Shown in pieces: positions 1 to 64,000 of a stretch of 64,000 bases of DNA. This DNA comes from Verrucomicrobiota bacterium (GTDB lineage: Bacteria; Verrucomicrobiota; Verrucomicrobiia; CAIQCK01). Position 1 is the stretch's first letter. Every line of letters starts with the position of its first letter. The stretch lies in NCBI GenBank assembly GCA_026397915.1, contig JAPLTX010000044.1:22779-86778 (forward strand), read 5' to 3'. Under the pieces are notes generated by a model, which saw only the letters and a program-made list of their open reading frames with translations, searched no databases and had not been told where the DNA came from. A program made the translations under genes and the position numbers.

Positions 1-384
1 GCCAAATTCACCGAGGCCTTCACGAAATACAAAGACTACGTGGACACCACGCGTGGCGTCAGCAGAGCCCGCGCCCGTGCCGTCCTTGGCATGGGCTACA
101 GCCTTATGGGGCGTGCCGCCCAGACGCCCGATCAGGCCGCCGCCGATTACGAGGCTGCCTACTCCAACTTCGCCAGAGTCGCCGATCTCTACCTTACTTT
201 CGACGAGATCGTAGCCGAAGCGCTCTACATGTCCGGCCAAGCGGCGGAGAAAATCAACCGCACTGAGGATGCTCGCAAAGCTTATGAAGGCTGCCTGAAG
301 GGCTTCCCCAACGATCCGAACGCCGCCAAGGCGAAGGACGCGCTCGCCAAATTGCCGCCACCTCAACCGGTCGGCAAGAAATAG
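1..384 (+). CDS. TPR-repeat protein, C-terminal part (runs off the window's 5' end)
   Basis: Frame open from base 1; TPR-like helices (AEALYMSGQAAEK...ARKAYEGCLKGFPNDPNA). Confidence 0.7.
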   Translation, partial: AKFTEAFTKYKDYVDTTRGVSRARARAVLGMGYSLMGRAAQTPDQAAADYEAAYSNFARVADLYLTFDEIVAEALYMSGQAAEKINRTEDARKAYEGCLKGFPNDPNAAKAKDALAKLPPPQPVGKK

Positions 385-519
385 GTGGGAGGAATTCCCG
401 CCCGCCGGTATCAGGCGCGGCAAAGCGGTCGTGGCAAGAACCGCCAGATGAGAAGGAACTGATGCCTGTCTCGTTACCTCTTTTTCTTGGAGTCTTCTTG
501 CACACCCCACTTTCTAATT

Positions 520-1425
520 ATGAAACCAGAAAACAACAACTCTCCACGTCCACGCGTTGGCTACATCGGTCTCGGCATCATGGGCCGCCCGATGGCCGGC
601 CATCTCCTGAACGCCGGCTATCCGCTCACCGTTTTTAATCGCACGCGCGCCAAGACCGAACCGCTTGCCACTGCCGGCGCGCGCGTCGCCGACTCACCGC
701 GCGCCGTTGCTGAAGCCAGCGACATCATCTTTACCAACGTCACCGACTCTCCCGACCTTGAAGCCGTTGTGCTCGGCGCAGACGACAAAACCGACGGCGT
801 TCTTGATGGCGTTCGTCCCGGCAGCATCGTCGTGGATAACTCCACCGTCGCACCGGCCGCCGCGACCCGCATCGCCGCGCTCCTTGAAGGGAAGGGCGTT
901 CATTTTCTCGACGCGCCCGTCACCGGCGGCGAGAAGGGCGCCATCGAAGCCACTCTCGCGATTATGGTCGGTGGCGAGGAAGAAGTCTTCCATCGCGCGC
1001 TGCCGTTACTCCAACGGCTCGGCAAGACCGTCCTCCACGTCGGCCCGAACGGCGCCGGCCAGATGACCAAGGCCATCAACCAAATCCTCGGCGCGATCCA
1101 TCTCTGCGCAATGGCCGAAGCTCTCGCTCTCGCCAAAGCTGCTGGTCTCGACCTCGAAAAGACTCGCCAGATCGTCGCCAGCGGCGCGGCCGGCTCTTGG
1201 ATGCTTAGCAACCTCGCCCCGCGCGCCATCGCCGGTGATTTCCGCCCCGGTTTTAAGGCCGGTCTCCAGAACAAGGACCTCCGCATTGCCCTCGAAGCCG
1301 CCGCTCAACTCGGCCTCGACCTGCCGATCACCCACCTTGCCCGTCGCGACTTCCAGCATCTTGTGGACATGGGCTGCGGCGACGAAGGCACACAAGCCAT
1401 TGTCAAGACGCGAGGGAATCAGTAG
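520..1425 (+). CDS. NAD(P)-dependent beta-hydroxyacid dehydrogenase (2-hydroxy-3-oxopropionate reductase / 3-hydroxyisobutyrate dehydrogenase family)
   Basis: IGLGIMG Rossmann motif, FLDAPVTGG, catalytic K in GAGQMTKAINQ; ATG at 520. Confidence 0.88.
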   Translation: MKPENNNSPRPRVGYIGLGIMGRPMAGHLLNAGYPLTVFNRTRAKTEPLATAGARVADSPRAVAEASDIIFTNVTDSPDLEAVVLGADDKTDGVLDGVRPGSIVVDNSTVAPAAATRIAALLEGKGVHFLDAPVTGGEKGAIEATLAIMVGGEEEVFHRALPLLQRLGKTVLHVGPNGAGQMTKAINQILGAIHLCAMAEALALAKAAGLDLEKTRQIVASGAAGSWMLSNLAPRAIAGDFRPGFKAGLQNKDLRIALEAAAQLGLDLPITHLARRDFQHLVDMGCGDEGTQAIVKTRGNQ

Positions 1426-1433
1426 CGACGTCG

Positions 1434-2345
1434 CTACGGTTGGATTTCCAGCACACGCGACGGCGTTGTTCCTTTTCCCTCGACGGCGATTCGCGTCGCA
1501 AACGCCGACGCGATTGCATAGCTGTTGCCGCCCGTTGGCGACTCGATCATGCCGGAAACGGTCAGGTGATGGATGCCCTTGGCAAGCGCGTAGCCGCCCT
1601 TGTGGTCGTGACCGTTGATCCACGCGACGACGCAGCCGGACTGAACCAGCAGGGCTTCGACTTCGGCAGCATTCCACAGGACTGCCGCCGGGCTGCTGGC
1701 TGCGGCAAGGATTGGATGATGGCAGAACACAATCACGCGCTGTTTCTGCCGCGCCGCGTCGGCAAGCTGCTCGCGCAACCACGCTATCTGTTCTTCGCCG
1801 AGGGCGCCGGCGTATTTGTTCAGCTTGGGATTCTTCGCAAGGTAGTCCTCCGCCTGTTTTGTTTGCTTTGAGCCGTCGGGCGATTTCAAGCTCACGTCCA
1901 TGCCGTCCAGGACGAGAAAGCGCCAGCGCTCGTGCGCGAACTCGTAATAAGGTGACTTCAACCCAAGCTCCTTCAGCAAAGCGGGACGCGGCACCGTGAG
2001 ACAATGGTTGCCGATCACATGCCGGACGGGACAGGTCAGTTGACGGAAGATGCTTGCGATCAGAGCCAAGTCTGCCGCCGACTTGTCGCCATCACCGTCA
2101 ATGCTGTCACCGAGGTTGGCGACGAAGGCCAGTTGCTGCTGGTTGAAGTCAGCCACGCACGCCCGGAGTTTGTCCGCCGACTCGTTGTAGTGACGCTTCC
2201 CTCGCGCCGGTTTGTTCGCGTATTGCACGTCCGCCACAATGCCGAATCGAAAGAGTGGCTGCTCGGCCTGCTGAGCGAAGGTCGAAAGAAGGACGGAAAA
2301 CCAAACCGCGGTTAGAAGTGCGCGGTGAAATCCAAAAGTGTTCAT
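1434..2345 (-). CDS. Secreted calcineurin-like metallophosphoesterase (ADPRibase-Mn-like)
   Basis: Signal peptide; motifs ADVQY, LGDSID, IGNHC, HHP, GHDHKGG. Confidence 0.8.
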   Translation of the reverse strand: MNTFGFHRALLTAVWFSVLLSTFAQQAEQPLFRFGIVADVQYANKPARGKRHYNESADKLRACVADFNQQQLAFVANLGDSIDGDGDKSAADLALIASIFRQLTCPVRHVIGNHCLTVPRPALLKELGLKSPYYEFAHERWRFLVLDGMDVSLKSPDGSKQTKQAEDYLAKNPKLNKYAGALGEEQIAWLREQLADAARQKQRVIVFCHHPILAAASSPAAVLWNAAEVEALLVQSGCVVAWINGHDHKGGYALAKGIHHLTVSGMIESPTGGNSYAIASAFATRIAVEGKGTTPSRVLEIQP

Positions 2346-2453
2346 GTGTTGAATGATACAAAAACCGGCACAGCCACCTCAAGCCGACACTCTGACTTCG
2401 ACGCGTTTACTTTTTCGTGCCTTCCGAGCTGTTTTGTGGCTAATTCCTCCGTC

Positions 2454-3095
2454 ATGGCAACCAAGGCTACTTCCATCTCCAAGCTCATCGCCGCGCTGCG
2501 CAAGACCTACCCCGACGCGCATTGTGAACTGAACTTCACTACACCGCTTGAACTGCTCGTCGCCACCATCCTCTCGGCGCAATGCACCGACAAGCGCGTC
2601 AACATGGTTACACCCGCGTTGTTTGCGCGCTTCAGGACCGCCGCCGACTATGCTGTTGCGCCTCTGAAGGAACTGGAGCGGATGATCCAGAGCACCGGCT
2701 TCTTCCGCAACAAGGCCAAAGCCATTCAGGCGGCGTGCGTAGAGATCGTTGAAAAGCATGCAGGTTGCGTGCCGGACACGATGGAGGCGCTTACGGCGCT
2801 CCACGGCGTCGGTTGCAAGACAGCGAACGTCATCCTCGGCAACGCGTTTGGCAAGAGCGAGGGCGTGGTCGTGGACACACACGTCATCCGGCTCTCGCAA
2901 CGCATCGGTTTGACGAAGCAGAAGACGCCGGAGAAAATCGAAGCCGACCTGATGAAGTTGGTTCCGCGCGACCAATGGACGATGCTCTCGCATTGGCTCA
3001 TCTGGCATGGCCGGCGGCGCTGCTACGCCCGCGGTCCGGAGTGCGAACATTGCGAGCTGGCCAAGCTCTGCCCGAAGATCGGCGTGGAGAAATGA
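2454..3095 (+). CDS. nth: Endonuclease III
   Basis: LLVATILSAQCTDKRVN, HhH GVGCKTAN, VDTHV, C-terminal Cx6Cx2Cx5C FeS motif. Confidence 0.95.
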   Translation: MATKATSISKLIAALRKTYPDAHCELNFTTPLELLVATILSAQCTDKRVNMVTPALFARFRTAADYAVAPLKELERMIQSTGFFRNKAKAIQAACVEIVEKHAGCVPDTMEALTALHGVGCKTANVILGNAFGKSEGVVVDTHVIRLSQRIGLTKQKTPEKIEADLMKLVPRDQWTMLSHWLIWHGRRRCYARGPECEHCELAKLCPKIGVEK

Positions 3096-3430
3096 CCCCC
3101 TTCGACTGCCAAACCTGTCTCATTCTCGGAGCCGATATCGCTCTGATCGGGAGCATGCTCTACGCCGTTGCCACGCTCTGCTACCGTGTCACCAACGAGG
3201 CTGTAGAGGTGCTCATCCTTGGCTGGTGCGTCCGGCGCATCCGGTTGGACGACATCGAGCATGTTCGCCGCGGCGGCGCTTTCTGGAATGAGCATTGGAC
3301 GAACTTCAAACTCTGGAATAGCGTTACCCTGCGCCGGAAGAGCGGGTGGTTTCGGAACTTCGTCATTACCCCCAACAATCCGACCGAGTTTATTGTCGAA
3401 CTGGCGCAGAAACTGGAGAACTTGAAATGA
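3092..3430 (+). CDS. Small membrane-associated hypothetical protein (bacterial PH-like)
   Basis: ATGA overlaps with both nth and bcp; N-terminal hydrophobic segment, then YRVT...IRLDDIEHV...FVITPNNP. Confidence 0.6.
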   Translation: MTPFDCQTCLILGADIALIGSMLYAVATLCYRVTNEAVEVLILGWCVRRIRLDDIEHVRRGGAFWNEHWTNFKLWNSVTLRRKSGWFRNFVITPNNPTEFIVELAQKLENLK

Positions 3431-3885
3431 GCGAACTGAAGGAAGGCGACAAGGCGCCGGCGTTCTCAGCGGCCGGCAGCGACGGCAAGACCTATACATT
3501 AAAGGACCTTGCCGGGCAGACGGTGGTGCTCTATTTCTACCCGCGCGACAACACGCCCGGCTGCACCATCGAGGCGTGCGAGTTCCGCGACAGCTTCGCG
3601 GAGTTTCGCAAGGCTGGCACCGTCATCCTTGGCGTATCCACCGACGACCTCAAGAGCCACGCCGGGTTCATCGAGAGACAGAAGCTCAACTTCGTGTTGC
3701 TGGCCGACACCGACAAGAATATCCACCAAGCCTACGGCGTCTGGGGCATGAAGAAGGCGATGGGCCGCGAATACATGGGCACATTGCGCACCACCTTCGT
3801 CATCGGCCTCGACGGCCGCCTGAAGAAGATCTTCCGCGAGGTGAAACCCAAAGGCCACGCCGCCGAAGTGCTGGCGACCGTGTGA
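3427..3885 (+). CDS. bcp: Peroxiredoxin Bcp/PrxQ
   Basis: YFYPRDNTPGCTIEAC (CxxxxC), RTTFVIG. Confidence 0.93.
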   Translation: MSELKEGDKAPAFSAAGSDGKTYTLKDLAGQTVVLYFYPRDNTPGCTIEACEFRDSFAEFRKAGTVILGVSTDDLKSHAGFIERQKLNFVLLADTDKNIHQAYGVWGMKKAMGREYMGTLRTTFVIGLDGRLKKIFREVKPKGHAAEVLATV

Positions 3886-3940
3886 CGCCAAGTATCGCGA
3901 CAGGCTAGACACGAAAACAAATTCCTGAAATGATGCCGGC

Positions 3941-4543
3941 GTGAAGCAGTCAATCGTGACGTTGGACATGGAAGGCGTGTTGACGCCGGAAATCTGGATC
4001 GCCGTGGCCGAAAAAACGGGCATTGCGGAGTTGCGCCGGACGACGCGGGATGAGCCGGATTACGACAAACTCATGCGCGGGCGGCTGGCGATCTTGGATC
4101 GGCACGGGCTGAAGCTCTCGGACATCCAGACGGTGATCGGGACGCTGCGGCCGCTGGAAGGGGCGCTGGAGTTTTTGCGGGAACTGCGGTCGTTTTCGCA
4201 GGTGCTGATCCTGTCGGATACGTTCGAGCAGTTTGCCCAGCCGTTGATGCGGCAACTGGAGTGGCCGACGTTGTTCTGCCACCGGCTGGTGGTGGAGAAC
4301 GATCGGATTGTGAACTACGCGTTGCGGATCCCGGAGCAGAAGCAGCGGACGGTGGCCGCGCTGAAGCTGCTAAACTACAACGTGATCTCGGTCGGTGATT
4401 CGTTCAACGATACGTTGATGCTGATCGAGGCACACACGGGGTTTCTCTTCCACGCGCCGGCGAATGTGAAGAAGCAGTTTCCGCAGTTCAAGGCGATGGA
4501 GACTTACGACGAGCTGTTGAAGTTGATCCGGAAGGCGATGTAG
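3941..4543 (+). CDS. thrH: Bifunctional phosphoserine phosphatase/homoserine phosphotransferase
   Basis: LDMEGVLTPEIW, ILSDTF, GDSFND, characteristic of ThrH. Confidence 0.93.
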   Translation: MKQSIVTLDMEGVLTPEIWIAVAEKTGIAELRRTTRDEPDYDKLMRGRLAILDRHGLKLSDIQTVIGTLRPLEGALEFLRELRSFSQVLILSDTFEQFAQPLMRQLEWPTLFCHRLVVENDRIVNYALRIPEQKQRTVAALKLLNYNVISVGDSFNDTLMLIEAHTGFLFHAPANVKKQFPQFKAMETYDELLKLIRKAM

Positions 4544-4683
4544 ATGTCTCCGCGGGGATTAAGAGATGCAGATTGATTCGCCGGAAGAATGATGGGTTTC
4601 TTTGCTGCTGCCCCTTGACTTTCGCGGTTTCGCGTCCAGAGTGTTTGCTTACCGAGTCTTGTTATAATGCGAGGTGACTACCT

Positions 4684-4971
4684 ATGGCTGCTGTGACTCC
4701 TGCGAAGCAGGCGCGTGGAACTGTTTTTGTGCGGACCGAGGTCTGCAAGGGCTGTTCCTACTGCATTGATTTCTGTCCCTCCAAGTGCATCGAGTTTTCC
4801 AAGGACTTTAATGCCAAGGGCTATCACTTCCCGGTGCTGACGCGGCCGGAGGATTGTTCCGGCTGCGACTTGTGCGGGGTGTATTGCCCGGACTTCGCCA
4901 TCTTTGGCGTGCGGCTGAAGGACTTGGAGAAGCGCATCCAGGCCCAGCGGGCCGAAGACAAAGCCGCCTGA
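4684..4971 (+). CDS. 2x[4Fe-4S] ferredoxin, 2-oxoacid:ferredoxin oxidoreductase delta subunit
   Basis: CKGCSYCIDFCP and CSGCDLCGVYCPDFAI; first gene of OFOR operon. Confidence 0.9.
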   Translation: MAAVTPAKQARGTVFVRTEVCKGCSYCIDFCPSKCIEFSKDFNAKGYHFPVLTRPEDCSGCDLCGVYCPDFAIFGVRLKDLEKRIQAQRAEDKAA

Positions 4972-4997
4972 ACGTTTTTTTTCCTACCGCGATCATT

Positions 4998-6164
4998 GTG
5001 AATCTCACGAAAGCCGACCCCAAGGGAGTTCTCACCGGGAACCATTTCATGGACGGCGACCACGCCGCGTGCGAAGGCGCGCTGGCGGCCGGTTGCCGGT
5101 TTGTGGCGGGTTACCCGATCACGCCGTCCACCGAAGTCGTGGAGCGCTTCGCCCAGCGCATCCCGCTCATCGGCGGGATGTTCATCCAGATGGAGGACGA
5201 AATCGCGTCGTCCATCGCCATCCTCGGCGCGGCCTGGGCGGGCAAGAAGGTGATGACCGTCACCTCCGGCCCCGGCCTGTCGCTGATGATGGAGCACATT
5301 GGCTACGCGGCGATCACCGAGACGCCGTGCGTGTTCGTGGATGTGCAACGCGGCGGGCCGTCCACCGGCTTGCCGACGCTGCCGGCACAGGCGGACATGA
5401 TGCAGGTGCGGTGGGGTTCGCACGGCGACTATGAGATCATCGCGCTGTCGCCGAACTCGCCGCAGGAATGTTTCGACCTGATGATCAAGGCGTTCAACCT
5501 TGCCGAAGAATATCGGGTGCCGGTGTTTTTCATGATGGACGAGGTGGTGGGCCACATGACGGAGCGGGTGGTGATTCCCGAAGCGTCGGCCATCGAGGTG
5601 ATGGAGCGGCGCTGGACGAGCAAGCCACCGGGCGAATACAAACCCTACGCGGCCGACGACGACATGGTGCCGGAGATGGTCAAGGCGGGCGACGGCTACA
5701 GGATTCATATCACCGGTCTCACGCACGACGAGCGCGGCTACCCGGCGATGAATCCGCCGACGCAGAAGCGGATGATGGAGCGGTTGCTGGGCAAGATTCG
5801 CAACAACCGCGAGAAGCTGATTGATGTGCGCGGCGAGCATCTCGAGGATGCGGAGATCGTGGTGGTCTCCTTCGGCATCACTTCGCGGGTGTCGGGGCCG
5901 GCAATCGAGGAGGCGCGCAAGCAGGGTTTGAAGGTTGGCCACCTGCGGATGGTGATCGCCTGGCCGTTTCCGGCGAGCGTGATTCAACAACTCGCCCTGC
6001 GTGTGAAGGCGTTTGTGGTGCCGGAGTTGAACATGGGCCAGATGGTGCTCGAAGTGGAGCGCGCCGTGGCCGGCAAGACGCGCGTAATTTCCGTGCCACA
6101 CCCCGGCGGCACCGTGCATGAGCCGCAGGAGATTTTGACCAAGATTTTGGAGGCTGCCCGATGA
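4998..6164 (+). CDS. 2-oxoacid:acceptor oxidoreductase alpha subunit
   Basis: AGYPITPST, QMEDEIAS, TSGPGLSL, QRGGPSTGLPT; GTG start inferred. Confidence 0.92.
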   Translation: MNLTKADPKGVLTGNHFMDGDHAACEGALAAGCRFVAGYPITPSTEVVERFAQRIPLIGGMFIQMEDEIASSIAILGAAWAGKKVMTVTSGPGLSLMMEHIGYAAITETPCVFVDVQRGGPSTGLPTLPAQADMMQVRWGSHGDYEIIALSPNSPQECFDLMIKAFNLAEEYRVPVFFMMDEVVGHMTERVVIPEASAIEVMERRWTSKPPGEYKPYAADDDMVPEMVKAGDGYRIHITGLTHDERGYPAMNPPTQKRMMERLLGKIRNNREKLIDVRGEHLEDAEIVVVSFGITSRVSGPAIEEARKQGLKVGHLRMVIAWPFPASVIQQLALRVKAFVVPELNMGQMVLEVERAVAGKTRVISVPHPGGTVHEPQEILTKILEAAR

Positions 6165-7075
6165 GTAATGAAAGTTGCGTCGCTGACGCGTGCAACATTG
6201 AGTTGACGCCGGATCTCGCGATGGAAAACCCGGTGATGCCGTTCCTGCGCAAGGAGCGTATCCCGCACATCTGGTGCCCCGGCTGCGGCATCGGCACGAC
6301 GGTGAACTGTTTCGTTCGCGGGCTGGAGGAGTCCGGTCTGGACCTGAACAATGTCGCCATCGTCTCCGGCATCGGCTGCACGGGGCGCGTGGCGGGCTAC
6401 ATGAACCTCGATTCCTTCCATACAACGCACGGCCGGCCGATTCCGTTCGCGACGGGGCTGAAGCTGGCCAACCCGAAGTTGAAGGTGGTCGTTTATTCCG
6501 GCGACGGCGATCTTTTCGCCATCGGCGGCAACCATTTCTTCCACGCCGCGCGCCGGAACATGGACCTGATGGTTGTCTGCGTGAACAACCACACCTACGG
6601 CATGACGGGCGGCCAGGTCGCGCCCACCACGCCGCGCGGCGCGACCGTCTCCACGATGCCGTTCGGCAACTTCGAGGACTCGTTCAACCTGCCGTTCATC
6701 GCCGACGCTTGCGGGGCGGTCTATGTGGCGCGCTGGACGGTCTATCACGTCAAGCAACTCGCCCGCGCGATGAAGGAAGGGCTGGCCAAGAAAGGCTTCG
6801 TATTCATCGAGGCGATGGCGCCCTGCCCGACGCTTTACTCGCGCCGCAACAAGCTTGGGGACGGCGTGGAGCAGCTCAAGTATTTCAAAGAGAAGAGCGT
6901 GGTCAAACACGGCGCCAGCACCAAGGACGTCGGCCTGACCTTCCAGGGCGAGATCGTGGTTGGCAAGTTCGTGGACCGCGAGCGCCAGACGTGGCTGGAT
7001 TCGATGAACGAACACTTCACCGGATATTTTGGCGACAAGTATCAACGCTACGGAGGCAACCATGTCAAAGACTGA
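6161..7075 (+). CDS. 2-oxoacid:ferredoxin oxidoreductase beta subunit (TPP-binding)
   Basis: WCPGCG, SGIGC, GDGD...NN TPP motif, YGMTGGQ. Confidence 0.93.
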   Translation: MSNESCVADACNIELTPDLAMENPVMPFLRKERIPHIWCPGCGIGTTVNCFVRGLEESGLDLNNVAIVSGIGCTGRVAGYMNLDSFHTTHGRPIPFATGLKLANPKLKVVVYSGDGDLFAIGGNHFFHAARRNMDLMVVCVNNHTYGMTGGQVAPTTPRGATVSTMPFGNFEDSFNLPFIADACGAVYVARWTVYHVKQLARAMKEGLAKKGFVFIEAMAPCPTLYSRRNKLGDGVEQLKYFKEKSVVKHGASTKDVGLTFQGEIVVGKFVDRERQTWLDSMNEHFTGYFGDKYQRYGGNHVKD

Positions 7076-7631
7076 ACTCCGCGTCGGCGGCCTCGGCGGA
7101 CAGGGAGTGATTCTCTGCGGCATGATCATCGGCAAAGCCGCCTCGATCTACGACGGCAAACACGCGACGCTCATCCAAGCGTTCGGCCCGGAGGCGCGCG
7201 GCAGCGCGTGTAGCGCGCAGGTGACGGTGTCGGACGAGCCGATCGGTTATCCCTACGTCAAGCAGCCCGACATGCTGGTGCTGATGTCGCAGGACGCGGC
7301 CACGCAGTTCGTGCCGCAACTGAAACCGGGCGGGTTGGTGCTCTACGAGAGCGAGTTGGTTCCCAAGATGCCGCCGCTGCCGGCGGGCGCGCGGGCGCTG
7401 GGCATTCCCGCCACGCGCTTCGCCGAGGAACTCGGCCGCAGGCTGGTGCTCAACATCGTCATGGTTGGCTTCTTCGCCGGCGTCAGCGGCGTGCTCGGCT
7501 ACGAATCCGTCGAAAAGGCCGTGCTCGATTCCGTCCCGAAAGGCACGCAGGACCTCAACCTGCGCGCGTTTCGGCGCGGCTACGATTTTGGTTGCGAACT
7601 GCTTGCCAAACAAACCCAGGGAGCGTCATGA
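7062..7631 (+). CDS. 2-oxoacid:acceptor oxidoreductase gamma subunit
   Basis: GGLGGQGVI, FGPEARG, NIVMVG; SD GGAGG upstream. Confidence 0.92.
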   Translation: MSKTELRVGGLGGQGVILCGMIIGKAASIYDGKHATLIQAFGPEARGSACSAQVTVSDEPIGYPYVKQPDMLVLMSQDAATQFVPQLKPGGLVLYESELVPKMPPLPAGARALGIPATRFAEELGRRLVLNIVMVGFFAGVSGVLGYESVEKAVLDSVPKGTQDLNLRAFRRGYDFGCELLAKQTQGAS

Positions 7632-8224
7632 ATCTCCGAGAATATCCGATCAAGGCCAAGCTGCGCGACGGCAGCGAGGCGCAGGTCCGCGCGATGGACG
7701 CCAAGGACGGCCCGGCAGTGCTGAAGTTTTTCCGCGCGTTGCCAGAGGAGGACCGGCTGTTCCTGCGGGACGACGTGACCCGGCCTGAATGGCTCGACCG
7801 TTTTGTTCGACAGATTGACTATCAGACCATGCTGCCGCTGGTGGCCGAGGACGGTTCTGGTATCGTTGGAAACGCCACGCTCTATCGCCCACTCTACGGC
7901 TGGTCGGTCCACGTTGGCGAAATGCGCGTCGCCGTCGCGCGCGAGTATCAGCACAAGGGTTTGGGCACTGTGTTGGCGCACGAGCTGGTCAAGCTCGCGC
8001 TGGACGCGGGCCTTGAGAAAATGGTCGTCTCGGTCGTGGACAACCAGATTGCCGCCAAGCGGGCGTTTGAAAAACTGGGCTTCCGCTCCGAAGCCGTGCT
8101 CAAAGGGCACGTCAAGGACATTCACGGCACCAAGCGCGACTTGGTCGTCATGTCCAACGACGTTTCCCACATCTGGGAATCCATGGAAGCTTTGACGCGC
8201 GACTACTTGCCGTCGCTGGAATAA
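7628..8224 (+). CDS. GNAT family N-acetyltransferase
   Basis: Motif A YQHKGLGT, NQIAAKRAFEKLGF; ATGA overlap with the gamma subunit gene. Confidence 0.85.
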   Translation: MNLREYPIKAKLRDGSEAQVRAMDAKDGPAVLKFFRALPEEDRLFLRDDVTRPEWLDRFVRQIDYQTMLPLVAEDGSGIVGNATLYRPLYGWSVHVGEMRVAVAREYQHKGLGTVLAHELVKLALDAGLEKMVVSVVDNQIAAKRAFEKLGFRSEAVLKGHVKDIHGTKRDLVVMSNDVSHIWESMEALTRDYLPSLE

Positions 8225-8464
8225 GGCGCCTGCTCCTTGTGCGGGCAGCGGTGGATGCGGCACCTAGAGTAGCCGGCACTGTTTTGCCAACGGCTGGTCG
8301 TGGACCACGGGTGTTTTTGAGGGGAAAGTGCATAGGTGGCGGGGTTGACAGGGTGTGAGGCGTGTGCTTCTGTTTGGCCACTTTTGCTTCCAACCTGGCG
8401 GCTTGGGCTGCGGGGAGTGGAAGTGTCATGGTCAGTGCGCTAGATTCGAACAAACGAGTTCTTC

Positions 8465-10270
8465 ATGAGCAATACAAGCAATCCCAACAGCGGCACGGCG
8501 GTGGTGGCCAATGCGGTCCCCATCAAGGATGCGGTGATCCGCATAGCGGGTAATTCACAGGATGGAATCCAGACGGTGGGCGAGTTGCTGGCGCGCTACA
8601 GCGGCCGCAGCGCGCAGGAGGTCATGAGCTATATGACCATCCCGGCGACGATCAGCGGCGGGCCGTCCATTTATCAGGTGCGGATTGGTTCGGACGAGGT
8701 GCTGTCGGTGGGCGACGAAGTGGATGTGCTGGTGGCGTTTTACCAACATTCTTACGAACAGCACATCGGCGTGCTACGCAACGGCGGCGTATTAATCTAC
8801 GACCCGGACCAGGTGAAGCCCAACCTTGATGACAAACGATTCGCCTGCGTCGGTGTGCCGATGACTTCATTGACTATTGAGGCGGTCGGCGGCAAGGGAC
8901 GCGACAAGGGCAAGAACATGTTTCTGCTTGGCCTCATCGCGCGAATGTTTGATCTGGATACGGTCAAGCTGGAGGCAATGCTGAAGGACTGGGGCGCCAA
9001 ACGGGATGCGGGCACAATGGAGGCGACGTTCAATGCATTCCGGGCCGGCTACGGTTTTGACATTGGTCGGATGGGGCAAAATTTCCGATTCATTCCGAAC
9101 GAGCGGCGCACCGGCCGTCCGCTGGTGGTGATGGCGGGTAATCAGGCGATGGCCTACGGGTTGATCGCCGCGGGCGTGCGCTTTGGCGCAGCGTATCCGA
9201 TCACGCCATCGAGCCAGATCATGGAGATTTTGCGGGCGGAGTTGCCGAAATACGGCGGCATGTTCCTGCAAGCCGAGGACGAGATTGCGGCGGTTTGTGC
9301 GGCGATCGGCGCCGGCTACGGTGGGCGCGTGGCGGTGACGAGCACGAGCGGGCCGGGGTTATCGCTGAAGACCGAGGCGATTGGTTGGGCGGTGATGGCG
9401 GAGATTCCGCTGGTGGTGATTGACGTGCAGCGCGGCGGACCGTCCACCGGCCTGCCGACGAAGATGGAGCAGAGTGACCTGAATATCGCGATCTTCGGCG
9501 GCCACGGCGATTGCCCGCGCATCGTCATCGCGCCGCGCGATGTTGAGGATGCGTTCTATTCGAGCATCGAGGCGGTTGACCTCGCCCGTCACTATAGCAG
9601 CCCGGTCATCATCTTGAGTGACCAGGCCATCGGTTTCCGCGTGGAGGCGTTTGAAGAGCCTGATTTGGACAAAATTGTGCGAGAGATGCCAATTGACTTC
9701 ACGCCGCGCGGCGCGGACTTCAAGCCGTATGAAGACACGCCGGAGGGCATTCCGCATCACGCTCCGCCAGGCACGCCCATCGCCAATAACAACTACCCGA
9801 TCCTCACCGGTCTTGAACACAACGAGGCGGGACATCCCGGCGAAGACCCAAAGTTCCACTCGGTGATGACTGCCAAGCGCCGTCGCAAGCTGCAGAAGCT
9901 CGCGGAAAAACTGCCGACGCCCGAGGTGTTCGGCCCGGCCGAAGGCGACACGTTGCTGGTGAGTTGGGGTTCGTCCTATGGCCCGGCGCGCGAAGCGGCA
10001 GAGAAATCCATCGCCGCCGGCGAGCCGCTGTCCGCGCTTTGTATCCGTTACCTGAACCCGCTGCCGCCGGGTCTGGACAAGATCTTCGACCGGTTCAAGC
10101 GTATCTTGGTCGTCGAGAACAACGACAGCGGCCTCTACGGTTTTGGCCAGCTCGCCGCGATCCTCCGCAGCCGCTATTGCAACCCGCGCATCGGAGGCAT
10201 CAACAAGGCCGACGGGCTGAGCTTCAAGGTCCGTGAAATCCTCGAAGCGGTTCACGCACAGGCTCGTTAG
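8465..10270 (+). CDS. 2-oxoacid:acceptor oxidoreductase alpha subunit (gamma-alpha fusion type)
   Basis: N-terminal gamma-like IRIAGNSQDGIQ; YPITP, QAEDEIAA, TSGPGLSLK, QRGGPSTGLPT. Confidence 0.93.
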   Translation: MSNTSNPNSGTAVVANAVPIKDAVIRIAGNSQDGIQTVGELLARYSGRSAQEVMSYMTIPATISGGPSIYQVRIGSDEVLSVGDEVDVLVAFYQHSYEQHIGVLRNGGVLIYDPDQVKPNLDDKRFACVGVPMTSLTIEAVGGKGRDKGKNMFLLGLIARMFDLDTVKLEAMLKDWGAKRDAGTMEATFNAFRAGYGFDIGRMGQNFRFIPNERRTGRPLVVMAGNQAMAYGLIAAGVRFGAAYPITPSSQIMEILRAELPKYGGMFLQAEDEIAAVCAAIGAGYGGRVAVTSTSGPGLSLKTEAIGWAVMAEIPLVVIDVQRGGPSTGLPTKMEQSDLNIAIFGGHGDCPRIVIAPRDVEDAFYSSIEAVDLARHYSSPVIILSDQAIGFRVEAFEEPDLDKIVREMPIDFTPRGADFKPYEDTPEGIPHHAPPGTPIANNNYPILTGLEHNEAGHPGEDPKFHSVMTAKRRRKLQKLAEKLPTPEVFGPAEGDTLLVSWGSSYGPAREAAEKSIAAGEPLSALCIRYLNPLPPGLDKIFDRFKRILVVENNDSGLYGFGQLAAILRSRYCNPRIGGINKADGLSFKVREILEAVHAQAR

Positions 10271-10317
10271 ACGAACGGCAGCAAACCCGATTTTTAACAT
10301 CAAGAATTCAAGGTGCT

Positions 10318-11289
10318 ATGAACAACGCAACAAACAATGCCATCGCTGGCGCGGCGGTCGTCGCAGCGCCGGGTCAGCCAGTCCAGCCCGCGCCTTACAA
10401 GAAGGTGGACCTCAAGAGCGATCGGCCGACGTGGTGTCCCGGATGCGGTGACTTCACGCTGTTGGACCTCTATTTCCGGCTCTGCGAGCGGCGACAGATT
10501 CCGCGGGAGAAGATTACCACCGTTTCCGGCATCGGCTGCTCAAGCCGCTTCCCTTACTTTGTGCAAGCGCACGGTGTGCATTTCATCCACGGCCGGGCGG
10601 TGGCCTTGGCCAGCGGGCTGTCGCTGAGCCGTCCGGACCTGCACGTGTTCGTGTTCAGCGGCGACGGCGACGCTTTCTCCATTGGTGGCAACCATCTCGA
10701 ACATGCCGCGCGCAAGAACATTCACATGACGTTGGTGGTCATGGACAACTATGTTTACGGTCTGACGAAGAAGCAGACCTCGCCCACGTCGCCGATCGGT
10801 TTCAAGAGCAAGACCGATCCGACCGGTGCGGTTGATCCGCCGACAAACCCGATGAAGAAGCTCATTGCCGCCGGCGCGACGTTTGTCGCGCGCACCAGCC
10901 ACACCAATCCGCAGCATGCGTTGCAGATGATGGAGCGGGCGATGGATCACAACGGTTTTTCATTCATCGAGTGTCTGAGTGAATGCGTTGAGTTTTACCC
11001 TGGTGCGTTCGACGCGGCCAATCCTCGCAAGGGCGGGCAATTTACGATCATCGAAGAGAAGAAGAACGATGGCACACCGGAGGATCAGAAGCGGCATGAC
11101 CCAAGCGATGAAGCGGCCGCCTACAAGTTGGCGACGTTGCCTTTTCCAGGTGTTTTTGGCGTCTTTTATCAAGCCAAACAGCCGTCGAAGAATGACCGGG
11201 AACAGCAACTGATAGACACTGCTCGAGCCGCAGCCGGCAACGCGGGGCCACTTGCCAGCTTACAGAAGACGTTCGCCCGACTGAAATAG
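10318..11289 (+). CDS. 2-oxoacid:ferredoxin oxidoreductase beta subunit
   Basis: TWCPGCGD, SGIGCSSR, GDGD, YGLTKKQTSPT. Confidence 0.93.
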   Translation: MNNATNNAIAGAAVVAAPGQPVQPAPYKKVDLKSDRPTWCPGCGDFTLLDLYFRLCERRQIPREKITTVSGIGCSSRFPYFVQAHGVHFIHGRAVALASGLSLSRPDLHVFVFSGDGDAFSIGGNHLEHAARKNIHMTLVVMDNYVYGLTKKQTSPTSPIGFKSKTDPTGAVDPPTNPMKKLIAAGATFVARTSHTNPQHALQMMERAMDHNGFSFIECLSECVEFYPGAFDAANPRKGGQFTIIEEKKNDGTPEDQKRHDPSDEAAAYKLATLPFPGVFGVFYQAKQPSKNDREQQLIDTARAAAGNAGPLASLQKTFARLK

Positions 11290-11395
11290 AGTTGCGCGCC
11301 GGAATAAGATAAGGGCAGGGCACGGCAATATGTTTCAGCGGTATCGGCGACGGGGAAGGTTGGGGGACGCGCTCCGATCGAAAGTCGTTGAATGC

Positions 11396-11424
11396 TTGAC
11401 GGTTGCAGGGGAGACCGGTATTGT
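11396..11424 (+). promoter_or_regulatory. Putative sigma70 promoter TTGACG-N17-TATTGT
   Basis: Near-consensus hexamers with 17-bp spacer upstream of the first TIGR04073-like gene. Confidence 0.45.
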
Positions 11425-11469
11425 TTGCGTCAGCTTCTAATGAGGAAGCTGCGTTCTTGGAGGTCAACT

Positions 11470-11847
11470 ATGAAGCCAGCGAAAACATTGGGTTGGAGCA
11501 TCGCGTGCGGTGTTGCATTCCTGACAATGGTCATGGCCACTCCGTCGCAAGCTTACGACATGGGCGACAAGGCATGTCGTGGCGCGGCAGCAATGGTCTT
11601 CTTCCTTCTGGAGTTGCCCGGCAACATGGTGGACGTCAGCAACAAAGAGGGCGTTTTGATGGGCCTGACCAAAGGTTTTGCCAAAGGCTTTGTCATGATG
11701 CCGTTTCGAGGATTGGTTGGAGTTTACGAGTTATTCACATTCCCGTTTGACATCCAGCCGGGATACGAGCCGGTGATTGATCCGGAATACCCTTGGGGTT
11801 ATTTTTGCGGCGAGGACAAAGCCCCGGCGTCTGGCACAAAGAAATAG
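11470..11847 (+). CDS. TIGR04073-like (exosortase-system-associated) protein, copy 1
   Basis: Signal peptide; KxxRG...ELP...G..KG...R...GxYExxTFP...PEYPWGYF; SD GGAGG. Confidence 0.72.
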   Translation: MKPAKTLGWSIACGVAFLTMVMATPSQAYDMGDKACRGAAAMVFFLLELPGNMVDVSNKEGVLMGLTKGFAKGFVMMPFRGLVGVYELFTFPFDIQPGYEPVIDPEYPWGYFCGEDKAPASGTKK

Positions 11848-11940
11848 TCCGGTTTGCGACGACTTGACGCAGAGAGCTTGACTTGTGAGCGTGTTTGACT
11901 AGGCTTTTGCAGTTATCTTACAGACGGAGGAAACAAAAAC

Positions 11941-12327
11941 ATGAAACTGAAGAGTGTTGGATTCGCGGTGGTTCTGGGACTTGGCGTGATGGCGGCAAGC
12001 TTGCCGAGCACCGCTCAAGCACAAGATGCTGCCACCAAGTTTGGACGCGGCATCGCCGGATGCGCCATGGGCTGGCTGGAACTGCCTGGCAACATTTATG
12101 AGGAAGGCACCAAGAACGGATGGGTCATGGGTGCTACGGTCGGATTTGGCAAGGGCATCGGCATGGTCGTCGTTCGCACGCTGGTTGGCGTGTGGGATTT
12201 GGTGACGTTCCCGATCCCGGCGCCGGACGAGTATAACTCGATTCTCAAGCCCGACTATCCTTGGGGTTACTTCACCGGCGAAGGCGAGGTCACGGTTCCT
12301 GCCACAACCGCCGCGCCTGTGCGTTAG
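11941..12327 (+). CDS. TIGR04073-like protein, copy 2
   Basis: KFGRG...GWLELP...GFGKG...RTLVGVWDLVTFP...PDYPWGYF. Confidence 0.75.
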   Translation: MKLKSVGFAVVLGLGVMAASLPSTAQAQDAATKFGRGIAGCAMGWLELPGNIYEEGTKNGWVMGATVGFGKGIGMVVVRTLVGVWDLVTFPIPAPDEYNSILKPDYPWGYFTGEGEVTVPATTAAPVR

Positions 12328-12371
12328 TCTCAGACAACAAAAACGAACCCAAATATATTCAACGGAATGCC

Positions 12372-12785
12372 ATGAAAAAGATGTCTCTGACCCTCAAAGT
12401 GCTGGCGCTGGCTGGAGCTATCAGCTTCGGCGCGGCCAGTCTCTTCGCGGCTGATGCCCCTCCGACTGTTGACAACCAAACCGCAGGCGCAAAGTTCACC
12501 CGCGGCATCGTCGGCCTTGTGTTTGGCTGGCTGGAGTTGCCAAACCAGATGTATCAGTCCGCGGTGAACGACGGCCCCGGCATGGCGGTTACTGTGGGGT
12601 TTGCCAAAGGTCTCGGGATGACCTGTGCCCGATACCTCTGCAGCACCTATGAGTTCCTGACCTTCCCGTTCCCCATCAACGACTTCAAGCCGGTGATGGA
12701 TCAGGAGTATCCGTGGGGTTATCTGGCGGCCGAGGGCAACGTCACTGTGCCGGCAGCCACGTCCGCTTCACAGCCGGTGCGTTGA
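12372..12785 (+). CDS. TIGR04073-like protein, copy 3
   Basis: KFTRG...GWLELP...GFAKG...YEFLTFP...QEYPWGYL. Confidence 0.75.
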   Translation: MKKMSLTLKVLALAGAISFGAASLFAADAPPTVDNQTAGAKFTRGIVGLVFGWLELPNQMYQSAVNDGPGMAVTVGFAKGLGMTCARYLCSTYEFLTFPFPINDFKPVMDQEYPWGYLAAEGNVTVPAATSASQPVR

Positions 12786-12812
12786 CCGGCAAGATACTGA
12801 AAGATTGTTCGA

Positions 12813-12850
12813 GCAAGAGGCGACTCGCAAGAGTCGCCTCTTGCGTTTTT
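12813..12850 (+). terminator. Rho-independent terminator
   Basis: 14-bp perfect stem GCAAGAGGCGACTC / GAGTCGCCTCTTGC, GCAA loop, then GTTTTT; between convergent genes. Confidence 0.85.
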
Positions 12851-12866
12851 GCTCAAATGGAATCGC

Positions 12867-13796
12867 TTACGATTCCAGACTCGCGAGATACCTCTCACAA
12901 TCAATCGCCGCCGCACAACCCGACCCCGCCGCGGTGATTGCCTGCCGGTAGGTGCGGTCCACGCAGTCGCCCGCGCCGAAGACGCCTGGCACATTGGTCG
13001 CTGTGCCTTGCTGACAGATGAGATAGCCGTCCGGGTCCATTTTCAACTGGCCGCCGAACAAGCGCGTGTTGGGCGCGTGACCGATCGCGATGAAAACGCC
13101 GGCGCACTCCAGCGTGCGCGCCTGACCGGTTTTCACGTCTTTCAACGCCACGCCCGTGACGCGTTCCTGCTTCACGTCGAGCACGTTTGTGACCACTGAA
13201 TTCCACACAAACTCGATCTTCGGATTCTTGAGTGCCCGTTCTTGCATGATCTTTGAACCGCGCAGCGCGTCACGGCGATGGATCACATACACACGCGAGC
13301 CGAATCGGGTCAGATAACTCGCCTCCTCCAACGCCGAATCGCCGCCCCCAACGACCACCAGCGGCTTGTTTCGGAACATCGGCAGCGCCCCGTCGCACGT
13401 CGCGCAATAGGTTACACCTTTCCTCTCCAGCACCCGCTCGCTTTCCAACCCCAGGTGCCGGTGACTCGCGCCGGTGGCGACGATGATTGCTTTCGTTTCG
13501 ATGATGCCGTCGCCCCCCGTCACGCGGAACGGCCGCTGCGACAACTCCACCTTTTCCACCGTGTCATAAGTAATGCGCGCACCGAACTTCTCGGCTTGTT
13601 TCTGCATTCGCATCACGAACTCCGTCCCGTCAATGCCGTCGGGGAAGCCCGGAAAATTTTCGACGATGCTCGTGGTGGTCAATAGTCCGCCCGGCGCGGC
13701 GCCTGCCAGCACGAGCGGCGACAAATTCGCCCGTGCTGTGTAAAGAGCTGCTGTCAGTCCTGCGCAACCGGTTCCGATAATCAAAACATTTTCCAT
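12867..13796 (-). CDS. trxB: Thioredoxin reductase
   Basis: IIGTGCAG, CATCDG redox motif, VVGGGDSA, GVFGAGD...YRQAITAAG. Confidence 0.95.
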   Translation of the reverse strand: MENVLIIGTGCAGLTAALYTARANLSPLVLAGAAPGGLLTTTSIVENFPGFPDGIDGTEFVMRMQKQAEKFGARITYDTVEKVELSQRPFRVTGGDGIIETKAIIVATGASHRHLGLESERVLERKGVTYCATCDGALPMFRNKPLVVVGGGDSALEEASYLTRFGSRVYVIHRRDALRGSKIMQERALKNPKIEFVWNSVVTNVLDVKQERVTGVALKDVKTGQARTLECAGVFIAIGHAPNTRLFGGQLKMDPDGYLICQQGTATNVPGVFGAGDCVDRTYRQAITAAGSGCAAAIDCERYLASLES

Positions 13797-13913
13797 GTAT
13801 CGTTCTCCGCAAATTTGCTCAACGAGTTTGCTTCACCCTATTCGTCGGGGCGCATCATTGCAACGCCGGACTCGGTGCTTGCCTACTGCCGCCAAGGCCT
13901 TTAGTTTTCCGGC

Positions 13914-16451
13914 ATGAAGCGCCCGCTGGTGGGCATTGCTGCAGTGTTTTGTGTTGGCATCACGCTCGGCGAGTGGGTTCCACTGCCTCTCGCCGCTTCG
14001 TGGATTCTGTTCTCAATCGCCGTCGTCGGGTCGGCGCTTTTCCTTCATCGCCAAATGGGTCTCGTCGTGTTTTACACGATGGTTCTGTTCGGCGGGTTGC
14101 TTGCGCACCGACTGGCGAACACTTATCCGCAGCCCAACCACCTGCTGCGTTTGCTCGGTGACCGTCCGCAGAATGTTGTTGTGCGCGCGACGATCATGGC
14201 GGAACCGGTGCGCAAGGTCTGTCAGCGCACTCGTGGCCAGCAGGAACGGGACTTCTTCTCTATCCGCGTCAGCGCGCTCGACCGCGGCAATGGCTGGGAG
14301 ATGGCGACGGGTGATGCCGTTGTTTGGCTTGACCAGCCGCCCGGGGACGATCAACTGCGCTACGGCGACCGGATCGAGCTTCGCGGGCTGCTCCAACGGC
14401 CCGCAGCATCGGCGAATCCGGGACTTTTCGACTACCGCGCTTATCTCGCGCGGCGTGGAGTGTTCTACGAGGCGCGCATTCACAGTGCTGCCGCTGTCAG
14501 CGTGCTCGGCCACGAGGCTTCTTGGTGGATGGAGTGCGGCATGTGGATGCAACGTCGTTTTCTCGCCAGCACGGCGCGCGGTCTGGAAACAAGCAAGGTT
14601 GGTGACGAGCCGGTTATCGTCGGCCTGCTGCGTGCGATGCTCGTTGGTTTTCGCCCCGGGCTTACCGCCGAACTTTCGGAACCGTTCATGCGCACTGGCA
14701 CGCTGCACGTCTTTGCCGTCAGCGGTTTGCACGTTGCGGTGATCGCTGGCATTCTCGTCGGTTTGCTGCGCTTTTGCCGCGTCGGCCGTCTCGGCTGCGC
14801 GCTGATCGCTTTGCCGTTGCTGTTGTTCTACACCATCGCAACAGGCGCGCCAGCGTCCGCCGTGCGGTCGTTCTTGATGGCGGCAGTTGTGATCATCGGT
14901 TGGAGCTTGCCGCGTCCCACCGACCTGCTGAACAGCCTTGCCGCGTCGGCCGTCATCATCCTGATTTGCGACCCGATGCAGATGTTCGAGGCCGGGTTCC
15001 AGCTTTCCTATGCGGCCGTCCTCGCTCTCGTCCTCCTCGTTCCCGGTCCTGGATTTCTTATCCGGACGCTTTACCGCCACGCCGATAACAATCCATTGTC
15101 CGCCACAGCGATGTCGCACTTTCCTGGCCGTATTGCCGATCTTTTCGTCTGTGATCCGTATTTGCCAAGGACCCTGCTGCCGCGTTGGCGAAAGACTTGG
15201 TATGGCGTCGTTCGAATCGTGAGTGCTTCCTTTGCCGTCTCCGTTGCGGCCTGTATTGGGACGATGCCATTGATTGCGCATTACTTTCACCTGTTCACGG
15301 CAGTCAACTTCCTCTCCAACCTTGTTATTGTGCCATTGAGCACACTGACCATCACCATCGGCTTTGCCTCGTTTCTGTTGGACCTTCTCTGGCAGCCGCT
15401 TGCGGCGGTGCTCAACAACGCCAACTACTTCTTGATGGAACTGATGCTCGGCGTGAGCCATTGGTTTGAGCGTCTGCCACTGGCGTTCGTCTATGTCAAG
15501 ACACCCCCGCTCTGGTTGTCAGCGGCGTTTTACGGCGCACTGGGGTTGTTTCTCTGGGCCGGTGTCAGGAAGCTCGCACACAGGTTTGCAGGGTTCGGCG
15601 CGGCGGCGCTCTGTGCGCTGGCGATCGGTCTGGCCGCCCGCAACGGTGAGCCGACTGTCACGCTGACGGTTCTTAGTGTCGGCGATGGCGCGTCGGCGTT
15701 GTTGGATTTGCCCGGCGAGAAACATGACACTCTCATTGATTGCGGCCCGGCGAAGTCTGCCAACTTCATGCTCAAGCCGTTTCTTCGCGCGCAGGGTTGC
15801 GATTCGATCGAGACGCTCATCCTGACGCATGCCGACGCGAACCACGCCGGGGCGGTCGGCGCGGTGCTTGACGGGTTTCGACCAAGAAGGATCTTTGACA
15901 ACGGCCAAAGCCGCTGGACGCGCGTTGCGGGTGGGCCGCTACCGGGTTTTCGGGCGTCGCGGCTCATCGAACCCGCGACGCTGCCGTTGGGCGAAGACGC
16001 CGAGTTGCGCGTGCTGTATCCGCGCGCCGGGCCGCTGCCTGTGCTGAGCGACAACGCGGCGTTGGTAATGCAGTTGCGCTGCGGCCTGCACCGCGTGTTA
16101 CTGGCGTCGGATATCGGCGCAACGGTTGAGGACGAACTGTTGGCGGCAAAGGTGGACTTGCGTAGCGACGTTCTGATCAAGGGCTTGCATAACCGCGAGG
16201 ACTCCTGCACGGACGGGTTTTTGGACGCCGTGGCACCGCAATGGGTCATCATCAGTTGCGGCGACTCCGCCTCGCGCTCATCGGTGTTGCTGCCAATGCT
16301 TGAGCGGATCGCGACTCACGGCGCGCGGGTTCTGCGCACGGATTTGCGTGGCGCTGTCGCGGTCAGGATGTCGCCGGACGACTTGGAGGTGAAAAGCTTT
16401 TTGTCTGCTCCCGCTTCTATGCTAAGCTCCGCTCAACGTGAAACGCCATGA
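13914..16451 (+). CDS. comEC: ComEC/Rec2 competence protein
   Basis: DUF4131-like N-terminus (NPGLFDY), HVFAVSGLHV, GFQLSY, many TM segments, C-terminal metallo-beta-lactamase-like domain with RTD. Confidence 0.9.
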   Translation: MKRPLVGIAAVFCVGITLGEWVPLPLAASWILFSIAVVGSALFLHRQMGLVVFYTMVLFGGLLAHRLANTYPQPNHLLRLLGDRPQNVVVRATIMAEPVRKVCQRTRGQQERDFFSIRVSALDRGNGWEMATGDAVVWLDQPPGDDQLRYGDRIELRGLLQRPAASANPGLFDYRAYLARRGVFYEARIHSAAAVSVLGHEASWWMECGMWMQRRFLASTARGLETSKVGDEPVIVGLLRAMLVGFRPGLTAELSEPFMRTGTLHVFAVSGLHVAVIAGILVGLLRFCRVGRLGCALIALPLLLFYTIATGAPASAVRSFLMAAVVIIGWSLPRPTDLLNSLAASAVIILICDPMQMFEAGFQLSYAAVLALVLLVPGPGFLIRTLYRHADNNPLSATAMSHFPGRIADLFVCDPYLPRTLLPRWRKTWYGVVRIVSASFAVSVAACIGTMPLIAHYFHLFTAVNFLSNLVIVPLSTLTITIGFASFLLDLLWQPLAAVLNNANYFLMELMLGVSHWFERLPLAFVYVKTPPLWLSAAFYGALGLFLWAGVRKLAHRFAGFGAAALCALAIGLAARNGEPTVTLTVLSVGDGASALLDLPGEKHDTLIDCGPAKSANFMLKPFLRAQGCDSIETLILTHADANHAGAVGAVLDGFRPRRIFDNGQSRWTRVAGGPLPGFRASRLIEPATLPLGEDAELRVLYPRAGPLPVLSDNAALVMQLRCGLHRVLLASDIGATVEDELLAAKVDLRSDVLIKGLHNREDSCTDGFLDAVAPQWVIISCGDSASRSSVLLPMLERIATHGARVLRTDLRGAVAVRMSPDDLEVKSFLSAPASMLSSAQRETP

Positions 16452-16514
16452 GGCGGCTTTAGTTCCGACCGCGCAGTGAACGTTCTACATGGCGGAACGT
16501 GTCCAAGACTTCGC

Positions 16515-17102
16515 ATGTCTGTCGATCCCGATACAGAATTGATGTTGAAGGTCCGCCGCGGCAACCGCGCCGCGTTCGAGGCGCTTGTGGTCAAATACCA
16601 GCGGGCGGTGATCAACACGATCTATCGCAGCGTTGGCGATCCGACGGAGGCGGAGGACCTTGCCCAGAATGTGTTCGTGCAAGTGTGGAAGTCTCGCGAC
16701 CGTTACAAGCCAACGGCGAAATTCTCCACTTGGCTCTTCACCATCGTGCGTAACATGTGTCTGAACGAGGTGCGCCGCCGCGCGCGGCATCCCGCCGACT
16801 CGCTCGACAAGCCGATCGTAGATGGCGCTGAGGGCGGTGAGTCGGTATGGCAGGTTCCCGACCAGCGGGCGAAACCGCCGAGCGAGGAGGCGTTGGCTGC
16901 CGAGCTTCGGAAGCAGGTGGACACCGCGCTGGCGGCTTTGCCGGAAACGCAGCGCACCGCGATGCTGCTGTTGCGTCATCAGAACATGCCCTACGAGGAG
17001 ATCGCCAAAGTGATGCGCTGCTCGCTGTCGGCCACGAAATCCGTCATCCATCGAGCGCGAGCGATACTGCGCGACCAACTCAAACCGTATCTGCGTCCAT
17101 GA
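16515..17102 (+). CDS. ECF sigma factor
   Basis: Region 2 AEDLAQNVF...FSTWLFTI; region 4 YEEIAKVMRCSLSATKS. Confidence 0.92.
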   Translation: MSVDPDTELMLKVRRGNRAAFEALVVKYQRAVINTIYRSVGDPTEAEDLAQNVFVQVWKSRDRYKPTAKFSTWLFTIVRNMCLNEVRRRARHPADSLDKPIVDGAEGGESVWQVPDQRAKPPSEEALAAELRKQVDTALAALPETQRTAMLLLRHQNMPYEEIAKVMRCSLSATKSVIHRARAILRDQLKPYLRP

Positions 17103-17159
17103 AATATTTTTAGCAACCTTCAAACAATCGAGGTGTTAGAAATGGTGAGGTTTTCGAGA

Positions 17160-17663
17160 ATGAACTGCATACAATGCCAAGCTGAATTTGACCGGTTGCT
17201 GGACGGGCGGTTGGACTCCCAGACGGAGACGCTGCTGCGCAAACATCTGGAGGACTGCCCCGACTGCGGCGCTGCGTGGCGCGATTACGAGGGTGCGTGG
17301 GCTGCGTTTGTGTCCGTTACGGAGATCGAACCGTCCTCGAATTTCGTCGCTCGCGTCATGGGCCAACTCGACCGCGTGGAACGCGAGACGCCCGCCCACC
17401 CATGGTTCTTCCCCTTGCCGTGGCGTTGGGTCGCGCCTGCGACGGCGGCCGTGATGCTTTTCGCGGCGAGCATCGGCGTTTGGATGAACGTTCAGCACGA
17501 TGCCGATCAGGCCGTCAACCAGGAGTTGGCGGTCAATCTACCCGTGGTGCAACATCTGGATTTGCTGAGAGACTTCGACATCATTGCGAATCTCGACCGG
17601 ATCGCGCCGTTTTCGGACCACGACCCGATCGAAGAGATGCTGAAAGCGCTTTGGAATAGCTGA
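17160..17663 (+). CDS. Zinc-binding (zf-HC2) transmembrane anti-sigma factor
   Basis: HLEDCPDC (HxxxCxxC), one TM segment; directly after ECF gene. Confidence 0.85.
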   Translation: MNCIQCQAEFDRLLDGRLDSQTETLLRKHLEDCPDCGAAWRDYEGAWAAFVSVTEIEPSSNFVARVMGQLDRVERETPAHPWFFPLPWRWVAPATAAVMLFAASIGVWMNVQHDADQAVNQELAVNLPVVQHLDLLRDFDIIANLDRIAPFSDHDPIEEMLKALWNS

Positions 17664-18166
17664 TGAGTTCAAGAAGTCTCATCTTCGCTCTGACTCTGGG
17701 ATGCCTTGTTTGTTTCTGGTCGGGCTGGGCGGGCGCGGAACCGGTTTCAACGAACACTTCGGGCAGTGTGTCGTTGCCGCAACACCTCCCGCAGCGCCTG
17801 CGTGAAAAGATGGCGAAGATGCCGCCAGCCGAGCAGCAAAAATTGCTGGAGCGATGGCAGCAGCTTCGCAAGCTGTCGCCGGAAGCGCGCAAGTTGCTGA
17901 ACCGAAACTATCAGAAGTTCAGCCAGATGCCGCCGGACGAGCGCGAGCAGTTGAAGCATAGGCTGCAGCAGTGGCAGAACATGTCGCCCGAAGAGAAACA
18001 ACGGATTCAGGAGAATCTTCAACGCTGGAAGCAGTTGAGTCCGCAGGAGCGCGAGGAATTGCGCAAGCGCCACGGTTGTCCTCCACATGCCCGCGGGGAC
18101 GCCCCGTCCGGCGGTTCTCTCAGTCCAGCCGCGAAAGCTGTGCCTGCGGCCGCGCAGTCACCTTAG
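17663..18166 (+). CDS. DUF3106-like periplasmic protein
   Basis: Signal peptide, repeated W/FxxLSPEERxxL units; TGATG coupling with the anti-sigma gene. Confidence 0.75.
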   Translation: MSSRSLIFALTLGCLVCFWSGWAGAEPVSTNTSGSVSLPQHLPQRLREKMAKMPPAEQQKLLERWQQLRKLSPEARKLLNRNYQKFSQMPPDEREQLKHRLQQWQNMSPEEKQRIQENLQRWKQLSPQEREELRKRHGCPPHARGDAPSGGSLSPAAKAVPAAAQSP

Positions 18167-18190
18167 TTGGGCGCGCTCGCGTTGCGGGCA

Positions 18191-19474
18191 TCAATGCGCG
18201 GCGCGGATCAACCTTGCGGCAAACGAGCCGTCCAGTCCATCGCGCGGCGGAAAAGTCTCAGCGCAGCGGTCGAGCGTGAATTCCGCACTGGACTTCAAGA
18301 ACGCCTCCACAACGCCGCGGTTCTCTTCTGGTTCGAGGCTGCACGTGCTATAGACCAGCACGCCCCCGTGTTTGACCCGCCGCGCCGCCGTTTGCAGCAG
18401 CTTCAACTGCTCTGCGGCCAGGCGGGCGATGTCATCGGGGCGTAGGCGCCAGCGCGCGTCTACGCGGCGGCGCAACACGCCGGTGTTGGAGCAGGGCACA
18501 TCCACCAACACGCGATCAAACCATGTCTCGCTTGAATCGGCTGGGCGCGTTTGCCGAACGGTGACGCAAACAACGCCCAGGCGCGAACAATTCACCACCA
18601 CTTGTTTCAGGCGGTCCGCGGACGAGTCTTCGGCGACGATCTCGCCCCGATCCTGCATCAGTTGCGCCAGACAGGTTGTTTTGCCGCCCGGCGCGGCGCA
18701 GGCGTCCAACACGCGCTCGCCCGGTTGCGCGCCCAGCAACTCCACGGCGAGCAGCGTGCTTGGATCTTGAATGTAAAACTCCCCTTCGGCGAACCCCGGA
18801 AGCCGTTCTGCCGAATCGGCAGCGCGAACCTCGATCATTGGCAGCGCGCGGGACGCAATGCCCGCGAGTTCGGCTCCGACGCCTGCCACGCGCCATTTTG
18901 CCAGCAACGCGTCGGCGGTGGTTCGCAGCGTGTTCACGCGGGCGAAGATCTTCGGCGGACGGTTGTTCCAGTCGAGCAGCGCGCGCGTGTCCGCTTCGCC
19001 GTAACGTGCCAGCCATCGGGTGACCAGCCAATCCGGATGCGAACATCGAACGGCCAGCGGCTGGCGTTGGAGCGCTGCCGCCAGTGCCGGGCGGTCCCGT
19101 TGCGCGTTTCGCAAAAGTCCGTTCAGGAACCCGCCCAGACGTCCTGAGGACGCGCGCTTTGCCAATTCCACCGTTGAGTTTACCGCAGCGTGCGCCGGCA
19201 CGCGGTCGAGGAAGAACAGTTGATACAAACCGAGCCGCGCCAGCGCGGCAATATCCGGCTGCGGCTTGCGTTCCGCCTTCTGGGCTATCAGCCAGTCGAG
19301 TGCGTCTCGTTGGCGCAAGCAGCCGTAAAACAGCTCGGTTACCAGCGCACGGTCACGCGCGGGCAACGCCGACCCTTGCAGCGCAACGTGAAGCAGGTCG
19401 TCGGCCGCGCGATCGCCTCGCTCCCACTTGCACAACAGATCGAACACAATTTCTCTTGGATTGGTTGAAGTCAC
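18191..19474 (-). CDS. rsmB: 16S rRNA m5C967 methyltransferase RsmB
   Basis: NusB-like N-terminus, SHPDWL, IQD, DACAAPGGKT, DVPCSNTG, YSTCS; start GTG 19474 or ATG 19501. Confidence 0.92.
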   Translation of the reverse strand: MTSTNPREIVFDLLCKWERGDRAADDLLHVALQGSALPARDRALVTELFYGCLRQRDALDWLIAQKAERKPQPDIAALARLGLYQLFFLDRVPAHAAVNSTVELAKRASSGRLGGFLNGLLRNAQRDRPALAAALQRQPLAVRCSHPDWLVTRWLARYGEADTRALLDWNNRPPKIFARVNTLRTTADALLAKWRVAGVGAELAGIASRALPMIEVRAADSAERLPGFAEGEFYIQDPSTLLAVELLGAQPGERVLDACAAPGGKTTCLAQLMQDRGEIVAEDSSADRLKQVVVNCSRLGVVCVTVRQTRPADSSETWFDRVLVDVPCSNTGVLRRRVDARWRLRPDDIARLAAEQLKLLQTAARRVKHGGVLVYSTCSLEPEENRGVVEAFLKSSAEFTLDRCAETFPPRDGLDGSFAARLIRAAH

Positions 19475-19499
19475 GCGATAACTTCTACCACTTTTCAAC

Positions 19500-21431
19500 A
19501 TGACGGACGATCAAATCCAATCATTACTCGACGATGGTAAGGCCGAAGCCCGCCACGTGGACGCTCTAAAGAAGCTCGACCCCGGCGCTTACTGCATCCA
19601 TCGCAGTTGGGGCTTTGGCAAGGTGGCGAGCTTCGACCACATCATGGGCAAGTTCCAGATAGACTTCAAAGGCAGGGCCGGCCACGCCATGGAGGCGCGC
19701 TACGCCGCCGAGTCGCTGGAGATTCTGCCGGCCGGGCACATTCTCGTCCAGAAGGTGGTCGGCCTCGACGCGCTCAAGCAGCTCGCAGCCGGGCAGCCGT
19801 TGCAGTTGATGCGCGTCGTGCTGGGCAGCTTTGGCGGCCAGGCGATGGTGGAGCCGATTGCCGCGGCGTTGTGCCCGGAGGTTGTTGCCACGGCGGATTG
19901 GAAAAAGTGGTGGGATGGCGCCAAGCGCGCGATGAAGAAAGATCCGCACTTCGGCGTTCCAGCGAAGAAAACCGAGGCGTTCGTGCTGCGCGACAAGCCG
20001 CAGCGTCCGGAGGAGGAACTGCTCAGGTTGTTTGCCGCTGGCGCCAACCTCAAACAAAAACTCCAGGCAGCGGAACAGTTGTTGCGCATTGCGGACCTGT
20101 TGCCCGACGTGGCAGCGGTGCTCGGTTCGGTCATTCACGCGCTTAGCGACGAGATCGAGGCCTCCCCGCACCGCGACCCGGCCACCACGCTCGAAGCAAT
20201 CTGGGTGCGCGACGAACTGGCCGGGCTTTGCGGTCACCAGACCCCGCATACCGTCGAGCAGATTCATGAGGTGGTCCGGAACGTGCGTCATCTGGGCGAG
20301 TTGTTGCAATCGTTGCCGTCTGCGAAGCAGAAGCGACTTTTGCCGCACCTGCGCACCGCCTATCCGGACACGTGGCACAACACGCTGCGGCAGATTCTGC
20401 TGAGCGCCGACGCGAAGCTCGCTGGTGACATTATTGAGTTTTTGACCAACGAAGGCCAGAGCGACGCGGTGCGCGCGTTTCTGGATCGAGTCGTTCGCGA
20501 GCAATCCGCCACCAATGAACTGTTGCTGTGGATTTGTCGCAGCCGCAACCAGCAGGCGTTCGCCGAGACGATCGGGCCGTTGCTCAATGTGCGGCTGGCT
20601 GGCGCCATTCTCCAAGCCATCCAGCGCGAGCACTCTGACACCGGCCGGAAAAAAAACCTGCTGTTGGAATGGTTTGTCAACGACCACGCGATGCTGGGCG
20701 ATCTGTTGCGCGAGACGGACATCGAGGATGTGCGCGACATCGCCCGCAAGCTCCTGTTGCATCCGGCCATTGGCGAGATGGATCGCCGCTCGTTGCTCGC
20801 GCGAATTATCAAGGTGTATCCGCAGATTCAAGCGCTGCTGACGGGCGGGGCCGAGGCGCGCCAGCAGACGATCACTGTTTCCTGGGAGAGCCTGGAGCAG
20901 CGGAAAGCCGAATACGACGAGCTGATCACCAAGCGCATGCCGGCCAACACACGCGACATTGCCATTGCCCGCAGTTACGGTGATCTGCGCGAGAACTTCG
21001 AGTTCAAGGCCGCCAAGGAAATGCAGAAGGTCCTCATGGCGCGCAAGGGCGAGTTGGAACTCATGTTGACAAACTCGCGCGGCACGGATTTCGCCGACGC
21101 CAAGACCGACGCGGTCGGTGTCGGCGCCGTCGTCACGCTTGCCGATCTCACGGAGAACAAAACGGTCCGTTACGCCATCCTCGGAGCGTGGGACAGCGAC
21201 GTGGACCGTGGCATTATCAGTTACCAGACCACACTCGCCCAGGCGTTGCTGAACAAGAAGGCGGGCGACGAGGCGGATTTCGAAATCGGCGGTCAGCGTC
21301 ATCACGTTCGCGTCGAGAAGATCGAACGCTACGTGGATATGAAATCGGAGATCGGTCCGCCCTGTATTTTGCGGGTGGCGGCGGGCGCCGCTGAAGCTAG
21401 TAGCGCCCCGGCAGCACCAGCCAGCAATTGA
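19500..21431 (+). CDS. greA: GreA/GreB family elongation factor with long N-terminal extension
   Basis: C-terminal ARSYGDLRENFEF and IISYQT GreA motifs; about 460-aa N-terminal extension. Confidence 0.88.
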   Translation: MTDDQIQSLLDDGKAEARHVDALKKLDPGAYCIHRSWGFGKVASFDHIMGKFQIDFKGRAGHAMEARYAAESLEILPAGHILVQKVVGLDALKQLAAGQPLQLMRVVLGSFGGQAMVEPIAAALCPEVVATADWKKWWDGAKRAMKKDPHFGVPAKKTEAFVLRDKPQRPEEELLRLFAAGANLKQKLQAAEQLLRIADLLPDVAAVLGSVIHALSDEIEASPHRDPATTLEAIWVRDELAGLCGHQTPHTVEQIHEVVRNVRHLGELLQSLPSAKQKRLLPHLRTAYPDTWHNTLRQILLSADAKLAGDIIEFLTNEGQSDAVRAFLDRVVREQSATNELLLWICRSRNQQAFAETIGPLLNVRLAGAILQAIQREHSDTGRKKNLLLEWFVNDHAMLGDLLRETDIEDVRDIARKLLLHPAIGEMDRRSLLARIIKVYPQIQALLTGGAEARQQTITVSWESLEQRKAEYDELITKRMPANTRDIAIARSYGDLRENFEFKAAKEMQKVLMARKGELELMLTNSRGTDFADAKTDAVGVGAVVTLADLTENKTVRYAILGAWDSDVDRGIISYQTTLAQALLNKKAGDEADFEIGGQRHHVRVEKIERYVDMKSEIGPPCILRVAAGAAEASSAPAAPASN

Positions 21432-21900
21432 GCCACGCCCAGCCGGCCGCCAGTCCCAACAGCAGCACCAGCAGGTTGAGCCGCACGCTCAACCGGTGCA
21501 GCCGCTGCCAGCGCAGCAGCACTTCCTCGCGAGCGTCTTCGTCCTCCTTCTCGCGAGCTTCGTGCGCCTCATCGCGCAGCGAGTTCATGCGCGGCACGAG
21601 CCGCTGCCGTGCCCAGAACACCATCACCATCATTCCGAACACCAGCACCAGCACCGTTGAGCCGCCTTTCCATGGCCAGAACCGCATGGCAATCAGCAGC
21701 CCGCCGCTCATCAGGCCAAACAGGGCGCACACCAGCCCGACCAGATAGTAGCGCGGGAACACGGCTCGGATGAACTTGCCGGCGTGTTCCACCTCCAACG
21801 TCCGAAATGCCGTGGGCGCGACTACGAACAGGAAAAAGACAATCGCCCCCATCCATAACGCCCACGACAAGAGAAAGACGTAGCCTAATGCGATGGTCAT
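21397..21900 (-). CDS. DUF4149-like membrane protein
   Basis: Four hydrophobic segments; VVAPTAF...AG..I...FPRYY and HRLSV motifs. Confidence 0.75.
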   Translation of the reverse strand: MTIALGYVFLLSWALWMGAIVFFLFVVAPTAFRTLEVEHAGKFIRAVFPRYYLVGLVCALFGLMSGGLLIAMRFWPWKGGSTVLVLVFGMMVMVFWARQRLVPRMNSLRDEAHEAREKEDEDAREEVLLRWQRLHRLSVRLNLLVLLLGLAAGWAWLNCWLVLPGRY

Positions 21901-22043
21901 CGTTGTCCAGCTTACCGATGCCGGCGCCGCCTGCCAATAGAGAAAATGAGGCGGCTGGAGAACATCACGGCAGACTCATGGGCGGTTTCAACAGGTTCCA
22001 CTGCCGGCAAAAGATGTGAACGAGGAATGGAAGGTGCCGCCAA

Positions 22044-22156
22044 CCTGGGAGCGCGGGCATCCGCCCGCTTGGGCATGCAAACCACGATGGCTTCTCTTCG
22101 TGTTGCGGCACTGTCGAATAACCACCGAAGGCGGGCAGGATGCCCGCGCTCCCAGG
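22044..22156. repeat. REP-like inverted pair (CCTGGGAGCGCGGGCATCC-GCCCGC ... GCGGGCAGGATGCCCGCGCTCCCAGG)
   Basis: About 25-bp terminal inverted repeats, each internally palindromic; intergenic. Confidence 0.8.
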
Positions 22157-22169
22157 CCGCAGACACGCG

Positions 22170-22673
22170 CTACGACTGTCCCGTCAGCGACAAAAACTCC
22201 GGCAGGCGCCGCATACTGTTGAAATCTTCTTCCTCGCACGCAAGCCGGCGATACGCGGCTTCCTTTCTGACGGCTTTCTCCAGCAAACGCAGCGCCTCCT
22301 CGTGCTGGCCTTGCACGGCGCGGTAACACGCCATGTTATAATTGGCCAGCGGATGGTCGGCGCGCAAGCGCCGCGCGTGTTCCAACGCTTCGATGGCCGC
22401 ATCCAGCGACTTCGTTCGCCGCCGGCAATACGCAAGCTGAATCCAGCCGTCCACGTTCTTCGGCTGCGCGGCGAGCAGCTTTTCAAACCAAGGCTCCGCG
22501 TCGGCGTAGCGGTGCGCGCAGAGCAGAATAAACGCCCTCGCGCTGATACCGTCCTCGTGATCGGGTTGTTGCGCCAGCAGCGCGTCCACCTCCGCCAGCG
22601 CGTCGTCGTGCATGCCGAGCGCAGCGTAGCCTTCCGCTGCCTCCAAGTGTTTCCGAATCTCAATGTTGTCCAC
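22170..22673 (-). CDS. TPR-repeat protein
   Basis: LEAAEGYAALGM..., GWIQLAYC, ANYNMACY TPR units; start uncertain (22673 or 22703). Confidence 0.8.
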   Translation of the reverse strand: MDNIEIRKHLEAAEGYAALGMHDDALAEVDALLAQQPDHEDGISARAFILLCAHRYADAEPWFEKLLAAQPKNVDGWIQLAYCRRRTKSLDAAIEALEHARRLRADHPLANYNMACYRAVQGQHEEALRLLEKAVRKEAAYRRLACEEEDFNSMRRLPEFLSLTGQS

Positions 22674-22766
22674 GTTGAGTATTTCAACTGTTTCACGGAA
22701 CAAACTCCAGCCGGATATCGGAGCGAGGAGTTGTTCCCTTGTGTGTTCTTCGTCGCCAGCCAGTGC

Positions 22767-22794
22767 TTGACCGTGTCGTTTGCGGCGTTAGACT
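22767..22794 (+). promoter_or_regulatory. Putative promoter TTGACC-N16-TAGACT upstream of kinase gene 1
   Basis: Same hexamers and spacing recur upstream of kinase gene 4. Confidence 0.55.
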
Positions 22795-22814
22795 GCGCGA
22801 CAAAGGAGCCGGCC

Positions 22815-25800
22815 TTGACTAATCTTGAGGGTCAGACATTCGCGGGATACGAGGTTCTCAGCAAGCTGGGCGAAGGCGGCATGGGAGCGGTCTATAAGGC
22901 CCGCCAGCCGATGCTCAACCGCCTCGTCGCACTCAAGGTGATGTCATCCCACCTCGGCGCAGATCCCAGCTTCGTCGCCCGTTTCGTTCGCGAGGCTTCC
23001 GCCGCCGCCAACCTCAACCATCCCAACATGGTGCAGGTCTATACCGCCGGCGAAGCCGACGGCGTTCACTTTATCGCGATGGAGTTCGTCGAGGGCGAGT
23101 CGCTCCAAAAACGCCTGCACCGGCTCGGACGCATCGAGCCGCGCGAAGCCGTTGCCATCACCGTCTATGTGGCCCAAGCCCTTCAGTATGCATGGAACAA
23201 GGCCCATCTCATCCACCGCGACATCAAGCCCGACAACGTCTTCCTCTCCAATTCCGGCGAGGTGAAGGTGGGCGACCTCGGTCTGGCCAAGAGCGTTGGT
23301 GGCGAAACCACCGAGTTGACGCAGACCGGCACGGCGATGGGTTCGCCGCACTACATCAGCCCGGAGCAGGCCACAGGGTTGAAGGACGTGGATTTCCGCA
23401 CCGACATCTACAGCTTGGGCTGCACTCTCTACCACATGTTGACGGGCAAGACGCCCTATAGTGGCGACAGTTCGATGGCGGTCATGATGAAGCACGTCAA
23501 CGACCCGCCGCCGGCGATTTTCAAGACGTGGCCGGGGTGCCCGATGCCGATGGGGATGTTGGTGGGCAAGATGCTGGCCAAGGACCGCAACGCGCGGCCT
23601 CAGAGCTACGAGCAGTTGGTTGATGACCTGCTGGCGGTCCACGAGAAAATCAAAAACATGGAATCCGTGCGCGCCGTGGCAGTGACGCCCGCGGCAGCGC
23701 AACCAAAGAGCGTGACACCAGCCTCCGGCGCAAAGGCGGCAAGAAGCTTCGCGCCGCCGGCGATGAAAGAGACGGTCGCCGCCCCGTCGCCCGGAAACCG
23801 GAAGCTGATCTACGCCGCTGCTGGACTTGCAGCCGTCGCGGCGATTGCGGGCGCGGCGTGGTGGTTTGTTGGCCGACCGTCTCCGCGCGGCGAGGAGCCG
23901 GCGATAGCGACGACCGGTCAGGCACCCGCAGCGCTGCCTCTAGCCGTGGACACCGCCACCCCTCGCGAAACCGCCGTCGCACCGCCAATGGCATCCGCCT
24001 GGCTGCCGCTGGACATTGCCACGGCATGCAACGCCGATATCATCAGCACCGCTGAGCGCCAATCGTCGGACCAGTTCACATTCAACGGCGGAAGATTGGC
24101 CAGCACCAGTTGGCTGCGCAAGAACGGCCATCCCGAACCGGGGCTTCCCGACGACGGGCGTGTGCAGATCCCGGATACGCCGCCGCCGGGGTTTTTCCAA
24201 GTGCGAACGCCGCCGGCCAAGAACGCCATGCTCCTCTCCGGTCCGGAGGGCTGCCAGCCGCAGCCGGTCACCGTTGAATTGACCGCTGGCGAGCGCGGCC
24301 GTTACTCGGAACTGGTTATTTTGCACACTACGTGCCACGGCAATGGAACTCTGCGTGTCTTGCTCCGCTACGAAACGGGCTTGGAGACAACCGTCTCCAT
24401 GCCTGTGTTTGACTGGAGTCCCCGTGGGCGAACTGGCCCGTTGCCCGCCGATCTCCGTGTCGCTGCCACTTCGCGCGACACCTATCCGGGGGGAGTCCGA
24501 ATCGCAGAGATGTTTGCCCAGCGAATTCCCGCCGACCCGCTGCGGACGTTACGTTCTCTGACCTTCTCGTTTGATTCGCTAACGCCGGCAAAAGGGGTTT
24601 CAGAACGGGATGCTCGCAGTCATTTCACCGTCGGCATCTTCGCCATCAGCGCGTTGCCGGCAGCCGGGCCTGCATCCCCTGTCGCAGACACCACCGCTCG
24701 CGAAGCCGCTCCAACTCCGACGAAGTTCGGCACGCTTTTTGACGGCCGCGACACGTTGGCATGGCAGAGGAGCGACGGCGGGCCATGCGATTGGCGGGTG
24801 GAGGCCGGCGCGTTGGTGGCCGGCGCAACCGATCTCGATACGCGGGAGAAGTTCCAGGACTTCGAATTGCACGTCGAGTTCGCCTGCCCTCAGGACCGTA
24901 AGCAGGGCAACAGCGGCGTCTATATCCAGGGCCGTTACGAACTGCAGATTCTGGAATCCTTTGGCAAGCCGGCGACGGACGGTTCCTGCGGCGCGATTTT
25001 CAAGCTCAAGGCGCCGACTGAGAATGCGAGCAAACCGCCGGACGAATGGCAGACGTTCGACATCAGCTTCCGTGCCGCTCGCTTCGACGCCGCCGGGGCG
25101 AAGACCGCCAACGCCCGCCTGAGCGTTGTGCACAATGACGCAACTATTCATCGCGATGTTGAGATCGCTCGCAACACCGGCAAGGGGGAGGAGGAAAGCG
25201 CCGCACCCGGCCCGATCCGTTTGCAAGGCTACGGTAGTCCCGTGCGCTTCCGCAACATCCGCATCAAGCCGATGGGAACCACTGCAACTGCCATGACCGC
25301 TTCCGCCGCCACCGCATCGAAGCAACTCGGCTCGGTCTTCACCAATGCTGTCGGCGCGGAGATGGTCTATATCCCGCCCGGCGAGTTACTGATGGGCAGC
25401 ACGAAGGAGGAGCGCGAATGGGCAGTCATGCCAGGAAACATGGGCGTGCGTGGTTCCGCCCTCAAGCGCGTGGGATTGGAAGGGGAGCGGCAGCCGCGGC
25501 AGGCGACGCTTCGCAGCGGTTTCTGGATGGGCCGCACGAAGGTGACTGTTGGACAATGGCGCAAGTTTGCGGATGCAACCAGCTACCGAACTATGGCCGA
25601 GACAAAGGGCGTGGCCATGGCACACGAAAGGGTCAACCACAGTTGTGGGCAAGTTCAAGGCGCGAGTTGGAGCAACTTGGGATTCAGCAACCCCGTTCAG
25701 GATAACTATCCCGCTGTGTGCATCAGTTGGGAAGATGCCACGGCGTTCTGCAAATGGTTGACTGAGCGCGAGCGTGAGGCTGGGCGGTTGCCGGCCGGAT

Positions 25801-27446
25801 GCATGATGCGGCTGCCCACCGAAGCGGAATGGGAATATGCGTGTCGCGGCGGCAAACCAGGCACCAAGTTTTGGTGGGGTGATTCCAAGGAAGATGGCGA
25901 GGGTCGGCTCAATTGGAGCAAGCCCATGAATGCTGATGACGGGCTGGTAACCGTGGACCAATTTGGCGAGCGAGGCCGGAATGAATTCGGTCTGGCCGAT
26001 ATGGCAGGCAACGCATGGGATTGGTGCCTTGATAATCTCGACCCCGCAGGTCCGCACACTGAGCTTTACATGGACGATTCGTCCATGCGCGTCCTCAAGG
26101 GTGGTGACTTTGCGTCCATGCCGCAAGCCAACCGATGCGCCGCGCGTGACGGGAGACCCGCGGACACAGCTGATTTCCGATATGGGTTTCGAGTGTGTTG
26201 CGGCGTGGATGTGTCCGGCAAAGAAGCGGGCACAGGAACAGTGCTGCCGCTTGCCGAATGGAAGAGCCTCATCCCACTTATTGATCCCAAGCGCGATGGC
26301 ATCGCTGGCGGCTGGAAGGTGGAACACGGCAGGCTTTATTGCACTAAGCGCACCCCTTGGTCCCTCTGCGAACTGCCCGTAGATTATAGGGGCGGCAACT
26401 ATGATCTCCGCTTCCGCGTCACACGTGGCGATGGGCGGGACGTTGCCATCTTCTTCCTCTTCCGTAAGGGCATCACAGGGGGAACTGTGCTGTTTGACTA
26501 CTTCAACATCAATGACTTGCTGGTTGCCAAGGGTGTCAAGGTCGCAGGACTCACAAATGTGAAAGGGAAACCGGCCCCCCGCAATGAAACCCGGAGAGAA
26601 CGGCCCTCGTGGCTGCCCAAGGGGCAGGAGAAAGCTGTGCTCATCCAAGTGCGCGACGAAGGTATGGTTGTCACCTTGGATGGGGAGGAAGTGTTCCGTT
26701 GGGAAGGAAACTGGGAGGACGTGACGCAACATGAGAACATGGTTCTTTCGGAGAATAAAATTACCCGTCCAGTATTTGGCGTTAGTCCCCACGACTGCGA
26801 AGCCGTTTTCAGTGCCATCGAAATGCGGGAAATCGCTGGCAAGGGCGAGTTCACACGCTTTGGCGCGAATGACGCCTTCGTCCGGGAAGTCGCCGCGCTG
26901 CCGGCGGAGCAGCAGGTCGCGCGCGTCGTGGCGGAGTTGAAGAAGCTCAACCCCGACTTCGATGGCAAAGAGAAGCACAAGATCGAGGGGAGTGACGTTA
27001 GCGAGTTGGAAATCTCGGCGCTGAACGTGACCGACATCTCGCCGGTGCGCGCGTTGACCAAGCTGCGGCGGTTCGTGTGCATCGCCTCCACCGACGGCAA
27101 GAAGCGATCCAAGCTCTGCGATCTGACGCCGCTGCAAGGTTTGTCGCTGACAGAACTGCGGGTGCCTGGCTGTGACGTCAGCGATCTGTCGCCAGTGGCC
27201 GGGATGCCGCTGAGCCATCTGGGAATCGGCCACACGCGGGTCAGCGACCTGTCGCCGCTCAAAGGCGCACCGCTGGACACTCTCATGGCCCAAGGCGTTC
27301 CATTGCAGGACTTGTCTCCGTTACGGGGCGCGCCGTTAACGACGATCTGGTGCGATGAAGCCGTGGCCGCGACTCCGGCAAACCGGGGAATCCTGAAATC
27401 CATTTCGACTCTCAAGACGATCAAGAGCGGCCGCGCCGCGCAGTAG
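22815..27446 (+). CDS. Transmembrane Ser/Thr protein kinase 1: kinase-TM-unknown beta domain-DUF1080-FGE-sulfatase-module Y-LRR
   Basis: TTG start after SD AAGGAG; GEGGMGAVY, VALK, HRDIKPDN, DLG; TM near 23805-23870; GNSGVY/FRNIRIK (DUF1080); RLPTEAEWEYACR (FGE); DLSPLxG repeats. Confidence 0.9.
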   Translation: MTNLEGQTFAGYEVLSKLGEGGMGAVYKARQPMLNRLVALKVMSSHLGADPSFVARFVREASAAANLNHPNMVQVYTAGEADGVHFIAMEFVEGESLQKRLHRLGRIEPREAVAITVYVAQALQYAWNKAHLIHRDIKPDNVFLSNSGEVKVGDLGLAKSVGGETTELTQTGTAMGSPHYISPEQATGLKDVDFRTDIYSLGCTLYHMLTGKTPYSGDSSMAVMMKHVNDPPPAIFKTWPGCPMPMGMLVGKMLAKDRNARPQSYEQLVDDLLAVHEKIKNMESVRAVAVTPAAAQPKSVTPASGAKAARSFAPPAMKETVAAPSPGNRKLIYAAAGLAAVAAIAGAAWWFVGRPSPRGEEPAIATTGQAPAALPLAVDTATPRETAVAPPMASAWLPLDIATACNADIISTAERQSSDQFTFNGGRLASTSWLRKNGHPEPGLPDDGRVQIPDTPPPGFFQVRTPPAKNAMLLSGPEGCQPQPVTVELTAGERGRYSELVILHTTCHGNGTLRVLLRYETGLETTVSMPVFDWSPRGRTGPLPADLRVAATSRDTYPGGVRIAEMFAQRIPADPLRTLRSLTFSFDSLTPAKGVSERDARSHFTVGIFAISALPAAGPASPVADTTAREAAPTPTKFGTLFDGRDTLAWQRSDGGPCDWRVEAGALVAGATDLDTREKFQDFELHVEFACPQDRKQGNSGVYIQGRYELQILESFGKPATDGSCGAIFKLKAPTENASKPPDEWQTFDISFRAARFDAAGAKTANARLSVVHNDATIHRDVEIARNTGKGEEESAAPGPIRLQGYGSPVRFRNIRIKPMGTTATAMTASAATASKQLGSVFTNAVGAEMVYIPPGELLMGSTKEEREWAVMPGNMGVRGSALKRVGLEGERQPRQATLRSGFWMGRTKVTVGQWRKFADATSYRTMAETKGVAMAHERVNHSCGQVQGASWSNLGFSNPVQDNYPAVCISWEDATAFCKWLTEREREAGRLPAGCMMRLPTEAEWEYACRGGKPGTKFWWGDSKEDGEGRLNWSKPMNADDGLVTVDQFGERGRNEFGLADMAGNAWDWCLDNLDPAGPHTELYMDDSSMRVLKGGDFASMPQANRCAARDGRPADTADFRYGFRVCCGVDVSGKEAGTGTVLPLAEWKSLIPLIDPKRDGIAGGWKVEHGRLYCTKRTPWSLCELPVDYRGGNYDLRFRVTRGDGRDVAIFFLFRKGITGGTVLFDYFNINDLLVAKGVKVAGLTNVKGKPAPRNETRRERPSWLPKGQEKAVLIQVRDEGMVVTLDGEEVFRWEGNWEDVTQHENMVLSENKITRPVFGVSPHDCEAVFSAIEMREIAGKGEFTRFGANDAFVREVAALPAEQQVARVVAELKKLNPDFDGKEKHKIEGSDVSELEISALNVTDISPVRALTKLRRFVCIASTDGKKRSKLCDLTPLQGLSLTELRVPGCDVSDLSPVAGMPLSHLGIGHTRVSDLSPLKGAPLDTLMAQGVPLQDLSPLRGAPLTTIWCDEAVAATPANRGILKSISTLKTIKSGRAAQ

Positions 27447-27468
27447 CGTGTCAACCACAACCACGGTC

Positions 27469-28395
27469 ATGACCAATCTCGAAGGCCAAACATTCGCCGG
27501 TTACGAAATCCTCTCCAAACTCGGCCAGGGCGGGATGGGCGCGGTCTATAAAGCCCGCCAGCCGATGCTGGACCGGCTCGTGGCGCTCAAGGTGATCTCT
27601 CCGAGTGTCGCAGGGAATCCGGATTTCATTGCCCGCTTCCGGCGTGAGGCAACGGCGGCGGCGCAACTCAATCACCCGAACATCGTGCAACTCTACAGCG
27701 CTGGCGAGAGCGAGGGCGTCCACTTCATGGCGTGTGAGTTCATTGATGGCGAATCCCTCCAAGGCAAGCTCGACCGCCGCGGTCGTCTCGATCCACGCGA
27801 AACGCTGGCAGTTTGCGTCTTTGTTTGCGAGGCGCTCAAATACGCATGGGCGACCGCGAAGCTGATTCACCGGGACATCAAGCCTGACAACATCTTTCTC
27901 TCCAAAGAAGGCGATGTGAAGGTCGGCGACTTCGGCCTCGCCAAGCGCCTCGGCAGCGACGCGAGCGGCCTGACCAAAACCGGCACCACGATGGAGTCGC
28001 CGCATTACATGAGTCCCGAACAAGCGCTTGGCCACAAGGACCTCGATTTCCGTTGCGACACCTACAGCGTCGGCTGCACGCTGTATCACATGCTGGCCGG
28101 AGCGGTTCCCTACAACAGCAAGAATGTTGTCGAAGTGATGACGCAACATTGTTACGGCCCGTTGCCAGCCATTGCACAGGCTGTGCCCGGTTGCCCGGCG
28201 GTGTTGGTATTGCTTGTCAACAGAATGCTCGCGAAAAACCGCGATGAGCGCCATGCGAGCCATGACGACCTGATCGCCCACCTGTTGGAAGTGCGCGAGC
28301 AGATTCGCGCGCCACAGAACTCCATCGCCTGCGCGCCCGCTGTCGGTCCAGCCCGGCTGACACCGCACGTGGTAAAACCGGGTTCGCCGCCATGA
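27469..28395 (+). CDS. Stand-alone cytoplasmic Ser/Thr protein kinase
   Basis: MTNLEGQTFAGYE start; GQGGMG, VALK, HRDIKPDN, DFG, YMSPEQ; no TM or sensor domain. Confidence 0.9.
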   Translation: MTNLEGQTFAGYEILSKLGQGGMGAVYKARQPMLDRLVALKVISPSVAGNPDFIARFRREATAAAQLNHPNIVQLYSAGESEGVHFMACEFIDGESLQGKLDRRGRLDPRETLAVCVFVCEALKYAWATAKLIHRDIKPDNIFLSKEGDVKVGDFGLAKRLGSDASGLTKTGTTMESPHYMSPEQALGHKDLDFRCDTYSVGCTLYHMLAGAVPYNSKNVVEVMTQHCYGPLPAIAQAVPGCPAVLVLLVNRMLAKNRDERHASHDDLIAHLLEVREQIRAPQNSIACAPAVGPARLTPHVVKPGSPP

Positions 28396-31300
28396 CCAAT
28401 CTCGAAGGCAAACCGTTCGCCGGTTACGAGGTCGTCGCCAAACTTGGCGACGGCGACTTGGGCGCTGTCTATAAGGCCCGCCAGCCGAAGCCTGACCGGG
28501 TCGTCGTGCTCAAACTTCTCGAACCGCGTCTCGCGGGCGATGCGGAATTCCTCAAGCGTTTCAAGCGCGAGGCGGCGGCCGCCGCGGATCTCGGCCACCC
28601 AAACCTCATGCAGGTGTATGGCGCCGGCGAACACCAAGGCATCCACTACGTGGCCACGGAGTTTGCCGAGGGTGACACGTTGGGCAAGCGGCTCGCGCGG
28701 CGCGGCCGGTTGGAACCGCGCGAAGCCCTGGCCATCACGTTTTACGTGGTGCGTGCGCTGCTCTACGCATGGAGCAAGGCGAAACTCGCTCATCTCAATA
28801 TCCGGCCGGAGAGCATCTTCTTGCGGAAGGCCGGCGATGTGAAGCTGGATGGTCTTGGCATGGCAAAGCCGGCGGCCACAGCGGCGTCAAGGTTGCCGCA
28901 CTACACTAGTCCGGAACAGGCGCAGGCGGCGGGCGAGATTGATTTCCGTGCCGACATCTACAGCCTTGGTTGCGTCCTCTATCACATGCTCGCCGGCAAG
29001 ACGCCTTACGAGGGCGACAACGCGAAGGCGCTGTTGGCGAAGCGCGTCAGCGAGCCGCCGCCGGACATCACCAAAGTCTGGCCGACATGCCCAGCTTCGT
29101 TGGGCCGGTTGTTGGGGAGAATGATGGCCAGGCAGACTGCCGACCGGCACCGCAACTATGACGACCTGATCAAGGAACTGCTGGAGGTGCGCGAGGAAGT
29201 CAAACAGGCAACGCGGCAACGAACCGCGATCCCGGCGAAAAGCGAAAGCCGCACTTTCGCAGGCTATACGCTCCTCGCCAAGCTGAGCCAGGACGACAGC
29301 AGCGCGGTGTATAAAGCGTATCAGCCGTCGCCAAAGCGTCTCGTTGCGCTCAAGGTGCTGGCATCGCGACTCAGCAAGAACTCCGAGTTCGTCGCCCGCT
29401 TCAAACGCGGGACCGCCGCTGCTGCCGGCCTCAATCATCCGAACATCGTGCAGGTTTACAGCGCCGGCGAGGCGGACGGCGCTTGCTACGTCGCGCTCGA
29501 ATTTGTCGAGGGCCGGACGCTGCGCCAACGGCTGGAGCGGCGCGGTCAACTGCATCCGCGCGAAGCCCTCGCCATTACGTTCTATGTGGCCCAGGCACTC
29601 GAGCACGCCTGGAACAAAGCAAAGCTGGCGCACGGCGGACTCACGCCCGACAACATCGTTCTAACCGGCTCCGGCGAGGTGAAGGTTGGCGATTTTGGCA
29701 CGGCCAAAATTCTGGAAGAAGCGCAAGGCACGGCGGCATCCGCGAAAGCGGAGGTGCCCGGCTCGCTGTATTACATGAGTCCCGAGCAAGGGCGTGGCGT
29801 GAAGGAACTCGATTGTCGCGCCGACATTTACAGCCTCGGCTGCATGCTCTACCACATACTTACCGGCAAGACGCCCTATGATGGCGATACTCCAGCGGCC
29901 ATTGCGAAGAAGCACGTGAACGATCCGCCACCGGCGATTCTCAAGGCGTGGCCGACTTGTCCGGCCATGCTCGCCCGGTTGATGGACAAAATGCTGGCCA
30001 AATCGCGCCGCGACCGGCCGCAGAGCTACGACGATCTGCTCACCGAAATGGTGAAGGTGCGCGAGGAGTTCAAGCGCGTGAAAGTTGCTCCCCCGGCAGC
30101 GCCGGGCGCGACAGCACCCATCCCTGCCGAGCCATCAAAAGCCAAACAGACTGAAAACGAGAGCGCCGCCGAACCGGTCGCTTGGAACCGGTCGCCGATC
30201 TTCATTGGTGCTGGAATCGCCGCGGTGGTTTTGCTGGGAGGCTTGCTCGTCTGGGCGCCTTGGAAGAAACCTGCGATCCAGTCTTCGCCGCAGGAAGAGC
30301 AGCGTGTTGATGATTCCTCTCCGCGCGTCACGCCGTTCGCGCAAACTCCGACACCGCGCCGCGAGGTTGCGCGCGCCACGATCAGATCGGATACGACGAC
30401 GGCCTATACTCCGCCAGCTTCCAAACCATGGCAGCCTGAGCCGAAGCCTATGACGACTCCCATCGCGCCACCGGAGCCGCCGCCAGCTCCGGCAGCCGGT
30501 GACACGAAAGCGCCGGAAGCGCCAGCCGACAATCCCATGGCTCCTCGCGCGACCCTGGCCAGAGTCGGGAGCAAGGAGATTGTGCTCGATATGCCTTCAA
30601 GCGCCGTTCCCAGCGAGCAGCCGATGACCGACGAGGCGTTTGCAGCCGCAGTAGCCCCGCTGCCGCCACAGGAACAGGTTAAGAGAGTCATCGCCAGGCT
30701 TCAGGAACTCAATCCCGGTTTCAGTGGCAAGGGGAGCTACAAGATCGAAAACAATGTTGTGGCGGAACTGACAATCTCGACAACAGGCTCATTGGTTCCA
30801 ACGGTGGGCGTGACCGACATGACGCCCATAAAGACGCTGAAAAGCCTCCAGCGTCTCGTGCTCGCGCCAGCCAAACCCGGCGAGCAGGGCGCGCTGGCTG
30901 ATTTGTCGGCGCTGAGCGGCATGACGCTGACGTGGCTGTCCTGCCACGGTAACCCGCAACTTCAGGACCTGTCGCCGCTGAAAGACATGCCGCTGACCGG
31001 ACTGACTTGCGGCGGGACGCTCGTGAAAGACCTCACGCCGCTCAGTGCCATGCGCCTGGCCACCCTGGGCATCAACGACACGCCGGTCGAAGACATCTCC
31101 GCGTTGAACGGAATGCCGCTCGCGGTGTTGTGGTGCCAGAACAGCAAGGTCGCCGATCTTACTCCGCTGAAAGGCGCGCCGCTGCGTGAGCTGCGCTGCG
31201 ATTTCATGATGGTGCGCGACGGCCCCGTTCTGCGCGACATCCGAACGCTCGCCAGGATCAACGACCTGCCGGCGGCGACGTTCTGGAAGCGCGCCAACCT

Positions 31301-31880
31301 GGCCACGGCGGCACCTTCAACCGTCCTGAGCGCGGTGAAGGCGGCACCCGACTTCAAGTCGTTATTCAACGGCAAAGACATGACCGGTTGGCGGGCGCGG
31401 ACCCCGAGCCTGCCAGACGGCTGGCGCGTGCGTCGCGGCACGATGATCAACACCCCGCCCAGCTCCGATATCGTGTCGGCGCAACAGTTCGACAACTTCG
31501 AGTTCTACTGCGAATACAAAACCTCTCGTCGCTGCCATAGCGGCGTGCTCCTGCGCGGTCGCTACCGCATCCCGATTCTGAACGACGCAGGTCAGCCACC
31601 GTCCGTCACCTGTAGCGGCAGCGTTCATGAGTTGCTTGCGCCCACCAAGAATGCGAGCAAGCCGCCCGACACTTGGCAGGCGCTCTATGTGAGGCTCGTC
31701 GGCAGCACCGTGACGGTCATTCTCAACGGCAAGAAGGTGATTGACGGACGCGGGCTGGACGAATCAAGCGGCTCTTTCGGCGGAGACGTGGTCAAATCCG
31801 GCCCCATCCTTCTGATGGGTGGCAGCAGTGTCATTTTCCGGAACCTCCGCATTAAGCCGCTGCTTGCGAAAGAGAACTAG
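28392..31880 (+). CDS. Transmembrane protein with two tandem pseudokinase domains, LRR and DUF1080
   Basis: Catalytic loops HLNIRPES (28791) and HGGLTPDN (29631) lack the catalytic Asp; TM near 30200-30263; DLSPLKDMPL LRRs; C-terminal DUF1080. Confidence 0.88.
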   Translation: MTNLEGKPFAGYEVVAKLGDGDLGAVYKARQPKPDRVVVLKLLEPRLAGDAEFLKRFKREAAAAADLGHPNLMQVYGAGEHQGIHYVATEFAEGDTLGKRLARRGRLEPREALAITFYVVRALLYAWSKAKLAHLNIRPESIFLRKAGDVKLDGLGMAKPAATAASRLPHYTSPEQAQAAGEIDFRADIYSLGCVLYHMLAGKTPYEGDNAKALLAKRVSEPPPDITKVWPTCPASLGRLLGRMMARQTADRHRNYDDLIKELLEVREEVKQATRQRTAIPAKSESRTFAGYTLLAKLSQDDSSAVYKAYQPSPKRLVALKVLASRLSKNSEFVARFKRGTAAAAGLNHPNIVQVYSAGEADGACYVALEFVEGRTLRQRLERRGQLHPREALAITFYVAQALEHAWNKAKLAHGGLTPDNIVLTGSGEVKVGDFGTAKILEEAQGTAASAKAEVPGSLYYMSPEQGRGVKELDCRADIYSLGCMLYHILTGKTPYDGDTPAAIAKKHVNDPPPAILKAWPTCPAMLARLMDKMLAKSRRDRPQSYDDLLTEMVKVREEFKRVKVAPPAAPGATAPIPAEPSKAKQTENESAAEPVAWNRSPIFIGAGIAAVVLLGGLLVWAPWKKPAIQSSPQEEQRVDDSSPRVTPFAQTPTPRREVARATIRSDTTTAYTPPASKPWQPEPKPMTTPIAPPEPPPAPAAGDTKAPEAPADNPMAPRATLARVGSKEIVLDMPSSAVPSEQPMTDEAFAAAVAPLPPQEQVKRVIARLQELNPGFSGKGSYKIENNVVAELTISTTGSLVPTVGVTDMTPIKTLKSLQRLVLAPAKPGEQGALADLSALSGMTLTWLSCHGNPQLQDLSPLKDMPLTGLTCGGTLVKDLTPLSAMRLATLGINDTPVEDISALNGMPLAVLWCQNSKVADLTPLKGAPLRELRCDFMMVRDGPVLRDIRTLARINDLPAATFWKRANLATAAPSTVLSAVKAAPDFKSLFNGKDMTGWRARTPSLPDGWRVRRGTMINTPPSSDIVSAQQFDNFEFYCEYKTSRRCHSGVLLRGRYRIPILNDAGQPPSVTCSGSVHELLAPTKNASKPPDTWQALYVRLVGSTVTVILNGKKVIDGRGLDESSGSFGGDVVKSGPILLMGGSSVIFRNLRIKPLLAKEN

Positions 31881-31945
31881 ACTATCAACTGTCGCGACAT
31901 TCGCATCAAACCATCGTCCTCGAAATGAAACAAGATAGGCCAACC

Positions 31946-31973
31946 TTGACCGACCACCTTGCTTTGCTAGACT
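31946..31973 (+). promoter_or_regulatory. Putative promoter TTGACC-N16-TAGACT upstream of kinase gene 4
   Basis: Identical hexamers and spacing to 22767-22794; TGn extended -10. Confidence 0.55.
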
Positions 31974-31998
31974 GCTCGTCCCAAGAGAGCGGGCTGCC

Positions 31999-34900
31999 AT
32001 GAGTGATCTTACGGGCCAAACATTTGCCGGTTACGAAATTCTTGCCAAGCTCGGCGAAGGCGGAATGGGGGCGGTCTATAAAGCGCGCCAGCCGACGCTC
32101 AACCGTCTCGTCGCATTGAAGGTCATGGCGTCCCAGCTCAGCAGCGATTCCATGTTCGTCTCCCGCTTCAGGCGCGAGGCCAACGCCGCCGCCGCCCTCA
32201 ATCATGAGAACATCGTGCAGGTCTTTACTGCCGGCGAATCCGACGGCACCCACTACATCGCAATGGAGTTTGTCGAAGGCAAGACGCTCCGCGACCACAT
32301 TGACAGCCACGGCAAACTTGACCCGCGCGAGGCCATTGCCATTACCGTCTATGTAGCCACAGCCCTCCAATACGCCTGGAGCAAGGCCAAGCTCATTCAC
32401 CGCGACATCAAGCCGGAGAACATCTTCCTCTCCAACACCGGCGAGGTGAAAGTGGGAGACCTCGGTCTCGCGAAAACCGTCGGCGGGGCAACGACGAACC
32501 TGACGCAGACCGGCATGATGATGGGCAGCCCGCACTACATCAGTCCGGAGCAGGCACGCGGCGCCGCCGACATTGATTTCCGGACGGACATCTACAGTCT
32601 TGGCTGCACGCTTTACCACATGCTAACGGGCCGGCCGCCCTACAGTGGCAGCGATCCGCTGGTGGTCATCACCAAGCACGTCAACGATCCGCCGCCGGCG
32701 ATCTTCAAGGTCTGGTCGTCGTGCCCGGTGCCGCTGGGGATGCTGGTGGGCAAGATGCTGGCCAAGAACCGGAACGACCGTTTCGCGAGCTACGAGGAAT
32801 TGATCGCGGAGATGATCCGCGTGCGGGAGAAACTTGCGCCGGTAGTGAGCGCGCCGCCCGCCAGCGCCAGCGAGCCGACGAAGGTGGCTGCGGCAACGCC
32901 AAAGCCCGCTGTTGCAAAGACGCCAAAGCCCGCTCCGGCGGCAAAGCCGGGGTTGGCGATTCGTAATTGGAAACTGGTAATGGGTGGTGTGGCGGCGGTC
33001 GCGCTGATCGCAGGCGCGGTGTGGTGGTTTGCAGGCCGCGCATCCTCACCCGATGGTGTTGCGCTTCCTGAAGGATATAGGCCGATTTTCAACGGCAAAG
33101 ACTTGTCAGGCTGGAAAGTGCGGGACGCGGGCAAATACAACGCGTGGACCGCGCAGGATGGCGTGCTGGTCAACACTCAGGCCGGCACCGACCTCATCAC
33201 GGAGGAGCAGTTCACCGACTTCCTGTTTCACTGCGAGTTCAAGATTCCTCCCGGCGGCAACAGCGGCGTCTATCTGCGGGGGCGATACGAGATCCAAATC
33301 TACGACGACTTCGGCCAGCCGTCCGGCGGGCAGACCAGCGGCGGCATTTTCAAGGTGATTACGCCGAGCGAGAACGCGAGCAAGCCGGCGGGCGAGTGGC
33401 AATCGTTGTCCGCCGGAATTCGCGGCAAGCACGTAGAAGTGGTTCTCAACGGCAAGAAAGTCATTGATTACGGCGAGTTGACCAAGCCCACAGGCGATGC
33501 GCTCGACAAGAACGTGGATCAGCCCGGCCCGATCATGCTGCAAGGCCGCTATGGCCGCGTCGAGTTTCGCAACATTCGCACCAAGCCGCTGACCGGCCTG
33601 GCTCCTTCCGCGCCTGACGCCGTCTTCCTCCGCGAAGTCGCCGCGCTGTCGGCGGAGCAGCAAGTCAAGCGCGTCGTGGCGAAGCTGAAGGAACTGAATC
33701 CCGACTTTGATCCGTCCCAAGCGACGATTGACTCGGAAGTGAAGGACGGCCAGGTGTCCATGTTCAAGCTCCTCAGCGCCTGGAAACTGACGGACCTGTC
33801 GCCGGTCCGCGCCTTGTCAGGGCTGAAATGGCTCGAACTCGGCGAGGCGAAGGCTGCCGATCTGACACCGCTGAAAGGCTTGCGACTGGAACGCTTTTTA
33901 CTCCACCACATGGACGAAGTGAGCGACCTCTCGCCATTGCAAGGAATGCCGCTGAAATACTTGCTTCTCGAAGCCGGACGGATCACCGATTTGAACCCGC
34001 TCAAAGGGATGCCGCTGGAGACACTCCATGTCTCAAGCAGACAAGTGAGCGACGTCTCGCCGCTATCGGGCATGACGACGTTAAGAAGTCTGAGGTTACA
34101 CAACGTGTCGGTCAGCAATTTGTCGCCGCTCAAAGGCCTGGGCTTGGCCAGCCTGCACGTGGGGCAAGCGAAGGTCAGCGACCTCTCGCCGTTGCGAGAC
34201 ATGCCGTTGAAATCCCTCGAATGCGAACCCGACCTGCTCGCGCGCGAGCCGAACCGGACCATCGTGCGGTCCATCGCCACGCTCCAGACGATCAACAAGC
34301 TGCCGGCAGCGGAGTTTTGGAAACAGGTGGACGCGGGCAAACTGCCTGACGCCGCGCCGGCAAGCGCCGCACAGCCCGGCGAAACGAAGCTCCTGGACCT
34401 CGGCGGCGGCGTGAAGATGGAACTCGTGTCCATCCCTCCCGGCGAGCTCATGCTCGGCAGCACGAAGGAGGAGCAGGCGTGGGCAGTGGCCAACGGCGCG
34501 ATGGAAAACTATGTGAAGCACGAGGGAGAAGCGCCGCGTAAGGCGGTGATCAAACATGGGTTCTGGATGGGCCGGACGGAGGTGACAGTGGGCCAATGGA
34601 AGCAGTTCGTCGCCGCAACGGGATATAAGAGCGAGGCGGAAAAGAAGGGCTTCGTGGATTACGCCCTACGGAAAGGACAATCGCGGGGTCGTGTGGACGG
34701 ATTGAGTTGGCGTGACCAGGGGCTTGGCTCGCCGCCGCAAGACAATCATCCGGTGTCCTGCGTGAGTTGGAACGACGCGGTGGCGTTTTGCCAATGGGCG
34801 ACGGAGCGCGAGCGCAAAGCGGGGCGGATCGCGGCGGGCCAGATGATTCGGCTGCCGACGGAGGCGGAGTGGGAGTATGCGTGCCGTGCCGGGGCCCAGA

Positions 34901-36717
34901 CGAGATTCTGGTGGGGCGATGCGAAGGAGGACGGCAAGGGCCGGTTGAACTTGAGTGAGAAGAACGACGGGTATGAGTTCATGGCGCCGGCGGATGCGTT
35001 TGGAGCGCGAGGACGGAACGGGTTTGGGTTGGCGGACATGTTGGGCAATGTTGATGAGTGGTGTCTGGATGAATTCGATGCGACGGGGGCACACGAAGAC
35101 TTGTGGACGGGCAATCCCGGCACGCGGGTGTTGCGGGGCGGGGCATTCCGCCGCAATCTCGCCGTTGCTCGGTGTGCCTACCGCTACAGTTTCGGTCCGT
35201 CCATCTCGGATGACGAACACGGCTTTCGGGTCTGTCTCGGCCCGGACGTGCTCGGCGCTGCGCCTGCCTCCGCAACTCCGACAGACCTGCCGAAGGAAAC
35301 CTCCCTCGACCTCGGCGGCGGCGTGAAGATGGAACTCGCCCTCGTTCCAGCGGGCGAGTTCATCATGGGATCGAACGACGGCCCTGGCTACGAGAAACCC
35401 GTTCACAAGGTGCGAATCAGCGCCCCGTTCTACATGGGCAAGTATGAGGTCACCATCACTCAGTTCAAACGATTCGTCGCCGAGACGCAGTATCAGACCG
35501 AAGCGGAGAGGTTCAATAACGGCTGGATGCCCACCAATGGCAGATGGGGACCCGTGCCCGGCGTAAACTGGAGAACGCCGGTTCAATTCACCCAGGTGGA
35601 TGATCATCCGGTCTGTGTGGTGTCATGGAACGACATCCAGGAATTCTGCAAATGGGCATCGAAACAAACTGGCAGGATCGTGCGTTTGCCGACGGAAGCA
35701 CAATGGGAATACGCCTGCCGGGCCGGCACGACCACGAAGTTCAACACGACCGACAAGGACTCGGAATTGGGAGAAGCCGCTTGGTTTGCAGCGAATTCCG
35801 GTCAACGCACGCACCCGGTGGGGCAGAAGAAACCCAATGCGTGGGGACTTTATGACATGCACGGCAATCTGTATGAGATGGTGCAGGATTTCTACAGCGA
35901 CAAGTATGATGTGGAACAGTTCGTGGTTGATCCCCAAGGTTCGACCACAGGTGGCGGGCGCCAGATGCGCGGTGGTGGCTGGGGAAATAATCCGGCCAGT
36001 GTCCGTTCAGCCTGCCGCAAGAAGATCGGTCTCGATGAAGCCAGCATCGGCAATGGTTTCCGAGTCGTCACCGATGCGCTGCCAGCCACCGGCTCCGTTG
36101 CCTCAACGTCGAGCGCCACTGGCGACGCCGCGTGGCAGAACACCATCAACCTGTTGCTGTTGGTGGACCTTTCACAGGATGTGAACTCAGGCAAGTGGGA
36201 GGCCGCCCCTGATGGGCTGAAGGCTACCGACATCAAGAGCATGTCGCAAAAAATTCAGCCGCCTTACCGTCCGCCGGAGGAGTATGACTACCGCGTCAGC
36301 TTCACACCAATGTCCGGCAACGCGGATGTCGCTATCGGGTTGACAGCCAGGGGCCGATCGTTCGTTTTCTACATGAAGAAATTCGCCAACGACCACTGCC
36401 TCGGCTTCGAGGCCATCGGCGGCAAAGCGATTGCCGCCGGTCCGACGGCGCATCGTTTCCCCCATCTGGAAATGGGGAGCCGATACACCGTGGTGGTGGA
36501 GGTGCGCAAGAACGGTCTGCGCGGCTACCTCGACGACAAGCTCGTGGCCGAGTGGTCCACGGACTACAGCGACATGACCGCATGGCCCGTCTGGAAATTC
36601 AAGGACGACACGCTCCCTGGATTCGGATGCAGCCTGAGCACCGTGGTGTTCCAAGAGGTCAAGTTGCGCGAAGTCGGCGGCAAAGGCACGTTCACGCGCG
36701 GTGGGTCGAAGCCGTAG
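31999..36717 (+). CDS. Transmembrane Ser/Thr protein kinase 4: kinase-TM-DUF1080-LRR-FGE-FGE-module Y
   Basis: GEGGMG, VALK, HRDIKPEN, DLG; TM VMGGVAAVALIAGAVWWF; two RLPTEAxWEYACR domains; LRRs. Confidence 0.92.
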   Translation: MSDLTGQTFAGYEILAKLGEGGMGAVYKARQPTLNRLVALKVMASQLSSDSMFVSRFRREANAAAALNHENIVQVFTAGESDGTHYIAMEFVEGKTLRDHIDSHGKLDPREAIAITVYVATALQYAWSKAKLIHRDIKPENIFLSNTGEVKVGDLGLAKTVGGATTNLTQTGMMMGSPHYISPEQARGAADIDFRTDIYSLGCTLYHMLTGRPPYSGSDPLVVITKHVNDPPPAIFKVWSSCPVPLGMLVGKMLAKNRNDRFASYEELIAEMIRVREKLAPVVSAPPASASEPTKVAAATPKPAVAKTPKPAPAAKPGLAIRNWKLVMGGVAAVALIAGAVWWFAGRASSPDGVALPEGYRPIFNGKDLSGWKVRDAGKYNAWTAQDGVLVNTQAGTDLITEEQFTDFLFHCEFKIPPGGNSGVYLRGRYEIQIYDDFGQPSGGQTSGGIFKVITPSENASKPAGEWQSLSAGIRGKHVEVVLNGKKVIDYGELTKPTGDALDKNVDQPGPIMLQGRYGRVEFRNIRTKPLTGLAPSAPDAVFLREVAALSAEQQVKRVVAKLKELNPDFDPSQATIDSEVKDGQVSMFKLLSAWKLTDLSPVRALSGLKWLELGEAKAADLTPLKGLRLERFLLHHMDEVSDLSPLQGMPLKYLLLEAGRITDLNPLKGMPLETLHVSSRQVSDVSPLSGMTTLRSLRLHNVSVSNLSPLKGLGLASLHVGQAKVSDLSPLRDMPLKSLECEPDLLAREPNRTIVRSIATLQTINKLPAAEFWKQVDAGKLPDAAPASAAQPGETKLLDLGGGVKMELVSIPPGELMLGSTKEEQAWAVANGAMENYVKHEGEAPRKAVIKHGFWMGRTEVTVGQWKQFVAATGYKSEAEKKGFVDYALRKGQSRGRVDGLSWRDQGLGSPPQDNHPVSCVSWNDAVAFCQWATERERKAGRIAAGQMIRLPTEAEWEYACRAGAQTRFWWGDAKEDGKGRLNLSEKNDGYEFMAPADAFGARGRNGFGLADMLGNVDEWCLDEFDATGAHEDLWTGNPGTRVLRGGAFRRNLAVARCAYRYSFGPSISDDEHGFRVCLGPDVLGAAPASATPTDLPKETSLDLGGGVKMELALVPAGEFIMGSNDGPGYEKPVHKVRISAPFYMGKYEVTITQFKRFVAETQYQTEAERFNNGWMPTNGRWGPVPGVNWRTPVQFTQVDDHPVCVVSWNDIQEFCKWASKQTGRIVRLPTEAQWEYACRAGTTTKFNTTDKDSELGEAAWFAANSGQRTHPVGQKKPNAWGLYDMHGNLYEMVQDFYSDKYDVEQFVVDPQGSTTGGGRQMRGGGWGNNPASVRSACRKKIGLDEASIGNGFRVVTDALPATGSVASTSSATGDAAWQNTINLLLLVDLSQDVNSGKWEAAPDGLKATDIKSMSQKIQPPYRPPEEYDYRVSFTPMSGNADVAIGLTARGRSFVFYMKKFANDHCLGFEAIGGKAIAAGPTAHRFPHLEMGSRYTVVVEVRKNGLRGYLDDKLVAEWSTDYSDMTAWPVWKFKDDTLPGFGCSLSTVVFQEVKLREVGGKGTFTRGGSKP

Positions 36718-36724
36718 TCGCGAG

Positions 36725-38518
36725 TTACTTCACGATCTCCAGCCAGCCGAGCGAAGTCGGGACGTGGAAGTCCGGCTCCTCGGTCTTCGGGTCTACCCAC
36801 GTCATCCATGTCTGGATGGGCGGCGGTCCGTCGAGACGACGGCCGCGATTGTGGATGCTCGCGCGTTGAACCACTGGCTTCCCGCTGCGGTCGTGACTGA
36901 ACTCCGCGCGGAACAGGCCGCAGCGAATCTTCACGCCGGGCCGCAACCGTGGGAAACCCATCGCCTCGAAGCTCGCCAGCGGGATGCGCCCCTCCACGAC
37001 GTAGCCGTTCGGCAGCGGCGAGGCCGCCGTCTCCAGCCCCTTGAAGCTCCACGATGGATCGATCTGCCGGTAGTAGGCGCCGCGGTAGTCGTAGGCGCGA
37101 CCGCGCGAATCCACCTCAATGCAGTAGTAGTTCTTCATCCAGTCGTCGGGCGCGAAATACATCTCGGCGCGGTCCTCGAAGATCGCGTCCTGCTTGTCGC
37201 GCAGCTTCTCCAGCACCACGATGTCGTCGTCGTGAATGCGGAAGGTGAAGTAGAGATGCGTCTCGTCGCACAGCGCGCGGAACTCCGTCGCCGGCGGGGG
37301 CGTCTTATCCCACGGGAAGATGAACTGCTTCTCGACGGCGGTCTCGGCCCACTCCGGCTCGTCGGCGCGGCCGTCCACCTTGATGCCCGTCTTCGCCATC
37401 CAGCGGACGCGATACGCCTGTTCGCTGAGCTTGCGCGGCTGGAAATCATCCTCCTGCAACTTGATCCGCAGCGGGCCTTGCATCGTCGTCACCCACAGCT
37501 CGCCCGGCACGCGCTCGAATACGTAGGGATACGAGAGGCGATGCTCCTGCTCCTTGTGGCCCGGCTGCAACGGGTCATAGGCCACCACCACCGGCTCCGT
37601 CCACGAGCGGCCGTCGTCCTCCGACAGCGCCATAGAGAGCTGCTCGCGCCGACCGGTCTGCTTCGCCGCATCCATGTAGCGGTTCCAGAACAACACCAGC
37701 CGCCCGCTCTGGAGCCGCTGCAACTGCCCTGGTGAACCGCTTTGTTTGATCGGCCCCGGCTTGATGTCGCCCCAAGTCAGCCCCTCGTCCGTCGAGAACG
37801 CCTCCGTGAAACAACCCGCGTAAGTGCGGATGAGCATCCAAAGCCGTCCGTCCTTCAGTTGCGCCAGCGTCGGCTCGATCCCGCCGCCGTGGTCGCCGTA
37901 GCCGCCATACTTGCCGAGATCAATCACGTTGCTCTTCTTCCAAGTCTTGCCCTCATCGTCGGAGGCGTAGCTGAAGCACACGTGCCGGCCGGGATTGGCC
38001 ACCGCCACCTGACAGCCCATCACCAGCCGCCCGCTGCGCAACTGCACCATCGTCCGCAACGCCCCGCACCAGCCGTCCTGCACCTTCCGCGGCTCCTCCC
38101 ACGTTTCGCCGTCATCCAGACTGCGCGTCACATACACCGGCAGGCGGCAGTCCGGCTGCGGCCCGCCTTTCTTTTGGTCCCATCGGAGCACCATCTCCTT
38201 CATATTCAGGAACGCCAGCACCAGCACTCCCTCGCGCGTCCGCAGCAACGTCCGCTCCCCGCGACACTCAAACTTCTTGGCGTCCGCAAATAGCGGGCGC
38301 GGCTGCCACGACTTCCCGCCGTCCTTGCTGACGAGCGCGCGGCTGTCGTCCACCGCCACGATGCCGCCGTCGCCGCGCTTGGCGAACGGCCCCAGCAGCG
38401 TCGTCGGCAGCAGCGCGGCCTTCGGATGCAGCAACAGCGTCTTGCCGCCACACTCCACCTTGTTCCAGTCGGCCATCGCAGCCGAGCATACGAACGCGAG
38501 TAATATCAGATAGCGCAT
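36725..38518 (-). CDS. Secreted BNR/sialidase-like beta-propeller with C-terminal CBM9-like domain
   Basis: Signal peptide; five Asp-boxes (SKDGGKSW, SLDDGETW, SDDEGKTW, STDEGLTW, SEDDGRSW), SYP; C-terminal VDGRADEPEW...EDRAE...PDFH. Confidence 0.85.
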   Translation of the reverse strand: MRYLILLAFVCSAAMADWNKVECGGKTLLLHPKAALLPTTLLGPFAKRGDGGIVAVDDSRALVSKDGGKSWQPRPLFADAKKFECRGERTLLRTREGVLVLAFLNMKEMVLRWDQKKGGPQPDCRLPVYVTRSLDDGETWEEPRKVQDGWCGALRTMVQLRSGRLVMGCQVAVANPGRHVCFSYASDDEGKTWKKSNVIDLGKYGGYGDHGGGIEPTLAQLKDGRLWMLIRTYAGCFTEAFSTDEGLTWGDIKPGPIKQSGSPGQLQRLQSGRLVLFWNRYMDAAKQTGRREQLSMALSEDDGRSWTEPVVVAYDPLQPGHKEQEHRLSYPYVFERVPGELWVTTMQGPLRIKLQEDDFQPRKLSEQAYRVRWMAKTGIKVDGRADEPEWAETAVEKQFIFPWDKTPPPATEFRALCDETHLYFTFRIHDDDIVVLEKLRDKQDAIFEDRAEMYFAPDDWMKNYYCIEVDSRGRAYDYRGAYYRQIDPSWSFKGLETAASPLPNGYVVEGRIPLASFEAMGFPRLRPGVKIRCGLFRAEFSHDRSGKPVVQRASIHNRGRRLDGPPPIQTWMTWVDPKTEEPDFHVPTSLGWLEIVK

Positions 38519-38600
38519 GATGTTTCTCCGGACCCGAACGCCATCGCATGCTGCTTGCCGCCAGCAGCGGGCGGAGGGGCGGGGTGATTGCGACTCTTGG

Positions 38601-38900
38601 TTAGGCGGCCTTGTCATCCTCTCCACCTTTAATTTGAATCCAAGTGTTTTGACAAAGCACTGAGTTGTCCTCGTCAGAAAGCAAAATGGATTGAGAGAAA
38701 TCGAAGTGATCCCTGAGTAGGTCGAACCGGATAGGCCGACGTAATTGGCAATACCATCCGTCCTTGTCCTTCTCCCATCTGCGTGGTGTCGTCAGCGCAT
38801 TACCATGCAGAAGCAGGAAATCAATAACGGGATCGAGATGTGCATAAGGTGCAGATGCGGGCGGCCAGGAAGTGTCCGAGCTTTCAATACGCTGCTTCAT
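38601..38900 (-). CDS. Hypothetical protein (low GC, orphan)
   Basis: 99 aa; SD GGAG; visibly lower GC than flanks; no recognisable motif. Confidence 0.6.
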   Translation of the reverse strand: MKQRIESSDTSWPPASAPYAHLDPVIDFLLLHGNALTTPRRWEKDKDGWYCQLRRPIRFDLLRDHFDFSQSILLSDEDNSVLCQNTWIQIKGGEDDKAA

Positions 38901-39172
38901 GTGAACTCCATGAGACCGCAAATAATCTATTTAGACTGTCAGGTTTGTCGCATAACACGCGAGGTGCAGCAAGGGCGAAGCGAGACGGGGTGGAGCGGGG
39001 AGATTGAGGCGCGGCGGCGGGGCAAGCCGGCTCTCGGTTCTCATGCGTTCCATCCGCCGGTCGCCGCCGACAATGCCGGGTAGAGTCAGAAAGGCTGCAT
39101 GTTGGCAACGGGGAAACGACCGGTCCTAGGCGCACCCCATGCGGCATCGGCGCGGGGATGTTGTTGCGGTGA

Positions 39173-39395
39173 CGCACAGGTGCGACCACCCCTGTGCACA
39201 ACCGCTGTCGCAGTCACGCGGGAGGGCTATCGCAGTCTCGCACGGGTGCGACCGTCCCTGTGCACAACCGCTATCGCAGTCTCGCGGGAGGGCTACCGCG
39301 GTCTCGCACGGGTGCGACCGCCCCCGTGCACAACCGCTGTCGCAGTCACGCAGGAGGGCTACCGCGGTCACGCGCAGGTGCGCCCGCCCCCGCGC
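39173..39395. repeat. 66-bp tandem repeat (about 3.4 copies) built from 22-bp subunits
   Basis: GGTGCG anchor recurs at 39179, 39245, 39311, 39377 (period 66). Confidence 0.9.
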
Positions 39396-39400
39396 AATCT

Positions 39401-39425
39401 GTGGTCACGGATTGCAATCCGTGAC
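39401..39425. repeat. REP-like perfect 22-bp palindrome GTCACGGATTGCAATCCGTGAC
   Basis: Perfect palindrome 39404-39425 with a GTGG tag at 39401. Confidence 0.75.
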
Positions 39426-39594
39426 AATTGTTGGCGCATCACCCCTACAGCACCTCAGCGTCTGAAGTCATTGTTTTTGAGCGGATTACGGGTCAAAACC
39501 AGCCTCCAAACACCCTTTTGACCTCGTCCGATGCGGAAATGGCTATAAAACGCCACACCTCAACCAGGAAATTCCGAGCCATGCCTTCGTTGAG

Positions 39595-39644
39595 TGTTAC
39601 CGATGTCTTGAACCTGACCCGTTACCCATGTCCTGAACCTGCAC
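39595..39644. mobile_element. Solo insertion-sequence end remnant (IS481-like)
   Basis: Direct repeats GTTACCgATGTCtTGAACCTG / GTTACCcATGTCcTGAACCTG 25 bp apart; no transposase nearby. Confidence 0.5.
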
Positions 39645-39664
39645 CGTGCGAGGCGCGTGGGTTG

Positions 39665-39901
39665 CTACAGACGAAACTCGACATTGCACCGGGACAGCGA
39701 GCGCAGCCTTCGACGGCCGGCGTGCTTTCGCATGAGCGGCAAGAGGGATTCGCAATAGTGCAGCATCTCATCAGCGCTCATCTTCGATGGCCGTTCGATG
39801 TGGCCGCTCCAGTCAGGGAACTCCAAGTCGGGAGCGGGCTTGGAGCGCGTCTGGTAGAGCGTCGCGGTTTCACGAACCACATGCTTGGAGGACTTGCTCA
39901 T
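39665..39901 (-). CDS. Small hypothetical protein, partner of upstream nucleotidyltransferase
   Basis: 78 aa; overlaps the 3' end of the NTase gene. Confidence 0.6.
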   Translation of the reverse strand: MSKSSKHVVRETATLYQTRSKPAPDLEFPDWSGHIERPSKMSADEMLHYCESLLPLMRKHAGRRRLRSLSRCNVEFRL

Positions 39902-40403
39902 AGAGTTTCAGGTCACCATATTTCACAAACAACTGCCGGAAGGATTCTGACCGCACATCCACGCCGTTGGCGAGCGCCAATCGAATGACGTCGTCCATGT
40001 CTTTCAGCCGGCGCAGGCCCCGACCATGCTTGAGGGCATGAATCTTCAGCGCGAACAAATGGTTCAAGCTCGGAATGCGGACGGAAACTCCGCCCAGCTT
40101 GACGACCTTCGCTTCGGCGAACATCTTTCCGAACGTCTCCGCCGGAACGAGCATCAAGTCCAAATCCCAGCATGTCTCGTCAGTGGACTCAAACTGCAGG
40201 AAGCTGCCGCCGTCGTGAACCACCTTGTAGCCAAAGCCTCGCAGCATCTCTTCCCATTGAGACCGGTTCTCTTTGCGCACGAGAATATCGGCGTCGTCCG
40301 TGGCTCGCACGAATCCATGACAGATCACCGCGTGCGCGCCGATGACAAGGAAATCGAGTTGGCGCTTGGCCGCTTCACGACTGAGTTGGTCGAACACTGA
40401 CAT
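39870..40403 (-). CDS. Pol-beta-superfamily nucleotidyltransferase (AbiEii/DUF6036-like)
   Basis: IGAHAV...RATDDAD (GxxA...RxTxDxD), LFALK, KDMDD. Confidence 0.78.
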   Translation of the reverse strand: MSVFDQLSREAAKRQLDFLVIGAHAVICHGFVRATDDADILVRKENRSQWEEMLRGFGYKVVHDGGSFLQFESTDETCWDLDLMLVPAETFGKMFAEAKVVKLGGVSVRIPSLNHLFALKIHALKHGRGLRRLKDMDDVIRLALANGVDVRSESFRQLFVKYGDLKLYEQVLQACGS

Positions 40404-40585
40404 AAGCTCCACGTGAGACGTTGGAATACTGCGCGGTTTGACGTGCCAAAGCAAGGCTTCGGCAGTGAGGAGTAGGAGGAGTTCTTTGATTCCTCACTCG
40501 TCACTTCTCAATTGCCTCTGTTATCCTGCCGCACACGATGTTTGGACTGAGAACTGGTTTTTGAAACGAGTGACCGGAGACGGAA

Positions 40586-42031
40586 ATGGATGCGCGATTG
40601 AATCGTCGGGATTGGATGAAGACTACGGGTCTGGCTGCGGGCGCTTGGGCGGCAGGCGCGGTGACGGCGTCGGCAGCGGAACCGAAGCGCGAGGGCGCAC
40701 CGGCACGAGCGGGGAAGGGGTCGGTGGTGTTCCAGCGGACGCTGCCGGTGCGGCATGAGGTGGATGTGTTTGTGGCGGGCGGCGGGCCGGCGGGAACGGC
40801 GGCGGCGGTGGCGGCGCGGAGTCAGGGGGCGCGGGTGTTTCTGGCGGAGGCGCATTCGTGTCTGGGCGGGATGGGGACGGCGGGCCGGGTGCCGTTGTTC
40901 ATGCCGGTGACGGACGGAGTGAACTTTCTGGCGGGCGGTTTCGGCAAGCGGGTGGTGGAGCGGTTGGCGAAGGAGCGGGGCTTGCGCGGGCCGGCGCATG
41001 ACATCGAGGCGCTGAAGCGGGTGTATGACGCGATGGTAGGGGAGTCGGGCGCGGCGTTCACGTTTCACACGAGCTTGATCGGGGTGGAGGCGGAGGGCGG
41101 GCGAATTTCGCACGTGGTCTGCGCGGCGCCGAGCGGGATGTTTGCGGTGCGGGCGAATGTGTATGTGGATGCGACGGGCAACGGCGATCTGGCGGCGTGG
41201 GCGGGCGCGGCGTTTGAAAAGGGCGGCGCGCGGGGCCAACTCATGCCGGGGACGTTGTGCAGTGTGTGGGGCGATATTGATTGGAAGACGTGGCTGGAGA
41301 ACCGGCCCAAAGGCCAGCAGCCGGACGGGCACATGTTGGAGAAGGCGTTTGCGGATGGCGTGTTCACTGTGCGAGACGAGCATCTGACGGGGATGTTTCG
41401 GCTCGGCGAGACGCTCGGCGCGGGCAACATCGGCCATACGTTCGACGTGGACGCGACGGATGAGGTGTCTCTGACGAAGGCGCTGGTGTCGGGGCGCAAG
41501 GCGCTGAAGGAATACGAGCGCTATTACCGGGAGTATCTGAAGGGTTTTGAGAAGACGCGGCTGGTGGCGAGCGGCTCGCTGCTCGGCGTGCGCGAGACGC
41601 GGCGGATCATGGGCGACTATGTGTTGTGCCTGGATGACTACAAACGGCGCGCGACGTTCCCCGACGAGATCGGCCGCTACGCCTACGCGATTGACATCCA
41701 CCCGCTGCGTCCCGGCAAGGACACCTACGTGCAGCATCGCAAGGAGTTCGATGAGACTTTCCGCTACGGCAAGGGCGAGAGCTACGGCATTCCCTACCGC
41801 ATCCTGACGCCACGCGGCGTGGAGAACCTGCTGGTGGCGGGGCGTTGCGTGAGCGCGGACGCGATGGTGCACGGTTCGATCCGCGTAATGCCGGGCTGCT
41901 TCATCACCGGTCAGGCCGCGGGCATGGCCGCGGCGATGGCCGGCAGCCAGAATCTTTCGGTGCATCGTGTGGACGTGAAGGACCTGCAGCGGCGCTTGAA
42001 GGACTTCGGCGCGTTTTTGCCGAACGCTTGA
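40586..42031 (+). CDS. Tat-exported FAD-dependent oxidoreductase
   Basis: NRRDWM twin-Arg signal; VAGGGPAG, VDATGNGD, GVRETRR, YGIPYR, AGRCVS. Confidence 0.88.
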   Translation: MDARLNRRDWMKTTGLAAGAWAAGAVTASAAEPKREGAPARAGKGSVVFQRTLPVRHEVDVFVAGGGPAGTAAAVAARSQGARVFLAEAHSCLGGMGTAGRVPLFMPVTDGVNFLAGGFGKRVVERLAKERGLRGPAHDIEALKRVYDAMVGESGAAFTFHTSLIGVEAEGGRISHVVCAAPSGMFAVRANVYVDATGNGDLAAWAGAAFEKGGARGQLMPGTLCSVWGDIDWKTWLENRPKGQQPDGHMLEKAFADGVFTVRDEHLTGMFRLGETLGAGNIGHTFDVDATDEVSLTKALVSGRKALKEYERYYREYLKGFEKTRLVASGSLLGVRETRRIMGDYVLCLDDYKRRATFPDEIGRYAYAIDIHPLRPGKDTYVQHRKEFDETFRYGKGESYGIPYRILTPRGVENLLVAGRCVSADAMVHGSIRVMPGCFITGQAAGMAAAMAGSQNLSVHRVDVKDLQRRLKDFGAFLPNA

Positions 42032-42090
42032 TGGCGCACCAATCTCGTAACGGCGTCCGTGATTGGTTCGTGATATATTGGAACCGCACG

Positions 42091-43290
42091 GTGAGAACGA
42101 CACGAACACGCGGCGGAACAGACTTGGAATCGCGGCTGCGCGCGATGACGCGGGGGGGTGCGCTCTACGAGAAGCTGCCGGAGAAAAAGGTGCGCTGTGT
42201 GGCGTGCGCGCACCGCTGCTTAGTGGCCGATGGACACGCGGGCATCTGCCAGGTGCGCTTCAACGAAGCCGGCGAGCTGCGGGTGCCAGCGGGTTACACG
42301 GCGGGGTTGGCGGTGGACCCGATCGAGAAGAAGCCATTCTATCATGCGCTACCGGGGTCGTTGGCGTGCAGCTTCGGGATGCTCGGCTGCGATTTCCGCT
42401 GCGGGTTCTGCCAGAACTGGGTCAGCTCGCAAACGTTGCGCGATCCGCGCGCGGGCGCCGACGTGGTGGAGATCACCGCCGAGCAGATCGTCGAGGCTGC
42501 GCGGCGGCACGGGGCGCTGTCAGTGACAAGTACTTATAACGAACCACTGATCACCAGCGAATGGTCGGTGGAGATTTTTCGTCGCGCGCGCGAGGCGGGG
42601 TTGGCAACAAGCTTTGTCTCCAACGGTCACGCCACGCCGGAGGTGGTAGATTATCTGCGACCGTGGGTGGATTTCTACAAGGTGGACCTCAAGACGTTCA
42701 ATCCACGAAACTATCGCGACCTCGGCGACAAACTCGAACCGGTGCTCTCGACGATCCGGATGCTCTACGAACGCGGGTTTTGGGTGGAAGTGGTGACGTT
42801 GCTGGTGCCGCGGTTCAACGACAGCGAGTCCGAGCTGCGCGACATGGCGAGGTTCATTCGCAGCGTCTCGCCGGATATCCCGTGGCACGTGACCTCGTTT
42901 CACAGCGACTACCAGATGCAGGATCGGCACGAGACGAGCGCGCGGCAGGTGGTGCGCGCTGCGGAGATCGGTCGCGAGGAAGGGCTGCACTACGTCTATG
43001 CCGGCAACCGACCCGGCGACGTGGGTGATTGGGAGAACACGCGCTGCCCAGGCTGTAACGCGCTGCTCATCGAGCGCGTCGGTTTCACGGTTGTGATAAA
43101 TGACCTGCGGAACGGTCGTTGCCCGAAGTGCAGCGCGGCCATTCCCGGCGTCTGGACGATGGAGGATGTCGAGGCGGCGCGCGCCTGCGGTCGCCGTGAA
43201 GCGCCGAAGCTGGATATTGCGAAACTTGTGGCCGACGCGGAGGGAAAGTTTGAGAGAGTGCAGGGCGGCTCTACAACGCGTGCGGATTGA
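42091..43290 (+). CDS. amrS: AmmeMemoRadiSam system radical SAM enzyme
   Basis: CVACAHRC, VDPIEKKPFYH, CDFRCGFCQN (CxxxCxxC), TYNEP, YVYAGN, C-terminal CPGC/CPKC; start uncertain (42031/42091/42145). Confidence 0.88.
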   Translation: MRTTRTRGGTDLESRLRAMTRGGALYEKLPEKKVRCVACAHRCLVADGHAGICQVRFNEAGELRVPAGYTAGLAVDPIEKKPFYHALPGSLACSFGMLGCDFRCGFCQNWVSSQTLRDPRAGADVVEITAEQIVEAARRHGALSVTSTYNEPLITSEWSVEIFRRAREAGLATSFVSNGHATPEVVDYLRPWVDFYKVDLKTFNPRNYRDLGDKLEPVLSTIRMLYERGFWVEVVTLLVPRFNDSESELRDMARFIRSVSPDIPWHVTSFHSDYQMQDRHETSARQVVRAAEIGREEGLHYVYAGNRPGDVGDWENTRCPGCNALLIERVGFTVVINDLRNGRCPKCSAAIPGVWTMEDVEAARACGRREAPKLDIAKLVADAEGKFERVQGGSTTRAD

Positions 43291-43645
43291 CGCCGACGCC
43301 GACGATGGAGCACGCGACGATGGGGTTGAGGCCGAGTGACTGCGCCTTCTCGTAAAGCTCTGGCGAATCCGCGCCGGGATTGAGCCAGAGTTCCTTGCAG
43401 CCCTTCTTTACGATTTCCTCCACGAGCTTCATGCCGACGGCAGGCGGCACGTAGAGGCTGATCTTGTCGAGAGGGTAGGGGATGTCGAGCACAGAACGGT
43501 ATGCCTTCAACCCTTCGATGGTTTGTTCGGTTGGATGGACGGGGAAAACGTCGTAGCCCTGCTGGAGGAAAGCACGCACAGCTTTGTTGCCGAACTTTTC
43601 CCTGTTCGAGGACGCCCCGATGACAGCGACGGTTGGTTTGCTCAT
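43271..43645 (-). CDS. CoA-binding domain protein (YccU-like)
   Basis: VAVIGASSNREKFG, PVHP, LWLNPG. Confidence 0.88.
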   Translation of the reverse strand: MSKPTVAVIGASSNREKFGNKAVRAFLQQGYDVFPVHPTEQTIEGLKAYRSVLDIPYPLDKISLYVPPAVGMKLVEEIVKKGCKELWLNPGADSPELYEKAQSLGLNPIVACSIVGVGVNPHAL

Positions 43646-43733
43646 GGTTGAAATTGTCTTGGCAGACTCTGCTTTATCCAACGACGGAAAACAAGTGGCA
43701 GCAGCCGACGGCTCGCTGTAACCTTCGTCGCCG

Positions 43734-44195
43734 ATGCCGGTATTCACTGTCGTGAAAGCTAAAACGATTATCTTCTGCGCCATCACAGCGCTTTGTTTCG
43801 TCGCCGCGCCTTCGCGCGCATCGGAAACCGCCGCTGAGGACACGGCGCGCGAGTGGTTCATGGCGGTGCTGAACGGCAAGAAGGACCGGGTTGACGGCAT
43901 GACGCGCGTGCCGTTCGTCTGCATGGAGGGAGTCATTCGAACCAAGGAGCAGTTGCAGCAATTGGTGTTGTCGCGCATCGGCGCGACGAAGCCCAACGAG
44001 AAGTTGGCCGACTTGAAGCCGGAGATGATCAAGGTAAAGATCATCGCCAAACCGAAGTCGGCTGACCCGCGAATGGCGCAGTGGCTGGACGAGGCCGCTG
44101 CACGCGTGTTCGTGGAGATTTTGCTCGGCGAGCACAAGATGGTGCTGTTCATGACGAGGGGCAACAAGCCGAAGGTGGTCGGGATCGGGAAGTAA
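43734..44195 (+). CDS. Secreted hypothetical protein
   Basis: Signal-like N-terminus; typical codon usage. Confidence 0.55.
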   Translation: MPVFTVVKAKTIIFCAITALCFVAAPSRASETAAEDTAREWFMAVLNGKKDRVDGMTRVPFVCMEGVIRTKEQLQQLVLSRIGATKPNEKLADLKPEMIKVKIIAKPKSADPRMAQWLDEAAARVFVEILLGEHKMVLFMTRGNKPKVVGIGK

Positions 44196-44297
44196 AGTTC
44201 TGCCGGTTCTCCACTTTCAACTCATAGCTTTCGGTTCTTCATGCAGCAGCCTTTCCTTGCACAACGGCGCGGGGCGGGGTAAAGAGACGGGCACTGC

Positions 44298-45857
44298 ATG
44301 AAGCTATTTCGAAGGAAAAGCGTGGCCTCGCTGCAACATGAGGCTGCTAACGATCATCGCCTCCGTCGTGCGCTGGGGCCGCTCAACCTTACTACGCTCG
44401 GCATCGGCGCCGTCATTGGCGCGGGCATCTTCGTGCTCACCGGCCAGGCCGCCGCAAAATACGCCGGCCCGGCCATTGTGCTTTCGTTTGTTCTCGCAGG
44501 CATCGCCTGCGGGCTGGCTGGCCTGTGCTACGCCGAGTTCGCCGCGATGATTCCCGTCTCCGGTTCGGCTTACACGTATGGTTATGCCACACTCGGCGAG
44601 TTGTTCGCGTGGATCATTGGATGGGACCTGATCCTGGAATATCTTTTCGCTGCTTCGACGGTCGCGGTCGGTTGGTCGGGTTACGTCGTGTCGTTGCTCT
44701 ACGACCTGAACATCCACATCCCACCTGCGCTCTCGGCAGCCGCAGGCACAAAACTAATTGAGGTTCCCACGGCGTTGGCGGCGGCGTGCAAAATGAAATC
44801 CGGCTGGGCGGCGGTCAGCGATGCGGTGTTGGAGCAGATCAAGGCGGTTGGAACCGATCCTTCCACGCTCAGCCAAGCCACCGCAGTTTTCAACCTGCCG
44901 GCAGTGCTCATCATCATTGCCGTCACGGTGCTGCTTGTGATCGGCATCAAGGAATCCGCCTCATTCAACAACGTGGTCGTGGCGATCAAACTCCTCGTCA
45001 TCCTCTCGTTCATCGCCGTCGGCGTGGCCTACGTGAATCCGGCGAACTGGCATCCGTTCATCCCGGCGGCGGTAGGGCCAGGTCATTTCGGCTGGGGCGG
45101 GGTTTTGCGCGCGGCCGGCGTGATTTTCTTTGCCTACATCGGCTTTGATGCCGTGTCCACCGCGGCGCAGGAGGCCAAGCGCCCGCAACGCGACATGCCC
45201 ATCGGCATTCTGCTTTCGCTGAGTATCTGCACCATTATTTACATCGTCGTCTCGCTGGTGCTGACGGGCGTGGTCTCTTACACACAGCTCAACGTTCCCG
45301 CGCCCATCGCCGTCGCGGTGGACTCGCTCGGAACGTCGGTGTCGAGCTGGATGGGGCCGGTGATCAAGATTGGCGCCATCGCGGGCCTCTCGTCGGTGAT
45401 CCTCGTGATGATGCTCGGCCAGCCGCGAATCTTCTACTGCATGTCCAAAGACGGCCTGCTGCCGCCGATGTTCAGCGTGGTGCATCCGCGGTTCCGCACG
45501 CCGTGGCTGGCGCAGATTCTCACCGGCGTTGTGGCCATGCTGTTTGCGGGTTTCTTCCCCATAGACATCCTGGGCGAACTGGTTTCCATCGGCACGCTGT
45601 TGGCGTTTGCAATCGTCTGCGCCGGCGTGCTTGTGCTGCGATTCACGGACCCGAAGATCGTGCGTCCGTTCCGCACGCCAGTCTACTGGCTGGTGTGCCC
45701 GCTGGGCGTGTTCTTCTGCGTCTGGCTCATGGTCGGCTTGCCGCTGGACACCTGGCTGCGGCTCCTGATCTGGATGGCCATCGGGCTGGTGATCTACTTC
45801 ACCTACGGCGCGCGCCACTCGAAGCTGAACGGGAAGACTGCGGAAGAGACGCGCTAG
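44298..45857 (+). CDS. APC-family (cationic) amino acid permease
   Basis: GIGAVIGAGIF, CYAEFAAMIPVSGSAY, FFAYIGFD, about 12 TM segments. Confidence 0.93.
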   Translation: MKLFRRKSVASLQHEAANDHRLRRALGPLNLTTLGIGAVIGAGIFVLTGQAAAKYAGPAIVLSFVLAGIACGLAGLCYAEFAAMIPVSGSAYTYGYATLGELFAWIIGWDLILEYLFAASTVAVGWSGYVVSLLYDLNIHIPPALSAAAGTKLIEVPTALAAACKMKSGWAAVSDAVLEQIKAVGTDPSTLSQATAVFNLPAVLIIIAVTVLLVIGIKESASFNNVVVAIKLLVILSFIAVGVAYVNPANWHPFIPAAVGPGHFGWGGVLRAAGVIFFAYIGFDAVSTAAQEAKRPQRDMPIGILLSLSICTIIYIVVSLVLTGVVSYTQLNVPAPIAVAVDSLGTSVSSWMGPVIKIGAIAGLSSVILVMMLGQPRIFYCMSKDGLLPPMFSVVHPRFRTPWLAQILTGVVAMLFAGFFPIDILGELVSIGTLLAFAIVCAGVLVLRFTDPKIVRPFRTPVYWLVCPLGVFFCVWLMVGLPLDTWLRLLIWMAIGLVIYFTYGARHSKLNGKTAEETR

Positions 45858-45898
45858 AGCAGGGCGGAATTCTTGGTCGGTCAAACAGGAACATCAAC

Positions 45899-46948
45899 AT
45901 GGCAAAGACTTATCGTTTCGGCATCGTTGGCTGCGGCATGATCTCGGAGTTCCACGCCGCCGCCATCAAGGACATCTCCAACGCCCAACTCGTGGCCGTT
46001 ACCGACGTGCGCGAGGCCGCCGCCAAGCGATTCGGCGAGGCCAACCAGTGCGCGTGGTTCACCGACCTCGGCAAGTTCTGCGCGCACGACATGGACATCG
46101 TCACCATCTGCACGCCGAGCGGCCTGCACATGGACGCCGCCGTCGCCGCCGCGAAGGCCGGCAAGCACGTCGTCGTCGAGAAACCGCTGGAGATCACCCT
46201 CGAACGCTGCGACACCATTATCTCCGCCGCGGCCAGCGCGGGCGTCAAGCTCGCCACCATCTTTCCGTCGCGCTGGAGCGAGTGCAACCAGCTCCTGAAG
46301 CAAGCCGTCGTTAGTGGCTGGTTTGGCCGGCTCACCCTCGGCGACGCCTACGTCAAATGGTGGCGCACGCAGGAATACTACGACGTTGGCGGCTGGCGCG
46401 GCACTTGGAAAATAGACGGTGGCGGCGCGTTGATGAACCAGTCCATCCACAACGTGGACCTGCTCCAGTGGTTCATGGGCGACGTGGCAAGCGTCTCGGC
46501 TGTCACCGGCCTGCTCGCGCACGAGCGCATCGAAGTCGAGGACACAGCCGTCGCCGCGCTCCAGTTCAAGAATGGCGCGCTTGGCACCATCGAGGGCACC
46601 ACTTCCACATTCCCCGGCATGCTGAAGAAAACCGAAATCCACGGCGACAAAGGCACCGTCATCGTCGAGCAGGACGATATCCTTTTTTGGAAGTTTGCCG
46701 CCCCGACGACCGTGGACGACCGCGTGGCAGCGCTCATGTCCCAGCGCAAGTCTGGCACCGGCGGCGCGGCCGATCCCAAGGCCATCAGCTACATCGGCCA
46801 CAAGAAACAGTTCCAGGACTTCATCCACGCGATCGAGACTGGCGGCACGCCGCTCGTGGACGGCAGGGAAGGGCGCAAGTCCGTTGAGATCATCCTTGCC
46901 ATCTACGAGTCCGCGAAGACTGGCAAGAAGGTGACGTTGCCGTTGTGA
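45899..46948 (+). CDS. Gfo/Idh/MocA family oxidoreductase
   Basis: IVGCGMI, TPSGLH, VEKP, GGGALMNQSIH. Confidence 0.92.
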   Translation: MAKTYRFGIVGCGMISEFHAAAIKDISNAQLVAVTDVREAAAKRFGEANQCAWFTDLGKFCAHDMDIVTICTPSGLHMDAAVAAAKAGKHVVVEKPLEITLERCDTIISAAASAGVKLATIFPSRWSECNQLLKQAVVSGWFGRLTLGDAYVKWWRTQEYYDVGGWRGTWKIDGGGALMNQSIHNVDLLQWFMGDVASVSAVTGLLAHERIEVEDTAVAALQFKNGALGTIEGTTSTFPGMLKKTEIHGDKGTVIVEQDDILFWKFAAPTTVDDRVAALMSQRKSGTGGAADPKAISYIGHKKQFQDFIHAIETGGTPLVDGREGRKSVEIILAIYESAKTGKKVTLPL

Positions 46949-46954
46949 GGAGTT

Positions 46955-46978
46955 GTAGCGTCGGCCGTCCCGGCCGAC
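46955..46978. repeat. GTAG-tagged REP hairpin
   Basis: GTAGC-GTCGGCCG-TCC-CGGCCGAC just after a stop codon. Confidence 0.65.
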
Positions 46979-47024
46979 ATGCTCGCAATGTCAGGATAAG
47001 CCGAAGCTGAAACCCAACGACACC

Positions 47025-47504
47025 ATGAGTGAGCCTCATCGCCGCCGTCACAACAAGTGGCTGGAAGCGATTGCGTTCTTCAAGTGTGCCAAAGCCGCGC
47101 TGATGATTCTGGTGGGATTGGGTGCGCTGGCGTTGCTCAACGACGACGTGCGGCAGACGGCTCAAGAATGGACGCACCTGCTACAAATGCACACGCACCA
47201 CCGTGCGTTGCGCCTGACACTCGAAAAGCTCGGCGCAGTGCAGGACCGCTCGCTGGAGACGGCAGGCGTGATTTCATTCTTATACGCCGCGTTGCTGTTC
47301 ACGGAAGGGATCGGCTTGTGGTTGGAGAAACGGTGGGGCGAGTATTTCACGGCCACCATCACGGCTTCGTTCATTCCGTTTGAAGTGTTTGAGATAGTCA
47401 AACACGTGACGGGAATGAAGCTGGCGGTGTTGGCAATCAATGTGGCAGTGCTGGCTTACCTGGTCGCGGTGTTGCGGCGGGGCGCATCATCGAAAACATC
47501 ATAG
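47025..47504 (+). CDS. DUF2127-like membrane protein
   Basis: EGIGLW...WGEY...ITASFIPFEVFE...NVAV. Confidence 0.85.
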   Translation: MSEPHRRRHNKWLEAIAFFKCAKAALMILVGLGALALLNDDVRQTAQEWTHLLQMHTHHRALRLTLEKLGAVQDRSLETAGVISFLYAALLFTEGIGLWLEKRWGEYFTATITASFIPFEVFEIVKHVTGMKLAVLAINVAVLAYLVAVLRRGASSKTS

Positions 47505-47634
47505 CCGCGGAGCAGTGCGAGATAGCGGCCTGTGCCGTGAAACGACAGGCTATTCTCGATGCGTTCCTGACGGGTCTTCATTTTATTGCGGCGATCATAG
47601 CCAAAAGATATGCTGCGCAACCGAAGCGAGGCGC

Positions 47635-48792
47635 ATGACTCAGCAATCCAATCTCCCGCCGACAGCCGCGAAACCACGACGATCGCGTTTGGCAGTTTGG
47701 AGTCTTGTGATGGGAATCAGCCCGGTGCTCAGTTGTTTTGTCAGTCCGGCGTATTCTATCATGAAGGGCATCGTCTTTGCCGCTCTGTATTCCGGTTCCA
47801 AGTTTCTCGATGGCACGGACCAGTGGTGGGTTTCACAGATTACAGTGGCAATTTGCTTTGTCGCTTTGATAACAACACCAATCGTTGGCATTGCGGCTCT
47901 GGTGGTTGTTCGTAGAAGCCGCGGTCGTTTCATTGGCGCGGGAATGGTGATTGCGGGCCTTTGTCTTTGGGCGGTTACGGCTGGGGTATTGATTTTGTTT
48001 TCGGAAGATAGACAGAGCTTGCCATCAACAACAGCGTTGGATGCGAAGATCGTTCCTGTATGCGAAAGCTATCGTTTTGGTGAGCCGGTTCAAGTCAAGT
48101 TGATGGTGACGAACAAGTCGGGCCAGTCCATGGAAACGGTTATTCCGCGAAATGTTTCACGTCATCTAACTTTCTTCCAGATATGGCCATGTCCCACGAT
48201 TTCAACAGAGGCGACCAAGTGGTATCCTTCGGTTGGTTCCGAACTCATCATCATCAAACCGGGGCAGACACTGGAACGCAGATATTGTTTGAATAGGCAT
48301 TTCAGCTTTCCTTTGTGCATAACCTACGGGATTCGCTACAGCCTCGGAATGAGAACATGCCCGACAAGCGCAACGACGCCAACAGAGCGACGGAAAACCA
48401 AACCGTCAGCGGCATCTCAGCCGAAGTTTATCGCAACGTCGGTCGGGATGATCTGGGTTAAATTCCACAGAGTAGAGAAGGCTGCTCTTGATGCTGAAAT
48501 TGCGTCATTGGTGCGACAACTTGGTTCTGGTGATTTCAACAAGGAAAGCGAAGCGGTGGAGGCGTTGAAGTTTCTTCGCTCGCCATTGACGATTCCTTCT
48601 GTCGAGCAGATGTTCAAATCGCTGTCATCGTTTGAGCAGAAACAAGTGATGTGGGGTCTGGATGGCTTGAGAACTCCAGCAGCCTCTGACCTGTTGCAAA
48701 GCTTGGCAGACCAGAATCCAGGCATTGCCGACTTGGCGAGGAAGTATTCGAAAGACATTGCTGATGAGAGTGCGAAGCAGGGTCGTCGGTAG
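47635..48792 (+). CDS. Hypothetical membrane protein (DUF4190-like TM N-terminus, Ig-like middle, HEAT-like C-terminus), lower GC
   Basis: SRLAVWSLVMG start, three TM segments, GEPVQVKLMVTN..IKPGQT; AT-richer codons. Confidence 0.6.
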   Translation: MTQQSNLPPTAAKPRRSRLAVWSLVMGISPVLSCFVSPAYSIMKGIVFAALYSGSKFLDGTDQWWVSQITVAICFVALITTPIVGIAALVVVRRSRGRFIGAGMVIAGLCLWAVTAGVLILFSEDRQSLPSTTALDAKIVPVCESYRFGEPVQVKLMVTNKSGQSMETVIPRNVSRHLTFFQIWPCPTISTEATKWYPSVGSELIIIKPGQTLERRYCLNRHFSFPLCITYGIRYSLGMRTCPTSATTPTERRKTKPSAASQPKFIATSVGMIWVKFHRVEKAALDAEIASLVRQLGSGDFNKESEAVEALKFLRSPLTIPSVEQMFKSLSSFEQKQVMWGLDGLRTPAASDLLQSLADQNPGIADLARKYSKDIADESAKQGRR

Positions 48793-48858
48793 CGCGTCCG
48801 GCATCCCGTCTTTTCTCTCTTGCTCTCGCCGCGGGGAGCGGCTAGTTGAAACGGCACT

Positions 48859-49158
48859 ATGTTTTCACACGTTGTCATTTTCTGGACGGACCCAAACAAA
48901 CCGCAGGCGGCCGATGCGTTGGTCGCTGGCATGGAGAAATACCTGAAGCCGATTCCCGGCGCGCTGAGCTTCCACGTGGGGCGGATGGTGAAAAGCCCCC
49001 GGGCGGTGGTGGAGCAAACCTACGCCGTGGCGCTTAATCTCCAGTTCCTGAACAAGAAGGCGCAGGATGACTATCAGGTGCATCCGCTGCACATCGAGTT
49101 CGTGGAAAAGGTCTTCAAGCCGAACTGCTCGAAGGTCGTCGTTTACGACTTCGAATAG
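48859..49158 (+). CDS. Dabb family (stress-responsive A/B barrel) protein
   Basis: HVVIFW...YQVHPLH...VYDF. Confidence 0.88.
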   Translation: MFSHVVIFWTDPNKPQAADALVAGMEKYLKPIPGALSFHVGRMVKSPRAVVEQTYAVALNLQFLNKKAQDDYQVHPLHIEFVEKVFKPNCSKVVVYDFE

Positions 49159-49266
49159 GGCGCGCGGCTGGCGTCGGAAAAATACCAGTCTTCGTCGGCT
49201 TCCATGTAGCGTCGCGGACGCCCGAGGCGTAGTATGCGGGTAGAAACTCTAACCATCGGTGAATCT

Positions 49267-50610
49267 ATGAATCCTACTCAATCTTCCGACTCGCAGACTT
49301 CCATCAACCGCCGCAATTTCCTCAAAAGCTCTGCTGCCGTGGCTGGCACTGCCATGCTCGGCACGCTGGAGCTGAGCCGCAGTGTTCACGCGGCGGAAAG
49401 CAACGTGATCAAGCTCGGTCTCGTCGGTTGCGGCGGACGCGGCGCCGGCGCTGCCAGCGACGCGTTGACGGGCGACCCCAACACCAAACTCTGGGCCATG
49501 GCCGACGTGTTCCCCGACAAGATTGGGACAGCGCTCAAGGATTTGACCAAGAAGTATGGCGCCCGGATTCAAGTGGATCCAGCGCGGCAGTTCAGCGGCC
49601 TCGACGGCTATCGCGGCGTCATCGAGAACTGCGATGTGGTCATGATCGCCTGCGCGTCGCGGTTCCACGCGCAATACGGGCTGGCGGCGGTGAAGGCGAA
49701 GAAACACGTCTTTGTCGAGAAACCGGCGGCGGTGGACGTGGCGGGCATCTACACGATCCTGGAGGCCGACGAACTCTGCAAGAAGAACGGCACGGGCTTC
49801 CTCGCTGGCGTCACCTATCGCTATCATCTGGGTCGGCGCGAGGCGATCAAGCGCATCCATGCCGGCGAGATCGGCGACATTCTTGCCATCCAGTGCGATT
49901 ACCTGCGCACGCCCTACCGCATGATTGAGCGCCAGCCCGAATGGAGCGAGATGGAGTATCAGTTCCGCAACTGGTATCACTTCACCTGGCTTTCCGGCGA
50001 CGATGTGCCGCAGTCGCTTATTCACAACCTCGATTCCGCCCTCTGGGCGCTCGGCGACGTGATGCCGGACGCAGCCTACGGCATGGGCGGTCGCTCGACG
50101 CATTTCCAGACTTCGCTGGGCACGTCGTTTGATCATCACCACGTCACTTACGAATACGCCGACGGTCGTTGCATCTACGGCTCCTGCCGCACCGCCGCGG
50201 GCTGCTTCGGTTCGAACAAGGATGTGTATCATGGCACGAAGGGACGCTGTCACTTCGCGGCGTTCCAACCGCCGGTGTTCACCGACCTGAAAGGCAACGT
50301 CACGTGGAAAGCCGACCCGCTGCCTCCGGGCAACACGCCCTACATTCAGGAGCACAAGGAGTTTCTGGAATCCATCCGCGCGGGCAAGCCGTTCCAGCGT
50401 GGAAAGATCCTTGCCGACTCCTCCATGGGCACGGTGCTGGGCCAGATGGTGGTTTATAACGGCCAGCGCCTCACGTGGAAGGACGCGATGAAGTCCAAGT
50501 TCGCCTTCCCGCCGAAAGGCGAGATCAAGATGGACACGGAGCCGCCCGTGAAGCCCGGCCTCGACGGCATCTATCCGGTCGCCATTCCTGGCAAGACGAA
50601 GCTGTATTGA
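49267..50610 (+). CDS. Tat-exported Gfo/Idh/MocA oxidoreductase
   Basis: NRRNFLK signal, VGCGGRG, FVEKP, NWYHFTWLSGD. Confidence 0.9.
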   Translation: MNPTQSSDSQTSINRRNFLKSSAAVAGTAMLGTLELSRSVHAAESNVIKLGLVGCGGRGAGAASDALTGDPNTKLWAMADVFPDKIGTALKDLTKKYGARIQVDPARQFSGLDGYRGVIENCDVVMIACASRFHAQYGLAAVKAKKHVFVEKPAAVDVAGIYTILEADELCKKNGTGFLAGVTYRYHLGRREAIKRIHAGEIGDILAIQCDYLRTPYRMIERQPEWSEMEYQFRNWYHFTWLSGDDVPQSLIHNLDSALWALGDVMPDAAYGMGGRSTHFQTSLGTSFDHHHVTYEYADGRCIYGSCRTAAGCFGSNKDVYHGTKGRCHFAAFQPPVFTDLKGNVTWKADPLPPGNTPYIQEHKEFLESIRAGKPFQRGKILADSSMGTVLGQMVVYNGQRLTWKDAMKSKFAFPPKGEIKMDTEPPVKPGLDGIYPVAIPGKTKLY

Positions 50611-50627
50611 CCAGCCGCTTCCAAACC

Positions 50628-50743
50628 ATGAAGCCGAAGGCTTTGGACTGCTGCGAGCATCGCAGCTATCTGCGTCAGGTCGTGCCGTTGCCCGCGTTGC
50701 GAAAGCTGTAGTTCCTACAGCAGTTCAGAGCCTTCGGCTTCAT
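50628..50743. repeat. Branched palindromic element (26-bp outer inverted repeat, two inner hairpins)
   Basis: ATGAAGCCGAAGGCTTTGGACTGCTG ... CAGCAGTTCAGAGCCTTCGGCTTCAT (2 mismatches); inner GCTGCGAgcaTCGCAGC and GCTGTAGttcCTACAGC. Confidence 0.8.
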
Positions 50744-50802
50744 CCAAGAACGCAATCCGGAAGATCGCCCGTTGAATTCTTACGCTGCATGGAGTTGACA
50801 TC

Positions 50803-52308
50803 ATGAAGACAAACACAGCCTTAATTCGGATTGTCTGCTGCGCCTCGCTTCTGACCGCACTCACTGCTCTCGGCGCCAACCCCATCGAGATCGAGAACCG
50901 CAAGCCCGGCGCGGCCGACTGGCAGCTTACCCGCGTGCGGCTCGACAGTCCCACTGGTATGCGCTCACCGTTCATCGAGGGCTACTGCTCCCGGCAGAGC
51001 GTCAAGGCGGGCGAGACCATTGACATCATGGTTTCCACCGATCCGCCGGCGAAGTTCGCCATCGAGATCTTCCGCACCGGCTACTACGGCGGCAAGGGCG
51101 CGCGGCTCATGAAGAAGCTCGGCCCGTTCCAAGGCAAGGCGCAGGCCATTCCGAAGCCCGGCCCGAAGGACATCCATGAATGCCAGTGGACACCGACCAC
51201 GCAGCTCGCCATCCCGAAGGACTGGGTCAGCGGCGTCTATCTCGGCCGGCTGACGACGCTGCCTGCGGACAAGGAGAAGCCTTACTGGCAGAGCTACGTC
51301 ATTTTCATCGTTCGCGACGAACGGCCCGCCGACATCCTCTTCCAGTGCTCCGACAACACCTGGCAGTCCTACAACCGCTGGCCGACGAAGTATTCCGTCT
51401 ATACGCACCCGAAGGGGAACCAAGGGCCGTGGGCCGACGTCAGCTTCGACCGGCCTTACGGACGGCAGTCGCAATACACCGGCATCGTCAACGATCCGCT
51501 CTCCGTCGGCTCCGGCGAGTTTCTCTCCTTCGAGCAGCCGTTCGCCTACTGGCTCGAAGAGCACGGCTACGACGTCACCTACTGCTCCAACAGCGACATG
51601 CTCACGCCCGACCACGGCCTCAAGTGCAAGACCTTCCTCAGCGTCGGCCACGATGAGTATTGGGACATCCGCATGTTCCGCAGCGCCGAGAAGATGCGCG
51701 ACGCGGGCGTGAACCTCATGTTCTTCTCCGGCAACGCCGTCTGCTGGGTCACACCGTTCCGCGCCAGCAGCAGCGGCGTGCCCAATCGCATCATCTTCCG
51801 TGGAGGCCCCTACGGCGCGCAGCAGGACTACGCGGTGGACCGCCAGAAGACCAACGGTCCCTTCCCGGAGAACGGCCCCGACGAGGGTTACCTCATGGGC
51901 GCCCGCAACGGTCGTCCCATCAACGGCGGCGGTGACTGGATCGTCACCAAGCCCGACCACTGGATGTTCGCAGGCACCGGCATGAAGAAAGGCGACCGCA
52001 TCCCCGGTCTCGTTGGTTGGGAATACCACAACCTCCCCGCCACCGAGATCCCCGGCCTCGAAATCGTAGCCAAAGGCAACGTCTGGGTCGGCGGCGAGAC
52101 ACTGTCGGACTACGCCGCCACGATCTATCCCGGCCCGAAGGGCAACTTTGTCTTTAACGCCGCAACCATCTTCTGGTGCCAGGACCTCTCCATGCCGCCC
52201 GGCCACACCCTGCCGTGGAGCCACTGGAGCCGACCCCACGGCCCCGACCCGCGCGTGCAGCAAATCACGCACAACCTGCTGCGGCGGGCGGTTGGTGTGA
52301 GCAAGTAG
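50803..52308 (+). CDS. Secreted N,N-dimethylformamidase beta-subunit-like (DUF6605-like) protein, copy 1
   Basis: Signal peptide; EGYCS, GYYGG, SGVYL, TWQSYN, SFDRPY, GHDEYW, FFSGN. Confidence 0.78.
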   Translation: MKTNTALIRIVCCASLLTALTALGANPIEIENRKPGAADWQLTRVRLDSPTGMRSPFIEGYCSRQSVKAGETIDIMVSTDPPAKFAIEIFRTGYYGGKGARLMKKLGPFQGKAQAIPKPGPKDIHECQWTPTTQLAIPKDWVSGVYLGRLTTLPADKEKPYWQSYVIFIVRDERPADILFQCSDNTWQSYNRWPTKYSVYTHPKGNQGPWADVSFDRPYGRQSQYTGIVNDPLSVGSGEFLSFEQPFAYWLEEHGYDVTYCSNSDMLTPDHGLKCKTFLSVGHDEYWDIRMFRSAEKMRDAGVNLMFFSGNAVCWVTPFRASSSGVPNRIIFRGGPYGAQQDYAVDRQKTNGPFPENGPDEGYLMGARNGRPINGGGDWIVTKPDHWMFAGTGMKKGDRIPGLVGWEYHNLPATEIPGLEIVAKGNVWVGGETLSDYAATIYPGPKGNFVFNAATIFWCQDLSMPPGHTLPWSHWSRPHGPDPRVQQITHNLLRRAVGVSK

Positions 52309-52317
52309 GAGTCACAG

Positions 52318-53814
52318 ATGAAGACGCGTTTGCTTCTTTGCTTTCTTTTCGCTTGTTCTGGTGCGCTCAACGCCGCGCAGAACAACCTCATCCTCGACGA
52401 GAATCGGAAGCCCGGCTCGACGGACTGGCAGCTCACGCGCGTCCGCACCGACAAGAACAACTACCGTTCGCCGTGGATTGAAGGGTATTGCTCAAGACAG
52501 TCCGTCCTTGCGGGTGAGCCGCTTGACATCATGGTTTCGACCGATCCGCCGGCGAAGTTCAAGATCGAGGTCTTCCGCACCGGCTACTACGGTGGCAAGG
52601 GCGCGCGGTTGATGACGACGCTGGGTCCGCTGCAGGGCGCGGCACAGCCCATCCCGCCCGTCGGCGAGAAACGACTGCGCGAGTGTCGCTGGAAGTCATC
52701 CGCGACGCTGAAGATTCCCGCTGACTGGCTGAGTGGCGTTTATCTCGGCCGGTTGACGACGCTGCCGGACGCCGCCGATAAACCGTATTGGCAGAGCTAT
52801 GTCATCTTCATCGTCCGCGACACGCGGCGCGCCGACGTGCTGTTCCAGTGCAGCGATAACACATGGCAGGCTTACAACAAGTGGCCCGACAGCTACTCGC
52901 TTTACACCGATCCGCGCGGCTCTCACGCGCGCGACGTGGCGGTTAGCTTCGACCGGCCCTACGGCCGCCAACCTCAATACATGGCGATCGTCAACGACCC
53001 CCTTTCGGTCGGCTCCGGCGAGTTTCTGTCGTTCGAACAGCCGCTCGCCTACTTCCTTGAACAGCACGGCTACGACGTGAGCTACTGCTCCAACAGCGAC
53101 TGCCTCGACGCATCGCAGATCACGCGCTGCAAGACCTTCATCAGCGTCGGCCACGATGAGTATTGGGACTTGCCACAATATCACGCAACGAAGGCGGCCA
53201 TTGAGGCTGGCGTCAACGTGCTTTGGCTCAGCGGCAACTCGGTCTGCGCAGTCAGCGCATTTTCGCCCTCTGCCGACGGTCGCCCGAACCGCATTATCAC
53301 TCGCACCGGCCACTTTTCAGGCATGACCGACGCGGAATTCGCGCAAGAGGAGAAATGTTTCACTAAAGACTACCGGCGGATCGGCCCGGACGAGACGCTC
53401 ATCATGGGCGTCAGGACGATTATTCCGGCTAACGGCGGCGGCGATTGGATTTGCACCAAGCCGAGCCACTGGATCTTCGCCGGCACCGGCATGAAGAAAG
53501 GCGACGCCATCCCCGGCCTTGTCGGGTGGGAACACCACGGCGCACCCGCGAAGCTGCCCGGCCTCGAAGTTGTCGCCGAAGGCACTGCCTGGTCCGGCGG
53601 CGTCAAACCCGCGCACTGGACCGCGACGATCTTCCCTGGCCCGAAGAAAAACTTCATCTTCAACGCCGCGACGATCTTTTGGTGTCAGGACCTGAGCATG
53701 CCGCCGGGCCACACGCTGCCGTGGTCGCACTGGAGCCGCCCGCACGGCCCCGACCCGCGCGTCCAGCAGATCACGCATAACCTGCTGCGGCGGGCGATTG
53801 GCACGAGCAAGTAG
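52318..53814 (+). CDS. Secreted DMFase-beta-like protein, copy 2
   Basis: Same motifs (TWQAYN, SFDRPY, GHDEYW); SD AGGAG. Confidence 0.78.
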   Translation: MKTRLLLCFLFACSGALNAAQNNLILDENRKPGSTDWQLTRVRTDKNNYRSPWIEGYCSRQSVLAGEPLDIMVSTDPPAKFKIEVFRTGYYGGKGARLMTTLGPLQGAAQPIPPVGEKRLRECRWKSSATLKIPADWLSGVYLGRLTTLPDAADKPYWQSYVIFIVRDTRRADVLFQCSDNTWQAYNKWPDSYSLYTDPRGSHARDVAVSFDRPYGRQPQYMAIVNDPLSVGSGEFLSFEQPLAYFLEQHGYDVSYCSNSDCLDASQITRCKTFISVGHDEYWDLPQYHATKAAIEAGVNVLWLSGNSVCAVSAFSPSADGRPNRIITRTGHFSGMTDAEFAQEEKCFTKDYRRIGPDETLIMGVRTIIPANGGGDWICTKPSHWIFAGTGMKKGDAIPGLVGWEHHGAPAKLPGLEVVAEGTAWSGGVKPAHWTATIFPGPKKNFIFNAATIFWCQDLSMPPGHTLPWSHWSRPHGPDPRVQQITHNLLRRAIGTSK

Positions 53815-53824
53815 GAGCAACTTT

Positions 53825-55315
53825 ATGAAAATGCAAGGCGCGATGGTGACGTTGTGCTTGGCTGTTGTTTGCGCGGCGGCGGCCGAGCGGTATGAGCCGA
53901 CTTGGGAATCGCTAGACAAGCGGCCCGTGCCGGCGTGGTTCGGGGACGCGAAGTTCGGCATCTTCATCCACTGGGGGCCGTATGCCGTGCCGGCGTGGGC
54001 GCCGGTGGGGACTTACTCGGAATGGTATCAGTTCTGGCTGCAGAACAAGACCTGCTCAGGCAACAGCCACCCGAAGCCGACGGCGGTGACGGATTACCAC
54101 GCGCGGGTCTATGGCGCGGACTTCAGTTACTATCAGTTCGGGAATATGTTCAAGGCGCAGGACTACGACCCCGCCGCGTGGGCGGAGTTGTTCGTGCAGT
54201 CCGGCGCGCGATACATCGTGGCGACGAGCAAGCATCACGATGGCTTCTGCATGTGGCCGAACCAGCACGCGAACAAGGCGTTTGGCCGCCCGTGGAACAG
54301 CATGGACGCCGGCCCGAAGCGCGACCTTGTCGGCGAGTTGAAGGCGGCGGTGGAGAAGACGCCGGTGAAGTTCGGCCTCTATTACTCGTTGTTCGAGTGG
54401 TATAACCCGCTCTGGAAGGACGCGGCGCAGCGCGGGCGGTTCGTGGATGAGCATTTCCTGCCGCAGGTGAAGGAACTGGTCACGCGCTACCAGCCCGCGA
54501 TCCTCTGGGGCGACGGCGACTGGATGGTGGAGGACTCGTTCTGGAAGAGCCGCGAGTTGCTCGCGTGGCTCTACAACGATTCGCCCGTCAAGGACACGGT
54601 GCTGGTCAACGACCGTTGGGGCAAGAACTGCCGGCTCAAGCACGGTTATCCCACCACCGAATACCAATCCGGCACGACGTTCGCCGGACCGTGGGAGGAA
54701 TGCCGCGGCATCGGGTTCTCGTTCGGCTACAACCGCAACGAGGACGCGCAGGACTACAACTCGGCGCAGGTGCTCATCCTGATGCTGGCCGACATCGTCA
54801 GCCACGGCGGCAACCTGCTGCTCGACATCGGCCCCGACGGCACTGGCAAGATTCCGCCGATCATGCAGGAACGGCTGTTGCAGATCGGCCAGTGGCTCAA
54901 GGTCAACGGCGAGGCCATCTACGGCACGCGCAAGTGGAGGACGATGGTCCAGTGGTCGGCCGGCAAGCAGATGGACGGCGAGGAATACAAGAAGCTGAAG
55001 AAGCTCACCTACGTCGGCGGCGACTTCCTCTTGAAGCAGACGGTCTGCCCGGAGCCGGGCATGGCGGTGAAGGAAGTGTTCTTCACCACGAAGGGCGACG
55101 CCGTCTATGCCATCGTCCCGAAGCTGCCCGAGGGCAAGCTCCTGCTCAAGGGCGTCGTGCCGCAGCCGAAGGCACGCGTCACCATGCTCGGCACGAACAA
55201 GACGTTCCGCTGGGAGAAGACCAAGGACGGCATGAAGATCACCGTGCCGCCGCTGCTCGCGAAGGAAGTGCCCTGCGAGCACGCGTGGGTGTTCAAGCTC
55301 ACGGGCGTGAAGTAA
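53825..55315 (+). CDS. Alpha-L-fucosidase (GH29)
   Basis: YEPTWESL, AKFGIFIHWG, KHHDGF, LWGDG nucleophile, VNDRW, WEECRG, GNLLLDIGP. Confidence 0.93.
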   Translation: MKMQGAMVTLCLAVVCAAAAERYEPTWESLDKRPVPAWFGDAKFGIFIHWGPYAVPAWAPVGTYSEWYQFWLQNKTCSGNSHPKPTAVTDYHARVYGADFSYYQFGNMFKAQDYDPAAWAELFVQSGARYIVATSKHHDGFCMWPNQHANKAFGRPWNSMDAGPKRDLVGELKAAVEKTPVKFGLYYSLFEWYNPLWKDAAQRGRFVDEHFLPQVKELVTRYQPAILWGDGDWMVEDSFWKSRELLAWLYNDSPVKDTVLVNDRWGKNCRLKHGYPTTEYQSGTTFAGPWEECRGIGFSFGYNRNEDAQDYNSAQVLILMLADIVSHGGNLLLDIGPDGTGKIPPIMQERLLQIGQWLKVNGEAIYGTRKWRTMVQWSAGKQMDGEEYKKLKKLTYVGGDFLLKQTVCPEPGMAVKEVFFTTKGDAVYAIVPKLPEGKLLLKGVVPQPKARVTMLGTNKTFRWEKTKDGMKITVPPLLAKEVPCEHAWVFKLTGVK

Positions 55316-55343
55316 GGAGTGGTAGCTGCGAGAGGATTGAACC

Positions 55344-56858
55344 ATGAGAATCAAACACCTGTTGGTTGCCTGCGGCGTCCTGCTGATGACCGGTCTCGGC
55401 GTGTCGGGAGCGGCGCAGTCCAACCTCATCCGTGACGAGAACCAGAAGCCCGGCGCGCTCGACTGGCAGCTCACGCGTGTGCGGCTCGACAAGAACAACT
55501 ACCGCTCGCCGTGGATTGAAGGATATTGCTCGAAGCAGTCGGTGCTCGTCGGCGAGTCACTCGACATCATGGTGAGCACCGACCCGCCGGTGAAGTTCAA
55601 GATCGAGATCTTCCGCACCGGCTATTACGGCGGACGCGGCGCGCGGTTGATGACGACGCTGGGGCCGTTGCAGGGCGCGGCGCAGCCCATCCCGTCCATC
55701 ACCGAGAAGCGGTTGCGCGAGTGTCGCTGGAAGGCGTCCACTACATTGAAGATTCCCGCGGACTGGGTGAGCGGTGTCTATCTCGGCCGGCTCACGACGT
55801 TGCCCGACGCCGAGGACAAGCCGTATTGGCAGAGCTACGTCATCTTCATCGTCCGCGACACGCGCAAAGCCGACGTGCTCTTCCAGTGCAGCGACAACAC
55901 TTGGCAGGCTTATAACAAGTGGCCCATCAACGAGTCCCTCTACACCGACCCGCGCGGCGCCCATGCGCGCGAGGTGGCCTCCAGCTTCGACCGCCCCTAT
56001 GGCCGTGAGGGACAATACACCGGCATCGTCAACGACCCGCTCTCGGTTGGCTCTGGCGAGTTCCTGTTGTTCGAGCAACCGCTGGCTTACTTCCTCGAAC
56101 AGCACGGTTACGACGTGACCTATTGCTGCAACTGCGACTGCCTCGACGCGTCGCAGATCACGCGCTGCAAGACCTTCATCAGCGTCGGCCACGATGAGTA
56201 TTGGGACATCCCGCAGTATCACGCGGCAAAGGCCGCCATTGAAGCGGGCGTCAACTTCCTCTGGCTCAGCGGCAACTCCGTCTTCGGTGTCAGTGCGTTT
56301 TCGCCTTCTGCTGACGGCCGCCCCAACCGCATCATCACGCGCACCGGCCATTTCGGCGGTTTCACCGACGAAGACATGGCGAAGGCCGAGAAGATCATGA
56401 CGAAGGAATGGCGCCGCATCGGTCCCGACGAGAGCCTCATCATCGGCGCGCGGAGCATCATTCCCTTCAACGGCGGCGGCGACTGGATCGTCGTCAAACC
56501 GGGCCACTGGATGTTCAAAGGCACCGGCATGAAGAAAGGCGACTCCATCCCCGGCATCGTCGGCTGGGAACACCACGGCTCGCCCGCCAAACTCCCCGGC
56601 CTTGAAGTGGTCGCCGAGGGCACCGCTTGGGCCGGTGGCGACAACCCCGCCCACTGGACCGCCACCATCTTCCCCGGCCCGAAGAATAATTTCGTCTTCA
56701 ACGCCGCCACCATCTTCTGGGTGCAGGCGCTCTCCATGCCTCCCGGCCACACGCTGCCGTGGAGCCATTGGAACCGCCCGCACGGCCCCGACCCGCGCGT
56801 CCAGCAGATCATGCAGAACCTGCTTCAGAAGGCCGGTTGCAAGAGAACGGAGCGGTAA
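55344..56858 (+). CDS. Secreted DMFase-beta-like protein, copy 3
   Basis: Same motifs as copies 1 and 2. Confidence 0.78.
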   Translation: MRIKHLLVACGVLLMTGLGVSGAAQSNLIRDENQKPGALDWQLTRVRLDKNNYRSPWIEGYCSKQSVLVGESLDIMVSTDPPVKFKIEIFRTGYYGGRGARLMTTLGPLQGAAQPIPSITEKRLRECRWKASTTLKIPADWVSGVYLGRLTTLPDAEDKPYWQSYVIFIVRDTRKADVLFQCSDNTWQAYNKWPINESLYTDPRGAHAREVASSFDRPYGREGQYTGIVNDPLSVGSGEFLLFEQPLAYFLEQHGYDVTYCCNCDCLDASQITRCKTFISVGHDEYWDIPQYHAAKAAIEAGVNFLWLSGNSVFGVSAFSPSADGRPNRIITRTGHFGGFTDEDMAKAEKIMTKEWRRIGPDESLIIGARSIIPFNGGGDWIVVKPGHWMFKGTGMKKGDSIPGIVGWEHHGSPAKLPGLEVVAEGTAWAGGDNPAHWTATIFPGPKNNFVFNAATIFWVQALSMPPGHTLPWSHWNRPHGPDPRVQQIMQNLLQKAGCKRTER

Positions 56859-56898
56859 AGGTCAAGGCGCTGGGCCTGCTCTTGATTGCTCGGAGCGG

Positions 56899-57186
56899 CT
56901 AGATTTTTCTGGTTCTTTTCGGGGGTTTCTTGGCGGCTATGACGAACTCAGGCTCGATCCATATCGTATCAAATTCCAAGACCCCACTTCGCGACCTTTT
57001 GCTGGTAACCAGCAATGCAAGATCGCCATTCCGTTCAAACCCCTTGATCGGGAATGCCTTTCCTAAAGCACGCTCAAACACTCCGACCGTGTTCAAGCCG
57101 GGCACATTCTTCAGGCCAGGAGGAATCTGCGCGACAGTTACAAAGTCACCGATTTTGAACTGTGTCTTTTGTTTCTTCTGCTTCAT
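56899..57186 (-). CDS. Small basic hypothetical protein (SH3/KOW-like beta fold possible), lower GC
   Basis: FKIGDFV...IWIEPE; 95 aa. Confidence 0.5.
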   Translation of the reverse strand: MKQKKQKTQFKIGDFVTVAQIPPGLKNVPGLNTVGVFERALGKAFPIKGFERNGDLALLVTSKRSRSGVLEFDTIWIEPEFVIAAKKPPKRTRKI

Positions 57187-57251
57187 CTGGAGATCATCTC
57201 GCGGTTCGTTCAGCCTTGTAGTGGCTGGCGAGAAACGGTTGCCAATTTACG

Positions 57252-58709
57252 TTAGGTGCGACGAGCAATGTGCTGCATCAACTCATCCACCCGCCGTTTC
57301 ACCGATCCGTCCATCTTGATGATCGGCGGCCAGGGGCGGGTGTCGCGTTCGGCGGGGAGCTTGTGCGTGGCGTCAATGCCCATCTTGGAGCCGAAGCCCA
57401 TTACGGGCGTCGCGTGATCGAGCACGTCGGCGGGGCCTTTGGTCATCACGATATCGCGGGCCGGGTCCACATTGGCGCAGACGCGGAACGCCACCTCGCT
57501 CAGATTGCGGACGTTTACGTCGGCGTCAACAACGACGATGCACTTCGTGAACATCATCTGACCCATGCCCCAGAGGCCGTGCATCAGCTTCATCGCGTGG
57601 TAGGGGAAGCCCTTCTTGATCGAGACGACCACCATGTTGTGGAAGGCTCCTTCCGCCGGCAGGCACATGTCCACCAGTTCCGGGAAGTTCATTTTGAACA
57701 TCGGTAGGAACAGCCGCACGCTGGCGTCGCCGAGATAAAAATCCTCCATCGGCGGCCGGCCGACGATGGTGCTGGGATAAATCGCGTCGCGCCGGTGCGT
57801 GATGGCCGTGATGTGGAAGCGCGGATACGGTTCCGGCAGCGTGTAGTAGCCGGTGTGATCGCCGAACGGACCTTCCATGCCGAGTGGCTCCTTCGGGTCC
57901 ACGTAGCCTTCGAGGACGAAGTCGCAGTCGGCCGGCACTTCGATCGGAATCGTCTCGCATTTCACCATCTCCACCGACTTCTGCCGCAGATAACCGGCGA
58001 GCATCATCTCGTCCACGCCGTCCGGCAGCGGGGCGGTGGCGCTGAACGTGTAAACCGGATCGCCGCCGAGGCAGACCGCCACTGGCATCCGCGTTCCCAG
58101 TTCGACGTGACGGCGGAAGTGCCGCGCACCGGTCTTGTGCATCTGCCAGTGCATGAACGTCGTCTGGCGGTCAATCACCTGCATCCGATACATGCCGACG
58201 TTGCGTGCGCCGGTGTCGGGGTCAGTCGTGAAAACCATCGGCAATGAGAAGAACCGCTCCGCATCGTCCGGCCAGCATTTCTGGATCGGCAGCCGCGACA
58301 GGTCCACCGCGTCGTCCTTCAGCACGACCTCTTTGCACGGGCCGCTGCCGACACTCTTGGGTTTGGCGTGGCGCAACTCCAGCGCCGTGCCGAGCAGCTT
58401 CATCGCCTCGCTGAAGCTCGATGGCGGCTTGGCCTTCATCAATGACGCCATCTCATCCGCGCATTCGGCCACCGTCCGTCCCAGCACCAGTGACATTCGC
58501 TTCTCGGAACCCCATGCGTTGATCAACAGTGGGAATTGTGCGCCTTTCGTCTTCTCGAACAGCAACGCTTTGCCGCCGGCGGGAGACTTCATCTGTCGGT
58601 CGGCAAACTCGCTGATCTCCAGCACGGGGTCCACCTCGAACGGCACGCGGATCAGTTCGCCCTCGTGGTCGAGGCGTTCGACGAATTCGCGTAGAGAGGA
58701 GTAGGCCAT
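57252..58709 (-). CDS. UbiD-family decarboxylase (menaquinone-biosynthesis-associated type)
   Basis: RNVGMYR, EGPFGDHTGYY, GRPPMED, LWGMGQMMFTK, SKMGIDAT. Confidence 0.9.
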   Translation of the reverse strand: MAYSSLREFVERLDHEGELIRVPFEVDPVLEISEFADRQMKSPAGGKALLFEKTKGAQFPLLINAWGSEKRMSLVLGRTVAECADEMASLMKAKPPSSFSEAMKLLGTALELRHAKPKSVGSGPCKEVVLKDDAVDLSRLPIQKCWPDDAERFFSLPMVFTTDPDTGARNVGMYRMQVIDRQTTFMHWQMHKTGARHFRRHVELGTRMPVAVCLGGDPVYTFSATAPLPDGVDEMMLAGYLRQKSVEMVKCETIPIEVPADCDFVLEGYVDPKEPLGMEGPFGDHTGYYTLPEPYPRFHITAITHRRDAIYPSTIVGRPPMEDFYLGDASVRLFLPMFKMNFPELVDMCLPAEGAFHNMVVVSIKKGFPYHAMKLMHGLWGMGQMMFTKCIVVVDADVNVRNLSEVAFRVCANVDPARDIVMTKGPADVLDHATPVMGFGSKMGIDATHKLPAERDTRPWPPIIKMDGSVKRRVDELMQHIARRT

Positions 58710-58737
58710 ATCAAACATCCCACGACGGAGTCGCGGG

Positions 58738-59136
58738 CTACGGTTTATATAACGGTGCCGGTCGGTAAATCAGGTGTAGGATGTTTCCCTCTGGGTCTCG
58801 GAAGAAAACAACCTTGGCTCCGCCGGCGCCTTCCTTGGGCGGTTCGATGAAGTTGACCTTCTTCGCCTGCAGCACGGCGTAGGCTTTGTCGAAGTCGTCC
58901 ACGACGATGGCGAGATGGCGGAGCCCCGGATCGCTTAGCGCCGGCGTCGTTTCCGGCCAGGCTTTCTTGCAAGGGATGATCTCGATCAAGCCGCCGTTTT
59001 TGGTGGCGAGGAAGAAGGCTGGCGGTGTCTCTTTGTTGTCGAGGACGACGGCCCATCCAAGCGTTTCCCGATACCAGCGCGCCAGCGCCGCGCTGTCACG
59101 CGCCAGAATGCCGATGTGTTCGATGCCTTTGAACAT
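58738..59136 (-). CDS. VOC/glyoxalase family protein
   Basis: IEHIG, GLRHLAI, FFRDPEGN. Confidence 0.88.
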   Translation of the reverse strand: MFKGIEHIGILARDSAALARWYRETLGWAVVLDNKETPPAFFLATKNGGLIEIIPCKKAWPETTPALSDPGLRHLAIVVDDFDKAYAVLQAKKVNFIEPPKEGAGGAKVVFFRDPEGNILHLIYRPAPLYKP

Positions 59137-59176
59137 GACCATTCCTTCCTTTTCCATTTCCAGTTTGTCTCCGCAC

Positions 59177-59247
59177 TGTAGCGGCGGTCTATGACCGCCG
59201 AAACTCTCTACGAAATGGACAACCGGCAGTCATAGACCGTGGCTACA
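59177..59247. repeat. GTAG-family REP inverted pair (REPIN-like)
   Basis: TGTAGCGGCGGTCTATGACCGCCG ... CGGCAGTCATAGACCGTGGCTACA. Confidence 0.78.
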
Positions 59248-59253
59248 ACGAGG

Positions 59254-59814
59254 TTACAGCTTTGGGTTGTCTATAAACGCGTAGCAGAGAATGTGGGTGA
59301 CGATGAAGAAACAATCCTCCAGCCGACCGTAATGCGTGCTGGGGATTGGCATGTAGATATCGCTTGCCGCGCGCAGCGGTGTGGGCGCGTCCTTGCCGAT
59401 GCCAATGGTGCGCAGGCCGTGTTCTCGGGCCCATTGCTGGGCGAGCACGACGTTCTTGCTGGTGCCGGAGCAGCTCATGCCGACGAGCACGTCGCCCGGT
59501 TCGGCAAAATTCTTCAACTGCTCGAGAAACACCACATCGTAGCTGATGTCGTTGGCCAGCGCGGTGATCCACGGAATCTGGTCGGTGAGAGTGATGATCT
59601 TGAACCGCTTGGGTCGGTCCAGCGAGGCGCCTTTGCCGATGTCCACAACCATCTGGCTGGCAATGGCCGCGGAACCGCCGTTGCCGGTGACGAACACGCG
59701 GCGGTCGCGATCGCGCGCCTCGCGCAAAGCCTCAACCGCGCGCTCGATGGCGCTACTGTCGAGACGGCCGATGAGTTGCTGCAAATCAGTGAGATAAGAG
59801 GCGGCGTAGCTCAT
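59254..59814 (-). CDS. SIS-domain protein, sedoheptulose-7-phosphate isomerase (GmhA)-like
   Basis: GNGGSA, TALAND, SCSGTSKNV, LED. Confidence 0.82.
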   Translation of the reverse strand: MSYAASYLTDLQQLIGRLDSSAIERAVEALREARDRDRRVFVTGNGGSAAIASQMVVDIGKGASLDRPKRFKIITLTDQIPWITALANDISYDVVFLEQLKNFAEPGDVLVGMSCSGTSKNVVLAQQWAREHGLRTIGIGKDAPTPLRAASDIYMPIPSTHYGRLEDCFFIVTHILCYAFIDNPKL

Positions 59815-59835
59815 GAGGGCAGGGTGACGGGTTTG

Positions 59836-60237
59836 TTACGGACGCTGCCGTGTGAGATGGATGGCAACGTAAGCGGTGTCGGGCAGGGCGAACTTGCGGA
59901 TCTCGACCGACACGTTGGAGAAGCGGAAGTTGGAATGGAGGCATTGGATGATGTCGCCGGCCATGGCTTCGATCAGCCGCCAGCTTTTTTCCAGCACCTG
60001 CTGCTTTACTTTCTCGCACACGCGCTGGTAGTCAACGGAATGAACAAGCTGGTCGGTGCGGGCGGCCATGCTGAGGTCGCGGGTCATTTCCATCGTCACC
60101 AGCAGCTTTTGACGCTGGGAACGTTCTTCGTTGGTGACGCCAACGTGACACCACACCTCGAGGTCTTTGATGACGATCACGTCCTCAAAAACCTCAACTG
60201 GCGCTGCGCCGGGTCTAACTTCGCGTGATACGAGCAT
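59836..60237 (-). CDS. folB: Dihydroneopterin aldolase
   Basis: HVGVTNEER..Q, SVDY, LIE, EIRK. Confidence 0.88.
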   Translation of the reverse strand: MLVSREVRPGAAPVEVFEDVIVIKDLEVWCHVGVTNEERSQRQKLLVTMEMTRDLSMAARTDQLVHSVDYQRVCEKVKQQVLEKSWRLIEAMAGDIIQCLHSNFRFSNVSVEIRKFALPDTAYVAIHLTRQRP

Positions 60238-61288
60238 AAGTTTCTATCAAAATCCGTGTCGGTTTGTTCAATTCGAGCTTAAGTGCATCCTCCGTCGAAA
60301 TCCAACGAAAATCTTCCAGTTCTTCGTTTAGCTGCACCACCGTCGCATCCGCCCGGCAGGTGAAGTTCAGCAGCAGGAAATGCTCGCGCCGGTAAAATTC
60401 CGCCGACTCAATGCAATCCTGTGCCATCACAAACCGGATGTCGCGCACGTCCAGCCCGGTCTCCTCCTTCATCTCGCGCGCCAGCGCTGCCTCCATCGGC
60501 TCGCCGTAGCGGACCTTGCCGCCGGGAATGCCCCACGAGCGGTTCCACTTCGGTGTGCGCACCATCAGGCACTCGCCGCGCGCGTTGAAGATGAGCGCGC
60601 CGACCGTGACGATGGGCTGCCGGCGTTCCGCCTGCGGCGCGCGCGGGCCGAGCGACCGCTCAAACATCTGCTGCAGTTCGCCGAGGTGCTCGACGATGAG
60701 GTCGGGTCCGGCGGGACGTAGTTTTTCCAGCTTGTCGAAGCCGGTGAGCACCACGCACGACTTCACACCGCCGTGCCGCGCCGTCTCGATGTCGTGGACC
60801 ATATCGCCGACGTAAAGCGCGCTCTCCGGGTCGAGGTTGTTGCTTTGGATGACCCGATGGATTTCCGCCATCTTGTCCATGATGCCGACGTAAGCGCCTT
60901 CGTAGAAGTGATTGATGCCGAGCCGCCCGCAAAGCCGCTCGAACACCACAGGATCCATCGTCGAGAGCACAAACATCCGCAAGCCGTGGTTGCGAGCAAA
61001 CTCCAGAAACTCCCGCGCGTGCGGCAGCAGCACCACCTCGTCCTGGATGGTGTTGAACCGCTCGAAATAATAGTCGTCTATCTCCTCCAGTGATTGCGTC
61101 GGCAGGTAGCGGCGGTAGAACGGCAGGAAGGGCAGGCAGAACTCCTCGCGAAACGTTTCTCGGCTGATCGGCGCGACGCCAAACTTCTCGAAACAATAAT
61201 TTGTCGCGTCCCAGACCGTCGCCAAGTCGTCCACAATCGTCCCCGACCAGTCGAGGATGAGCGCTTCGATGTTCTTCAACTCCAACAT
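60215..61288 (-). CDS. HAD-family phosphatase fused to a C-terminal Nudix hydrolase
   Basis: HAD motif I DWSGT, motif IV VGDMVHD; perfect Nudix box GKVRYGEPMEAALAREMKEETGL. Confidence 0.88.
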   Translation of the reverse strand: MLELKNIEALILDWSGTIVDDLATVWDATNYCFEKFGVAPISRETFREEFCLPFLPFYRRYLPTQSLEEIDDYYFERFNTIQDEVVLLPHAREFLEFARNHGLRMFVLSTMDPVVFERLCGRLGINHFYEGAYVGIMDKMAEIHRVIQSNNLDPESALYVGDMVHDIETARHGGVKSCVVLTGFDKLEKLRPAGPDLIVEHLGELQQMFERSLGPRAPQAERRQPIVTVGALIFNARGECLMVRTPKWNRSWGIPGGKVRYGEPMEAALAREMKEETGLDVRDIRFVMAQDCIESAEFYRREHFLLLNFTCRADATVVQLNEELEDFRWISTEDALKLELNKPTRILIETYARITRS

Positions 61289-61372
61289 ATCGCGTTCACG
61301 ATAACCGCGGAACCGCAAAACGCAAAAGGGGAATCGTTCGTTCCAGCTCAGCCAAGCTTGGAGTCGAACGAA

Positions 61373-61519
61373 CCCCTCACCCCGGCCCTCTCCCCGTTTG
61401 ACGGGGAGAGGGAGAATCGCCGCTTGTTGCTTTGCGCCTTACTGAATAGTGCTCATGCTCGCAACAGAGGAAACCAATTCCCTCGCCCCATCCGATGGGG
61501 AGAGGGTTAGGGTGAGGGG
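61373..61519. repeat. Inverted pair of CCCCTCACCC-type palindromic repeats (left of DUF559)
   Basis: CCCCTCACCCCGGCCCTCTCCCCGTttgACGGGGAGAGGG ... CCCTCGCCCCATCCGATGGGGAGAGGGTTAGGGTGAGGGG. Confidence 0.88.
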
Positions 61520-61586
61520 TAGCGGCGGGAGTGAGAATGCGAAACAGAGCTTGCCGTGCGTGGTGTTGCAGTCGCAGACTCCGGCC

Positions 61587-61952
61587 ATGCCCTCGCAAAT
61601 TGCGCGTTTGTTGAGGAAGCGGCCGACGCCAGCGGAGAAACTGCTTTGGCGCTGGCTGCGAGGCCGTCGCTTCTCTGGCTTCAAGTTTAGGCGGCAGCAT
61701 CCGATCGGCGATTACGTCTTGGACTTCTACTGCTGCGATGCGAGGCTCGACATCGAACTCGACGGTGGCGGTCACAACGAGTGTGCGCAAGAGTTGCGTG
61801 ACAAGAGACGCGATGAGTTTCTGAAAGCCCAAGGCATTCTGGTGTTGCGCTTCCCAAATCTCTCGTTGCTGAAGAACGCCGATGGCGTGCGGACGATGAT
61901 CTGGGAGGCGCTGCACGAGCGAACCGCCGGGCAGCGGCGAAACTCCCGCTAG
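61587..61952 (+). CDS. DUF559 (Vsr-like) endonuclease domain protein
   Basis: ARLLRK..TPAEKLLW..LR, KFRRQHPIG, DFYC, IELDGGGH, DKRRD, VLRF. Confidence 0.9.
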   Translation: MPSQIARLLRKRPTPAEKLLWRWLRGRRFSGFKFRRQHPIGDYVLDFYCCDARLDIELDGGGHNECAQELRDKRRDEFLKAQGILVLRFPNLSLLKNADGVRTMIWEALHERTAGQRRNSR

Positions 61953-61963
61953 AACGCACGCGG

Positions 61964-62155
61964 CCCCTCATCCCGACCTTCTCCCCATCGGATGGGGAGA
62001 AGGAGGAACTCTCTTCGCATTCAACGCTGCATTGGGAATTCAACCAGTTTTCAGACGGCGAAGCATCGCAAGCGTTACCAAGAGCAGATGCATTTGTGCA
62101 AAGCGGAGTCTGCTTCCCTCTCTCCATCCGATGGGGAGAGGGTCAGGGTGAGGGG
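61964..62155. repeat. Inverted pair of CCCCTCACCC-type palindromic repeats (right of DUF559)
   Basis: CCCCTCATCCCGACCTTCTCCCCATCGGATGGGGAGAAGG ... CCCTCTCTCCATCCGATGGGGAGAGGGTCAGGGTGAGGGG. Confidence 0.88.
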
Positions 62156-62190
62156 AGTTGTTCGTTAACGCCAGCCGCCATGCTCCCGCC

Positions 62191-63546
62191 TCAGATCTCT
62201 TTCCACTGGCTCTGAACCGGCACCGGGAACTGTCCGTTAGCGTCGGCCTTGGCGGGCGGCGGGCTGTTCTCGTTCAACGCGTCGGGGTTCTCGCAGAACT
62301 GGAAGTTGGACTTCATCATCTCGTCCCACGTGACCATCTGGCCCGTGTGGCAGGCCGCGCGGCCCATGAGCGTCGTCATGTCGGAATAACACGCGCGCTT
62401 GCATTCGTTGTGCGGCAGATCGTTGCGGATGCTCGTGATGAAGTCGTTCCATTCGTATTGCCACGGGCTGACAGTGTCCGGGGTGGGCGACCACGCGATG
62501 TTGTCGCTGTCGGTCCGCTGGTCCTTGAAGCGGTGGACCGTCGGCGCGTGGACGTTGCCGGAGAACTGCGCGGCGCACTTGGTGCCGTGGATGTAGGTGG
62601 CAAAGTCGCTGCGGGCCTTGTTGATCCGGTAGAAACCGCAGAACGCCTTCGAGCCGTCGGCGAAGGTGTATTCGATGGAATAGTTGTCCAGGTTCTGCCC
62701 GCAATCCTTGCTATCCGCCACGCGCCCCGCCATGCCGACCGCCGAGACCGGCCACCCGTCCTTGATCCAGCAACACTCGTCTATCTGGTGGATGAGATAA
62801 TCCACCATGTGGCCCGAACCGATCCAGTAGAGATGGATGCGGCCAAACTGGAGCTGCTCCAGCAGGTTGTTGGACTTCTCGCCCTGACTCTTGAGCATGA
62901 TCGTGCCGCCGAGACGGTTGGCGCGGATCAACGGAATCTCGCCCAGCTTGCCCTCGCGCACCTGCTGGATCATTGCCTGCCGCGCAGGCGAATGCCGGCA
63001 CTGGAAGCCGGCGGCGATCTTCACACCCTTCTTCTCCGCCTCCTGGCCCGCGCGGAGCAGCCGGTGTAAGCCGCCCGGATCGGGCGCGAACGGTTTCTCC
63101 ATGAACACATTGATGCCCTTCTTCACGGCATACTCGACATGCGTGGGGCGGATGTAAGCGCGCGTCGTGCACATCGCGATGTCGCCGGGCCGGAGCGTAT
63201 CAATCGCCTTCTTATAGGCGTCGAAGCCGAGGAACTTCCGGTCGTCCACCACAATCCTGTCGCCGAACTTCTGCTTCAGCGTGTCATGGACCTTGCCCAG
63301 CGTGGTCCCGTTCAGATCGGCCATCGCGTGGAGCTTCACCGGCCCGTAGTTCTGCACCCCCATCGCGTCGCCGACCGCGCCGGTGCCGCGGTGACCGCAG
63401 CCAATGAGCGCGAGGCGGATCGCGTGGTCGTCGGCGGCGTGAACGGCGGGCAGCGCGCCGAGCACACTGGCGCCCGCGGCGAGCGAACTGGTTTGCTTGA
63501 TGAACTCACGGCGGGTGGATTTCGGAGCGAGGCTGGCTTCGTTCAT
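62191..63546 (-). CDS. Tat-exported Gfo/Idh/MocA oxidoreductase
   Basis: TRREFIK signal, IGCGHRG, FMEKP. Confidence 0.9.
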   Translation of the reverse strand: MNEASLAPKSTRREFIKQTSSLAAGASVLGALPAVHAADDHAIRLALIGCGHRGTGAVGDAMGVQNYGPVKLHAMADLNGTTLGKVHDTLKQKFGDRIVVDDRKFLGFDAYKKAIDTLRPGDIAMCTTRAYIRPTHVEYAVKKGINVFMEKPFAPDPGGLHRLLRAGQEAEKKGVKIAAGFQCRHSPARQAMIQQVREGKLGEIPLIRANRLGGTIMLKSQGEKSNNLLEQLQFGRIHLYWIGSGHMVDYLIHQIDECCWIKDGWPVSAVGMAGRVADSKDCGQNLDNYSIEYTFADGSKAFCGFYRINKARSDFATYIHGTKCAAQFSGNVHAPTVHRFKDQRTDSDNIAWSPTPDTVSPWQYEWNDFITSIRNDLPHNECKRACYSDMTTLMGRAACHTGQMVTWDEMMKSNFQFCENPDALNENSPPPAKADANGQFPVPVQSQWKEI

Positions 63547-63643
63547 GATGTCCTTTCAGATTGATGATGACGGACGCGGAAAACCGATGCCCTGCGTTGT
63601 ATCAGCTTCGCAATTCAACGCCAAGACGTTTCGCTTGCGCTTC

Positions 63644-63714
63644 GTAGGCCCGCGACTTCGTCGAGGGACATCATTATCAATATCAATCATGCCCGCCACG
63701 GAGTGGCGGGCTAC
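63644..63714. repeat. Degenerate GTAG-family REP inverted pair
   Basis: GTAGGCCCGCGACttcGTCGAGGG ... GCCCGCCACggaGTGGCGGGCTAC. Confidence 0.65.
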
Positions 63715-63724
63715 TTGGCTGCCA

Positions 63725-63835
63725 TCAATACGTCCTCATGAACATGAACACCACCACTGCAAGTATGATGAGCACAACCACAGCCAGCCAGTTCGACAAT
63801 CCGAAATGGCGGAACCATCTCCAAAACCTGCTCAT
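63725..63835 (-). CDS. Possible 36-aa single-pass membrane peptide
   Basis: Hand translation MSRFWRWFRHFGLSNWLAVVVLIILAVVVFMFMRTY; below ORF-track size. Confidence 0.35.
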   Translation of the reverse strand: MSRFWRWFRHFGLSNWLAVVVLIILAVVVFMFMRTY

Positions 63836-64000
63836 TCTTCTGTCTCTATCCAGTTCCGTCCTCTTGCTCTCGGCTGCAAGCTGATAGCGGCTCGCTTTAG
63901 CAACTCACGCGGGCCATGTCGATACGAAACTCCCTCCCGCTCGTTGGCATGGCGTTAATGGCTTTGAACAACCGATCTGAATGCCTCGTAATCACGGTAG

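What the first reader, a model, noticed from the sequence alone, without database searches (positions are those of the whole stretch)
27469..31880. Soluble active kinase translationally coupled to a transmembrane double-pseudokinase receptor
Seen: gene 27469-28395 is a bare kinase domain with intact GxGxxG, VALK, HRDIKPDN and DFG and no sensor. Its stop overlaps (ATGA) the start of 28392-31880, which has two kinase folds, a TM helix, then LRR and DUF1080. Domain 1 has HLNIRPES for HRDxKPxN, GLG for DFG/DLG, and a shortened activation loop. Domain 2 has lost the Gly loop (SQDDSS) and has HGGLTPDN. Both domains otherwise stay in frame and closely follow their active paralogues, with no stops or frameshifts. 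Established: the HRD Asp is the catalytic base in Hanks kinases, and eukaryotes use pseudokinase/kinase pairs (HER3-EGFR, JAK JH2-JH1). Inference: a bacterial receptor-pseudokinase plus cytoplasmic-kinase pair, in which ligand binding outside the membrane controls the partner kinase allosterically or as a scaffold. I know of no description of this arrangement in bacteria.
Basis: partly seen in the sequence, partly recalled or inferred. Interest (0 to 1): 0.8.

Follow-up and report, generated by a model that had tools for sequence, protein, structure and literature searches.

The report
Soluble kinase beside double-pseudokinase receptor
A small active protein kinase gene overlaps the start of a membrane receptor gene carrying two degenerate kinase domains; the receptor is conserved across its genus, but the two genes lie together only in this genome, so the pairing is a recent rearrangement.

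Summary
K1 (27469-28395, 308 aa) has every catalytic motif. Its TGA overlaps the ATG (ATGA) of a 1162-aa receptor with two degenerate kinase domains (D1, D2), one TM helix, an LRR region and DUF1080. Independent metagenome contigs bridge both gene junctions without differences.

The receptor has an orthologue in 7 of 7 other genomes of the genus. D2 lacks the catalytic Asp in every copy. D1 loses different residues in different copies, and only this genome lacks its HRD Asp. Both domains are under purifying selection (dN/dS 0.11-0.30; active domains 0.05-0.16).

The pairing is not conserved. None of the 5 relatives with readable upstream DNA has K1 there. K1 belongs to a family of ~308-aa stand-alone kinases. 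In its two other known contexts it has the same ATGA overlap with an active receptor kinase. Here a 923-nt K1 segment lies between 19-nt direct repeats at the receptor's start.

Verdict: a genuine conserved bacterial double-pseudokinase receptor, joined recently to K1. A functional link between the two is untested.

The parts
22815..27446 (+). Upstream active receptor kinase paralogue (P0003): kinase, TM, DUF1080, FGE-sulfatase, LRR. The likely true start is TTG 22815, preceded by AAGGAG.
   Evidence: Motifs GEGGMG, VALK, HRDIKPDN, GDLG. The stop lies 22 nt before the K1 ATG.
27468..27486 (+). Direct repeat copy 1 (19 nt, includes the K1 ATG and codons for MTNLEG).
   Evidence: the 19-mer occurs exactly twice in the window, at 27468 and 28391; the DNA left of it aligns with the P0003-orthologue/receptor junction of G003.
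27469..28395 (+). K1: stand-alone soluble Hanks-type Ser/Thr kinase, 308 aa, all catalytic motifs intact.
   Evidence: Family of 8 clusters of 307-311 aa. One orthologue in G003, 76% identical.
28392..28395 (+). ATGA stop/start overlap between K1 and the receptor.
   Evidence: The same geometry occurs in G003:C11 and in metagenome locus L053.
28391..28409 (+). Direct repeat copy 2 (19 nt, includes the receptor ATG).
28392..31880 (+). Receptor with two degenerate kinase domains (P0002, 1162 aa).
   Evidence: Orthologues in 7 of 7 other genus genomes.
28392..29240 (+). D1: degenerate kinase domain. HLNIRPES at 28791-28814, DGLG at 28848-28859, short activation loop. Gly loop, beta-3 Lys and alpha-C Glu are kept.
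   Evidence: dN/dS 0.20-0.26. Model pLDDT about 80-95.
29241..30110 (+). D2: conserved pseudokinase domain. SQDDSS at 29286-29303, FKRGT at 29400-29414, HGGLTPDN at 29631-29654. DFG is kept.
   Evidence: dN/dS 0.11-0.30.
30198..30263 (+). Single transmembrane helix (residues 603-624).
   Evidence: Kyte-Doolittle 19-residue maximum 2.47. Conserved in orthologues.
30702..31316 (+). Extracytoplasmic leucine-rich-repeat region.
   Evidence: Weak Pfam LRR_4 hit (below cut-off) and internalin-type NCBIfam hits. 98% aa identity to G003.
31350..31856 (+). DUF1080 / 3-keto-disaccharide-hydrolase-like domain (PF06439).
   Evidence: 9.7e-32, residues 987-1155.
31999..36717 (+). Downstream active receptor kinase paralogue (P0004).

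Best explanation
This is a recent, lineage-specific joining of two separately conserved signalling genes. It lies inside a fast-rearranging cluster of PknB-like receptor kinase paralogues in a freshwater Verrucomicrobiota genome.

(1) The receptor is an old, genus-wide protein. Its two cytoplasmic kinase-fold domains arose by internal duplication. D2 is a fixed pseudokinase. D1 is losing catalytic residues in a different combination in each lineage, and here it lacks the HRD Asp, the catalytic-loop Asn and the DFG Asp. Both domains are kept by purifying selection, so they most likely work without catalysis. They would link ligand binding by the periplasmic LRR and DUF1080 modules to an active kinase, through PknB-type kinase-domain dimerisation or as a docking scaffold.

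(2) K1 belongs to a small family of stand-alone ~308-aa active kinases. In every context seen, the K1 stop overlaps the start of a receptor-type kinase gene, which is normally an active one.

(3) In this genome a 923-nt K1 segment was placed exactly at the receptor's start codon. The likely mechanism is recombination across the 5' sequence that these paralogues share.

Shown: the anatomy, the conservation, the selection and the rearrangement. Inferred: translational coupling, the non-catalytic scaffold role, and any K1-receptor cooperation.
For: Anatomy and motifs.

Receptor conservation: orthologues in 7 of 7 other genus genomes, none with internal stops.
- D2's catalytic Asp is absent in 8 of 8 genomes and 10 of 10 clusters; the two sets overlap.
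- D1: 6 of 9 full-length clusters lack at least one of beta-3 Lys, HRD Asp and DFG Asp. All 9 lack the catalytic-loop Lys and have the short activation loop.

Selection: dN/dS is 0.20-0.26 for D1 and 0.11-0.30 for D2. Active domains give 0.05 (P0003), 0.12 (P0004) and 0.16 (K1).

Tree: the D1 and D2 clades are sisters (95/85), and K1 of G000 and G003 form a separate clade (100/100).

K1 family: 8 clusters of 307-311 aa with intact motifs and a conserved C-terminal tail.

K1 contexts: the ATGA overlap with a downstream receptor-type kinase gene is seen in 3 of 3. The partner is active in G003:C11 and in L053 (GQGGMG, HRDIKPDN, GDLG) and is the degenerate receptor only here.

Absence elsewhere: no K1 upstream of the receptor in G003, G004, G001, G006 or G002 (5 of 5 readable).

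Insertion: the DNA left of K1 aligns with the P0003-orthologue/receptor junction of G003, and 19-nt direct repeats flank the 923-nt segment.

Assembly: independent contigs confirm both junctions.

Fold: both domains are predicted as kinase folds (pLDDT 80). The nearest solved structures are PknB, PknA, PknI and Stk1.

Mechanistic precedent: PknB-type dimerisation and allosteric activation (PMC6213207, passages).
Against: - No experiment or expression data bears on function.
- Only three K1 contexts are known, and the L053 contig ends inside the partner gene.
- The alternative history, an ancestral K1-receptor pair lost repeatedly by recombination between the repeats, needs more events but is not excluded.
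- Three D1 copies (P0129, P0130, P0131) keep Lys, HRD Asp and DFG Asp, so D1 may still be catalytic in some lineages.
- dN/dS comes from a simple Nei-Gojobori count on a few pairs, with dS up to about 1.
- The relative orientation of D1 and D2 in the model is not confident (pTM 0.48).
- The genomes are metagenome-assembled (G000: 62 contigs, 94% complete). Two orthologues are cut by contig ends.
Confidence: 0.6

Rival explanations
1. One reading: K1 and the receptor are a working receptor-pseudokinase plus cytoplasmic-kinase module. Ligand binding outside the membrane would control K1 allosterically or by scaffolding, and the module would be newly formed in this lineage.
For: - The ATGA overlap implies joint, roughly equimolar expression.
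- The K1 family is always found overlapping a receptor-type kinase gene (3 of 3 contexts). That suggests K1 normally acts with its downstream receptor's cytoplasmic domain.
- This genome is the only one with K1 upstream, and the only full-length copy whose D1 has lost the HRD Asp. That fits catalysis being handed over to K1.
- The receptor stays under purifying selection.
Against: - The pairing occurs in 1 of 6 genomes with a readable upstream region.
- The link between gaining K1 and losing the D1 Asp is a single case.
- D1's terminal branch is no longer here than in G003 (0.11 vs 0.11).
- The receptor persists without K1 in 5 of the 7 other genus genomes, those where no K1 orthologue was found, so it does not need K1.
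Confidence: 0.2
2. D1 and/or D2 are not dead. They keep a non-canonical activity, such as a relocated catalytic residue or another nucleotide-dependent chemistry, so the receptor is an atypical enzyme and not a scaffold.
For: - D1 keeps the Gly loop, the beta-3 Lys and the alpha-C Glu, and has an Asp one position before the usual DFG site (DGLG).
- D2 keeps the beta-3 Lys, the catalytic-loop Asn and DFG.
- Purifying selection acts on both.
- The review PMC12599244 notes that some bacterial families classed as pseudokinases keep HRD and/or DFG motifs and may use compensatory alternative mechanisms (passages).
Against: - D2 lacks the catalytic base in every copy, and its Gly loop is replaced by acidic and polar residues.
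- D1's losses differ from lineage to lineage, which is what relaxed constraint on catalysis would produce.
- Neither domain has activation-loop Thr residues.
Confidence: 0.12
3. Artefact or single gene: the two ORFs are one triple-kinase gene, split by a sequencing error or read through by programmed frameshifting.
For: The receptor's frame is open for 42 codons upstream of its ATG, so a -1 shift near the end of K1 would fuse the two.
Against: - The same ATGA geometry and frame offset recur in two other, diverged loci (76% and 80% identical K1).
- Eight database clusters end at the same place, at 307-311 aa.
- Contigs from other samples match with 0 differences and no indels.
- I did not look for a slippery site. 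Long open frames are expected at 62% GC.
Confidence: 0.03

Closest known systems
PknB-type receptor Ser/Thr kinases (M. tuberculosis PknB/PknA/PknD, S. aureus Stk1)
   Same: They are the best sequence and fold matches for the kinase domains. The layout is shared: cytoplasmic kinase, one TM helix, extracytoplasmic sensor. Regulation by kinase-domain dimers is established for them (PMC6213207, passages).
   Different: The receptor here has two kinase folds, both without canonical catalytic residues. Its sensor is LRR plus DUF1080, not PASTA.
M. tuberculosis PknI
   Same: Among solved chains, PknI is the only bacterial kinase whose best-matching stretch falls in D1 (query residues 5-242/249, E about 1e-26). 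It is also a close fold match (TMt 0.90). I recall, without having checked, that its structure was described as inactive and pseudokinase-like.
   Different: PknI has a single kinase domain. The pseudokinase-like description is recalled, not read here.
Bacterial pseudokinase families ActPs1-3 (including the MviN pseudokinase domain), GLW, CP1, DYD, DLHK (review PMC12599244)
   Same: These are bacterial Hanks-type domains with degraded catalytic motifs and proposed scaffolding roles. MviN is a membrane protein whose pseudokinase domain recruits a regulator (passages).
   Different: The review's main text has no occurrence of 'tandem', 'Verrucomicrobi' or 'Planctomycet'. CP1 and DLHK lack TM regions. 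I did not test membership of any of these families, because no models for them were available.
Eukaryotic pseudokinase-kinase systems (JAK JH2-JH1, HER3-EGFR) and plant tandem kinase proteins
   Same: A kinase fold without catalysis is placed next to, or partnered with, an active kinase. Tandem kinase/pseudokinase architecture is known in plants (search listing only).
   Different: In JAK and the plant proteins one of the tandem domains is active; here both are degenerate and the active kinase is a separate protein. The JAK hit in the fold search has rmsd 22.7 over 605 columns, so the geometry is not shared. There is no common ancestry beyond the kinase fold.
Myxococcus xanthus Pkn8 (membrane) to Pkn14 (cytoplasmic) kinase cascade
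   Same: A membrane kinase works with a soluble kinase (PMC6213207, passage). This is the nearest known functional analogue of K1 with its usual active receptor partner.
   Different: I know of no report of a stop/start gene overlap there, and I did not check. Here the membrane partner is catalytically degenerate.
Tandem two- or three-kinase-domain proteins of other bacteria (database proteins P0145 to P0240)
   Same: Several Pkinase domains lie in one bacterial polypeptide: 12 of 12 proteins checked have 2-3 domains.
   Different: All 25 of their domains keep the HRD Asp and the DFG Asp. They are about 30-35% identical to the receptor.

Membership tests
Active Hanks-type Ser/Thr kinase (applied to K1) | Pkinase fold above the Pfam cut-off | tested here: met
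   PF00069, 164.8 bits against a cut-off of 31.7.
Active Hanks-type Ser/Thr kinase (applied to K1) | Gly-rich loop, beta-3 Lys, alpha-C Glu, HRD Asp with catalytic-loop Lys and Asn, DFG Asp, activation-loop Thr | tested here: met
   GQGGMG, VALK, FRREA, HRDIKPDN, GDFG, TKTGTT. These are invariant in 8 of 8 family clusters.
Active Hanks-type Ser/Thr kinase (applied to K1) | Phosphotransfer activity | not testable with these tools
   Needs an in vitro assay.
Pseudokinase (kinase fold lacking beta-3 Lys, HRD Asp or DFG Asp), applied to D2 | Kinase fold present | tested here: met
   Pfam Pkinase at residues 294-544. pLDDT mostly 80-94. PknB E 1.5e-44.
Pseudokinase (kinase fold lacking beta-3 Lys, HRD Asp or DFG Asp), applied to D2 | Canonical catalytic residue missing, and the loss conserved in orthologues | tested here: met
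   HRD Asp is replaced by Gly or Ala in 10 of 10 clusters and 8 of 8 genomes. The Gly loop is degenerate in all.
Pseudokinase, applied to D1 | Canonical catalytic residue missing in this genome | tested here: met
   HLN for HRD, Ser for the catalytic-loop Asn, DGLG for GDLG.
Pseudokinase, applied to D1 | Loss conserved in orthologues | tested here: inconclusive
   HRD Asp is kept in 8 of 9 other clusters. At least one of Lys, HRD Asp and DFG Asp is lost in 6 of 9 full-length clusters, and 3 of 9 keep all three.
Pseudokinase, applied to D1 and D2 | Absence of catalytic activity | not testable with these tools
   Needs biochemistry.
Co-evolved receptor-pseudokinase / partner-kinase module (HER3-EGFR or JAK type) | Partners co-occur and are conserved together | tested here: not met
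   K1 lies upstream of the receptor in 1 of 6 genomes with readable context. A K1 orthologue is present in 2 of 11 genomes of the order. K1's partner elsewhere is an active receptor kinase.
Co-evolved receptor-pseudokinase / partner-kinase module (HER3-EGFR or JAK type) | Physical interaction and allosteric activation | not testable with these tools
   Needs pull-down and kinase assays. The one complex-prediction job gave no verdict and is listed under Tried and rejected.
Described bacterial pseudokinase families (ActPs1-3, GLW, CP1, DYD, DLHK) | Family-specific sequence constraints | not tested
   No profiles for these families were on hand. I read only the review's text.
Translationally coupled gene pair | Stop codon of the upstream gene overlaps the start codon of the downstream gene | tested here: met
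   ATGA at 28392-28395, recurring in G003 and L053. Coupled translation itself is inferred from general knowledge of such overlaps.

The most novel reading that the evidence does not exclude
This locus catches the birth of a bacterial receptor-pseudokinase/kinase module. The K1 family would be detachable output kinases that serve receptor-type kinases, much as JAKs serve cytokine receptors. After K1 was captured in front of the double-pseudokinase receptor, the receptor's D1 lost its last catalytic residues (HRD Asp and Asn), which are missing only in this lineage. Catalysis would then have moved to the co-translated partner, leaving the receptor as a pure ligand-gated scaffold.
Probability: 0.15. 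Interest if true: 0.75.

Novelty: new variant of a known kind. Interest (0 to 1): 0.45.

Why it matters
Bacterial pseudokinases are recognised but almost unstudied experimentally (PMC12599244, abstract). This clade offers three useful things.

- A membrane receptor with two tandem degenerate kinase domains, conserved across a genus and under purifying selection.
- D1, which shows stepwise, lineage-specific loss of catalytic residues. That is a natural series for asking how a kinase becomes a pseudokinase.
- K1, a small family of stand-alone kinases whose gene always overlaps the start of a receptor-type kinase gene. That suggests a two-protein kinase relay in Verrucomicrobiota.

The finding is less striking than proposed, because the kinase/pseudokinase pairing occurs in a single genome.

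Tried and rejected
- Complex prediction of K1 against the D1-D2 region (alignments A4, and A3 residues 1-575): 'no answer', scores 0.01 and 0.18 against a mark of 0.32, controls not folded. This is no evidence either way.
- Genome-contig scan with the K1 alignment: the patterns were too general. All 80 loci were distant kinases (35-49% identical) and none was a K1 orthologue.
- Metagenome-contig scan with K1: 1 of 80 loci was a K1 orthologue (L053, 80% identical). The rest were paralogues or distant kinases.
- A G000 orthologue of the G003 partner receptor (RX): tblastn gave at best 65% identity over the first 656 residues (C12:153850), so there is no clear orthologue. I did not examine the DNA upstream of that gene.
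- Promoter and terminator scan of 21500-37500: counts equal the shuffle expectation (3 vs 2.9; 16 vs 16.1), so it is not evidence for an operon.
- RNA evidence: no RNA holder was listed. Expression and co-transcription remain unknown.
- JAK-like JH2-JH1 geometry: the JAK hit has rmsd 22.7, and the model's inter-domain confidence is low (pTM 0.48). Rejected as uninformative.
- Joints (for example 27510 to 28452, skipping 941 with 18 letters between, net 923) have sides of 24 letters at 90% likeness. They may come from a related organism without K1. I treat them as a hint only.
So I could not read the genomic contexts of K1 clusters P0007-P0012 or of receptor clusters P0127-P0133.
- Literature searches found no description of a bacterial tandem-pseudokinase receptor or of this pairing: plus term searches inside PMC12599244 and bioRxiv 10.1101/2025.01.12.632604. 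Of that preprint I saw only the listing and one passage. Supplements were closed and may list such families. Kwon et al. 2019 (pseudokinases across the tree of life) is not in the library; I recall it only.

Full report
WHAT IS THERE. The window is G000:C23:22779-86778, from a 6.17-Mb, 62-contig, 94%-complete assembly. Sources name its closest relatives as Verrucomicrobiia/Verrucomicrobiota MAGs. Four kinase-family genes lie head to tail on the + strand.
- P0003: ORF 22140-27446, with a likely true start at TTG 22815 behind AAGGAG.
- K1: 27469-28395.
- The receptor P0002: 28392-31880.
- P0004: 31999-36717.
Pfam finds one Pkinase domain in K1 and nothing else. In the receptor it finds two Pkinase stretches plus PF06439 (DUF1080). 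In the two flanking proteins it finds Pkinase plus DUF1080 and FGE-sulfatase. The K1 stop and the receptor start overlap as ATGA.

MOTIFS. An alignment of the five kinase domains and an HMM-based motif table show K1 with every canonical element: GQGGMG, VALK, alpha-C Glu, HRDIKPDN, GDFG and activation-loop Thr residues. D1 has HLNIRPES, DGLG and a 9-residue shorter activation loop, but it keeps GDGDLG, VVLK and FKRE. D2 has SQDDSS, FKRG and HGGLTPDN, and keeps VALK and GDFG. A TM helix lies at residues 603-624.

IS IT AN ERROR? No. The same ATGA overlap and frame offset occur at the end of the K1 orthologue in G003:C11 (76% identical) and in metagenome contig L053 (80% identical). Eight database clusters of this kinase end at 307-311 aa with a conserved C-terminal tail. 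Logan contigs of runs X4 and X5 come from samples not flagged as the source, although from the same two studies as the flagged samples. They cover both junctions with 0 differences, and no indels are listed. X7, from a third study, bridges the P0003/K1 junction.

THE RECEPTOR IS CONSERVED. A search of 41 genomes found an orthologue in 7 of 7 other genomes of the genus (57-78% identity, no internal stops). Two of these are cut by contig ends, and outside the genus there were only partial or paralogous matches. D2's catalytic Asp is replaced in all 8 genomes (HRA, HCA, HGA or HGG) and the catalytic-loop Lys is absent. The same holds for 10 of 10 database clusters, which overlap with these genomes.

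D1 is a mosaic.
- All 9 full-length clusters lack the catalytic-loop Lys and share the short activation loop.
- The beta-3 Lys is lost in 5 of the 9.
- The DFG Asp is lost in 6 of the 9.
- The catalytic-loop Asn is lost in 4 of the 9.
- The HRD Asp is lost only in this genome.
- Three clusters keep Lys, HRD Asp and DFG Asp.

Nei-Gojobori dN/dS is 0.20-0.26 for D1 and 0.11-0.30 for D2 across 6-7 pairs. The kinase domains of P0003, P0004 and K1 give 0.05, 0.12 and 0.16. So both degenerate domains are under purifying selection, somewhat relaxed, and are not decaying. In a maximum-likelihood tree of 41 kinase domains the D1 and D2 clades are sisters (95/85), which points to an internal duplication before the genus diversified. 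K1 of G000 and G003 form their own clade (100/100). AlphaFold2 models both domains as kinase folds (mean pLDDT 80) without a confident mutual orientation (pTM 0.48). The nearest solved structures are PknB, PknA, PknI and Stk1.

THE PAIRING IS NOT CONSERVED. Upstream DNA is readable in five relatives. In G003 the receptor follows directly on the P0003 orthologue. In G002 it follows another receptor kinase. In G001, G004 and G006 no kinase ORF lies upstream on that strand. None of the five has K1 there. K1 has one orthologue among the 11 genomes of the order, in G003; the next best hits are at most 60% identical and sit in ORFs of 989 aa or more. That G003 orthologue lies on another contig. It overlaps by ATGA a 1310-aa receptor kinase with intact GQGGMG, HRDIKPDN and GDLG, followed by FGE-sulfatase-, DUF1080- and LRR-like regions as judged by similarity to the window's paralogues. 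L053 shows the same arrangement, again with an active-looking partner. G000 has no clear orthologue of that partner (best 65%).

At the nucleotide level, the DNA left of K1 in G000 comprises the P0003 3' end, a 22-nt spacer and the first 18 nt of the ORF. It aligns with the P0003-orthologue/receptor junction of G003. The sequence then switches to K1-like, and the 19-mer that includes the ATG occurs at 27468 and again at 28391, flanking a 923-nt segment. The simplest history is insertion of K1 at the receptor's start by recombination across the 5' sequence shared by these paralogues.

HOW IT LIKELY WORKS. Shown: an active-looking soluble kinase and a doubly degenerate receptor are encoded with overlapping stop and start codons, and the receptor is selectively maintained. 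Inferred from established PknB biology (N-lobe back-to-back and asymmetric front-to-front dimers that activate partner kinase domains; PMC6213207, passages): the receptor's kinase folds act as non-catalytic dimerisation or docking surfaces. They would pass ligand occupancy of the LRR/DUF1080 ectodomain to an active kinase. In most species that kinase must be one of the many paralogous receptor kinases. G000 has 27 kinase-like domains in 26 ORFs, and 21 of them have all four key residues. In this genome K1 is an obvious additional candidate, because it is co-encoded with the receptor. K1's usual association with an active receptor kinase resembles the Pkn8 (membrane) to Pkn14 (soluble) cascade of Myxococcus (PMC6213207). 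I put about 0.6 on the overall reading (old pseudokinase receptor, recent K1 capture), about 0.2 on a truly functional K1-receptor module, about 0.12 on residual non-canonical catalysis, and about 0.03 on artefact.

COMPARISON AND NOVELTY. Bacterial pseudokinase families have been catalogued (ActPs1-3 including MviN, GLW, CP1, DYD, DLHK; PMC12599244: outline, passages and section 10 read). Neither that review nor the bacterial STK atlas preprint (passages only) contains 'tandem', 'Verrucomicrobi' or 'Planctomycet' in the main text. Searches for tandem kinase plus pseudokinase plus bacteria returned plant tandem-kinase papers. A search for Verrucomicrobia plus threonine kinase plus DUF1080 returned nothing. 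Tandem kinase-domain proteins do exist in other bacteria: 12 of 12 database proteins checked have 2-3 domains. All 25 of those domains keep the HRD and DFG Asp. The doubly degenerate, membrane-anchored form therefore looks like a new variant of a known kind. It is not a new category, and the specific kinase/pseudokinase pairing is a single-genome event.

CAVEATS.
- All genomes are MAGs.
- Kin are few and related.
- dN/dS is a simple estimate.
- The tree is midpoint-rooted.
- K1 contexts number three.
- Paper supplements were closed.

Noticed in passing
window 29241-29480 (N-lobe of D2): G000's D2 is placed outside all other D2 copies in the tree, although its D1 groups with G003. Its first ~80 residues are as similar to active paralogues (0.53-0.65) as to its own orthologues (0.50-0.62), whereas G003's D2 is 0.42-0.49 to the paralogues. 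This could be partial gene conversion from a paralogue or retained ancestral states; no clear donor was found.
   Followed up: partly
G000:C14:47565-50315 (outside the window): A second degenerate receptor: a single kinase domain with HRAIKPSN (catalytic Asp to Ala) in a 917-aa ORF. ORFs of similar length (904-916 aa) match in G001, G004, G005 and G006. Two further divergent kinase-like domains (C58, C56:43937) and one with beta-3 Lys replaced by Arg (C50) are also in the genome.
   Followed up: partly
window 22767-22794 and 31946-31973: The same promoter-like pattern (TTGACC, 16 nt, TAGACT) precedes the likely start of P0003 and the start of P0004. None precedes K1 or the receptor. The total count equals chance, so this is only a hint that P0003, K1 and the receptor form one transcription unit.
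   Followed up: no
window 22140-22814: The mechanical ORF of P0003 starts 225 codons too early. The extension looks non-coding, and similar sequence lies upstream of the receptor in G001. The likely start is TTG 22815, behind AAGGAG.
   Followed up: partly
window 30702-31316 (LRR region): The LRR region is 98% identical in protein between G000 and G003, with dN/dS 0.05 and dS 0.28. The neighbouring domains of the same gene are 69-82% identical. This suggests unusually strong constraint or a recent exchange of this segment.
   Followed up: no
window 27510-28452, runs X4 and X6: Contigs join 27510 to 28452 with 18 other letters between, a net loss of 923 nt, which is exactly the K1 segment. The sides are only 24 letters at 90% likeness, so a related K1-less organism in the same waters is the likely source.
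   Followed up: no
K1 versus flanking genes, G000-G003: Synonymous divergence of K1 between G000 and G003 (dS 0.92) exceeds that of the P0003 kinase domain (0.29), D1 (0.40) and the P0004 kinase domain (0.58). This fits the two K1 copies having a history separate from the locus they now sit in.
   Followed up: no
window 50803-56858: Three paralogous genes with the DMFA2_C domain (about 500 aa each) are interleaved with an alpha-L-fucosidase gene. Nearby are GFO/IDH/MocA oxidoreductases and a BNR/CBM9 protein at 36725-38626 on the minus strand. This is a carbohydrate-use neighbourhood.
   Followed up: no
database proteins P0145, P0174, P0177, P0188, P0190, P0201, P0212, P0230, P0231, P0236, P0238, P0240: Bacterial proteins from other phyla carry two or three tandem Pkinase domains, mostly with intact catalytic motifs. 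The two bacterial kinome papers I searched do not contain the word 'tandem'.
   Followed up: partly
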